32,144 bases of DNA. Origin: Xanthobacteraceae bacterium (lineage in GTDB: Bacteria > Pseudomonadota > Alphaproteobacteria > Rhizobiales > Xanthobacteraceae). A program made the translations under genes and the position numbers. The stretch spans positions 1 to 32,144 of the forward strand of contig JASHQO010000534.1 of NCBI GenBank assembly GCA_030039105.1, given 5' to 3'. Under the pieces are notes generated by a model that saw nothing but the letters and a program-made list of their open reading frames with translations, was not told where the DNA came from and did not search any database. Shown here one piece after another: positions 1 through 32,144 of this stretch; within the stretch, counting starts at the first letter, position 1; each line of letters starts with the position of its first letter.

Positions 1-924
1 ATCTTCCGTCGTCCATTCGGCCAGGCTGCGCGCCAGCGCCGCGGGACGCAGCGGACCGGACCGCAGATTCTCCGACTCATAGTCGCGCCGCTGCAGCTCG
101 ACGACGAGATAGTCGTCGGAATCGGTCAGCGCCGCCACATTGCGCGACGGGCACAGCTCGGGAACGAACGAATAGTCCCATGACGCGCCGACGGTGAAAT
201 CGCTCACCTCGGGATGGATCGCGATCGGATGCATCAGATAGAACCGCCCGATCAGCGTATTCTCGTCGACGCGCCAGAACAGCCGGTTGGTGTGGTCGTT
301 ATGGGTCAGGCCGAAATCGACGATGTTGGCTACCGTGGCCGGATGCAGGTGCGCGAGCGACCATCCGACCAGGTCGCGGGGGCGCAGCACGATCTCGTGG
401 GCGGCGCGGTCGATCTGCTGCCGCAACAGCGGTGCCGCTTCCTCGGCGACGACCTGAAAGTTGCCGGCAAGCACGGTGCCGGCGCCCCGGCGGATCGTCC
501 GCAGCACGGTCTTCAGCGAGCCGTCGGCGACGAGATAATCCGACATCAGGAAAATGAAACACGTGTCGCGCAGCGTCTCGCCGGCCTGCCGCAACGCGCG
601 TTCGAAGGCGAGCGTGATCGTCGCCGTGTGGTTACCCTCGGTGATGATGTCGTCGATAGCGTGAAACTCGACGATGCAATGCCGCTCAAGCTTCTGCCAC
701 GCCGGCTGCGAGCGGACGACCGCCTCGTCGGCCGCGCTCGACAACAAGACGAAACGGCAGGGCAGCTCTTTGGCCAGCGCCGGGACGTTGTTCGGCGCCA
801 AGAGCGTCGGCAGGCAAAATTCCAGGAACCGGCCGATGAATTGGTTGCCCCAGACCGGCATCAGGAGCGTGATTTGCTTGAGCGCACGCTCGACCGGTGC
901 TGCTTTTTCCGCGGTGTCGCTCAT
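1..924 (-). CDS. Hypothetical protein (C-terminus cut by the left window edge); paralog of right-edge ORF 31730..32144; possible sugar transferase of unassigned family
   Basis: Absent from the supplied ORF track because no stop lies inside the window. Reverse-strand ATG at 924-922 has GGAAGG 9 nt upstream. It is followed by 308 open, GC3-rich codons to position 1: MSDTAEKAAPVERALKQITLLMPVWGNQFIGRFLEFCLPTLLAPNNVPALAKELPCRFVLLSSAADE...DTCFIFLMSDYLVADGSL. The + strand ORF 214..1095 over it is an Arg-rich antisense shadow. Confidence 0.75.
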   Translation of the reverse strand, partial: MSDTAEKAAPVERALKQITLLMPVWGNQFIGRFLEFCLPTLLAPNNVPALAKELPCRFVLLSSAADEAVVRSQPAWQKLERHCIVEFHAIDDIITEGNHTATITLAFERALRQAGETLRDTCFIFLMSDYLVADGSLKTVLRTIRRGAGTVLAGNFQVVAEEAAPLLRQQIDRAAHEIVLRPRDLVGWSLAHLHPATVANIVDFGLTHNDHTNRLFWRVDENTLIGRFYLMHPIAIHPEVSDFTVGASWDYSFVPELCPSRNVAALTDSDDYLVVELQRRDYESENLRSGPLRPAALARSLAEWTTED

Positions 925-1051
925 CGGCGAAGGCCTTCCGGGGCGGCTTGTCTTCGCTTCATCGTTGCCGCGACAAGATTTTCGCGGCGCATGATAGAGA
1001 GACGGATTTTCGCAAGCAAGGCAACGGCCGTCATGCCCGACGCGATCCCGT

Positions 1052-2149
1052 TCAAAGCTGCAGCCACCACGCGCCGAGCAGAAGCGCGATCATGATGATG
1101 GCCGTTGCCAAGGCCGATACGGCAGCGATCAATACGACGTAGCGCCGCTCCACAATGTGCCGCGAAGTCCCGGCCGACTTGGTCTCGGGCAACGTAGGCG
1201 TGCGTTGCTCGCTGTCGGCAACTGCGCGCTCGGTGGCCTTGCGCATCGCGCCGTCGTCGGCCGCCGCGCCTTCATCGGGCTCCAGCAGTGCGGCCAACTT
1301 GCGCGGCCGGGCGCCGCGCCGCGCCGCGTCGAGGATGTTCGGCTGCAGCACGGTCCAATAGCGTCGGTTTAGCGCCGGGTCGCTCGATCGGGTGCCGGTG
1401 TTGACGTCGATCGGCGGGACGAAGGGAATGTCGAGCGTCTTTTTGAAGGCGACCAGGATCGCATAGTCGGAGATGTCGTGCTGTCGCAATGCCGCTCGCG
1501 CCTGCGGCGCATAGTTTCGGTTGAAATCGAGAATATTCTCCGGGATCGGATAGCTGTTGCCGCCGTAGTAAAAGCTCATATAGAGCCATTTGTAGTCGTT
1601 GCTGCGCGCCAGGTACCAGAAGAACTTCGGATTGTAGTTGACCAGCCCGTGATTGAGCATGCCGCCGGCGGGCAGGTGGTGAATCATGACCGCGCCGGGC
1701 GCGGCGAGGTCATGCACTATCTTGAACGCGTTCATCTGATTGCAAACGTGCTCGGTGGTGCCCAAATTCGTCACCAGGCCGTATTTGCCACGCAAGTCGC
1801 CGGGCACCCGATCGTAGTTCAAGTCAAGCGGGATGCTTCCCGGGCTGCCGTCGACGTCGATCGAGGTATAGTCGAACCCGAGCGCAATCCAGAAATCGCG
1901 GGCGAAAGGCGCGGCGTCATCGAGCAGCTCCATGTGTTCGATTGATACCGTCGCCGGCCCCGGCACCGGCAACACGTACGGCCGCGCAGCTCCGAATGCG
2001 GCTTCGGCGCGGCGGACCAGATCGTCGGATCGCAAGAAGCTGTTCGAGAGCTGCTGCGCCCCAAGCTCGGCGACGTAGCGATTGAGCGGAATATGCTTCT
2101 GCCGCCGCAGCTCGATCAAAAGCTCGAGATCATGTTGACTGATGCCCAA
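1052..2149 (-). CDS. Putative SAM-dependent methyltransferase-like protein with a C-terminal transmembrane anchor
   Basis: 365-aa ORF. TTG at 2149 is the first possible start after an in-frame stop. Rossmann-MTase-like motifs: VAELGAQQ, LVTNLGTTEHVCNQ, PGAVMIHHLPAGG. The C-terminus is one hydrophobic helix, VVLIAAVSALATAIIMIALLLGAWWL. The ORF is secure; the function is moderately supported. Confidence 0.5.
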   Translation of the reverse strand: MGISQHDLELLIELRRQKHIPLNRYVAELGAQQLSNSFLRSDDLVRRAEAAFGAARPYVLPVPGPATVSIEHMELLDDAAPFARDFWIALGFDYTSIDVDGSPGSIPLDLNYDRVPGDLRGKYGLVTNLGTTEHVCNQMNAFKIVHDLAAPGAVMIHHLPAGGMLNHGLVNYNPKFFWYLARSNDYKWLYMSFYYGGNSYPIPENILDFNRNYAPQARAALRQHDISDYAILVAFKKTLDIPFVPPIDVNTGTRSSDPALNRRYWTVLQPNILDAARRGARPRKLAALLEPDEGAAADDGAMRKATERAVADSEQRTPTLPETKSAGTSRHIVERRYVVLIAAVSALATAIIMIALLLGAWWLQL

Positions 2150-2220
2150 TTGGCGTCATCCGGAAAATTAATCCGCGAATTCATTAGCATCGCGGGTTGA
2201 GCCGGACAATCGCCGGGCGC

Positions 2221-3627
2221 TCAGCCGGCGGCAGCGCCGGACAGTGCATTCCGCCGCTGCTGGCGCTCGCGCCAAGCCTGCAGATGTGCGGACAGTCGGC
2301 GGCGCAGATAGCGGCGGCACGGCATTTCGATCAGCCGGTAGGTGGCGCTCGCCATGATGATCGAAAAGACTACCGCCACCGGAATTCTGATCAAAGCTTC
2401 GATGCCGTTGGCGAGATTGAACTCCACGGCAGGACGCAAAAAGGCTCGCAGCGTCCAGGTATGCACCGCGTAGATCGAATAACTGATCTCGCCCAAGGCA
2501 ACCAATGCGGGCGCCGCGAGCAGCCGACCGACCGCGCTGTCATAGCGCGACACGCAGAAGATCACGGTGGCAAGCGGGACGGCGGGGCCGAAATTCAGAT
2601 TGAAGAAGCGAATGTAGCGGTCGAGCAACGGATCGGTGGTGCTGATGGCCTCGCTGGCGCCGATCAGCACCAGCACCGCAAGCGCGGCCCACAGCGCGAC
2701 AGACCCCCATCGGCGCTCCACCGCATCGACCGGCCGGCCGGCCAATAGCATGTAAAGCTGCGCAGTCAGGCAGCCGAGCACGAATTCCAGCACGCGGACA
2801 TAGGGCGAATAGTAGAACAGCCAGCGGTGGAAGCCGTAATCTTTGTCGGTCAGGGCCGAATCGTCCGTCACGCATCGGCGGGCCAAGTCGATGATGTCGG
2901 CGCGGTGCACCTCGGCCACGTCCAGCACAAGGAACACCGCGAGCGAGACGATGACGATCGCCAGCATCGTTGCATAGGGTGTGCGCAGGCGGAACAGCGC
3001 GAAAACGAATACGACGTAGCAGCAATAGAAGAACCATTCGGTGGAGACCGACCAGCCGAGCCCGAAGCCGTTCTCGAGGAGAAGCCTGTGATTGACGACG
3101 ATGATATAGAACCAAGACTGAGTCATCGTCAGCGAAGTGACGACGACCTTGAAGAAATCGGCCAGATAATCGTGCAGCCAGTTCACCATGAAGTCGCTGA
3201 TGACGCCAACGACGACGCAAAACAGATACAACGGATAGAGTCTGGCAAATCGCGCGATGAAGAACTCGGCCGTGGCGAACCGCCATGAGCGCTCGCGGAA
3301 CAGGGCGCCATAATTGTAGTGGATGACGAAGCCGGAAAGCACGAAGAAGAGCGGCATGCCGTAAACGCCGATCACCGCGATGGAGGAGCTGATCGGATTG
3401 CGGCTGGTGAATGGCGCCGTCCAGGCGATCGTATGCGACACCAGGATCGACGCCGCAGCGAGGAATCGCAAACCGGTGAGCGCATCGACCCTGTCGCGCA
3501 AGTCCAGCCCGGTGGTGCTGCTGTCTCGAGCCGTCACAGCAATCGGCGCTCCGCTGCGGCCGCAAATTTTGCCGCAAGGCGCGGCGTGTTGACTTTCGCC
3601 GACCCGGCCCCGGCCGAGCCGAGGCAT
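2221..3627 (-). CDS. Acyltransferase family 3 (membrane O-acyltransferase)
   Basis: The track ORF is 2221..3849. I prefer ATG at 3627-3625 because a start at 3849 would overlap the divergent gene at 3764. The family N-terminal motif (ALTGLRFLAAASILVSH) follows shortly after Met75. Other motifs: LFFVLSGFVIHYNY, FFIARFARLYPLY. Multiple hydrophobic helices throughout. Confidence 0.8.
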   Translation of the reverse strand: MPRLGRGRVGESQHAAPCGKICGRSGAPIAVTARDSSTTGLDLRDRVDALTGLRFLAAASILVSHTIAWTAPFTSRNPISSSIAVIGVYGMPLFFVLSGFVIHYNYGALFRERSWRFATAEFFIARFARLYPLYLFCVVVGVISDFMVNWLHDYLADFFKVVVTSLTMTQSWFYIIVVNHRLLLENGFGLGWSVSTEWFFYCCYVVFVFALFRLRTPYATMLAIVIVSLAVFLVLDVAEVHRADIIDLARRCVTDDSALTDKDYGFHRWLFYYSPYVRVLEFVLGCLTAQLYMLLAGRPVDAVERRWGSVALWAALAVLVLIGASEAISTTDPLLDRYIRFFNLNFGPAVPLATVIFCVSRYDSAVGRLLAAPALVALGEISYSIYAVHTWTLRAFLRPAVEFNLANGIEALIRIPVAVVFSIIMASATYRLIEMPCRRYLRRRLSAHLQAWRERQQRRNALSGAAAG

Positions 3628-3763
3628 CGGTTCCGAGCGCAGTTTTATCGGGCTCCGCAGCGTGGCGCAACGTATTGAGCATGCATTGCCTTTGGCTGTT
3701 GGTTGCGCGACCCGGATCGGTGTTGTTACAAACTGACCTAGGCGATGTGGGGCAGGGGCCCGG
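3628..3763. promoter_or_regulatory. Divergent intergenic region between the two acyltransferase-3 paralogs, with an inverted repeat
   Basis: 136-bp non-coding gap between head-to-head genes. It contains GCGCAAC (3665-3671) and GTTGCGC (3702-3708) separated by 30 nt, with a GCATGC palindrome at 3679-3684. Promoter and operator roles are inferred only from position. Confidence 0.3.
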
Positions 3764-5437
3764 ATGTCGACGATTGCCGCTTTGGATTCCGCTGCGACGG
3801 CCCTCGACGCTCCGGCCCTGCAGTCGGCCGGGCCCATCGTCCGCGGCACGTCGCCGGTCCACCCGCATATTGCCGCGCTCGACGGGCTGCGCTTCTTCGC
3901 CGCCTTCAGCGTGATGGTCGGACACGGCTACTGGTACATCGTGCTGCTGCAACAGTCGCAGACGGCGCTGACCCCCTTCGATAATTTGATGCTCAGTGGC
4001 GCCAGCGTCGGCATGACATTGTTTTTCGCGCTGAGCGGCTTTGTCATCCACTTCAATTACCACAAGACGGTGCCGGCGGGCGTGTCGGGCAAGCTCGATT
4101 TCTTCATCGCGCGCTTCGCCCGGCTGTATCCGCTGTTCTTGCTGGTGTTCGGCTACGATTTTTTCACGCTATTGTGGACCCAGGGCTATTTTTCCGGCTA
4201 CGTGTTCTCGCTGTACGACGCGTTCAGGCCGCTGCCGCTCTATCTGACGTTCACGCAGACCTGGTGGTGGTGGCCGATCGGGGCGACGACGGCGTACGAT
4301 TACTACAGCACCTGGACGACCGGCGCGACCGGCGCGATGTGGTCGCTGTCGACGGAGGCGTTTTTCTATTTCGCCTATCTGTTTTGCGCCGCCGCGCTGG
4401 CGCGTTTGGCCGGCCGCTGGCTTGTGATCGTCGGCGTCGCTGCTGTGGTTTATGGACTGGTCTACTATATTTTCGGCTGGTTCCATTCCAACACGTGGAG
4501 CGGTTGGGCCGCCGTGCATTATCCAGAAGCCCAGCCCAACGAATTTACCCACTGGATCCTGTTTCAATCGCCCTACGGCAGAATGTCCGAGTTTCTGCTC
4601 GGCGCGGTCGCGGCGCAGGTCCTTCTGGTGCGCACCGGAAAGAGCGAGAGCGGCACGACGGCGAAACTGCTGACCTACGGCAGCCTCGTCATTTTTCTCG
4701 GCGCCGTGGCGGCGGTTTTCGGCCGGGCCGATAACCCATTCGTCACCATCTGCACCCAGTGCTGCGCGGCATTCGTTGCCATCCTCATCTTTGCCGCCGC
4801 GCGTTACCGGTCGTGGCTGTCGACCTTTCTTTCCACTCCTCTTCTGGTCAAGCTCGGCAATGCGAGCTATTCGCTCTATCTTCTGCACTATTTCATCCTG
4901 CACGATTATGGGCAGTTGCTCGTCGTACGGTATCCGGGAATCTCACGCTGGACGATCTACATCGGCATGATGATCGTCGCGCTCATCGTGTCCTACATTT
5001 CATACATGGTGATCGAGCGTCCGGCGATACGGTGGGTCCGCGCCAATTTCCGCTCTTTGCGCATGATCGTTTGGCTGCCCGTGCTGCTGACGTTGATCAC
5101 GCTGTTCAGTGTGCTGATCTCCATCCACATGCGCGCGTTGGCCCGTTCCGAGACGATGCAGCCTCCGGGCCGTATCGCTGTTTCGTCGGCAAGCTTCGGC
5201 GAGAATTGCGACGCGAAGCTTCACGACAATATCCTCGGCCTGATGCGGCGGGCCTGCAACGGCCAAGCCTCATGCGACTTCGTCTACGACGTGATGAAGA
5301 TAAGAGATCCGGCAGGCGGATGCGTGAAGCGCTTCCAGGTCCTGTATTCCTGCGGCTCGAACGACAGCCCGCGCGAATTCCTGATGCCGGAATTCACCCG
5401 CCCGCAGATGCGGATCGCATTTGCTTGCACGCGATAG
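3764..5437 (+). CDS. Acyltransferase family 3 fused to a C-terminal Cys-patterned SUEL-lectin-like domain
   Basis: 557 aa. AT3 motifs: LDGLRFFAAFSVMVGH, LFFALSGFVIHFNY, FFIARFARLYPLF. An extra TM (MIVWLPVLLTLITLFSVLISI) precedes an ~89-aa tail (nt 5168-5434): GRIAVSSASFGENCDAKLHDNILGLMRRACNGQASCDFVYDVMKIRDPAGGCVKRFQVLYSC. Confidence 0.85.
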   Translation: MSTIAALDSAATALDAPALQSAGPIVRGTSPVHPHIAALDGLRFFAAFSVMVGHGYWYIVLLQQSQTALTPFDNLMLSGASVGMTLFFALSGFVIHFNYHKTVPAGVSGKLDFFIARFARLYPLFLLVFGYDFFTLLWTQGYFSGYVFSLYDAFRPLPLYLTFTQTWWWWPIGATTAYDYYSTWTTGATGAMWSLSTEAFFYFAYLFCAAALARLAGRWLVIVGVAAVVYGLVYYIFGWFHSNTWSGWAAVHYPEAQPNEFTHWILFQSPYGRMSEFLLGAVAAQVLLVRTGKSESGTTAKLLTYGSLVIFLGAVAAVFGRADNPFVTICTQCCAAFVAILIFAAARYRSWLSTFLSTPLLVKLGNASYSLYLLHYFILHDYGQLLVVRYPGISRWTIYIGMMIVALIVSYISYMVIERPAIRWVRANFRSLRMIVWLPVLLTLITLFSVLISIHMRALARSETMQPPGRIAVSSASFGENCDAKLHDNILGLMRRACNGQASCDFVYDVMKIRDPAGGCVKRFQVLYSCGSNDSPREFLMPEFTRPQMRIAFACTR

Positions 5438-5453
5438 CGATCAGGTTGCGGTC

Positions 5454-6350
5454 TCATCGACGGCGCGCGATGACATACATGATGTCGAACATGTTGACGG
5501 TGACGCGCAGATCGAACACGCGCCAGCGGCTCAAGGCATTGTAGAGGCCGCTCTTCCGTGTCCGCCAGACCAGGACGTAATAGAGGATCGAACGCAGATT
5601 CCGCGAGATTCCGGGATGGCTGAGATGCATGACGTCGAAGCCATGCCGCTCGAGCAGCAGCCGCATGGTCGCGGCTGAGAAATAGTGCAGATGGGTCGGC
5701 GGATGGATCATCCGCCACTTGGCGCCGCGCAACCGTGCATTCAGGCTACCGATGTCGCCCGTGGTCAGCGCCAGCACGCCGCCCGGCTCGAGGTCGACAT
5801 GGATTTTCTCAACGAAAAGGTCGGGACGCTGCAGGTGCTCCACGGTGTCCCACATGACGATGGCGCGGTATTTTTTGCCGAGCGGGCGATTGAGATAGTC
5901 GCCCTGCGCGATATCGAGCGCGAAGCGGCCGCGGCCATAGGCGGTCGCTTCGCCTGAAATATCCAGTCCCGCGACCGATCTTACAAAATGCCTTGCTTCG
6001 TCGAGAAAAAAGCCGTAGGCGCAGCCGATCTCGAACATGTCGCGCTCGTGCAGGTCCGGAGCGATGCGCGCTAAGGTGCGCAGCCGGGCCCTGAAATTCA
6101 GCCGCAGGCTTTCTTCTTCGGCGACGTAGTCGAGGTATTCGTCGCCGTGAAAATAGCCGCGCTCATAGAGCTTCGCTATATCTTCCTCAGTAAGATTGAG
6201 ATTGGCGGAGACGAAGCCGCATCGCGTGCATGCGACCAGGCCGGGCGGGTGGCTCGGTTGCGTGGCGCCGCCGCAGACCAGACAATTCGCGCTCGCGATG
6301 CCGGGAGCAAGGGCCGGCGGCGCGGCGAATCGGGCGACGTCTTCGGTCAC
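5454..6350 (-). CDS. Class I SAM-dependent methyltransferase with an N-terminal CxxC...CxxC zinc ribbon
   Basis: The track ORF extends to 6545. I prefer GTG at 6350-6348, which overlaps the upstream gene's TGA (GTGA, 6350-6347). Motifs: CLVCGG...CTRCGF, MFEIGCAYGFFLDEA (motif I), VAGLDIS, IVMWDTVEHL, LEPGGVLAL. Confidence 0.8.
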   Translation of the reverse strand: MTEDVARFAAPPALAPGIASANCLVCGGATQPSHPPGLVACTRCGFVSANLNLTEEDIAKLYERGYFHGDEYLDYVAEEESLRLNFRARLRTLARIAPDLHERDMFEIGCAYGFFLDEARHFVRSVAGLDISGEATAYGRGRFALDIAQGDYLNRPLGKKYRAIVMWDTVEHLQRPDLFVEKIHVDLEPGGVLALTTGDIGSLNARLRGAKWRMIHPPTHLHYFSAATMRLLLERHGFDVMHLSHPGISRNLRSILYYVLVWRTRKSGLYNALSRWRVFDLRVTVNMFDIMYVIARRR

Positions 6351-7603
6351 AGACGCTGATCCAGATTTCGCTCCGACTCGGCGTGCCGGAAATTCGGCAA
6401 AACGTTGGCGATCGCGCGCGCCAACGCGTCCTTGGCAATGGCCCGATCGGGTTCGTTTACCCAGCACGCGATGTCGTCGAATAATTTTTGCGCGGCGGCG
6501 TTGCTCGGGACGTGGCGCAACGCGGATATGCTGCCGAGCCCGCAATCGGTGACGCTCTCTCCGGCGTCGACGAACTCCTCGAAGGGTTTTTCGCCGCCGG
6601 TATCGAGCGGTGTCAGCAGCAACGGCCAGCGCCCCTCCCGCGCCAGCCGCTCGACGTCGTTGCGCGCGCGCGCTTCGTCGTCGTAGCGCTCGGGCAACAG
6701 GCCCCAGTAATCAAGGCAGGCGCAGGCAACGTCTTCGAGGAGCTGCAGTTGAAATTTCGTGTCGGTCCGCGGTACAGCGATATGAGTGCCCGGAATCCGG
6801 CATGCGGCGATCAGGCAAAGCTCTGCCGCCTCGCCGTGGGAGATGAAGTAGCGCCTAGTATCGCGCGGCACCGCAAGCGGTTGCTGCTTGGCCAGGCGAT
6901 AACCAAAACCTTGCAGCAGGCTGCCGTTCGAGAATGCCACATTGGCAAATCGCGCCGAGGTCGACGCCTGATAGCCGGCGGCGGCCGCGTCGAAGACCAA
7001 ATCTTCCATCAGGCGCTTGTTGGCCCCCATCAGGCTCACCGGATTGGCCGCCTTGTCGGTCGAGACCGCAAAATAGGTCGCGCCGTGGCGGCGATCGGCA
7101 AGCCAGCGCTTGAAACGGATATGCCGGACCACGTTGGTATCGAACATCTGCAGGACGGAATAGATGTCCTTTTCCGACCGCACATGCTTGAGCGCCGCGA
7201 AATTGAGCACCACGTCGTAGGGCGGCACGTCGCGCAAGAGCCGCGCCATCACCGGGCCGCCGTAGTCGAGCGGCAGTGCGCGAAAGTCAATATCGGGAAT
7301 GCCGGTGGGTCGGCCGCGCAAGGTGCGAACGAGCTCGGCGAGCGAGTTCTCGTTGTGATCGGCGACGTGCAGCGCCGCCGGCGGATCGTCGAGCAGCAGC
7401 TCGACCGTGGCCGCACCGATGGAACCCGCGCCGCCGATCACCAGAATCCGGCGGCCGTGAATTTTTGCGGTGATGGCGTCGCGGCTTGCCGCGAGGTCGC
7501 CCGCGAACAGGGACGCGGTCCGCCCGGTGACGATCGCGGTGAGTTCCGCGGTTTCCGTTCCGGCGAGGCAGGCGGGCGTGCTGGCGCGGTCTGCCCGGTT
7601 CAT
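6347..7603 (-). CDS. CapD/WbqV-type polysaccharide biosynthesis SDR (nucleotide-sugar 4,6-dehydratase/epimerase family)
   Basis: Only the last 418 codons of track ORF 6347..8932 look real. ATG at 7603-7601 overlaps the upstream TGA (ATGA). Motifs: RILVIGGAGSIGAAT, NFAALKHVRSEKD, AVSTDKAANPVSLMGANKRLME. Confidence 0.8.
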   Translation of the reverse strand: MNRADRASTPACLAGTETAELTAIVTGRTASLFAGDLAASRDAITAKIHGRRILVIGGAGSIGAATVELLLDDPPAALHVADHNENSLAELVRTLRGRPTGIPDIDFRALPLDYGGPVMARLLRDVPPYDVVLNFAALKHVRSEKDIYSVLQMFDTNVVRHIRFKRWLADRRHGATYFAVSTDKAANPVSLMGANKRLMEDLVFDAAAAGYQASTSARFANVAFSNGSLLQGFGYRLAKQQPLAVPRDTRRYFISHGEAAELCLIAACRIPGTHIAVPRTDTKFQLQLLEDVACACLDYWGLLPERYDDEARARNDVERLAREGRWPLLLTPLDTGGEKPFEEFVDAGESVTDCGLGSISALRHVPSNAAAQKLFDDIACWVNEPDRAIAKDALARAIANVLPNFRHAESERNLDQRL

Positions 7604-8631
7604 AGCCGTTCCACACTTTCGCCCATGACCGTGCCGCTCTGCGCGACGGGCGCGATCGCCGTCCGCTCGGCCCCTTCGCATCGCGCTGGCCTGCCGCGGA
7701 TGTAACGGTGGTTGGCGATATATCGGGGCCGGCCTTTCACCTCGTCGAAAATCAAGCCGATATATTCGCCGATGACGCCGAGAAAGAACAATTGCACGCC
7801 GCTCAGGAAGCACAGCGCGGCGATCAATGAGGCCCAGCCCGGCACATCGATCGTGCCGAGCATATAGAACACGATCTCGAGGAAACCGCCGAGAAAGCTC
7901 ATAAAGGCGATAACCATCCCCAAGGCGACGCAAAAGCGCAGCGGAAATTTCGAGAACGAGCAGATGCCGTTGAGCGCGAAATTGACGAGCGTCGACGGGC
8001 GATAGTGCGAACGTCCGCCCGGCCGGGCATTGGGAACGAACGGCACGTGGACAATGTTGAAGCCGACCCAGGACACTAGGCCGCGCAGGAACGGATTTCG
8101 TTCGGTGATCTGGGCGCGTACGACTTCGGCGACGCGCTGCGACAGCAGCCGGTAGTCGGACGCGCCGGTCGGCAAATCCACCGCGCCGACGCGCTGCAGC
8201 AAGGAATAGAACCAGCGCGAGGTCAGGCGTTTGACGAGGCCGGTCTCGCGGCGGTCCTGGCGCACCATCTGCACGATGTCGGCGCCGTTCTCCCATTGCT
8301 CGACGATGCCGGCAATGAGCTCGGGTGGGTGCTGCAGGTCGCTGTCGAGCATGACGACGGCGTCGCCGCGGCTGCAGTCGATCCCCGCGATCAGCGCCGC
8401 CTGATGTCCGAAGCGCCGCGACATCACGATCACCTCGACCCGCGGATCGCGCGCGCTGATCGCTTGCAGCAGCGGCTCGGTCCTGTCCGGCGACGGGTCG
8501 AGCACGTAGACGATGCGGATGCGATAACGCTGTTCCAGCGGCTGCAATGCCGCCGCGAGCTGGCGATGGAAGAGCTCGATCATCTCTTCCTCGCGAAACA
8601 CCGGACACACGACGTCGAGGCTTCGCATCAT
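7600..8631 (-). CDS. GT2 polyprenyl-phosphate glycosyltransferase (GtrB / ArnC / DPM1-like)
   Basis: 343 aa. The N-terminal GT2 core has VVCPVFREEE, VLDPSPDRT, VMLDSDLQHPPE. Two C-terminal TMs end in the family hallmark LSGVQLFFLGVIGEYIGLIFDEVKGRPRYI. ATGA overlaps at both ends (8631-8628 and 7603-7600). Confidence 0.8.
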   Translation of the reverse strand: MMRSLDVVCPVFREEEMIELFHRQLAAALQPLEQRYRIRIVYVLDPSPDRTEPLLQAISARDPRVEVIVMSRRFGHQAALIAGIDCSRGDAVVMLDSDLQHPPELIAGIVEQWENGADIVQMVRQDRRETGLVKRLTSRWFYSLLQRVGAVDLPTGASDYRLLSQRVAEVVRAQITERNPFLRGLVSWVGFNIVHVPFVPNARPGGRSHYRPSTLVNFALNGICSFSKFPLRFCVALGMVIAFMSFLGGFLEIVFYMLGTIDVPGWASLIAALCFLSGVQLFFLGVIGEYIGLIFDEVKGRPRYIANHRYIRGRPARCEGAERTAIAPVAQSGTVMGESVERL

Positions 8632-9182
8632 CGCATGCTCTCGATGACCGACTGCAGTCCGCGTTCAAGCGATACGGCCGGCTGCCAACCCAGAACCCGA
8701 CGCGCCACCGTCGCATCCATGCGCGCCTGCGCGATCTCGTGCGGCCTGGGTTGCCCGGTCGCCCGATAGGACTTGTGCCGCCCGGCGACCCGGCAGCTAC
8801 AACGGATGATCTCTTCGACCGAATAGGCCGTTCCCGAGCCGAGGTTGAAAATCGAACCCGCCGGCGCCATCGTCGAGAGCAGCATCGCATCCACCACATC
8901 GTCAACATGAATATAATCGCGGCGCGGTGCAAGGTCTTGCACCAGAATCTCCGGGCTCCTGTCGTCCAGCAGTTGAGCGATCACGTGCGGGATCAAAAAG
9001 CTTTTCGTTTGGCCTGGGCCGTAAATGTTAGCCGGCCGAAGCGTCACCGTCTTCACGCCGAAATGCGAACCGTAGAACGTGCAAACCTGCTCGCCGATCG
9101 GCACCATCGGTTTCGGCAGCGTGATGGTGAAGGGATGCAGCCGCGTGCCGCGGCCGCCGGCAAGAATGACGGCGCGGCTCAT
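8628..9182 (-). CDS. Chimeric relic ORF: about 31 aa of a sugar-1-phosphate nucleotidyltransferase N-terminus fused in frame to the C-terminal half of an NAD-dependent epimerase/dehydratase; possibly a pseudogene
   Basis: MSRAVILAGGRGTRLHPFTITLPKPMVPIGE (NTP-transferase signature GGxGTRLxPxTxxxPKP) runs directly into QVCTFYGSHFGVKTVTLRPANIYGPGQ...RDYIHVDDVVDA...LGWQP. This is the SDR region downstream of the catalytic YxxxK. The product has no Rossmann GxxGxxG motif and no catalytic Tyr. The junction is near nt 9086-9092. Confidence 0.6.
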   Translation of the reverse strand: MSRAVILAGGRGTRLHPFTITLPKPMVPIGEQVCTFYGSHFGVKTVTLRPANIYGPGQTKSFLIPHVIAQLLDDRSPEILVQDLAPRRDYIHVDDVVDAMLLSTMAPAGSIFNLGSGTAYSVEEIIRCSCRVAGRHKSYRATGQPRPHEIAQARMDATVARRVLGWQPAVSLERGLQSVIESMR

Positions 9183-9334
9183 GGCGCAGCACCCGCGCTT
9201 GTCCGAGGCACCCGGCCGTCTTGGTCCATTGCCTCAATTTATCCGATCGCTGACGCCGGGAACAGGTCTTGCGTCTCAAATGCAAAAAGTCCAATCATCC
9301 CGAATTCTCAGTCTATCAGATAGACAGGCACCTC

Positions 9335-10999
9335 GTGACAGCAAAAGTGTTGCCGGGCGAAGCTTTAGGCGGCGTACCTGTCCATAGCCGAAGAGAGGCG
9401 CTTGCAAGCCTTTCTGCACTTGTCATCGCGCTGTTGCTGCTCGCCGCCATGCTTGGCACTTTGTTCGAAAAGAACCTGATCGGAATCGTTACGCCGCAAA
9501 GTGTGGATCGTGAGCTTTACGGCACTGCCGCCGCGCTGACCAAATTGAAATTTGGGATGGGGGGCGCGGCGGTTGACATGCGCATCTTCGCCACGCTTGC
9601 CAGAAGCGGCTTTACCGACGGTCCGCTTCCGGAGTTGCGCAAGCCCTTTCCCGAGAACCTAGGCGACGCCGAATTGCTGCAATCCGCCTTGGAGAAAGCG
9701 CAGACGATCGACTTGGCGCCGCCCAGGGCGTTCACCAATGCCGATGGCGAATACACCGATCTCACCAGCTTCACAGGAGAAGATACCGGCATCGCCACCT
9801 ACGCCTTTCTGGCGTTCGTTATATTCGGTGTGCATATCTCGTCGCTCACGTACTTCTATTTCGTGGTCGTGACGGCATCTTTGCTCCTGTATGGCGCGGG
9901 TCACGGTCGCAGCGTCGATGCAATGGCCGTCGGCGCCGTCATGACGCTGGCGCTTTATGTTGTGGCCTGTTCGAATTTCATCAACTTCCAGGCGACCGGC
10001 ACCGACGTGAAGGACGTCCGGTTTCTCAGTACCCTCGCCGCCATTCCGACGCTCCATCTTCTCGTCACATGGACGCGGTACAATTATCGGCTGAACCTGT
10101 TGGATTATGCCATTCTCGCGTTGCAGTCCGGAATTTTCGCCTTTGCTCTGCAAATCCGTGTTTCCACGATTTGGGCGGTGCTGGCGCTCACTCTCTATTG
10201 GATGGCGATCGTGAGCCTGCGCCGAGGTGATGTGTCGGGATCTCTCTTGAAATGGCGGCAACCGCGCTCGGCGGTCACGCTGGCGGCTGTGTTCGCCGTC
10301 CTGATCTCTGCACGCGTGCTGGCGACGTTATCGCTCAGTCCAGTCTACGCTGCCCGGGGTGACGTGACGCACCATACCTTTTGGCAGGGCGTGCTGTCGT
10401 CGCTGCAGTTGACGCCGGAATGGGAAAAAAAATACGGCCGCTCGGTGAATGGCGCTGAAGGCGACGCGATGCCCGCGGAAGTCGCGCATATCGCCATCAT
10501 GAAGCTGCCTCCCGAGCAGCGGCGGCAATATGTAAACAGCGACGGAGGAACAAAGAAATTCGCCCTTGAGAAATTCAGCCAGGTAGCGTTCTTCAATATT
10601 TTATCGAACGATCCGCGGTTCGTCCTGTACACTTTTTTCGTCGCCAAGCCGCTGCGCATCATGCAATCGGAGGTCCTGTTCTTCCGCGGACTGTTTGCCG
10701 GTCTCCCGATCTGGAATGTCCTGGTGCCCGTTGCCGCGCTGATGGTCTTGACTTGGCTCGTCGCGCGACATTGCGAAGCGCGGGCGACGCTGCTGGCCAC
10801 GGCCAAAGCGGCGCCGCTCTTTGTCCTGGTGTCATGGCTGCCGAATTGGCTGGTCGCGCTGAATCCCCTGGTGATGATCGATAATTTCGTGTGGCTCTTG
10901 TTTCTCTTATGTGCGGCCCTAGTGCTGATTGGCGCCGCTCTTGCGCGATCGGCTGGCGCCGGCAAACCGGGTGCGGCAATCGCTTCGTTGCGTGGCTGA
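9335..10999 (+). CDS. Polytopic membrane protein, paralog A of an unassigned three-member family (candidate GT-C/GtrC-like transferase)
   Basis: The track ORF starts at TTG 9269, but codons 1-22 are AT3-rich and look non-coding. In-frame GTG at 9335 (or 9347) is more plausible; the start remains uncertain. Layout: N-terminal TM, a hydrophilic segment, a TM block, a second hydrophilic segment, then C-terminal TMs. Colinear motifs are shared with 17965..19587 and 25482..27176. Confidence 0.75.
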   Translation: MTAKVLPGEALGGVPVHSRREALASLSALVIALLLLAAMLGTLFEKNLIGIVTPQSVDRELYGTAAALTKLKFGMGGAAVDMRIFATLARSGFTDGPLPELRKPFPENLGDAELLQSALEKAQTIDLAPPRAFTNADGEYTDLTSFTGEDTGIATYAFLAFVIFGVHISSLTYFYFVVVTASLLLYGAGHGRSVDAMAVGAVMTLALYVVACSNFINFQATGTDVKDVRFLSTLAAIPTLHLLVTWTRYNYRLNLLDYAILALQSGIFAFALQIRVSTIWAVLALTLYWMAIVSLRRGDVSGSLLKWRQPRSAVTLAAVFAVLISARVLATLSLSPVYAARGDVTHHTFWQGVLSSLQLTPEWEKKYGRSVNGAEGDAMPAEVAHIAIMKLPPEQRRQYVNSDGGTKKFALEKFSQVAFFNILSNDPRFVLYTFFVAKPLRIMQSEVLFFRGLFAGLPIWNVLVPVAALMVLTWLVARHCEARATLLATAKAAPLFVLVSWLPNWLVALNPLVMIDNFVWLLFLLCAALVLIGAALARSAGAGKPGAAIASLRG

Positions 11000-11069
11000 G
11001 TACGGTTGCGCGACGTAACCTGCCTATTTATAAACGGCTCGCGGTCGAGGGCCCGGTTGCCCTAACGCC

Positions 11070-11822
11070 ATGAGCAGCGCGATGCATCAAAGCATTCAAG
11101 CGTTCTACGATCGCAAGTACACGCAGGGCAGCGAAATCCCGCGCACCAGCAAGATTTTCACCATCGACTGCGTGCCCGACGACACCCCGCTCGACATTCT
11201 CGACGTCGGCTGCGGCTCCGGCAGCAATTCGCTGGCGCTGGCCGCCAAAGGCCACAAGGTCCGCGGCGTCGACATTTCCGAACAAGGTATCGCGCGTTAT
11301 TGCAGTCACGGCTTCGACGGCCACGTCGTCGATCTGGAAAGCGGCATCGACTATCCCGACGGCACATTCGACCTGACGTTCTGTTCCGAGGTGATCGAGC
11401 ATATGGCCTCGCCCGACGTTCTTGCCGGCGAGATGTTTCGCGTGCTCAAGCCCGGCGGCCGCTTGGTACTGTCGACGCCGAACTCGGCATTCTGGCTCTA
11501 CCGCGCGCTCGGCCTGCTCGGCTTCACCGTAAGCGAGCTGCAGCACCCCAAGCACTTTCAGTTCTTCTCGCGCCGCAGCCTGCTGAAATTGCTGAAAACC
11601 GCCGGCTTCAGGCCGCTGGAGCTGACCGGGCGCAACATGTACCTCATCGTCCCGGCGTTGCCCGGGCCGCTCGACGGCCTGTTGCCGAAACTCGGCTTCA
11701 CCCGCGAAGTGCGCTTCCGCACCGGCAAGCATTTCTGGCATCTGTCGCACAAGGCGAGCTTTTACAACGCCTTGTTCGCCGATTGCCTGATCATGGTGAT
11801 GGAGAAGCCACGCGTCGCCTGA
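11070..11822 (+). CDS. Class I SAM-dependent methyltransferase
   Basis: 250 aa. Motifs: ILDVGCGSGSNSLALAAKGHKVRGVDIS (motifs I/II), FDLTFCSEVIEHM, LKPGGRLVLSTPN. Confidence 0.85.
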   Translation: MSSAMHQSIQAFYDRKYTQGSEIPRTSKIFTIDCVPDDTPLDILDVGCGSGSNSLALAAKGHKVRGVDISEQGIARYCSHGFDGHVVDLESGIDYPDGTFDLTFCSEVIEHMASPDVLAGEMFRVLKPGGRLVLSTPNSAFWLYRALGLLGFTVSELQHPKHFQFFSRRSLLKLLKTAGFRPLELTGRNMYLIVPALPGPLDGLLPKLGFTREVRFRTGKHFWHLSHKASFYNALFADCLIMVMEKPRVA

Positions 11823-11836
11823 CTGTTGTGGTCAGG
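11818..11836. terminator. Short hairpin spanning both stop codons of a convergent gene pair
   Basis: CCTGAC (11818-11823), a 7-nt loop, then GTCAGG (11831-11836). It contains TGA 11820-11822 (+ gene) and tca 11832-11834 (- gene). There is no U-tract, so the terminator role is speculative. Confidence 0.2.
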
Positions 11837-12758
11837 AACGGCCCGCCGAGCCGCGCTTGCGATCGAAGCTGCCGGCGGCGTCGCGGTTTTCGTTGAGCGC
11901 CGAATCGATCGGGATGGTGCTGTCGCGATGCACGCGGCCCATTTCGATCAAGAGCGCGGTCTGGGCGCCGTCGAGATTTTCCACGTCCTCGCGCGACCAG
12001 CGGTGATAGCGCGTCGCCGCCTTGATCGGAACGTCGCGCAACACCCGGTGCAGGCGCCGGATGTCGACGAAGTTGCGAATGACCTTGTGCAGCATCAGAT
12101 TGCGCGCCCTGCGCAGCTCGACGATCGGCACCGGCACTTCGGCGATCCAGAGCTGGGCGCGGGCGGCGCGCAACGTGAATTCGGTGTCGAACTGGCCGCG
12201 CCGCATGACGCATTGCCGGAAGATCGGCCGCATCACCGGAAGATAAAGGAATTTCAGCCCGTGGGTGTCGGAGCCGACGAAGCCGAACACCGCCTGCAGG
12301 ATGGTGTTGAGGCCCCAACTCAAGAGCTTGCGGTAATTCTGTTGCTGGTTGAGCGAGACGTCGGCCCGCTTCGAGCCGACCACGAGATCGTAGACCCCGC
12401 GGGTGCGGAAGCACCAGCGCATGAACGGCGCGTCCCAGAAATCGACGTTGATGATGAAGCCCCACGGCCCGGCGGCGTGCGCCAGGCCCTGGCACAGCGC
12501 CTCGCCGTAATCGGGCTTATCGAGCTCGACCAGCACCGAGCCCGGCCAGCGCCGCACGATCTCGGCGCAGACGGCGGCGGAGCCGTCGGTCGAGCCGTTG
12601 TCGACCAGCACGAACTGCCAACGGCCGCGGCCGACGAAATCGTCAAGATGCGGCGCCAGCTCCTCGGCCATGTCGACCAGCAGCGATGCCTCGTTATAGA
12701 CTGGCACGACGATCGAGACGTGCAACGAATTGTGCACTGCCGGGCTGTCGGCGCTCAT
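11832..12758 (-). CDS. GT2-family glycosyltransferase (soluble)
   Basis: 308 aa. ATG at 12758 is preceded by AAGGGGAG. Motifs: VSIVVPVYNEASLL and FVLVDNGSTDGS, typical of a GT-A/GT2 N-terminus. Confidence 0.8.
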   Translation of the reverse strand: MSADSPAVHNSLHVSIVVPVYNEASLLVDMAEELAPHLDDFVGRGRWQFVLVDNGSTDGSAAVCAEIVRRWPGSVLVELDKPDYGEALCQGLAHAAGPWGFIINVDFWDAPFMRWCFRTRGVYDLVVGSKRADVSLNQQQNYRKLLSWGLNTILQAVFGFVGSDTHGLKFLYLPVMRPIFRQCVMRRGQFDTEFTLRAARAQLWIAEVPVPIVELRRARNLMLHKVIRNFVDIRRLHRVLRDVPIKAATRYHRWSREDVENLDGAQTALLIEMGRVHRDSTIPIDSALNENRDAAGSFDRKRGSAGRS

Positions 12759-12912
12759 CCCGCTCCCCTTGGCCGCGTGCAGGGCCCTGCGGTGTCCCTA
12801 GGTGCTGCCTCTGCACGTCTAGCATGCCGCGGCGAGTCGGGCCACGGCCAAATCGGGCTGGCGGCTCGTGTGGATACGTTGCGGCGGCCGCGGCCTGGAG
12901 CAGTTTCGTCTG

Positions 12913-12941
12913 TTGCGCCAATATCATGCAGCCGCTATACG
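12913..12941 (+). promoter_or_regulatory. Candidate sigma70-like promoter for the dehydratase-sqdB-epimerase unit
   Basis: TTGCGC (12913-12918), 17 nt, then TATACG (12936-12941), about 25 nt upstream of ATG 12966. This is a pattern match only. Confidence 0.2.
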
Positions 12942-12965
12942 CCATTGATCAGAAGCCGCGTTGGA

Positions 12966-14081
12966 ATGCCTGAGCCCCCAGGCAACCGCACCGCCGTTGA
13001 CCGCATGAATGCCGGCACCCATCCGTCTGCGCAGGACCATGCTCGGGCCTATTTGCGCGGCAAGCGCGTCATGGTCACCGGCGTGTGCGGCACCGTCGGC
13101 AAGCAACTGGCGCGGCAGCTTCTGGAAAATTTCGAGATCGCCTCGCTGACCGGCATCGACAACAACGAAAGCGAGCTTGCCTTTCTGGAGGAGCGCTACA
13201 GCTCCCGCCACAACGCCCACTTTCTGCTCGCCGATATCCGCGACCTCGGCGCCATAACGCGGGAGACCCGCAACATCGAGGTGCTGTTCCACGCCGCCGC
13301 CTACAAGCACGTGGCGCTGTGCGAGCGTTCGCCGTTCGAGGCGATTCAGACCAACGTCATCGGCGTGCACAATATCGCCCGCGCCGCCGTGGAGAACGGC
13401 GTCGGGCGGCTGGTCTTCACGAGTTCGGACAAGGCGGTCAACCCGACCAACGTCATGGGCACTTCGAAGCTGATGGGCGAGCGGCTCGTCACCGCCGCTG
13501 CGCTCGATCCGAACCTCAAGGGTTCGACGTTCCTGTCGACGCGGTTCGGCAACGTGCTCGGCTCGCGCGGCTCCGTCATTCCCATCTTTCGCGACCAGAT
13601 ACGCAACGGCGGGCCAGTCACCCTGACTGACCCGGAGATGACGCGCTTCATCATGTCGTTGCACGACGCGGTGCGCCTCGTCATCGAGTCGATGGTGCTC
13701 GGGCAGCCGGGCGACGTGCTGATCACCAAGATGCCGGCGATCCGCATCGCCGACTTCGCCACCGTCATGGTGCGGGAATTCGCGCCGCAATGCGGCCGCC
13801 GGTCGCAAGACATCGAGATCAAGGTGGTCGGTCCGAAGCCGGGCGAGAAGCACTACGAGGAATTGATGAACGACGAGGAGACACGCCGGGCGTTGGAGCT
13901 CGAGCGTTATTTCGTCGTGCGTCCGGCCTTTGCGTTGCCGCAGCCGACGGAGCCCTACCGCGAGCAGCGCATGGCGGCGGTCGAGCAGCCTTACAATTCG
14001 ACGAACGTTGCGACGCTGTCGCAAGCCGAGCTCACCGATTTTCTGCGCCGGCACAGCCTGCTCGGCGGCGCGCCGGACTAA
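12966..14081 (+). CDS. PseB/FlaA1/CapD-type nucleotide-sugar 4,6-dehydratase family SDR
   Basis: Only the C-terminal ~370 codons of track ORF 11826..14081 look real. Candidate starts are ATG 12966 or ATG 13005. Motifs: KRVMVTGVCGTVGKQL, HAAAYKHVALCE, FTSSDKAVNPTNVMGTSKLMGE, RFGNVLGSRGSVIP. Confidence 0.8.
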   Translation: MPEPPGNRTAVDRMNAGTHPSAQDHARAYLRGKRVMVTGVCGTVGKQLARQLLENFEIASLTGIDNNESELAFLEERYSSRHNAHFLLADIRDLGAITRETRNIEVLFHAAAYKHVALCERSPFEAIQTNVIGVHNIARAAVENGVGRLVFTSSDKAVNPTNVMGTSKLMGERLVTAAALDPNLKGSTFLSTRFGNVLGSRGSVIPIFRDQIRNGGPVTLTDPEMTRFIMSLHDAVRLVIESMVLGQPGDVLITKMPAIRIADFATVMVREFAPQCGRRSQDIEIKVVGPKPGEKHYEELMNDEETRRALELERYFVVRPAFALPQPTEPYREQRMAAVEQPYNSTNVATLSQAELTDFLRRHSLLGGAPD

Positions 14082-14210
14082 AGCATGATCCCGAAAAAGC
14101 CTGTCCTCGGACTTGATCCGAGGATGGAAACCCGGTTTTCGGAAAAGATCATGCGCAAGCAAAAGGCTGGAGCGGGATGACGATTCGACCAAAACTCATT
14201 CCGCTCTAGC
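14082..14210. repeat. Intergenic REP/MITE-like repeat typical of Bradyrhizobium-like genomes (recognised from memory)
   Basis: Nested inverted repeats. Outer: GCATGATC (14083-14090) with GATCATGC (14147-14154). Inner: CCTCGGA (14105-14111), cttga, TCCGAGG (14117-14123). Its three frames read ...RFSEKIMRKQKAGAG, ...GFRKRSCASKRLERDDDSTKTHSAL and ...VFGKDHAQAKGWSGMTIR. I recall these as recurrent spurious small ORFs in this bacterial group. Confidence 0.5.
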
Positions 14211-14221
14211 GGGAGCCGGCC

Positions 14222-15370
14222 ATGCGCGCGCTTATTCTCGGCGGCGACGGTTATCTCGGCTGGCCGACGGCCATGGCGTTTTGCCGCGCCGGCCACGAGG
14301 TCTGCGCCGTCGACAACTATCTGCGCCGCAAGATCGCACGCGATACCCATTCCGACGCGCTGATGGCCAATCCGCTGCTACCGGAACGCGCAGCGCTGTT
14401 CGAGCGACTCACCGGAGCGAAGATCGAGGTGGCGATCGGCGATTGCTGCGATTTTGCTTTCCTGTCGGGGCTGGTTGGAAAGTTCGCACCCGACGTGCTG
14501 GTGCACTACGCCGAGCAACCGTCGGCGCCTTATTCGATGATGGGTTATGACAAAGCACACGCCACGCTGTCGAACAATCTTACCGCCACCTTCAACACCA
14601 TCTGGGCGGTGATGCAGCACGCGCCCGACTGCCACATCATCAAGCTCGGTACCATGGGCGAATACGGCACGCCCAATATCGACATCGAGGAAGGTTGGAT
14701 CGACATCGAGCACAAGGGCCGCAGCGACAGGTTTCTGTTCCCGCGGCAGGCCGGCAGCCTCTATCACACCACCAAGGTGCTCGACACCGATCTGTTGTGG
14801 TTCTACGTGCGCATTCACGGCCTGCGCGTCACCGACCTGATGCAGGGGCCGGTCTACGGGCTCTCCACCGACGAGGCCGATCTCGACCTGCGGCTGTTAC
14901 CGAATTTTCACTACGACGATATCTTCGGCACGGTGGTGAATCGCTTCCTGGTGCAGGCCGTGGCGCGCATCCCGCTGACGGTGTACGGCCGTGGCGGCCA
15001 GAAGCGCGGCTACCTGAACCTGCGTGACACCTTGCAATGCGTCGCCCTTGCGGCGGCGCATCCGCCGGCCAAGGGCGAGCTGCGCATTCTCAATCAATTC
15101 ACCGAGACGTTCTCCGTCAACGAACTGGCCGAGCGCGTGCAGCGTGTCGGGCGGTCGCTCAATCTCGCGGTCGAGATCCAGCACCTCGACAACCCGCGCA
15201 AGGAGATGGAGGAGCACTACTACAATCCGGCGCATCACGGCCTGGCCGAGCTCGGCCTCAAGCCGCATCTGATGACCGATGACGTGGTCGCGGCCATGCT
15301 GGAGCGGGTGTTCGAATATCGCGATCGTATCGTCGCCGATCGCATCATGCCGCGCGTGCGGTGGCGCTGA
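14222..15370 (+). CDS. sqdB: UDP-sulfoquinovose synthase homolog (SqdB/SQD1/Agl3 family SDR)
   Basis: The 382-aa product is colinear with SQD1 as I remember it. Motifs: LILGGDGYLGW, HYAEQPSAPYSMM, KLGTMGEYGTPNIDIEEGW, SLYHTTK (Y-H-x-x-K), TDLMQGPVYG, FGTVVNRFLVQA, PLTVYGRGGQKRGYLNLRDTLQC, NQFTETFSVNELA, NPRKEMEEHYYN. GGGAG lies 7 nt upstream of the ATG. Confidence 0.8.
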   Translation: MRALILGGDGYLGWPTAMAFCRAGHEVCAVDNYLRRKIARDTHSDALMANPLLPERAALFERLTGAKIEVAIGDCCDFAFLSGLVGKFAPDVLVHYAEQPSAPYSMMGYDKAHATLSNNLTATFNTIWAVMQHAPDCHIIKLGTMGEYGTPNIDIEEGWIDIEHKGRSDRFLFPRQAGSLYHTTKVLDTDLLWFYVRIHGLRVTDLMQGPVYGLSTDEADLDLRLLPNFHYDDIFGTVVNRFLVQAVARIPLTVYGRGGQKRGYLNLRDTLQCVALAAAHPPAKGELRILNQFTETFSVNELAERVQRVGRSLNLAVEIQHLDNPRKEMEEHYYNPAHHGLAELGLKPHLMTDDVVAAMLERVFEYRDRIVADRIMPRVRWR

Positions 15371-15372
15371 TC

Positions 15373-16365
15373 ATGCGTTGGGTCGTGACCGGCGGCTGTG
15401 GCTTCATCGGCAGAACCTTCGTCCGCCTGCTGCTGGCGCGCAGTAACGACACGATCCGCGTCATTGATGACCTTTCGGTCGGCAGCCGCGCCGAGCTCGA
15501 GCAAATAGGGCCGGTGGCGGCACTCGATCCCGCGACGCTGCAGACCGCCGCGACCGACGCCACCGGGTGCCGTATCGAGCTTGTCGCCGGCGACATTCGC
15601 GACGTTGCATTGGCGCGCCGGGTCGTCGCCGGCGCCGACGCCGTCATCCATCTCGCGGCCAATACCGGAGTCGGTCCTTCGGTCGCCGATCCGATGGCCG
15701 ACTGCACCGCCAACGTGCTCGGCACCCTCAATTATCTCGAAGCCTGCCGTCACGGCGGCGTCGGGCGTTTCGTGTTCGCCTCGAGCGGCGCGCCGATCGG
15801 CGATTGCGAACCGCCGATCCATGAGGAGCTCGCGCCGCATCCGGTGTCGCCCTATGGCGCCAGCAAGCTCGCCGGCGAGGCCTATTGCTCGGCCTACAAG
15901 CGTAGCTTCGGCATCGACACCGTCGCGCTCCGCTTCGGCAATTGCTACGGGCCATTGTCGAGCCACAAAGGCAGCGTGGTCGCCAAGTTCATTCGCGAGG
16001 CGCTCGCCGGGCAGGCCTGGGAAATCTACGGCGATGGCGCCCAGACCCGCGATTTCATCTATGTGGACGATATCGCCGAGGCAATCTTCCGCGCCGCCAC
16101 CGCACCCGGTGTCGGCGGCGAAATCTTTCAGATCGCAACCAACGTCGAAACCACGGTTTCGGAGCTTGCCGAGATGCTGCGCACGACGCTCGAGCGCAAC
16201 GGCGTCCCGACCCGCGGCATCCGCCACGCCGCGCCGCGAATCGGCGACGTCAAGCGCAATTATTCAGACACGCGCAAGGCCCGCGATCGCCTGGGCTGGA
16301 GCGCGCGCGTCAGCCTGGCGGACGGGCTCGATCGCACGGTGAAGTGGTTTCTGCGGCGCGCCTGA
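15373..16365 (+). CDS. NAD-dependent epimerase/dehydratase family SDR (GalE-like)
   Basis: ATG 15373 gives MRWVVTGGCGFIGRTF. The track start, GTG 15361, would overlap sqdB by 10 nt. Motifs: HLAANTG, FASSGAPIG, YGASKLAGE, LRFGNCYGP. Confidence 0.8.
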   Translation: MRWVVTGGCGFIGRTFVRLLLARSNDTIRVIDDLSVGSRAELEQIGPVAALDPATLQTAATDATGCRIELVAGDIRDVALARRVVAGADAVIHLAANTGVGPSVADPMADCTANVLGTLNYLEACRHGGVGRFVFASSGAPIGDCEPPIHEELAPHPVSPYGASKLAGEAYCSAYKRSFGIDTVALRFGNCYGPLSSHKGSVVAKFIREALAGQAWEIYGDGAQTRDFIYVDDIAEAIFRAATAPGVGGEIFQIATNVETTVSELAEMLRTTLERNGVPTRGIRHAAPRIGDVKRNYSDTRKARDRLGWSARVSLADGLDRTVKWFLRRA

Positions 16366-16379
16366 CGCAAACCGCGTGC

Positions 16380-17828
16380 CTAATCGAGGCGCTGGGCCTC
16401 GATGCCGCCGAGCAGCACGCCGAGCTTGCCGTCGCCATCGAACAGATAGTCGATGCCCTTGATCGGACGGATGGCGATCAAGAATTCGCCGTCTGCGGTC
16501 GGTAGATCGATCCACACTTTCTGCCACGCGCCGGAATGCTGCTCGATGTCCCGCTCCGTGACGCCGGACGATTTCAAGATCTGGTGACTCTCGAGATCGA
16601 AGATGGCGTCGCCGGAGTCGGACGGCTGTTTGCTGTCGGGGCGGTCGAACGCGGCAAGGTTGGCGTTACCGCCGGCCACCGGCTTGACCCAAGCCGCGAT
16701 GCGGTATGTCCGACCTTTGTCGAGGCCCGACAGACGGATGGACAACGTGTGAGCCATGCTGTCAGGCGTTGCGATCAAGCGTAACACCGGTTGACCGGCG
16801 ATGGCGGCGTCGGCATTGACGGCGTGCGCGTTCAAGCCGCGCAACGTCACCCAGCGAAAATTCGCCACGCCCGGCTCCGGCAATGCGGAGAGCGGCGTGG
16901 CTTGCGTGAGCGGTGGAGCATTCCGCCCCCCGACGGCCAGCGGCGGCGCCGCGCTTAGCGTCTCGCCCGGCACAGTCGAGCCGGCGCCGCGGATCCAATC
17001 GATGATCTTGTCGGTCAGTACCTCGTCGAGGCCGGCCAACCGGTGCGGGGCTTGCGTATTGCAACTGCCCTCGGCGTAAGCGAATGGGTCGTGCAGCACC
17101 TGTGCGCTGCCGCCGGTCACGGCGATCGACCGGAAATTCGCCGTTTTGGCGGCGGCGGCCGCCTGTCTGATCCGTTCGACGTCCGGCGCCGAGCAGGCAT
17201 CGGCTTGGTGGGCGACGACGAGTACCGGCATGCGGCCGACGGCGAGCCTCAGGCCATCGATCAGCAGCGTGCTGTTCGGCCCCGGCTCTTCCAGAACCGG
17301 CGAGACTAGGACCAACCCGGCGATCAAATCCGCCTTGCCGCGGGCAATTGCGTTGAGCGCCGATGTCGCGCCGGTGTCGTAGGCCACGATCCAGACCCTC
17401 GGCGCCGTGCCGTGCAAATGGTTCGACAGCGCCGACAGATCGTCAGCCTGCAGCGCCGATGTGCGAAATCCGGTGAGCGATACCGGCGGCTTGTGGTCGG
17501 CGGCCACGTCCGGAACGAGCGTCGCAATGCCGCGATCGAAATAATACCAGCGGCTACGGATGACGAAATCGTCTTCACCCCAGCCGATATGTCCTCGGCT
17601 GTCGAGATTGATGTTGCCGTGGCCGCCCGGCAGCATCATCACCGCGTCGAGCGGCTGATTTGCCTTCGTCAATAGGACGCGGACCGTCGTGTCGGGTCTG
17701 GTCGGCCAATTGTCAATCATCGAAGCGGCGCGAGCGCCGTCCGACGCTCCAGCCAATAGAGCTGCTGCGACGCCGGCGGCGACGAATACGCTTGCGCGGA
17801 ACAAGGCCATTGCCATTGCCATTGCCAT
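16380..17828 (-). CDS. Secreted protein: alpha/beta-hydrolase-fold-like N-terminal domain plus an unassigned ~160-aa C-terminal domain shared with 21568..22236
   Basis: The track ORF starts at GTG 17897. I prefer one of four tandem in-frame ATGs (17828, 17822, 17816, 17810), which give a Sec-like signal peptide MAMAMAMALFRASVFVAAGVAAALLAGASDGARA/AS. Hydrolase-like strand pattern: PRVWIVAYDTGATSALNAIA, GLVLVSP, MPVLVVAHQADACS, APHRLAG. The C-terminal domain is at nt 16383-16865. Confidence 0.6.
   Translation of the reverse strand: MAMAMAMALFRASVFVAAGVAAALLAGASDGARAASMIDNWPTRPDTTVRVLLTKANQPLDAVMMLPGGHGNINLDSRGHIGWGEDDFVIRSRWYYFDRGIATLVPDVAADHKPPVSLTGFRTSALQADDLSALSNHLHGTAPRVWIVAYDTGATSALNAIARGKADLIAGLVLVSPVLEEPGPNSTLLIDGLRLAVGRMPVLVVAHQADACSAPDVERIRQAAAAAKTANFRSIAVTGGSAQVLHDPFAYAEGSCNTQAPHRLAGLDEVLTDKIIDWIRGAGSTVPGETLSAAPPLAVGGRNAPPLTQATPLSALPEPGVANFRWVTLRGLNAHAVNADAAIAGQPVLRLIATPDSMAHTLSIRLSGLDKGRTYRIAAWVKPVAGGNANLAAFDRPDSKQPSDSGDAIFDLESHQILKSSGVTERDIEQHSGAWQKVWIDLPTADGEFLIAIRPIKGIDYLFDGDGKLGVLLGGIEAQRLD
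16383..16403. terminator. 8-bp hairpin at a convergent gene junction
   Basis: ATCGAGGC (16383-16390), loop gctgg, GCCTCGAT (16396-16403). It begins 18 nt after the + gene stop (16363-16365) and lies within the last codons of the - gene. No U-tract. Confidence 0.25.
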
Positions 17829-17832
17829 TGCC
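17806..17832. repeat. Hexanucleotide tandem repeat (GCCATT x4.5) encoding MAMAMAMA at a gene start
   Basis: Read directly as gccatt gccatt gccatt gccatt gcc. On the - strand this is ATGGCA repeated in frame, giving four consecutive potential start codons. Confidence 0.9.
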
Positions 17833-17964
17833 GAGGGATTTACCGCGACTGCCGAATAGTGCAATACCCGAGCCGCTGACGGCGTGTCTCCCGTCACGGC
17901 GCCGGCGCGAGCGATGGTCGAGGATTAGTCTGCAAACCGACACCTGATACCAGGATCGCCGACG

Positions 17965-19587
17965 GTGCCGTCTCCAGCGCAAGACTCTTGCACCACTACG
18001 CGACTGTCGCAGCCGCGCACGATGATCGTGATCTTCGCGCTCGCTGTCGCCTGTCTTTGCGCGCTGAACATGCTGCACGCCTACCGGCTCGGTCTGCAGT
18101 CGCGAATGTACGACAATCCGACATATCGCTGGCGCCAGAGTCTGGTGATCGCGCTGTCGCGCATGCAGCCGCAACCGCTGCATGGATATGTCGGCTATGG
18201 CTCGATTCTGACCTATCTGACCCGGCACGGCCTTGCGTTGATGAACGACGAAGACGGGCCGCGCCTCAGCCGCCAAGACCTTGCCGCCTTGGTCGCCGAC
18301 GGCGCGCAAATGGACCGTCTGATGAAAGAAGCGAGTGAGGTCTCGATCGATCCGACACTGCCTCCCGTCATATTGCAAGGCAATGAGCTCGGCCTCGTCG
18401 ACTACATGGACTGGGCGTTCAGGCTTTACGGTATCAGCACCAATGCGCTGACCCTGTTCTATTTCACGCTGCTTTTCATCTCCGTGGCGCTATTCGTCGC
18501 CACGTTCCGCCGCTGCCGGCTTTGTCTCTTGCTGCTGATGCTCTATCTCGCTGGACATTACTTCGCGCTCGATTATGCCCGATTCTTCGGAATTCTCACC
18601 GTTCACAACAGTCGCTTCTTGCCGGTGATCGCACTGGTGCCGTCGCTGTACCTCATCCTGCTGATGGCGACCAAGGCCGCGCCGAAGCCGGGCGTGTTGG
18701 CGATGGCTGCCGCCCAGACCTTCATCCTGATGTTCATCGTGTTCTGCCGGACTCAGACCTATTGGCAGATCGCGGCGATTGCGCTTGCTGCCGTCGTGGT
18801 CAGCGGGCTGCGGCCGATCCGACAGGCGGCGATGCAGCCGAGCCGCTGGCTTGCGGCACTCGCCGCAACGGTGCGGCAGACGTGGCCTGCTGCTCTCAGC
18901 GTGCTGGGTGTCGTCGCGCTGCTCGCCTATTCCCAGTTCGCGCCCGACGAAAGCCTGTACTCAAAGGAATCGAAAGAGCATTTGCTCTGGCATTCGCTGT
19001 TCGTCAGCACGGTCATGGACGATCCCGAATTGTACGCGATTTACGGTTATAACCTGCGCAGCGATGACCTCGGGTACACCGCGGTCCTTCACGATTTACG
19101 CGGCCGCAATGACGGGGCGTCACCGATTGCCGAAGTGTCCGACGGGGTGCTCAATATCGTCGTCTTCAAGAGCAACGGCGCCTATGACCTCGCGGTCCGC
19201 CGACTGTTTTTTCGCATGGTGCGGGAGCACCCGTGGCCGGTGTTGCGTTCGTTTCTGTTCGGCAAGTTTGAGCGGCAGCTCGAATCTTTTGGCGACGCCG
19301 ATCCGTTGTGGGCGCCGGGCAACTACATTGTTCCGATAGGGCTGGCGCTGGCCGTTTCGCTGCTGTCGTTGGCGCTCGGCGCCGCGGAGCAAGGGATGGT
19401 GGCGCGGCGATTTCTTTTCGTCGTTCTCGCCTGTTCGCTGATCACGACGCTGTTCGATCCGAGCCCGGTCATTGCCGATGTCGTGCTCACCTGGTTTGCC
19501 GCCATCATGCTGTGCGTGGTCTATCTGCCGTTGGTGGCGCTGTTTCGTGCTTGGCGCCGCCGGGCTCCGGCGCCCGCCGGTGTTTGA
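17965..19587 (+). CDS. Polytopic membrane protein, paralog B of the unassigned family
   Basis: 540 aa from GTG 17965; an alternative ATG at 18022 gives MIVIFALAV. It has the same architecture and colinear motifs as paralogs A and C: NELGLVDYMDWAFRLYG, NSRFLPVIALVP, CRTQTYWQI, EHLLWHSL, FFRMVREHPWPVLRSFLF. Confidence 0.8.
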   Translation: MPSPAQDSCTTTRLSQPRTMIVIFALAVACLCALNMLHAYRLGLQSRMYDNPTYRWRQSLVIALSRMQPQPLHGYVGYGSILTYLTRHGLALMNDEDGPRLSRQDLAALVADGAQMDRLMKEASEVSIDPTLPPVILQGNELGLVDYMDWAFRLYGISTNALTLFYFTLLFISVALFVATFRRCRLCLLLLMLYLAGHYFALDYARFFGILTVHNSRFLPVIALVPSLYLILLMATKAAPKPGVLAMAAAQTFILMFIVFCRTQTYWQIAAIALAAVVVSGLRPIRQAAMQPSRWLAALAATVRQTWPAALSVLGVVALLAYSQFAPDESLYSKESKEHLLWHSLFVSTVMDDPELYAIYGYNLRSDDLGYTAVLHDLRGRNDGASPIAEVSDGVLNIVVFKSNGAYDLAVRRLFFRMVREHPWPVLRSFLFGKFERQLESFGDADPLWAPGNYIVPIGLALAVSLLSLALGAAEQGMVARRFLFVVLACSLITTLFDPSPVIADVVLTWFAAIMLCVVYLPLVALFRAWRRRAPAPAGV

Positions 19588-19604
19588 CGGTGCATCAAGC
19601 ACCG
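19588..19604. terminator. Short hairpin at a convergent gene junction
   Basis: CGGTGC (19588-19593), loop atcaa, GCACCG (19599-19604). It sits immediately after TGA 19585-19587, with the - gene stop (19595-19597) in the loop. No U-tract. Confidence 0.2.
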
Positions 19605-20326
19605 AGACGGTATATCACATAGTCTGGTGCCTTTATTTGCAGCTTGAATTGCGTACGGGCGGCGATGACGCCGCCATGGACCGGATTGGCGTAGACGATC
19701 GCGCATCGACGCGGCGCGCGGGCGACCGAGGCGAGGATGCGTTTGAGCACGGTATCGAGCACCAAGGCGTCGAACGGATTGAAGAAGTAGAAGATGGCGG
19801 CATCGTCGGGGATATCGAAAGCGCGCACATCGGCATTGATGACGGACCATTCGGGAACTGTTTTATTCCGACGGTGATAAAAGTCGGTCATGTTGTGCCG
19901 CGCCATTGCGCACAGCGTCGGCGACAGTTCCACGCCGATGAGCCGGCGCAGAGGCAACTGCGACGCAAACAGCAGGGCGCGCCCGAGACCGCAGCCGAAG
20001 TCGACGAATACCGCGTCACGCAGGTCGACCTGGTCGTGCGACAGCGCCTCCTTCAGGACCAGGTAGCTGGATGGAAAGCAGTCGTTGGCGTGGTGCAACG
20101 CCTCGGGATCGCCATCAAGCTCACCGGCAGGAATGACGATGCCGGTTTTGACGCCGAATGTCGCGTCGTAATACAGCTCGTGACAGGTGATCCACATGGT
20201 GCGCCGGACGCCGCGCTTGCGCAGCGACGAAAAAAAGTGGCTTGCAAGCTTGAATCTTTTGGCAAGGCGCAACGCGAGCTCCACGGCAACGACCGTCGGC
20301 CGACTTCGGCTCCCAAGTCTGGACAT
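19595..20326 (-). CDS. Class I SAM-dependent methyltransferase
   Basis: The track ORF extends to 20473, which would overlap the divergent gene at 20416. ATG at 20326-20324 is preceded by GGAAGG. Motifs: VFVDFGCGLGRALLFAS (motif I), LIGVELSP, AAIFYFFNPF. Confidence 0.75.
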   Translation of the reverse strand: MSRLGSRSRPTVVAVELALRLAKRFKLASHFFSSLRKRGVRRTMWITCHELYYDATFGVKTGIVIPAGELDGDPEALHHANDCFPSSYLVLKEALSHDQVDLRDAVFVDFGCGLGRALLFASQLPLRRLIGVELSPTLCAMARHNMTDFYHRRNKTVPEWSVINADVRAFDIPDDAAIFYFFNPFDALVLDTVLKRILASVARAPRRCAIVYANPVHGGVIAARTQFKLQIKAPDYVIYRLGA

Positions 20327-20415
20327 TGCCTTCCGGCAAGGCAAGCCAGCACCCTTTGGCGGCCTGCCGCCTTGCCGTATAATAGCTGTGCGGCAACTGA
20401 TTTGTTTTCCAAAAT

Positions 20416-21528
20416 GTGCCCGATCCGCTTCGAAGCGACGTGCTGACCCCGGCGCCCAATTCACCACCCGCACACGCGGCCGGCGTTGGGCTGTTGCGTG
20501 TCCGCCAGGCGCAGCTAGGCGACATGGTCGCGTGGCAGAATTTCGTCGATGCCGCGCCTGACGCCGGCGCGTTGCATCACGCCGGCTGGCACCAGGTCCT
20601 GAACGACGCCTTCTGGGTGCAGCCGTATTTTCTCATGGCAGTGGATGGCCGCGACGCGGTGCAGGGCATCTTGCCGCTCTATTACAGCCGCTCGCCGATC
20701 ACCGGCGCTCACCTGTCCTCGCTCGAGGGCGGCGTGCTGGCGGCAGGGCGGGACGCGACGTTTGCACTGCTCGCTGAAGCCAAGGCGCTGCGCGACCGTC
20801 TCGGTGTTGGCTACCTGCAGATCCGCGGCGGCGCGGTCGACCGGCCTGCCGAACTGACCGTGCCCAAGATACATACCACCGTCGACACAACGAGGCCGGT
20901 CGAGGCGCTGTGGGCCGCGGTGAAGAAGAAGACCCGATGGGGCATCCGCCAGGCGCAGAAACAGGAATTGCGGGTCAGCCGCGACGCCGAGCTGGCCGGA
21001 CTCGACGGCTTCTATCGGACCTACGCCGCGCACATGCGCGCCCTCGGCAGCCCGGTCGTCGGCCTCGACGCTTTCCAAGCCATCCGGCTTCACCTCGGCT
21101 CGCAACGGCTGCGGCTTTACCTGGTCCACCACCGTCAACGGCTGATCGGCGGCATGCTGTGCATCCTCAATGGCAGCCGGTGGACGGACTATTATGCCGT
21201 CGTACGAACGACCGCGGAGGTCGAGTTTGCCAATTATCTGTTGTACTGGCACGTCGTGCGCGACGCCGCGCAAAGCGGTGCGAGCTGTCTCGATTTCGGG
21301 CGAAGCACGCCGGACAGCAATGTCCATCTGTTCAAGCGCAAGTGGGGCGGTCGCGACGTCGAGTTCCCCTATCACTTCTATGCCAATCCGGCGGTCAAGA
21401 TGCGCGACCCGGGGCTGCAGCGCATTCATAAGCAGCAGGGTACGGCGCGGCGCCTGTGGGCCCATCTGCCGCCGTCGCTGTGCAATTATCTCGGGCCGCT
21501 GCTGCGCAAGCAATTGCCGTTTATCTGA
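20416..21528 (+). CDS. FemAB-like / GNAT-fold (Acetyltransf_6-like) acyl- or aminoacyl-transferase
   Basis: 370 aa from GTG 20416; alternative starts are TTG 20494 and ATG 20524. The pattern matches FemAB-related proteins of EPS loci as I remember them: W..FV......HH.GW, ILPLYY, GYLQIRG, RWGIRQAQK, FYRTYAAHMRALGSPV, CLDFGRSTPDSNVHLFKRKWGG. Confidence 0.6.
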   Translation: MPDPLRSDVLTPAPNSPPAHAAGVGLLRVRQAQLGDMVAWQNFVDAAPDAGALHHAGWHQVLNDAFWVQPYFLMAVDGRDAVQGILPLYYSRSPITGAHLSSLEGGVLAAGRDATFALLAEAKALRDRLGVGYLQIRGGAVDRPAELTVPKIHTTVDTTRPVEALWAAVKKKTRWGIRQAQKQELRVSRDAELAGLDGFYRTYAAHMRALGSPVVGLDAFQAIRLHLGSQRLRLYLVHHRQRLIGGMLCILNGSRWTDYYAVVRTTAEVEFANYLLYWHVVRDAAQSGASCLDFGRSTPDSNVHLFKRKWGGRDVEFPYHFYANPAVKMRDPGLQRIHKQQGTARRLWAHLPPSLCNYLGPLLRKQLPFI

Positions 21529-21550
21529 TCGGCGCCGTGTTTCGCCTCGC

Positions 21551-21574
21551 CGGATGATTCTCAGCGGTCATCCG
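21551..21574. terminator. Short hairpin at a convergent gene junction
   Basis: CGGATGA (21551-21557), a 10-nt loop, TCATCCG (21568-21574). The right arm contains the - gene stop (21568-21570). No U-tract. Confidence 0.2.
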
Positions 21575-22236
21575 TGGCGTGGATCCATCTGAATACCGCC
21601 CAACATCACACCAAGTCTGCCGTCGCCGCGGAACGTATCTGTATTGCCTTTGGCCGGCCGGATTGCGACCAGGAACTCGCCATCGGCCGTTGCCAAGTCG
21701 AACCAAACCTTATGCCAATTGCTGGCACCGGGCTCGACGCCCTGGGCTCTGGCAGTATTCGCGGTCAGGAACTTGTTGTTCGAGAGGTCGGCTATGGCGA
21801 GGTAATGATTGATGGGATTGCCGGAGGGGTGGTCGAGCGCCTCGACTTCGACATTGCCGCCGGCTTCAGGTCTGACCCACGCGGTTATGCGATAGACTTG
21901 GTTCCTGTTGAGTTCGTGAAATTGGGCGACCAGGGAGTGCCCGGTGCTGTTCGGCGTGGCGAGAAGGCGCAAAACGGGTTGACCTGCGACGACCGCGCCT
22001 TCGTCGGCGACTTTGACATTCAACCCTCGTACTACGTACCATTCGAATGTCGACAGCTTGGGCAGGTCGGCGAGCGCGGTCTCTTGAGCGCCGTCGGATG
22101 CAGTCGGAATCGATCCGGTGAACAGGGGCTCCGCGTTCGGATCGCCGGACCATCGATCCAGGGCGAACAATGTCGCGTTGAACGAGAGGGCAACGACGGC
22201 CAGTCCCGCGATCGTATAAGCCAGCTTCGATAGCAT
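21568..22236 (-). CDS. Signal-anchored/secreted protein consisting almost entirely of the unassigned domain shared with 16380..17828
   Basis: 222 aa, with ATG at 22236. The N-terminal hydrophobic segment is LAYTIAGLAVVALSFNATLFAL. The rest aligns with the C-terminus of the 16380..17828 product: AGQPVLRLLATPNS, YRITAWVRPEAGGN, WHKVWFDLATADGEFLVAIRP, GDGRLGVMLGGI. Confidence 0.75.
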   Translation of the reverse strand: MLSKLAYTIAGLAVVALSFNATLFALDRWSGDPNAEPLFTGSIPTASDGAQETALADLPKLSTFEWYVVRGLNVKVADEGAVVAGQPVLRLLATPNSTGHSLVAQFHELNRNQVYRITAWVRPEAGGNVEVEALDHPSGNPINHYLAIADLSNNKFLTANTARAQGVEPGASNWHKVWFDLATADGEFLVAIRPAKGNTDTFRGDGRLGVMLGGIQMDPRHG

Positions 22237-22437
22237 GGTAGTCCCATCCCCTGATGCGACTAAGCTTGGCTACCTGAACCAATCGCTTGGGCGCCGACTT
22301 GGCGGCGCGCTCCGTGCAGCAGCTTCGTATCAGGCGATGTGTTAAGAATGCGTTAACCTTTACGGGTTGCAGCCGCTCGGCTTATTTGGACTTGTCTCCA
22401 TTCCGCTCAGCGACGCCGCACAATATCGAGTAACGCG

Positions 22438-23145
22438 ATGAAGTCCTGGTTGGATTTCTGGAATACGCCGAACGCGATCTTTGCCAGCCGTCGCCATCAA
22501 CTGGCGCATTCCGCCAAGGTTCTGTCAGGGGTCAGCCGCTTCGTGCCGACCGGTGGCAACGCGGTGGTGCTCGATTGGGGGTGTGGTGACGCGGTCGCAG
22601 CCAATGAGCTCGCGCAATCATGTCGAACGCTGCTGTTGTTCGAGCCGGCGGAAACCACGCGGAGCCGGCTTCTCGCCAACTATGCCGGTCGCCCGAAAAT
22701 CGACATTCTCGACGAAGCCGCGCTTGCCGCGGTGGCGTCCGCCTCGGTGGACCTGATCGTCGTCAATTCGGTGGTGCAATATCTCAGCCGGCAGCAATTC
22801 GTCGGCGCGTTGCGACTGTTCCACAGGCTTCTCAAAGGCGACGGCAAGCTCCTGCTCGGCGATATCATCGAGCCGGACACGCCAATGCTGGGCCACGTCA
22901 CGACCTTCCTGCGCTTTGCATGGCAGAATGGGTTCTTCCTGGCCGGTGTTGCCAGCCTGGCGCGCAACGCCACTTCGCCCTATTGCCAACTGCGTCGCAG
23001 CGCCGGCTACGCCTGTTACCGGGACACCGAGATACTGGCGCTGCTCGGCGACAATGGCTTCGTCGCCGAGCGGCTGCCGTCCAATATTGCTGTCAGCCAG
23101 TTGCGCCGTTCCTATCTGGCGCGCAAACGCGATGCCGGAGCCTGA
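22438..23145 (+). CDS. Class I SAM-dependent methyltransferase
   Basis: 235 aa. Motifs: VVLDWGCGDAVAANEL (motif I), LLLFEPA, DLIVVNSVVQYL, LKGDGKLLLGDI. Confidence 0.75.
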   Translation: MKSWLDFWNTPNAIFASRRHQLAHSAKVLSGVSRFVPTGGNAVVLDWGCGDAVAANELAQSCRTLLLFEPAETTRSRLLANYAGRPKIDILDEAALAAVASASVDLIVVNSVVQYLSRQQFVGALRLFHRLLKGDGKLLLGDIIEPDTPMLGHVTTFLRFAWQNGFFLAGVASLARNATSPYCQLRRSAGYACYRDTEILALLGDNGFVAERLPSNIAVSQLRRSYLARKRDAGA

Positions 23146-23307
23146 CACGGCTCGCTGTGAGGACTCCTTGTGACCGGCCGTCCTGCCGGCATTACATCGA
23201 AGGCCGAGGGTGTATCATCGCCCGTCAAAGCCGGACGATGATTCGGTCCGCTTCGCCGCGATCCAGGGTTGCCGGCGAGAACCCGTGCATGACGTCGACC
23301 TGATGCG

Positions 23308-24606
23308 ATGCGCCACTCGATAATCCGCCGATCGGTGGTCCTGACCACGTTCTACATTTCCGGACACGGCTTCAATTATCTGCTGCTGCTCATCGCCAAC
23401 GCCTTGTTGGACCCGGTCGGCTTCGGCCGCCTGTATACCGGCTGGGCCGTATTGAACGTTCTGGTCGCGCCGATTGCCATTATCGCGCTACTGATGTCGG
23501 GATATTTTGCCGAAGCCAATAGCCGCCAAGGTCCGGTGCTGGTCGCGCGCCTCCTGCAGCGCAGCGCGGCGACGGCCCTGCCGTGGGCGTTGGCAACCGT
23601 CATCCTGCTTGAAGCTGCGGCCTATGCCGGCGGCTGGCTGATCGGCGTCGATTCGCTCACCCTGATGCTGGTGCTGCCGCCGACCGCGATCTCCTTTCTC
23701 GGCGTCGAGATGGTTCGCGCGTCGCTGCAAGGAATGTTGCGGTTCACCACGTACGGGGTGAGCTGGTTTCTGTGGTGCGCGGCGCAATGTGCTTTCGGCG
23801 CCGCCGGGCTGTGGCTGATTCGTTCGCCATGGGGATGTTTTGCCGGCGTGCTCGCCGCCAATCTTGTCACGATCGTCGGCCTGACCCGAGTCATCGCCGC
23901 TCGGCGGCCGGCGCTACCGTCGGCAACGGATAGCGCGCCAATGGTGCTATATTCGCTGCGGCGCGCTATCGGGTTCTGCAGTGCCTTTGTCGGCTGCGTG
24001 CTGTTCATCAACGCAGATATTTTCCTGGCCTATCTGCTTCTCGGGCCGGCGGATCTGGGCGTTTATACGGCTTCGAGCGTCTTGCCGAAGGCGATCGTGA
24101 CCGCGACCCAACCGGTCGTGCAGATCATCCTGCCGGTCGTGATCGCCATTCAGGGCGAAGGCCGGGATACTTCGGGCGCCGTGCTCAAGGCGATCGTGGC
24201 GGCGTTCACGCTTGGTGCTCTGGCCTTTGCGGTGCTGTGGGGCGGCTCGGACCTGGTCTGCGGCGCTCCCCATGGCATCAGGTTCTGCACGCCGCCGTTG
24301 CTGCTGCTGCTGGCCGCGGCGGCCGTGCCGCTGTCCGTGACGCGGACTTTGGTCACCGCCGATGTCGCCCATGGTCGTTACTGGCTGCCGCATCTGCCGT
24401 TCCCGGCGATCGCCGCTTTCGCCGCGACGGTGGCGCTGATGCGAGCGCGGGGGCAGATCGACGACATGCATCTCGCGACGACGTATCTTTATTTCTGCTG
24501 GGGATTGCTGTTGGTCTGGGCTGTGGTCGGAGCGGTGAGGGGACGGCTGTTTCCGCGCAGCGGGATGGCGCCGGCGGCATTGCAGCAGCCGGATGGCAGG
24601 AGCTAG
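23308..24606 (+). CDS. Wzx-like (MOP superfamily) polysaccharide/oligosaccharide flippase
   Basis: 432 aa and hydrophobic throughout (about 12 helices by eye). The mid-protein motif LLLGPADLGVYTASSVLPKAIVTATQPVVQIILPVV resembles the Polysacc_synt signature (LG....G.Y.A...L......P). ATG 23308 is the first start after an in-frame stop at 23290. Confidence 0.55.
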   Translation: MRHSIIRRSVVLTTFYISGHGFNYLLLLIANALLDPVGFGRLYTGWAVLNVLVAPIAIIALLMSGYFAEANSRQGPVLVARLLQRSAATALPWALATVILLEAAAYAGGWLIGVDSLTLMLVLPPTAISFLGVEMVRASLQGMLRFTTYGVSWFLWCAAQCAFGAAGLWLIRSPWGCFAGVLAANLVTIVGLTRVIAARRPALPSATDSAPMVLYSLRRAIGFCSAFVGCVLFINADIFLAYLLLGPADLGVYTASSVLPKAIVTATQPVVQIILPVVIAIQGEGRDTSGAVLKAIVAAFTLGALAFAVLWGGSDLVCGAPHGIRFCTPPLLLLLAAAAVPLSVTRTLVTADVAHGRYWLPHLPFPAIAAFAATVALMRARGQIDDMHLATTYLYFCWGLLLVWAVVGAVRGRLFPRSGMAPAALQQPDGRS

Positions 24607-24608
24607 CA

Positions 24609-25514
24609 GTGGCAGTTGCCCTATCGCCCGGACTGATCGTCAATGCCGACGATCTCGGGATTCATCCGCGCATAAACGAAGGCATACTGTCGGCCTATCG
24701 CCACGGCATTCTCAGCTCCTGCACGATGCTGATGACGACCGCCTATTTCGAGCAGACGGTGCGCGACTATGTCCGGCCGAAAGCGCTGCCGATCGGCATT
24801 CATCTGTCGTTGACGCTGGGCAAAGCGGTGGCGCCGCGCGCCGAGGTGCCTGACCTGGTCGACGCCGACGGCAACCTCAAGCTCACCGCCGAGCGACTCA
24901 TTCTCGCGACGTTCAAAGGCCGGCAAGGCGACGCACTGCTGCGCCAGATTCGGTGCGAATTCGAGGCGCAGCTAGCGGTCGCGCGCGATCATGGCTTGCA
25001 GCCGACCCATGCCGATTCTCATCAGCACGTGCACATGAACCCCGCGATCTTCCGCCTGATCGAGGAATTGTTGCCGCGCTTCGACGTCAACCGGCTGCGC
25101 TGCTCGCGCGAGCGGTTCCACGCGTTCGTGCTCGGTCCCGATCTGCCCGACGTTATGCGACGTAACAATCTCGCCAAATGGGCCCTGCTGCGCTGGCGTG
25201 CCGCCGGATTACGCCCGGCGCTCGGCGCCACCGACGATTTTTTCGGCGTGCTTTATTCTGGCGCCGTGACCTTGCGGGCGTTGCTCGCTCTGCTGCGCGC
25301 CGCGACGCCGGATCGCTCGCTCGAGATCTGTATCCACCCCGGATTTCCTGCGCCGGATGGGGTGAGCGAGTATCCGCGCGCCGGCTACAACGCTTTCATC
25401 AGCGCGGCGGCGCGGCGGAACGAGCACGATGCACTGACCGACCCAAATCTCGACGACTTGGTGCGTGAGCGAGGCTTGACGCTACGTTCGTTCGACGGAA
25501 CGCTGAAGACTTAG
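24609..25514 (+). CDS. ChbG/YdjC/HpnK-family carbohydrate deacetylase
   Basis: Only the C-terminal 301 codons of track ORF 24237..25514 look real. GTG 24609 lies 2 nt after the flippase TAG. Motifs: LIVNADDLGIHPRINEGI, SSCTMLM, PIGIHLSLTLG, HADSHQHVHM. Confidence 0.75.
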   Translation: MAVALSPGLIVNADDLGIHPRINEGILSAYRHGILSSCTMLMTTAYFEQTVRDYVRPKALPIGIHLSLTLGKAVAPRAEVPDLVDADGNLKLTAERLILATFKGRQGDALLRQIRCEFEAQLAVARDHGLQPTHADSHQHVHMNPAIFRLIEELLPRFDVNRLRCSRERFHAFVLGPDLPDVMRRNNLAKWALLRWRAAGLRPALGATDDFFGVLYSGAVTLRALLALLRAATPDRSLEICIHPGFPAPDGVSEYPRAGYNAFISAAARRNEHDALTDPNLDDLVRERGLTLRSFDGTLKT

Positions 25515-27176
25515 CGACTTAGCGCGGTTCCAGAGACGAACCGCTGCGGGGAACGGTGATCTCGCGCTGCAGGCGCAGATCAGAACGCAAAGCCAGATCG
25601 CGTCGTCGACGTCTGCCATGCGCGGGTCGATGAACGAGGCGGCCGTCATCGTCGGCCGCGTGTCGGTGAAAGGCATGATGATGACGACCGGAATCACGCA
25701 GAGCGCCAGGAATGAAACCGGTATGATCAGCGCCGACAGTTGTCGGGCCGCCGGCAACGCATAGCGCAAACTGGCGGTCGCAAGCGCGGTGGCGCCTGGA
25801 ATTCCACCGATCGCAATCAGTGCAACCGCGCGCAGCAGCCAAAACAGCAGGGTAGACGGCCCGATGGCGATCGCCATGAATGCGAGCGCGATCAAACCGA
25901 CATCCTTCAGGAATCCGGCGGCCACGGGCGCGAATGATCTGATATAGTTTTTGACCATCGCGCCGGGATAGTCGCGCCACATGTCGAACGCGACTTGTCG
26001 CGCCAATTCCTCGCGCCCGGTGTCCTTCCACCAGCCGTCGGGGGTCATGTAGTCTTCCAATTTCTCGCCGCGCTGCTTGATCTTGATTCGCACCAGCGCG
26101 CCCACATAGGCATCGGCGCTCAGAATTGTGACGCCGGACTCGCGTTCCAGCTCGGGAATCTGGGATACGAATAACGGCATCGTGGTGCCGATATAGGTCA
26201 GCCAGTAGCCATGTCCGCCAAACGTGGTCGTGTCGTACACGATCGCATCACGCCGCTCGTGATGGATTGCGATCAGGATCGAAGCGCTCAGCGCGAACGT
26301 CAGTGCCGGATAGATCGACAAACGGACAAACGCCGCCTTGAGCGGCAAGCGCCATGGCAAGATGCGGGCGGCCGCGATCAACACGACGAGGCAGATCAGC
26401 GGCCCGGCCTGCCAATAGGCATAGGTCCGGGCATTGACGACGAAGGCGAAGACCAAACCGGCGAAGCCTGCGGCCACGGCGTCGATCCAGCGAAAGCCAC
26501 GGCCCGAGCCGATCAACGTCAGACAAAACAGCACCGGATACAGCGACAGAAATGGCAGCAGGCGGCTGTTGGTCAGCGGGCCGAAGCCGTAATTGGTGGA
26601 TTTGAGCCCATGCTGATCGGCGAACAGCAGCACCAGATAGAGGATCGATGGGACGATGAATATCGCGCGGTGGCGGAACGACACGATGAAGCAGAGCGAC
26701 ATCAGCGTAAGAATACCGATATAGAGCGCGTAGATCGACCGGACGTGGTAACCGAACAGCGCGAAGGCGACGTAGTAGTAGTCGATCACCCCGGTCTCAT
26801 TGAGGAGCAGGCCGAAGGTTTTGCTGGGGTCGGCGACGGTGAGATCGGCGGCGGCGCGCAGCGCGGCATCGGCCTCGCCCGGATGGGTGTTGAGATAAGC
26901 AATCCGGTCGTGTTCGGGGTTGAGGCTGTAGCCGGCCTGGTCCAGCGCGCCGTCGACGTCGACCAGGCCCAGAAGTCCAGACGTGCCGTGGGCCAATTCG
27001 GAAATCGCGATCGAAAGCGACGCAAAATGCCGATAATAGCTCGGCACGATCGTATCGAGGCTCTTACGCACGCCGTCCGCAGCGATCAAGGCAACGAGCA
27101 GCAAGCTCAAGCCGGCTAACAGGTAGAACCTGCGGGCGGCGCCGGGCCGGCATGTGCTGGCGGGTGCTTGGTCCAT
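25482..27176 (-). CDS. Polytopic membrane protein, paralog C of the unassigned family
   Basis: The track ORF extends to 27344. ATG at 27176-27174 gives MDQAPASTCRPGAARRFYLLAGLSLLLVALIA, with TM1 soon after the start. Motifs: NETGVIDYYYVAFALFG, NSRLLPFLSLYP, NARTYAYWQ, GHGYWLTY, AFDMWRDYPGAMVKNYIRSF. The 3' end overlaps the convergent deacetylase gene by 33 nt. Confidence 0.75.
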   Translation of the reverse strand: MDQAPASTCRPGAARRFYLLAGLSLLLVALIAADGVRKSLDTIVPSYYRHFASLSIAISELAHGTSGLLGLVDVDGALDQAGYSLNPEHDRIAYLNTHPGEADAALRAAADLTVADPSKTFGLLLNETGVIDYYYVAFALFGYHVRSIYALYIGILTLMSLCFIVSFRHRAIFIVPSILYLVLLFADQHGLKSTNYGFGPLTNSRLLPFLSLYPVLFCLTLIGSGRGFRWIDAVAAGFAGLVFAFVVNARTYAYWQAGPLICLVVLIAAARILPWRLPLKAAFVRLSIYPALTFALSASILIAIHHERRDAIVYDTTTFGGHGYWLTYIGTTMPLFVSQIPELERESGVTILSADAYVGALVRIKIKQRGEKLEDYMTPDGWWKDTGREELARQVAFDMWRDYPGAMVKNYIRSFAPVAAGFLKDVGLIALAFMAIAIGPSTLLFWLLRAVALIAIGGIPGATALATASLRYALPAARQLSALIIPVSFLALCVIPVVIIMPFTDTRPTMTAASFIDPRMADVDDAIWLCVLICACSARSPFPAAVRLWNRAKSLSLQRSVERT

Positions 27177-27463
27177 GATATTGGTTGTGGCCCGCAAGTC
27201 CCCATGGCAAACGCGCGAGTCGGCTCGCCGCAGGCGCGGATGGACCAAAGCCTTCATGCAATTGTGGTGCGTGACTTGCAAGGGTCGTGCGTCTGTTTGC
27301 GGGGCGCCAACGAGCGGGCTGTGTCGCCCTTCGGCGGCGGCCAAACGGCGGCAGGACTAACTGCGAAAGTCGAGCGCGGACAAACCCTTAACCGGCACAC
27401 CGGGAAAGCTTGAAATCGGTGGCTTTTGCCCGCATAAGGTCGCGCCAGTGCACAGGAGGGGTG

Positions 27464-28516
27464 GTGGCACCGTCAACGGGTATCGATTTGGTGACGGGCG
27501 GGGCCGGGTTCATCGGCAGCCACCTCGTTGATCGCCTGCTGGCCGATGGCCGGATGGTTCGCGTGCTCGACAGTTTTATCGTCGGCCGCCGCGCTAACCT
27601 CAAGCAACACAACGGAAATCCTCACCTTGCGGTGATCGAGGCCGACATTGCCGATAGCGCCGCGGTGGCCGCGGCCACGGCCGGCGTCGCGCGCGTGTTT
27701 CATCTCGCTGCCCGCGCCGATATCGTGCCCTCGATTCAGGAACCGGAGGCTTATTTCCGGGCCAATGTCGACGGCACCTTTTGCGTGCTCGAGGCGGCCC
27801 GCCGCCATGGCGTCAAGCGGCTGGTCTATGTCGCCTCGTCGTCCTGCTACGGCATCCCGGAGCGCTATCCGACGGCCGAAACAGCGCCGCCCGATTGCCG
27901 GTACCCCTACGCGCTGACCAAATATCTAGGCGAACAGTTGGTCATGCACTGGGCCCAGGTTTACCGGCTGCCGGCGGTTTCCGTGCGCTTCTTCAACGTC
28001 TATGGCCCCCGCGCGCGCACCAGTGGAACTTACGGCGCGGTTTTCGGCGTGTTCCTGGCGCAGCTTCTGGCCGGTCAGCCGCTCACCATCGTCGGCGATG
28101 GCCAGCAGACCCGGGATTTTACCTTCGTGTCCGACGTGGTCGATGCGTTGATCGCCGTCGCCGAGAGTGACAAAATCGGCGAGATTTACAATGTCGGGAG
28201 TGGCCGGCCGGTCAGCGTGAACGAGCTTGTGAGGCTTTTGGGATCGCCGCCGACGGTGCGTATCCCGAAACGCCCCGGCGAGCCGGACTGCACCTGGGCC
28301 GACATTTCCAAGATCCAACGCGATCTTGGTTGGCAGCCGAAGGTCAGCTTTGCCGATGGCGTCAAGGTGATGCAACAGAACATCGACTATTGGCGCGACG
28401 CGCCGGTCTGGACCGCGTCCCGCATCGCCGAGGCGACCAGCGACTGGTTTCGTTTTCTCGACAGCGACCGCAGTGACGTCAGAGGACGAGAATGGACTCG
28501 AGCGTCACGAAGCTGA
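27464..28516 (+). CDS. NAD-dependent epimerase/dehydratase family SDR (GalE/UXS-like)
   Basis: The track start is TTG 27410. AGGAGG at 27454-27459 favours GTG 27464 (or 27461). Motifs: LVTGGAGFIGSHLV, HLAARAD, VASSSCYG, YALTKYLGE, VRFFNVYGPR. Confidence 0.8.
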   Translation: MAPSTGIDLVTGGAGFIGSHLVDRLLADGRMVRVLDSFIVGRRANLKQHNGNPHLAVIEADIADSAAVAAATAGVARVFHLAARADIVPSIQEPEAYFRANVDGTFCVLEAARRHGVKRLVYVASSSCYGIPERYPTAETAPPDCRYPYALTKYLGEQLVMHWAQVYRLPAVSVRFFNVYGPRARTSGTYGAVFGVFLAQLLAGQPLTIVGDGQQTRDFTFVSDVVDALIAVAESDKIGEIYNVGSGRPVSVNELVRLLGSPPTVRIPKRPGEPDCTWADISKIQRDLGWQPKVSFADGVKVMQQNIDYWRDAPVWTASRIAEATSDWFRFLDSDRSDVRGREWTRASRS

Positions 28517-30072
28517 CCCCCCAGGTCGAGGTCGGCGGACCGACCAGCCCCCGCGACAAGGTCCGCACGCTCGCCGAGGTCGCCGCGATCTGCGGGCACA
28601 GCAGGCGCGCCGGCCAGACCGTGGTCCAGGCCCACGGCACGTTCGATCTCCTGCATCTTGGCCATGTCCGCCACCTCGAAGCCGCGCGCAAGCTCGGCGA
28701 CGTTCTGATCATCACCGTCACGGCGGATCGCTTCGTTAACAAAGGGCCTGGCCGTCCGGTGTTCAGCAGCGAGCTGCGCGCCGAGATGCTGGCGACGCTC
28801 GAATATGTCGATTGGGTGGCGATCAACGATGCCGCCGATGCGGTCAGCGCCATCGAGCGCATCCGGCCGTCGATCTACGTCAAAGGCCAGGACTATCAGA
28901 ACCCGCAGGGCGACATTACCGGCAAGATTTCGCTGGAGCGCGACGCGGTCGAAGCTCACGGCGGGCGGATTCATTTCACCGACGAGGTGACATTCTCGTC
29001 GAGCGAGCTAATCAACCGCCATCTCAACGTGTTCGAGCCGCATATCCGCGAGCATCTCGACACGCTGCGCCAGGACGGCGGCCTCGATCAGATCGTCGAC
29101 TTCATCGAGCGCGTCGCCGACTACCGCGTCCTCATCGTCGGCGACGCCATCATCGACGAGTACCAGTACGTCTTGCCGATGCACAAGACGCCCAAGGAGA
29201 ATATGATCGCGACCCGCTATCAGGACCGCGAGCTGTTCGCCGGCGGCGTGTTCGCGGCCGCCAACCACGTGGCGTCGTTCTGCAAGCACGTCGACATCAT
29301 CACCTGCATCGGCGATTCGGAGACCCACGACGATCTGATCCGCCAGAGCCTGAAGCCGAATGTAGGCTTGCGCGCCTTCACCCGCGTCGGCGCGCCGACC
29401 ACCCTGAAGCGGCGCTTCGTCGATCCCTCGTACATGCGCAAGCTGTTCGAGGTCTATTTCATGAACGACGAGCCGCTGACGCCGGACGTGCAGAGCGACA
29501 TCGACCGTGCCATCATCGATCGCGCCGGCGACTACGACGTCGTCATCGCCGCCGATTTCGGCCACGGCCTGATCGCCGCCTCCTCGATCGAAGCGTTGAC
29601 CACGAAGTCGCGGTTCCTGGCGGTGAATACCCAAAGCAACAGCGCCAATCTCGGCTACAACCTCATCACCAAATATGATCGCGCCGACTACATCTGCATC
29701 GACGCGCCGGAGGCGCGGCTCGCGGTCAGCGACCGGGTCGCCAATGTCGGCGATATCGCGCGTCGGCTCGCCGAGAATCACATCGACTGTTCGAAGATCA
29801 TCGTCACCCAGGGCAAGCACGGTTGTGTGACGTTCGAGGCTGGCGGCATCACCCACACCATCCCGGCGTTCGCCAAGAATGTCGTGGATACGGTTGGCGC
29901 CGGCGATGCGTTCCTTGCTGTGACCGCGCCGCTGGTGGCGGCCGGCGCGCCGATGAACCGCGTCGGCTTCATCGGCAACGTCGTCGGCGCGCTCAAGGTC
30001 GAGATCGTCGGCCATCGGCGCTCGATCGAGAAAGCTGCGCTGATCAAGGGCATCACCGGGCTGCTCAAATAA
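28492..30072 (+). CDS. Bifunctional sugar kinase / nucleotidyltransferase with domain order reversed relative to HldE(RfaE): N-terminal cytidylyltransferase-like, C-terminal PfkB kinase
   Basis: 526 aa. The N-terminal domain has HGTFDLLHLGHVRHLEAAR (the HxGH motif of TagD/RfaE-domain-II-type nucleotidyltransferases) and YVKGQDY. The C-terminal domain has VLIVGDAIIDEY, the PfkB signature DTVGAGDAF, and GNVVGALKV. It overlaps the upstream gene by 25 nt. Confidence 0.75.
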   Translation: MDSSVTKLTPQVEVGGPTSPRDKVRTLAEVAAICGHSRRAGQTVVQAHGTFDLLHLGHVRHLEAARKLGDVLIITVTADRFVNKGPGRPVFSSELRAEMLATLEYVDWVAINDAADAVSAIERIRPSIYVKGQDYQNPQGDITGKISLERDAVEAHGGRIHFTDEVTFSSSELINRHLNVFEPHIREHLDTLRQDGGLDQIVDFIERVADYRVLIVGDAIIDEYQYVLPMHKTPKENMIATRYQDRELFAGGVFAAANHVASFCKHVDIITCIGDSETHDDLIRQSLKPNVGLRAFTRVGAPTTLKRRFVDPSYMRKLFEVYFMNDEPLTPDVQSDIDRAIIDRAGDYDVVIAADFGHGLIAASSIEALTTKSRFLAVNTQSNSANLGYNLITKYDRADYICIDAPEARLAVSDRVANVGDIARRLAENHIDCSKIIVTQGKHGCVTFEAGGITHTIPAFAKNVVDTVGAGDAFLAVTAPLVAAGAPMNRVGFIGNVVGALKVEIVGHRRSIEKAALIKGITGLLK

Positions 30073-30088
30073 TTCGGAGCCTGAACAC

Positions 30089-30700
30089 ATGCAGGAATTG
30101 CTCGATCGCTGGATCGGCTCGTTGGCCAGCGCGATGCGTGCGGCCGAGGTGACTGACCGGGCGTCGAAGAAGCTGACGCTGGAGGCGGGCTGCGAGTGGG
30201 TACGCAAGTCCGCTCACCAGGCGCACGATGCCGGCAACAAGATCATTTTCGTCGGCAACGGCGGCAGCGCCGGCATCGCCAGCCATCTCGCCATCGATTT
30301 CTCCAAGAACGGCGGCTTGCGCGCGCTCGCCTTCAACGATCCGTCGGCTCTCACTTGCCTCGGCAATGACCTCGGCTACGAGAATGTGTTTGCCAAGCAG
30401 CTCGAGTTCCATGCTCGGCCCGGCGACGTCTTGATCGCGATTTCAAGCTCGGGAAAGTCGCCCAACATTCTCGGCGCGGTGAAGACGGCGCGTACGCGCG
30501 ACTGCAAGGTCGTGACCTATTCCGGCTTCAACGAGAACAACGACCTGCGCCGGACCGGCGACGTGAATTTCTATGTTCGCGGCCAGGATATGGAATATGG
30601 TTTCGTCGAGGTGGCGCATCTGGCGCTATGCCACGCCGTGCTCGACATCGATATGGGCTGGGGAACGAAGTGGGGTTCGGGCTTGGCGAAAAGCGCTTAA
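30089..30700 (+). CDS. gmhA: SIS-domain sedoheptulose-7-phosphate isomerase-like protein (GmhA family)
   Basis: 203 aa, with GGAG 10 nt upstream. Motifs: IIFVGNGGSAGIASHLAIDF, GNDLGYENVFAKQL, GDVLIAISSSGKSPN, and VEVAHLALCH near the C-terminus. Confidence 0.65.
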   Translation: MQELLDRWIGSLASAMRAAEVTDRASKKLTLEAGCEWVRKSAHQAHDAGNKIIFVGNGGSAGIASHLAIDFSKNGGLRALAFNDPSALTCLGNDLGYENVFAKQLEFHARPGDVLIAISSSGKSPNILGAVKTARTRDCKVVTYSGFNENNDLRRTGDVNFYVRGQDMEYGFVEVAHLALCHAVLDIDMGWGTKWGSGLAKSA

Positions 30701-30734
30701 GCGCCGCCGCAGTAAGGATAGATCGGAAACAGCG

Positions 30735-31733
30735 ATGGCCAATCGGTTCAAACGCGTCCTCGTAACCGGAGGAGCGGGCTACGTCGGTTCGAACCTGGTA
30801 CCCAAATTGCTCGATGCCGGCTACGAGGTCGCGGTCCTCGACCTCTATATCTATGGCGACGTGTTCTCCGGGCTGAACGGCACTCCCAAACTCACCCAGA
30901 TCAAGGGCGATCTGCGCAACGCCGGCGACGTTCGCAAGGCGCTGGCCGGCTGCGACGCCGTGATCCATCTTGCCTGCATCTCCAACGACCCGTCGTTCGA
31001 TCTCAACCCCGAGCTCGGCAAGTCGATCAATTACGACTGCTTCCGGCCGCTGGTGCGAGCGAGCAAGGATGCCGGCGTCAAGCGCTTCGTCTACGCTTCT
31101 TCGTCCTCGGTCTACGGCATCAAGGACGAACCGGACGTCACCGAGAATCTGCCGCTCAAGCCGCTCACCGATTATTCCAAATACAAGGCCATGTGCGAGG
31201 ACGTGCTCGACGAAGAGCGCGAGCCGGGCTTTGTCGCCGTTACGCTGCGTCCGGCCACGGTGTGCGGTTACGCACCGCGGCTGCGTCTCGACCTCACCGT
31301 CAACATTTTGACCAATCATGCCATCAACAATGGCCGCATCACCGTGTTCGGCGGCGAGCAGTTGCGTCCCAATCTGCACATCGAGGATATGACCGACCTT
31401 TATCTGATGCTGCTCGAGCAGCCCGATGAGGCGATCAATGCCAAAACCTGGAACGCCGGCTATCACAACCTCAAAGTTCGCACCATCGCCGACATGGTGC
31501 GCGACGAAGTCGGCCAAAAGGTCGACATCGTGGTAACGCCGAGCGACGATCACCGTTCCTATCATGTGTCGTCGGAGAAGATCCGCCGCGACCTCGGCTT
31601 CGTCGCCGCCCGCACGGTCAAGGATGCCATTGTCGATCTGAAGACCGCGTTCCTCGCCGGCAAGGTGCCGAACTCCATGTCGGACGACCGCTACTACAAT
31701 ATCAAACGGATGCAAGCGCTCGGGCTGAAATGA
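30735..31733 (+). CDS. NAD-dependent epimerase/dehydratase family SDR
   Basis: Real start is ATG 30735 (MANRFKRVLVTGGAGYVGSNLV). The track ORF start at 30573 lies inside gmhA. Motifs: HLACISND, YASSSSVYG, YSKYKAMCE, LRPATVCG. Confidence 0.8.
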   Translation: MANRFKRVLVTGGAGYVGSNLVPKLLDAGYEVAVLDLYIYGDVFSGLNGTPKLTQIKGDLRNAGDVRKALAGCDAVIHLACISNDPSFDLNPELGKSINYDCFRPLVRASKDAGVKRFVYASSSSVYGIKDEPDVTENLPLKPLTDYSKYKAMCEDVLDEEREPGFVAVTLRPATVCGYAPRLRLDLTVNILTNHAINNGRITVFGGEQLRPNLHIEDMTDLYLMLLEQPDEAINAKTWNAGYHNLKVRTIADMVRDEVGQKVDIVVTPSDDHRSYHVSSEKIRRDLGFVAARTVKDAIVDLKTAFLAGKVPNSMSDDRYYNIKRMQALGLK

Positions 31734-32144
31734 ACAAGGTCGAATTCCTGACGCATGATGCCGCGACCGAGCGCGCTCCGGTGGCGTCGCACGAGCTGCG
31801 CGCGCCGCCGAAGGCAGCGAAGCTTTTGCTGTGCGTCTGGGGCTACAGCTACGTTCGTCAGTTCCTGGAATGCGGCCTGCCGACGCTGCTGGCGCCCGGC
31901 AACGTCCCGGCGTTGGCCGCGGCGCTGCCGACCGAATTCGTCGTGCTCACCAGCGCCGACGATGAATCCTTCATCGCCGAGCATCCGGCGTTCAAGCAGT
32001 TGGACAGCATCTGCAAGACCACGATCCATCCGATCGACCACCTCATCACCGACGGCAATTATTCGACCACCATCACGCTCGCCTATACGGAAGCGGTGCG
32101 CGAAGTTGGCGAGGAGATGATCGACACCTGCTTCTTCTTCCTGG
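31730..32144 (+). CDS. Hypothetical protein (C-terminus cut by the right window edge); paralog of the left-edge ORF 1..924
   Basis: Absent from the ORF track because it has no stop in the window. ATG 31730-31732 overlaps the TGA of the SDR gene (ATGA). Translation: MNKVEFLTHDAATERAPV...KLLLCVWGYSYVRQFLECGLPTLLAPGNVPALAAALPTEFVVLTSADDES...IDTCFFFL. Over the shared span it is roughly half identical by eye to the left-edge protein. Confidence 0.75.
   Translation, partial: MNKVEFLTHDAATERAPVASHELRAPPKAAKLLLCVWGYSYVRQFLECGLPTLLAPGNVPALAAALPTEFVVLTSADDESFIAEHPAFKQLDSICKTTIHPIDHLITDGNYSTTITLAYTEAVREVGEEMIDTCFFFL

Follow-up and report, generated by a model that had tools for sequence, protein, structure and literature searches.

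The window (the whole 32,144-nucleotide stretch of DNA that was analysed) carries a polysaccharide cluster, with genes for methyltransferases, a GT2 enzyme, CapD-like and SDR sugar enzymes and HldE/GmhA-like proteins. It includes a gene in which an AT3 O-acyltransferase core is followed by one more transmembrane (TM) helix and by a 100-aa tail that forms a small C-terminal domain. The gene, its parts and its neighbours are as follows.

3764..5437, + strand: whole gene, stop codon included; AT3 core followed by TM11 and a SUEL-like tail, 557 aa (ORF list, translation)
3872..5005, + strand: AT3 membrane core, residues 37-414 (Pfam PF01757)
5012..5062, + strand: Arg-rich loop, residues 417-433, between TMH10 and TM11 (hydropathy, charge count)
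5063..5131, + strand: predicted eleventh TM helix, about residues 434-456, by which the tail is carried to the periplasmic side (hydropathy, AF2)
5132..5170, + strand: short conserved linker, residues 457-469 (22-orthologue alignment)
5171..5362, + strand: SUEL/RBL-like core, residues 470-533 (Pfam, PDB profile matches, AF2 tail model)
5363..5434, + strand: C-terminal extension, residues 534-557 (AF2 tail model)
2221..3627, - strand: AT3-only paralogue, divergently transcribed, with neither TM11 nor tail (Pfam AT3, E 1.6e-21)
5454..6365, - strand: Zn-ribbon and class-I methyltransferase, convergent (Pfam Methyltransf_23, E 1.2e-20)
7600..8631, - strand: GT2 polyprenyl-phosphate glycosyltransferase-like protein (PgfS/ArnC-like), a glycan-modification context (Pfam Glycos_transf_2, E 4.1e-26)

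The 557 residues are encoded by 3764-5434 (+), and 5168-5437 covers residues 469-557 and the stop codon. A sequence-only reading of this DNA had reported a SUEL-type cysteine pattern in the tail, and the pattern that it quoted is read exactly in the translation: IAVSSASFGENC is followed by 14 residues and then by ACNGQASCDFVYDVMKIRDPAGGCVKRFQVLYSC, which runs on to residue 557. The ORF 3764-5437 has 22 orthologues of 555-580 aa and two partial ones, all of which carry AT3 according to Pfam.

PF01757 is matched above its curated cut-off (93.9 bits versus 31, E 1.3e-26, profile positions 2-325 of 326), and the same family is matched by 22/22 orthologues. Two AT3 motifs can be read from the sequence, namely R43-X10-H54 in TMH1 and RXXR as R117-F-A-R120 in the first cytoplasmic loop; R43, H54, R117 and R120 are nearly invariant in the 22-orthologue alignment, and PMC7448272 and PMC9558356 describe R/K-X10-H and RXXR as AT3 motifs of significance. 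In the AF2 model of the full protein (mean pLDDT 67), about ten long helices precede residue 417 and pack as a bundle, and a crude hydropathy scan resolved only 8 peaks.

The 17 residues of the loop at 417-433 include five Lys or Arg and a single Asp or Glu, so that the positive-inside rule, together with the AT3 topology published in PMC7448272, points to a cytoplasmic location. The helix that follows has a Kyte-Doolittle peak of 2.57 at 434-452, and in the AF2 model it belongs to one long continuous helix spanning 395-461. The alignment to a tail-less AT3 at the syntenic position of another alphaproteobacterial genome (locus L001) ends at residue 429. In the linker, A458 is invariant among the 22 orthologues, and L459, A460 and G469 are nearly so.

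Apart from AT3, SUEL_Lectin is the sole Pfam family matched by the protein. Searched alone, the tail matches it with E 2.2e-4 over profile positions 11-80 of 80, so that the profile match expected from the sequence-only reading was obtained, albeit at 22 bits and below the gathering cut-off of 31.4; 12/22 orthologues match at E <= 0.01. When the same Pfam model was run over the whole genome, it missed the tail itself and returned a chance-level match elsewhere only (E 0.47). NCBIfam has no family for either the whole protein or the tail. Comparison of profiles with the PDB gave SUEL/RBL chains exclusively: a profile of the 22 orthologues found them in 9/9 matches at E <= 10, and one built from the tail and 30 stand-alone relatives in 12/12 matches at E <= 1, the best being SUL-I (7e-16) and CSL3 (1.9e-10).

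The tail was also modelled separately by AF2 (pLDDT 83, pTM 0.71). In the model, the core has strands at 471-478, 503-509 and 524-530 and a helix at 484-498, and the C-terminal extension adds two more strands (537-541 and 548-554). When this model was compared with 48,161 chains using VIA-align, SUEL-fold chains were the top 7 (rmsd 3.1-4.0 Å over 64-70 residues, identity 12-27%, or 21-27% for the top six), with Z values of 4.0-4.8 that all fall in the range below 5 graded as weak by the tool itself; the best unrelated chain had a Z of 3.5. The matches cover model residues 9-76, or 466-533 of the protein, and leave the C-terminal extension outside. Foldseek against the PDB gave no match at E <= 0.001, its best being an unrelated chain at 1.4, and no SUEL chain was among the 50 matches listed. 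A search of the ESM Atlas with the tail reached a best score of 0.79, which we treat as a lead; among the four matches listed, one row had PF02140 in 20% of its members.

The Foldseek result, the VIA-align Z below 5, the sub-cut-off Pfam score and the retention of only three of the eight canonical Cys positions would all be expected if the tail were unrelated and its SUEL likeness due to chance or to the convergence of a small cystine-rich fold. Against this stand the profile E of 7e-16 to SUL-I, with SUEL/RBL chains as the only matches, and the behaviour of longer relatives. Of 50 relatives found by profile and picked from the longer of at least 150, 42 match SUEL_Lectin at E <= 1e-4; the gathering cut-off is exceeded by 34 of them and also by the relative P0131. 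In addition, one relative (L088) is an intermediate that links the canonical YGR and DPC..G..K motifs to the C-terminal extension of the bacterial family. A fortuitous likeness is therefore highly improbable, and the tail belongs with the SUEL/rhamnose-binding-lectin (RBL) fold as a divergent homologue, not as a canonical lectin domain. The homology claimed at the outset thus holds, with support from the tail-alone Pfam match, the PDB profiles and the VIA-align top 7.

The six tail cysteines (C482, C498, C504, C520, C530 and C555) are invariant in 22/22 orthologues, which are 55-91% identical, so that the conservation named as a test in the sequence-only reading was indeed found. Each is kept in 92-100% of 334 domain copies, and C555 in 334/334. 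The first five lie in the SUEL-like core, together with the conserved D-P...G-C..K loop (D515-P-A-G-G-C-V-K522), and C555 lies in the extension, which has no equivalent in canonical SUEL domains. RBL domains have eight conserved Cys forming four disulfides (PMC2430599). The PDB profile alignments show that the tail does not follow this pattern: 3/8 positions are kept, namely the C-x5-C pair and the final Cys of Y-x-C, and its other three Cys are at new positions.

The comparison with SUEL/RBL domains (PF02140; CSL3, 2zx0; SUL-I, 5h4s; latrophilin Lec, 2jx9/8djg) can be extended beyond the modelled alpha/beta core, which superposes with theirs over the 64-70 residues mentioned above. Shared elements are the A-x-(Y/F)-G strand, C-x5-C, the D-P...G..K loop and an aromatic residue after it, Y-x-C, and two sugar-site residues, Lys and Gly. 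Unlike these domains, the tail has no loop-1 Cys, its DPC Cys has moved by three residues (DPAGGC), a new Cys lies two residues past the YG equivalent, and a two-strand extension ending in a Cys has been gained at the C-terminus; moreover, it is bacterial, membrane-tethered and present in single copy. It also lacks the N-terminal hairpin, and hence the first two canonical Cys and the essential Glu are missing. A C-terminal SUEL-fold module on a carbohydrate-active enzyme is also found in plant GH35 beta-galactosidase, and rice BGal1 (5iaz) is among the top structural matches in VIA-align (Z 4.0). Rice BGal1 is a soluble glycoside hydrolase whose SUEL-type domain has the canonical Cys pattern, whereas the present protein is a membrane acyltransferase.

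In the latrophilin RBL, the sugar-site residues are Glu42, which follows the first Cys, Tyr63 of the YGR motif, and Gly117 and Lys120 of loop 2; the Glu of the N-terminal hairpin is essential for rhamnose binding, and Lys120 both binds sugar and stabilises its loop (PMC2430599). K522 of the tail aligns with Lys120 and G519 with Gly117, but the set is incomplete: in the YGR motif, Phe478 stands in place of Tyr and Glu480 in place of the buried Arg, and the Glu-bearing segment is absent. Phe478 departs from the wider bacterial family as well, where Tyr is found in 91%; the Glu-Ala pair of the family's C-terminal extension (81% and 87%) is F544-T545 here, and 12/31 family signature positions differ in this tail. 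The lectin assignment of the sequence-only reading thus stands as regards homology and the fold of the model, and not as regards a canonical domain. Given the sub-cut-off Pfam score, the missing Glu hairpin, the changes in YGR and the 3/8 Cys, we describe the tail as a putative sugar-binding domain on the basis of its sequence.

The domain is not restricted to this protein; its family comprises 2,581 representative clusters, mainly unnamed metagenome proteins with a rewired disulfide pattern, and is only partly detected by Pfam. The same domain recurs on or beside other extracytoplasmic glycan-modifying enzymes. It follows other AT3 cores in 1-4 copies, so that the fusion noted at this locus proved recurrent and not unique to it, and some relatives are already labelled with both the AT3 and SUEL Pfam families. 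It is also fused to GDSL/SGNH-like proteins (L160, L167 and P0166) and to GT-C/PMT_2 proteins (P0292 and P0293). Further carriers are trypsin-like proteases, secreted proteins in which it accompanies a second lectin module, MVL (L088), and proteins with tandem copies and no detected catalytic family. Among the closest AT3 relatives, from 80 species-representative genome loci, it is present in 0/84 AT3 ORFs. The family forms a bacterial branch of the SUEL lectin fold, which is otherwise mostly animal and plant.

A stand-alone form also exists as a TM-anchored protein of 141 aa. Its gene is convergent with an AT3-only gene in 15/51 metagenome loci whose sequence extends at least 1 kb downstream, and without one in the other 36/51; for comparison, 8 AT3 matches are spread over the 4.49 Mb of this genome. 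One locus with the convergent arrangement is in this very genome, whose two copies of the domain are thus both tied to AT3, one by fusion and one by adjacency. In another locus (L096), an AT3-SGNH gene is immediately followed by a stand-alone copy. Complex prediction for the stand-alone domain protein and the adjoining AT3 gave a score of 0.00 in two runs without controls, which speaks neither for nor against binding. A single origin of the AT3-domain association was considered; a quick tree placed the three domain-tied AT3 groups in one clade (SH-aLRT 86). In a careful AT3 tree, these groups were each monophyletic (99/95, 100/99 and 100/99) and the backbone was unresolved, and for this reason we claim neither one origin nor several.

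The layout predicted for the protein is that of AT3-SGNH enzymes (OafA, OafB, OatA, PglI) as described in PMC7448272 and PMC9558356: an N-terminal 10-TMH AT3 core with R/K-X10-H and RXXR, surface-glycan gene surroundings, and an 11th TM helix and short structured linker which bring a C-terminal domain to the periplasm. The 11th helix seen by hydropathy and AF2 therefore places the tail in the SGNH position, as had been proposed. In OafA/OafB, the SGNH domain performs the last transfer step according to the same texts. Unlike that SGNH transferase domain of ~200 aa, the domain delivered here is ~90 aa long, disulfide-rich and lectin-like. The absence of an SGNH domain was likewise confirmed, as no match to SGNH, Lipase_GDSL or Lipase_GDSL_2 was obtained in the 557-aa protein (Pfam, E <= 10), while the same library does find PF19040 in L096 and GDSL_2 in L160; nor is a catalytic triad conserved in the 334-copy domain family. 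The last transfer must therefore fall either to the AT3 core or to a different protein.

We considered whether the tail, by virtue of occupying the SGNH position, could be a new catalytic acyl-transfer domain. Ser475, Ser477, His487 and Asp488 are invariant or nearly so in the 22 orthologues and could suggest this, but they are not kept family-wide, position 487 being Gly in 83% and 477 Thr in 75%. That AT3 can be followed by as many as 4 tandem copies, and that tandem copies occur on proteins without a detected catalytic family, is also at odds with catalysis, and the SUEL fold family has no known enzymatic member. Moreover, the methyltransferase that adjoins the gene also adjoins AT3 in syntenic loci (77% identity to the L001 neighbour), and at L001 the AT3 is tail-less, which argues for a self-sufficient core. 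A catalytic role of the tail is thus very unlikely.

The core is most similar (44% identity) to this 428-aa tail-less AT3, and in this respect the protein resembles AT3-only enzymes (Oac, WbaK, Lag1, IcaC), to which TM11 and a periplasmic domain have been added. No acceptor-recognition module is known for AT3-only enzymes, and PMC9558356 raises this as a question.

The explanation that we favour, with slightly better than even confidence, is that the protein is an AT3 O-acyltransferase whose periplasmic SUEL-like tail is a glycan-targeting accessory module and not a catalytic substitute for SGNH. TM11 would place a small disulfide-rich domain in the periplasm, right at the membrane surface. 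Its six Cys would form three periplasmic disulfides, likely 498-504, 482-520 and 530-555, and the C-terminal strand could stand in for the missing N-terminal hairpin. The AT3 core would accept the acyl group from acyl-CoA in the cytoplasm, carry it through the membrane and perform the transfer itself, as thought for AT3-only enzymes; the syntenic homologue beside the same methyltransferase has no tail. The non-catalytic tail would bind or orient the acceptor polysaccharide of the surrounding cluster, and would thereby set which glycan or residue is acylated.

An alternative is that the SUEL-like fold does not bind sugar and serves as a protein-contact or structural module: it might cap the AT3 pore at its periplasmic mouth, mediate dimerisation, or dock a separately encoded partner, for instance an SGNH transferase, a polymerase or a ligase. 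Receptor-borne RBL domains can bind proteins rather than sugars, and those attached to receptors have been argued to recognise non-carbohydrate ligands (PMC2430599). The loss of the Glu hairpin and the change of Tyr to Phe fit such a role, as does the TM11-tail linker, which is conserved and, at about 13 residues, so short that the domain has to lie up against the membrane protein. PMC7448272 reports that OafB has a structured periplasmic linking region which limits acceptor access, and the L096 copy that follows an AT3-SGNH gene also fits this alternative. On the other hand, the Lys and the Gly-containing loop of the canonical site are kept. The domain is also found on three unrelated enzyme folds (AT3, GDSL/SGNH and GT-C), on secreted MVL-linked proteins and on trypsin-like proteases, a spread which is more easily explained by a portable ligand-binding module than by a dock dedicated to one partner. 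We regard a protein-contact or structural role without sugar binding as possible, though rather unlikely.

Extending the glycan-targeting explanation to the family, we tentatively propose that the six-Cys, hairpin-less domain is a portable acceptor-recognition subunit for glycan-modifying enzymes at the cytoplasmic membrane's outer face, acting in cis when it follows AT3, SGNH/GDSL or GT-C enzymes in a fusion and in trans as the TM-anchored 141-aa protein whose partner is an AT3-only gene product. If this were true, a separate lectin-like partner would answer part of the question of how AT3-only enzymes, which have no SGNH domain, choose their acceptor.

Among the targets of AT3 acyltransferases are O-antigen, capsule, peptidoglycan and Nod factors, whose decoration shapes phage, immune and symbiotic recognition. 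Two bacterial layouts are known, AT3-only and AT3-SGNH, and PMC9558356 poses as an open question by what means AT3-only enzymes locate the acceptor and acylate it. The domains named as AT3 fusions in passages of PMC9558356, PMC7448272 and PMC12423673 are SGNH, NRF and the VanT racemase. We found no description of an AT3-lectin fusion in the literature searched (Pfam labels, SUEL-acyltransferase, AT3 architecture) or in those passages. A lectin-like domain in the SGNH position suggests an undescribed way of choosing the target sugar. This third layout, in which a non-catalytic lectin-like module is carried on TM11 and which also has split and multi-copy forms, would offer a direct handle on acceptor specificity.

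If the tail does target a glycan, in this lineage Phe478 (Tyr in the family) and Phe544 (Glu in the family) could retune the pocket to a methylated or deoxy sugar, a product of this methyltransferase-rich cluster. Rhamnose as the acceptor is not supported, since every NCBIfam equivalog match in the window cluster stays below its cut-off and clear rml genes were not found; the GT2 protein at 7600..8631 reaches 243 bits with the NCBIfam PgfS model, under the cut-off of 500. The divergent AT3 neighbour is encoded by ORF 2221-3849 (-), of 542 aa, with AT3 at residues 123-500. As noted in the sequence-only reading, it is tail-less: AT3 is followed by about 40 residues with no further TM helix or domain. 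In the tree, it falls together with the paralogues from the syntenic loci L001 and L002.

The ORF at 3764-5437 (+) translates into a 557-residue protein, a membrane O-acyltransferase of the acyltransferase-3 (AT3) type, and the tail quoted in the sequence-only reading, where a cysteine pattern of the sea-urchin-egg-lectin (SUEL) type was claimed to replace the SGNH domain at the C-terminus, proved to be exact (5168-5437, residues 469-557 plus stop codon). In Pfam searches, Acyl_transf_3 (PF01757) covered residues 37-414 (E = 1.3e-26), its 93.9 bits exceeding the cut-off of 31, and the sole other match of the whole protein was SUEL_Lectin (PF02140) at residues 475-530 (E = 0.0085). When searched alone, the last 100 residues matched SUEL_Lectin over profile positions 11-80 of 80 (E = 2.2e-4), the 22 bits falling short of the cut-off of 31.4. 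NCBIfam named no family for this protein.

According to passages of two papers, AT3 cores carry ten TM helices with N- and C-ends both cytoplasmic, and fused forms export a C-terminal domain through an 11th helix (PMC7448272, PMC9558356). In the AT3-SUEL protein, the loop that follows TMH10 has 17 residues, five of them Arg/Lys and one acidic, and residues 434-452, located between this loop and the tail, are the hydrophobicity maximum of the protein. The full-length AF2 model, calculated from a 22-row alignment (mean pLDDT 67, pTM 0.62), displays a single long helix (395-461) followed by a strand, a helix and four further strands. Considering the published topology and the exporting role of the 11th helix in fused forms, we infer that the SUEL-like tail is periplasmic.

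Orthologues were collected through a word-indexed search with residues 455-557, in which 26 candidates were scored and 22 proteins, including the query, were kept. All 22 are AT3 proteins with overall identities of 55-91%; 20 measure 555-580 residues and two partial ones 366 and 480, and Stellaceae is the only organism name supplied by the source. Both AT3 hallmarks, R-X10-H (R43, H54) and RXXR (R117, R120), occur in the protein, with hardly any variation across the orthologues. The cysteine pattern noted from the sequence is indeed conserved, with residues 482, 498, 504, 520, 530 and 555 invariant, as are S475-A-S-F-G479, N481, D488-N489, R495-R496, D515-P-A517, G519 and K522. Individually, 12 of the 22 proteins matched SUEL_Lectin at E <= 0.01 (best 0.0012).

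When the 22-protein profile was compared to all PDB sequences, the nine chains at E <= 10 were all SUEL/RBL (rhamnose-binding lectin) domains, including SUL-I (2.1e-4), CSL2 and latrophilins, aligned to residues 478-543. A profile built from the tail and 30 stand-alone relatives retrieved 12 chains at E <= 1, again SUEL/RBL without exception (SUL-I 7e-16, CSL3 1.9e-10, CSL2 7.8e-8, latrophilins 9e-6 to 8.5e-4). The tail folded with this second alignment (pLDDT 83.1, pTM 0.71) gave no PDB match at E <= 0.001 with Foldseek. In a Foldseek-independent structural search of 48,161 chains, ranks 1-7 were all SUEL-fold, namely CSL3, latrophilin-1 Lec, SUL-I, two ADGRL3 Lec entries, the C-terminal domain of rice beta-galactosidase and P. 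falciparum P113 (Z 4.8-4.0, rmsd 3.1-4.0 Å, 64-70 residues, identity 12-27%, or 21-27% for the first six). These Z-scores are modest, the best unrelated chain reaching 3.5; nevertheless, a top ranking made up of SUEL folds alone, combined with the E-values of the profiles, leaves homology to SUEL/RBL domains as the only reasonable reading. Thus, the claim of a SUEL-type tail stands as to homology, by profiles and model, but the Pfam score lies below cut-off and the canonical sugar site is incomplete. The bridging protein P0131, a relative among representative proteins, clears the Pfam cut-off at 34.1 bits; another, from metagenome locus L088, combines the canonical YGR and DPC..G..K motifs with the C-terminal extension of the bacterial family, and by these motifs its domain copy would stand midway in sequence between canonical SUEL domains and the bacterial tails. 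We note that the L088 protein (1501-2034 (-), 177 residues) is secreted and carries its domain copy behind an MVL mannan-binding module.

The structural alignments were confined to model residues 9-76 (protein residues 466-533). The domain starts approximately 13 residues past TM11, directly at the strand equivalent to I-x-I-x-x-A-x-Y-G-R, and therefore lacks the first hairpin of RBL domains, which carries the first two cysteines and the Glu following the first of them. Unlike canonical RBL domains, the tail ends in 24 residues that form two extra strands in the model, closing with C555. Three of the eight canonical cysteine positions remain, namely the C-x5-C pair (498, 504) and the final one (530); the DPC cysteine has moved by three residues (DPAGGC, C520), and C482 and C555 are new. 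We infer a rewired disulfide pattern, pairing 498 with 504, 482 with 520 and 530 with 555, in which the C-terminal strands stand in for the absent hairpin. The RBL domain of latrophilin-1 is described as holding rhamnose by Glu42, Tyr63, the Gly117 amide and Lys120, with binding abolished in E42D, E42Q and K120R (PMC2430599). In the alignment, Gly519 and Lys522 correspond to Gly117 and Lys120, whereas Tyr is changed to Phe478, the buried Arg of YGR to Glu480, and Glu42 has no equivalent. With a site so incomplete, there is room for the principal rival explanation, in which the tail is a protein-contact or capping module.

The second profile, scored against 1.84 billion representatives, drew 2,581 matches (E <= 0.001), of which 1,325 reach 1e-10 or below and 170 reach 1e-30 or below; in many of these proteins the domain is repeated in tandem. 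Across 334 copies the six cysteines are 92-100% conserved within the signature A-T-Y-G...N-C...G-N-x-T...C...C...D-P-A-x-G-C...K...F...Y-x-C...E-A...L-x-C; the tail studied here retains 19 of 31 signature positions, its deviations including Tyr to Phe478 and the Glu-Ala pair to Phe544-Thr545. In a Pfam scan of 50 relatives, picked from the longer ones among 150 matches listed, SUEL_Lectin was found at E <= 1e-4 in 42 (34 above cut-off) and Acyl_transf_3 in six, with GDSL, trypsin-like, LCAT or kinase domains in others. A search limited to proteins of at least 372 residues found 36, two with PMT_2 (GT-C family) and 18 with PF01757, 12 of these from the family of the 557-residue protein and six from others. 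The other AT3 fusions carry one to four tandem copies behind TM11, on cores that are 29-33% identical to that of the 557-residue protein and colinear through TM11. The following proteins carry the domain on further enzymes or large membrane proteins (L, metagenome ORFs; P, representative protein):

L160:2-1399, GDSL/SGNH-like, TM-anchored, domain at C-terminus
L167:297-2003, GDSL/SGNH-like, TM-anchored, domain at C-terminus
L168:1540-3300, GDSL/SGNH-like, TM-anchored, domain at C-terminus
P0166, GDSL/SGNH-like, TM-anchored, domain at C-terminus
L163:553-3309, 919-residue multi-TM protein with the domain

The domain therefore also goes with GDSL/SGNH enzymes, the very class whose place it seems to take in the AT3 protein. 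P0292, P0293, L163 and the ORFs downstream in L150/L151 are large multi-TM proteins, some with PMT_2, that bear the domain or adjoin a stand-alone gene.

A split form was found in the source genome, on contig C224 (tblastn E = 4.6e-6):

L082:1465-1935 (-), stand-alone domain gene
L082:207-1484 (+), AT3-only gene

The two genes are tail-to-tail, the former overlapping the 3' end of the latter. The stand-alone protein (141-156 residues) has an N-terminal TM anchor, 31% identity to the tail (BLASTP E = 2e-9) and SUEL_Lectin as sole Pfam match (E = 0.002); its 109 relatives, of 85-273 residues, are all unnamed. From its alignment, 80 metagenome loci were taken, 51 of which extend 1 kb or more downstream, and 15 of these 51 have a convergent AT3 ORF within 1.5 kb downstream (close family 15/41, distant members 0/10). 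The source genome holds eight AT3 matches in 4.49 Mb, a density at which such neighbors would arise by chance in far less than 1% of cases. Forty flanking ORFs from 18 loci without convergent AT3 included an AT3-SGNH gene, a 222-residue methyltransferase (seven loci), LPG_synthase_TM proteins, PMT_2 GT-C enzymes, GT14 and a TylF methyltransferase. The domain thus recurs on or beside extracytoplasmic glycan-modifying enzymes.

Beyond the observed domain order, homology and conservation of the AT3-SUEL protein, we favor a role for the tail in acceptor recognition. Acyl-CoA would enter the AT3 pore from the cytoplasm, and the AT3 core itself would perform acyl transfer at the periplasmic face; the disulfide-locked module, tethered by TM11 and kept at the membrane by a conserved 13-residue linker, would bind or orient the acceptor glycan, thereby setting specificity. 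Passages of three papers name SGNH, a eukaryotic N-terminal NRF domain and VanT racemase as AT3 fusion partners (PMC9558356, PMC7448272, PMC12423673), and full-text literature searches turned up no account of an AT3 fused to a lectin. The architecture is visible in databases, since some relatives already carry both Pfam labels, but apparently without comment in the literature: PF01757 and PF02140 are both in the precomputed annotation of four of the six fusions from other families. The lineage of the 557-residue protein itself falls below Pfam's SUEL cut-off.

The domain is rare in reference genomes (4/401 of the same order, counting the source genome). At the 80 species-representative loci closest in AT3, none of 84 AT3 ORFs carried or adjoined it, and 72 of the 79 that match to the core end stop within 40 residues beyond it. 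Syntenic locus L001 (4340-8238) contains, in this order, the counterpart of the window's AT3 paralogue, a 428-residue AT3 without TM11 or tail, and the corresponding convergent methyltransferase; compared to the window, the AT3 is 44% identical, with the alignment ending at residue 429, and the methyltransferase 77%. An AT3 can therefore do without the tail at the corresponding position of a related genome, and this speaks for the tail being accessory rather than catalytic. L002, L003 and L017 share the arrangement of L001, and these loci come from other alphaproteobacterial MAGs. An AT3 relative at L004:5899-7362 (+), 40% identical, has an 11th TM helix and approximately 30 residues beyond it with two cysteines, and could be a remnant or precursor of the tailed form. 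A maximum-likelihood tree of 45 AT3 cores, run to completion, recovers three groups as monophyletic: the single-tail family (99/95), multi-copy fusions (100/99) and AT3s next to stand-alone copies (100/99). A quick tree had joined the three (SH-aLRT 86), but the finished tree gives no supported order among them, and the association may have arisen once or several times.

By gene families, the window is a surface-polysaccharide cluster with several methyltransferases, a polyprenyl-phosphate-type GT2 (PgfS/ArnC-like), CapD/PseB-like and other SDR sugar enzymes, a UDP-sulfoquinovose-synthase-like gene, YdjC, and HldE-, GmhA- and epimerase-like heptose genes. No gene among them reached the cut-off of an NCBIfam equivalog, nor did the window show an evident rhamnose pathway. 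The UDP-sulfoquinovose synthase match (14222-15370 (+)) is full-length, at 450 bits against a cut-off of 575, and hints at an unusual 6-modified sugar. The HldE-like enzyme (28492-30072 (+)) has a domain order reversed with respect to the NCBIfam model (adenylyltransferase, residues 19-175; kinase, 206-508), and GmhA-like and epimerase-like genes follow. Lastly, a 184-residue ORF (8628-9182 (-)) opens with approximately 30 nucleotidyltransferase residues (positions 2-30 of the NTP_transferase profile) and then runs on as the C-terminal half of an SDR epimerase/dehydratase; it could be what remains after a deletion, a fusion, or a joint made in assembly.

Follow-up and report, generated by a model that had tools for sequence, protein, structure and literature searches.

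Sulfoquinovose is usually regarded as a lipid head group that stems from phototrophs, and models of sulfonate cycling rest on this origin. The plant enzyme SQD1 and the cyanobacterial-type SqdB, which are UDP-sulfoquinovose synthases (EC 3.13.1.1), are linked to SqdX/SQD2, while the alphaproteobacterial SqdB of the Rhodobacter and Sinorhizobium type (sqdBDC) carries a C-terminal extension (total length, ~405 aa) and is followed by the GT8 enzyme SqdD and by SqdC. Precedent for a SqdB-type enzyme that feeds a glycan rather than a lipid is provided by Agl3 of Sulfolobus acidocaldarius: sulfoquinovose occurs in Sulfolobus N-glycans (PMC4388408), and 6-C-sulfofucose, its natural 4-epimer, occurs in those of Thermoplasma acidophilum (PMC11407970). 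According to a 2024 review, just two monosaccharides with a C-S bond occur in nature, and in glycans both are known only from archaea (PMC11407970). Our search of the literature on sulfoquinovose or its synthase in connection with bacterial polysaccharides or gene clusters turned up no bacterial glycan case.

Two further types of pathway bear comparison with the locus described here. In the Pen/Pal system of Bacillus thuringiensis, the dehydration of UDP-GlcNAc is split: Pen releases free UDP-6-deoxy-GlcNAc-5,6-ene, on which another SDR then acts. Lipid-carrier aminosugar systems (ArnC/ArnT, Francisella FlmF2/NaxD/FlmK, and hopanoid HpnI/HpnK) combine a GT2 glycosyltransferase with a YdjC-family deacetylase (NaxD and HpnK) and a GT-C transferase (Arn and Flm).

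A full-length SQD1/SqdB homolog with an intact catalytic center

The window, i.e., the whole stretch of DNA that was analyzed (32,144 nucleotides from a Xanthobacteraceae bacterium, contig JASHQO010000534.1), contains a SqdB-like gene (Table 1) that encodes a full-length SQD1/SqdB homolog with an intact catalytic center. Its open reading frame starts with ATG, translates without interruption, and has a coding-type GC3 of 0.83; a look-up of the exact protein sequence in public assemblies returned no record. A phmmer search against PDB sequences matched the protein to SQD1 (1qrr and 1i24; E, ~3e-121), and its residues 2 to 382 align without gaps to residues 3 to 383 of 1qrr, with identity at 182 of 381 positions (48%) and with the family-specific insertions of SQD1 covered. 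The top Foldseek match of its AlphaFold2 model (pLDDT, 82.5) was again 1qrr (TM, 0.87; E, 6.5e-39), and other SDRs reached TM values of at most 0.67. Colinearity with SQD1/SqdB over the full length, as claimed in an earlier sequence-only reading of this DNA, is thus borne out, and the two motifs quoted there, KLGTMGEYG (aa 141 to 149) and SLYHTTK (aa 179 to 185), are both found in the translation. The NAD+ site follows the GxxGxxG pattern (GGDGYLG, aa 7 to 13), the catalytic residues T144, Y181, H182, and K185 are present and invariant across the clade to which the protein belongs, and the dehydration residues E147 and Y148, as well as M145 and H95, are intact. SQD1 of Arabidopsis is alike in fold and length and has GxxGxxG, Thr145, Tyr182-His183-x-x-Lys186, Met146, and the Glu and Tyr residues in common with it.

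The protein departs from SQD1 at Arg101, Arg229, and Asp231, which are replaced by Pro100, Asn228, and His230, respectively. By contrast, the SqdB of sqdBDC loci, which is of the same family, has the same catalytic motifs, and comes from what is probably the bacterial class of the window, keeps all three of these residues, and Agl3 keeps Arg101. The SqdB-like protein is only 37% identical to the S. meliloti copy, and neither the C-terminal extension of that type nor a following SqdD or SqdC is seen in the window. In Agl3, alanine mutations of His95, Arg101, Met145, Glu147, and Tyr148 inactivate or cripple the enzyme, R101A being inactive (PMC4388408); among the residues tested as important in that study, the SqdB-like protein loses Arg101 only and keeps His95, Thr144, Met145, Glu147, Tyr148, Tyr181, and Lys185. 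Proline at position 101 was found in 117 of 120 close homologs (the remaining 3 did not fit the motif pattern) and in all 80 related loci. Among 87 full-length family representatives, moreover, Pro101 is the majority state (about two-thirds of the representative clusters) and Arg101 is confined to the characterized clades; haloarchaeal proteins located in glycan clusters are among the homologs with Pro101. Arg101 is therefore not a defining feature of the whole family, and the R101P exchange is weakened as a sign of lost function. Specific to the lineage of the SqdB-like protein is the combined P/N/H state alone, the single Pro101 being widespread.

The score of the protein against the NCBIfam equivalog NF041015 (449.9 bits, below the cutoff of 575 bits) was rejected as an argument against membership in the family. 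SQD1 (484.7 bits), S. meliloti SqdB (332 bits), and Marinovum SqdB (338 bits), used as controls, all fall short of the cutoff too, and since SQD1 itself does so, we consider this cutoff uninformative.

A separate clade in more than 15 phyla

By its position in a neighbor-joining tree, the SqdB-like gene is a member of a separate, highly conserved clade and not a displaced classical sqdB. The sequence-only reading was therefore right in placing a SqdB homolog outside a sulfolipid operon but has to be corrected where it implied an oddly located classical sqdB, as the gene represents a distinct clade with a predicted dehydratase of its own. The tree (102 family members, no bootstrap, Agl3 not included) recovers the clade as monophyletic and without a biochemically characterized member, sets it apart from both the SQD1/cyanobacterial-type and the sqdBDC-type clades, and gives P0121 (59% identity) as its sister.

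Sequence identity within the clade is at least 69% across more than 15 phyla. Carriers amount to at least 80 species-level genomes, several of them from cultured organisms, and include Desulfovibrionales, Nitrospinota, Eremiobacterota, and Candidatus Kaiserbacteria; to our knowledge, SQDG has not been reported from these four lineages, which speaks against an ordinary sulfolipid role for the clade. Among the cultured carriers are Desulfohalovibrio reitneri, Rubrobacter marinus, Methylomonas subterranea, Roseovarius nitratireducens, Parahaliea maris, Rhodanobacter sp. DHG33, and Paramagnetospirillum kuznetsovii. Metagenomes contain thousands of near-identical 382-aa proteins of the same clade. 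JGI annotates its members as UDP-sulfoquinovose synthase. NCBI names them only "NAD-dependent epimerase/dehydratase," a generic label that makes the clade invisible in standard genome annotation.

A near-obligate, predicted dehydratase partner and a third SDR

The SqdB-like gene lies in the middle of a cassette of three SDR genes (Table 1), on which we found no literature. Its flanks are as the sequence-only reading had described them: a Polysacc_synt_2 (PseB/CapD-type) SDR gene precedes it, and a GalE-like one comes after it. The upstream partner, the start of which was set at ATG 13005, matches Pfam PF02719 (3.7e-89) and scores below the equivalog cutoffs for PseB (235 versus 408) and FnlA (214 versus 730), and it thus belongs to neither equivalog. 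Its best solved relative is Pen (6BWC; 248 bits), followed by the FnlA-type structure 4j2o, CapE, PglF, and FlaA1. With Pen it has ~38% identity and the S-D-K residues in common, but the catalytic Tyr of Pen is replaced by Met, as in PglF, CapE, and FnlA; its product may be either a 4-keto-6-deoxy sugar or a 5,6-ene. The order of the genes, a second SDR after a Pen-like one, is also reminiscent of Pen/Pal; however, the second enzyme in the window is an SQD1 homolog rather than Pal, and pseudaminic acid genes are absent nearby.

The partner dehydratase is a near-obligate neighbor of the SqdB-like clade: of 80 loci, 74 have it next to the SqdB-like gene, and 78 of 81 partner copies contain the DK/Mx3K motif. 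The two genes are on the same strand in most loci (divergent in a few) and typically abut or overlap, with gaps of -12 to +16 nt, while in 2 or 3 loci the SqdB-like gene has no adjacent partner. Because abutting or overlapping is the rule, the spacer of the window, which contains a perfect stem-loop (Table 1), is unusual; an Rfam scan and a promoter/terminator scan around the operon returned nothing over background.

The third SDR, whose ATG follows 3 nt past the stop codon of the SqdB-like gene, is without the Asp-Glu dehydratase pair, and its best solved relatives are the UDP-GlcNAc C4-epimerase PelX (6WJB/6WJ9; E, 2.6e-51) and, after that, GalE, WbgU, and WbpP. A PelX-like SDR is found in 45 of the 80 loci, usually adjacent to the SqdB-like gene, and in Desulfohalovibrio reitneri the three cassette genes form a stand-alone operon. 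Unlike SQD1 and cyanobacterial SqdB, from which it differs by clade and by the absence of a linkage to SqdX/SQD2, the SqdB-like gene is tied to a predicted UDP-GlcNAc dehydratase and an epimerase in glycan loci. The archaeal systems differ in this respect as well, since no partner UDP-GlcNAc dehydratase has been described for either Agl3 or Thermoplasma, whereas the cassette is bacterial and located in polysaccharide-type loci.

Table 1. Cassette genes and neighboring features of the window
Positions	Strand	Feature	Remarks
7600-8631	-	Second GT2	
11070..11822	+	Class I SAM methyltransferase, 250 aa	Co-travels with cassette
11832..12758	-	GT2 glycosyltransferase, 308 aa, weakly ArnC/DPM1-like	Pfam PF00535; best NCBIfam match ArnC, 4e-8, weak
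13005..14081	+	Partner SDR, Polysacc_synt_2 family, 358 aa, predicted UDP-GlcNAc dehydratase	S-D-K and M-x3-K motifs
14082..14221	.	Spacer between partner and SqdB-like gene, 140 nt	Perfect 9-bp stem-loop, 14104-14124
14222..15370	+	SQD1/SqdB-type extended SDR, 382 aa, "P-N-H" clade	Predicted UDP-6-sulfo-6-deoxy-sugar synthase
15373..16365	+	Third SDR, 330 aa, GalE/PelX-like, 4-epimerase or 4-reductase type	SSGAP...YGASK
17965..19587	+	Polytopic membrane protein, 540 aa, candidate lipid-linked-sugar transferase	Two paralogs, at 9269-10999(+), 576 aa, and at 25482-27344(-), 620 aa
19595..20473	-	Methyltransferase-like protein, 292 aa	Weak Methyltransf_25 match; co-travels with cassette
20416..21528	+	FemAB-family/Acetyltransf_6 protein, ≤370 aa, start uncertain	PF13480
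23308..24606	+	Polytopic membrane protein, 432 aa, ~10 TM segments, possibly MOP/Wzx-type flippase	
24609..25514	+	YdjC-family carbohydrate deacetylase, 301 aa, HpnK/ChbG-like	PF04794, 6e-55

Glycan genes rather than sulfolipid genes around the cassette

The evidence supports the conclusion that the SqdB-like gene is not located in a sulfolipid operon and that its conserved genomic company is that of glycan biosynthesis. First, tblastn searches of the window with SqdD from S. meliloti and Marinovum, SqdC from Marinovum, and an SqdX-like glycosyltransferase from Microbulbifer returned generic SDR similarity only, in agreement with the sequence-only reading, in which no local sqdX, sqdD, or sqdC was recognizable. 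SqdD was absent from the window and from 83 related loci, the SqdC query gave only generic SDR matches in the same set, and the SqdX-like query found nothing in the window and weak generic GT4 matches in four related loci, none of them convincing. In the positive controls (S. meliloti, Marinovum, and Microbulbifer), sqdB of the classical loci preceded either sqdD and sqdC or a GT1 gene. Second, at least one glycan-pathway neighbor (e.g., DegT, WecB, PglC-like, Wzx- or Wzz-like, GT2 or GT4, Ugd, or GMD) was present in 49 of 80 loci, with labels mostly assigned by inspection of representative sequences. The glycan rather than sulfolipid setting proposed from the letters alone thus holds for the window and for 80 other genomes. 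Finally, a PAPS/APS reductase gene (PF01507) is located in the same operon in 6 of the 80 loci (5 in Chloroflexota and 1 in Erythrobacter); as a sulfite source, this enzyme offers independent support for sulfite chemistry.

In the window itself, the sequence-only reading had listed glycan transferases, a Wzx-like flippase, and decorating enzymes. The decorating enzymes are there (in addition to those in Table 1, the window carries two Acyl_transf_3 genes, and it has at least four methyltransferases in all), but recognizable glycosyltransferases are few, namely, the two GT2 genes, and the Wzx label is weak: the 432-aa membrane protein has no Pfam match, and its hhalign alignment to a Wzx-like neighbor family reached a probability of 70%. 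Several of these genes recur near the cassette in a sub-lineage of loci. Homologs of the 308-aa GT2 are found in L001 to L008 (55 to 87% identity) and in L084 (66%), a compact cluster with a single GT2 and a YdjC deacetylase; homologs of the 432-aa membrane protein are present in the same nine loci, and those of the YdjC protein are present in L001 to L003, L005, L006, L008, and L084. The FemAB-like protein, which matches TIGR03019 (pepcterm_femAB; 1.2e-56) below the cutoff, has homologs with 55 to 56% identity in L004, L006, and L008 and one in L084, where a 254-aa gene adjoining the cassette also shows 47% identity to the 292-aa methyltransferase-like protein.

The 540-aa membrane protein has homologs close to the cassette in L001 to L007. 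The protein itself has no match in Pfam, NCBIfam, or PDB sequences, and its AlphaFold2 model (pLDDT, 72) gave no Foldseek match in the PDB at an E value of <0.08, with the GT-C enzymes ALG3, ArnT, AglB, Pmt4, and STT3 appearing only among the insignificant matches (TM, 0.14 to 0.32). The gene set of the sub-lineage points to a lipid carrier as the site of assembly and to a later transfer step in the periplasm. It resembles the lipid-carrier aminosugar systems in combining a GT2 with a YdjC deacetylase and with large membrane proteins of the polytopic type. It differs from them in that all matches of the window remain below curated cutoffs (e.g., for the YdjC protein, HpnK with 7.8e-41 and 140 bits versus a cutoff of 233, and chitin disaccharide deacetylase with 1.9e-34), in the additional FemAB-like and methyltransferase genes, and in the lack of a significant GT-C match for the membrane proteins; the donor sugar, too, would be new.

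Proposed role in envelope glycan synthesis

Our preferred reading, to which we assign a probability of roughly 50%, is that the SqdB-like gene encodes a functional, SQD1-type, sulfite-adding UDP-6-sulfo-6-deoxy-sugar synthase that would feed an envelope glycan or glycoconjugate rather than SQDG. The enzyme, with tightly bound NAD+, would oxidize C4 of a UDP-hexose, water would be eliminated across C5-C6, sulfite would be added to C6 of the resulting enone, and C4 would be reduced again to yield a UDP-6-deoxy-6-sulfo-sugar, in the simplest case UDP-sulfoquinovose from UDP-glucose. The PelX-like SDR encoded downstream could then epimerize this product at C4 to UDP-6-sulfofucose, in keeping with the 4-epimeric relationship of the two known archaeal sugars. 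Placed between the other two SDR genes of a mobile nucleotide-sugar cassette, the SqdB-like gene would act next to a partner dehydratase that may supply a companion 6-deoxy-HexNAc to the same glycan, and the insertion of the cassette in glycan-assembly loci argues for a sulfo-sugar destined for an envelope glycan, not SQDG. We infer sulfite use by the clade, UDP-glucose as the substrate, a glycan destination, and the lipid-carrier route; the destination and the identity of the sugar, which may be plain sulfoquinovose, sulfofucose, or an N-acetylated form, are read from context. Several observations fit this reading poorly: the Arg101 needed in Agl3 is a proline, Asn and His stand in for Arg229 and Asp231 of SQD1, a near-obligate and often overlapping UDP-GlcNAc dehydratase gene is left unexplained if the two sugars are unrelated, the PAPS-reductase linkage is limited to 6 of 80 loci, and the window has few recognizable glycosyltransferases.

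The distribution of the clade suggests that the envelopes of heterotrophic bacteria, many of them represented solely by environmental genomes, contain a sulfonated sugar made by these organisms, and many bacteria may thus place such a sugar on the surface rather than in a membrane lipid. If so, organosulfonate in the environment would have a further, new source, and the sugar would be both a new type of anionic decoration on the cell surface, free of phosphate and carboxylate, and a new class of substrates for sulfoquinovosidases and sulfoglycolysis.

Alternative readings

The best-surviving alternative, which we regard as possible but tentative, is a single N-acetylated pathway in which all three SDRs act on one UDP-GlcNAc-derived sugar. 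The Pen-like partner would perform or accelerate the dehydration and hand over UDP-GlcNAc-5,6-ene or an equivalent, the SqdB-like enzyme would add sulfite to give UDP-6-sulfo-QuiNAc (N-acetyl-sulfoquinovosamine), and the PelX-like SDR would epimerize it at C4. It is conceivable, if doubtful, that the cassette thereby yields, through a split route, a new nucleotide sugar, UDP-2-acetamido-2,6-dideoxy-6-sulfo-hexose (N-acetyl-sulfoquinovosamine or its 4-epimer). In the lineage of the window, this speculative scheme would continue as follows: the GT2 would attach the sugar to a lipid carrier, YdjC would remove the acetyl group, the FemAB-like protein and the methyltransferases would decorate the product, and the polytopic membrane proteins, as a new transferase family, would pass it on to the envelope.

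In favor of such a pathway are the translational coupling of the partner and SqdB-like genes in most loci and the stand-alone operon of D. reitneri, along with Pen being the best solved relative of the partner and UDP-GlcNAc/GalNAc 4-epimerases being those of the third SDR. Agl3 kinetics, moreover, showed that the free 5,6-ene can serve as a competent intermediate when sulfoquinovose is made (PMC4388408). The single GT2 and the YdjC de-N-acetylase of compact clusters, e.g., L084, imply one N-acetylated sugar. The R101P, R229N, and D231H exchanges put smaller residues in place of two bulky arginines, in loops that, by analogy with GalE, probably line the sugar pocket. Also consistent with a joint pathway, 72,556 plasmids contained neither a member of the SqdB-like clade nor a partner homolog of >40% identity. 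On the other hand, the SqdB-like enzyme keeps all the residues implicated in its own dehydration step (Glu147 and Tyr148), so that there is no obvious need for help from the partner, and the S-D-K/M-x3-K combination of the partner is the signature of complete 4,6-dehydratases (PglF, CapE, and FnlA), with Pen representing the Tyr form. In several loci, furthermore, the partner is divergent and stands together with DegT and acetyltransferase genes in an arrangement reminiscent of PglF/E/D, which implies a free 4-keto-6-deoxy product, and the 2 or 3 loci without an adjacent partner do not fit either. A literature search for sulfoquinovosamine-type names yielded no report of such a sugar. Were the N-acetyl reading true, it would add a third C-S monosaccharide and point to a large, unrecognized organosulfonate pool in the cell envelopes of bacteria that inhabit soil and water and belong to more than 15 phyla.

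It is unlikely that the protein is a neofunctionalized SDR that adds no sulfite and acts instead as a 5,6-dehydratase, as a 4-epimerase or 4-reductase on the product of the partner, or with another nucleophile. The three exchanges do affect positions that are invariant in all characterized synthase clades, R101A does inactivate Agl3, and the gene is paired with another dehydratase gene; two of the lost residues are basic, and their loss could alter the binding of sulfite, provided that they belong to the lining of the anion (sulfur-donor) cavity. Nevertheless, 48% identity to SQD1 comes with retention of the whole catalytic core, including the TMGEYGTPNIDIEEG block and Tyr-His-x-x-Lys, and Pro101 is the family majority, also in haloarchaeal homologs from glycan clusters. 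The co-operonic PAPS/APS reductase genes of six loci in two phyla likewise speak against this option, as does the identity of at least 69% across phyla, which indicates a demanding, conserved chemistry.

An ordinary sulfolipid role, in which UDP-sulfoquinovose would be made for SQDG, the gene for the lipid glycosyltransferase would lie in another part of the genome, and the position among glycan genes would be incidental, is highly improbable: while sqdB and sqdX are unlinked in some cyanobacteria (PMC13436972) and the JGI name of the clade would suit such a role, neither SqdD nor a convincing SqdX was found near the SqdB-like gene in any of the 80 loci, which represent more than 15 phyla, the conserved neighbors are sugar-nucleotide enzymes and the variable ones are glycan genes, and the clade is separate from both clades linked to lipid transferases.

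Two further observations concern the SqdB-like family and its partner. A mirror-tree comparison of SqdB-like and partner distances gave r = 0.10 (Spearman, 0.24), within the permutation range, a test that is uninformative because the SqdB-like tree is star-like. Fusions of partner and SqdB, sought among family representatives of 680 to 1,100 aa, were not found; these long proteins are SqdB homologs with intein-like inserts (~330 to 400 aa) or with a fused class-V aminotransferase-like domain.

An SQD1-type protein in a clade of its own

The sqdB-like gene is an uninterrupted frame with coding-type GC3 (0.83), and its 382-amino-acid product aligns with Arabidopsis SQD1 in a single ungapped stretch (48% identity, 182/381; E about 3e-121), bearing out the whole-length colinearity claimed in the sequence-only reading; both motifs singled out there, KLGTMGEYG and SLYHTTK, were found in the translation. 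Foldseek, run with the AlphaFold2 model (pLDDT 82.5), returned 1qrr as top match (TM 0.87), other SDRs reaching at most 0.67. Among the residues known to be important from mutagenesis of the archaeal synthase Agl3 (PMC4388408), His95, Met145, Glu147, Tyr148, Tyr182 and Lys186 are kept, the sole exception being Arg101, which is replaced by Pro. The NCBIfam equivalog NF041015 scored 449.9 bits, short of its 575-bit cut-off; since this mark is missed by SQD1 (484.7) and also by the sqdBDC-type SqdB homologs from S. meliloti and Marinovum (332-338), it says nothing about the protein, and we ruled out the low score as an argument against membership.

Thousands of metagenome relatives (382 aa, 76-91% identity) are named "UDP-sulfoquinovose synthase" by JGI and only "NAD-dependent epimerase/dehydratase" by NCBI. 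A scan of one genome per species yielded 290 relatives, the best 80 of which (69-91% identical) come from Alpha-, Beta-, Gamma- and Zetaproteobacteria, Gemmatimonadota, Acidobacteriota, Chloroflexota, Rubrobacter, Eremiobacterota, Nitrospinota, Nitrospirota, Myxococcota, Thermodesulfobacteriota, Bacteroidota and Spirochaetales. In a neighbor-joining tree of 102 family members, this clade was monophyletic and lay apart from both the SQD1/cyanobacterial-type and the sqdBDC-type clades, from which Met18/Leu19, Pro100/Arg101, Asn228/Arg229 and His230/Asp231 (this protein/SQD1) separate it cleanly. The S. meliloti SqdB homolog, by comparison, is just 37% identical, and the gene after it, in the sqdD position, encodes a glycosyltransferase. 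At SQD1 positions 101/229/231, the characterized clades are Arg-Arg-Asp (18 sequences), the lineage studied here and its relatives are Pro-Asn/x-His/Tyr (about 30), and the largest group is Pro-Arg-Asp (43, including a haloarchaeal member in a glycan cluster); R101P alone is therefore no sign of lost function. The triple change is a lineage marker.

Elsewhere in the family (representatives P0127-P0262), many proteins are 680-1100 aa long, interrupted by intein-like insertions of ~330-400 aa at conserved sites near aa 143-160, 183-192 or 233. In three (P0228, P0251 and P0260), Cys occupies the Arg101 position and the protein is fused to a class-V aminotransferase/cysteine-desulfurase-like domain, possibly an internal sulfur-donor module. 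On an Agrobacterium tumefaciens pAt plasmid (L089, 1535-9335), an Arg-type homolog lies amid four glycosyltransferase and several methyltransferase genes, and on a Haladaptatus plasmid (L090, 7001-15167), a Pro-type haloarchaeal homolog lies beside GT4, WecB and a flippase; glycan-type surroundings of SqdB homologs thus extend beyond this clade.

A cassette of three SDR genes

Clustering of all ORFs from 80 loci revealed a Polysacc_synt_2 SDR, the partner, in 74, adjacent to the sqdB-like gene in 70, mostly in the same orientation, divergent at a few loci, and typically at a gap of -12 to +16 nt; three or four of the six remaining loci run into contig ends or hold a partial copy only. Its solved relatives rank from Pen (6BWC), the UDP-GlcNAc 5,6-dehydratase of B. 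thuringiensis, through FnlA-type enzymes, CapE and PglF to FlaA1, it scores under both the PseB and FnlA equivalog cut-offs, and 78 of 81 copies carry S-D-K plus M-x3-K. Among 72,556 plasmids, we found no partner homolog of >40% identity, nor this SqdB clade. The third SDR, present in 45 of the 80 loci, is, among solved structures, most like the UDP-GlcNAc/GalNAc 4-epimerases PelX (6WJB/6WJ9), WbgU and WbpP. In Desulfohalovibrio reitneri, the cassette is an operon by itself. The flanking PseB/CapD-type and GalE-like SDRs proposed earlier for the window correspond to these two genes.

A Mariprofundaceae MAG locus (L053) has two sqdB-like copies close together. In the window, partner and sqdB-like gene are separated by an unusual 140-nt spacer (14082-14221), most related loci having abutting or overlapping genes; within the spacer is a perfect 9-bp stem-loop (14104-14124), the only copy in the window.

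Features of the window (nt)
Feature	Coordinates	Strand	Remark
Polytopic paralog	9269-10999	+	About 10-11 TM segments
Polysacc_synt_2 SDR (partner)	13005-14081	+	Flanks sqdB-like gene
sqdB-like gene	14222-15370	+	
GalE-like SDR (third SDR)	15373-16365	+	Other flank of sqdB-like gene
Polytopic paralog, 540 aa	17965-19587	+	About 10-11 TM segments
Polytopic paralog	25482-27344	-	About 10-11 TM segments
SDR	27410-28516	+	LPS-core-type run
Bifunctional PfkB kinase + cytidylyltransferase, HldE-like	28492-30072	+	LPS-core-type run
SIS-domain protein, GmhA-like	30089-30700	+	LPS-core-type run
Second SDR of run	30573-31733	+	LPS-core-type run

Proposed function

We favor, with a probability of about 0.5, a sulfite-adding SQD1-type synthase whose UDP-6-deoxy-6-sulfo-sugar product would feed an envelope glycan rather than SQDG. 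In the simplest version, the enzyme would convert UDP-Glc to UDP-sulfoquinovose, which might then be 4-epimerized to UDP-6-sulfofucose; 6-sulfofucose is known from Thermoplasma N-glycans (PMC11407970). This version does not account for the nearly constant linkage, often with overlap, to a UDP-GlcNAc dehydratase gene. The main alternative, a single UDP-GlcNAc-derived pathway employing all three SDRs, which we regard as possible if rather unlikely, is in keeping with Pen releasing a free 5,6-ene for use by another SDR and with sulfite uptake by a free 5,6-ene intermediate in Agl3 (PMC4388408); however, the partner's motif is Met-type, as in complete 4,6-dehydratases, and at some loci its gene sits beside those for DegT and acetyltransferases in an order resembling PglF/E/D.

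That the enzyme has been neofunctionalized and does not use sulfite appears improbable. A gene for a PAPS/APS reductase lies in the cassette operon at six loci, five from Chloroflexota and one from Erythrobacter, with matches to PF01507 (E 1e-44 and 1e-41) and CC, CxxC and ECGLH motifs; these predicted reductases are the only independent evidence for sulfite use by the clade. A conventional function in sulfolipid synthesis, with the transferase gene lying elsewhere in the genome, is very improbable; no SqdD, SqdC or SqdX ortholog was found in the window, in agreement with the sequence-only reading.

Searches of the available literature found neither a sulfoquinovose-containing bacterial glycan nor an account of the three-SDR cassette. 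A 2026 review of sulfoquinovose cycling presents the sugar only as the phototroph SQDG head group, leaving polysaccharides and glycoproteins unmentioned (PMC13436972), and C-S monosaccharides number only two according to a 2024 review (PMC11407970).

Glycan surroundings

Besides the three SDRs, neighbors vary, with no other real gene family in more than nine of the 80 loci. Most are glycan machinery: DegT aminotransferases (two families, 16 loci combined), WecB (8), PglC-like proteins (7), acetyltransferases (7), and GT2/GT4, Ugd, GMD, Wzx-, Wzz- and Wzt-like genes, at least one such neighbor occurring in 49 of 80 loci. The window (G+C, 62.8%) has its nearest relatives in Xanthobacteraceae and Alphaproteobacteria MAGs, with synteny across most of the region. 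Genes near its cassette encode a YdjC deacetylase, a FemAB-like protein, two GT2 and two Acyl_transf_3 proteins and no fewer than four methyltransferases. The window also has heptose-pathway genes and codes for several polytopic proteins, one of 432 aa and three paralogs of 540-620 aa. In its sub-lineage (L001-L008, L078 and L084; ≥75% identity), the cassette travels with GT2, methyltransferases, the FemAB-like protein, YdjC, the 432-aa protein and the 540-aa membrane protein, L084 (an unclassified metagenome contig) having counterparts for nine window genes. The combination of a single GT2 with a YdjC de-N-acetylase and polytopic membrane proteins recalls the lipid-carrier aminosugar systems ArnC/ArnT, FlmF2/NaxD/FlmK and HpnI/HpnK, but all these family matches are subthreshold and a GT-C fold could not be assigned to the 540-aa protein.

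In L084 (4717-8501), genes for a radical SAM protein, a PhyH-family dioxygenase and a Methyltransf_23 protein homologous to window 1052-2149 directly precede the cassette, a hint of further tailoring of the product. In the window, a 184-aa ORF (8628-9182, minus strand) is a composite of the ~30 N-terminal residues of an RmlA-like NTP_transferase and the C-terminal half of an Epimerase/GDP_Man_Dehyd SDR; it has the look of what is left of two earlier sugar-nucleotide genes, either a deletion remnant or a pseudogene. The 3' part of an 861-aa ORF (6347-8932, minus strand) encodes a further Polysacc_synt_2 domain, incomplete and covering profile positions 1-235 of 293. This ORF overlaps a high-GC3 GT2 gene that is read in a different frame (7600-8631, minus strand); the true CapD-like gene is probably about 6347-7600. 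The LPS-core-type run (27410-31733, plus strand) suggests a heptose pathway adjoining the cluster.

The three polytopic paralogs share 22-28% identity (E 1e-8 to 1e-15) and had no match in Pfam, NCBIfam or the PDB; the 540-aa member has more than 120 metagenome homologs, labeled "hypothetical." They may represent a new family of membrane glycosyltransferases or polymerases.
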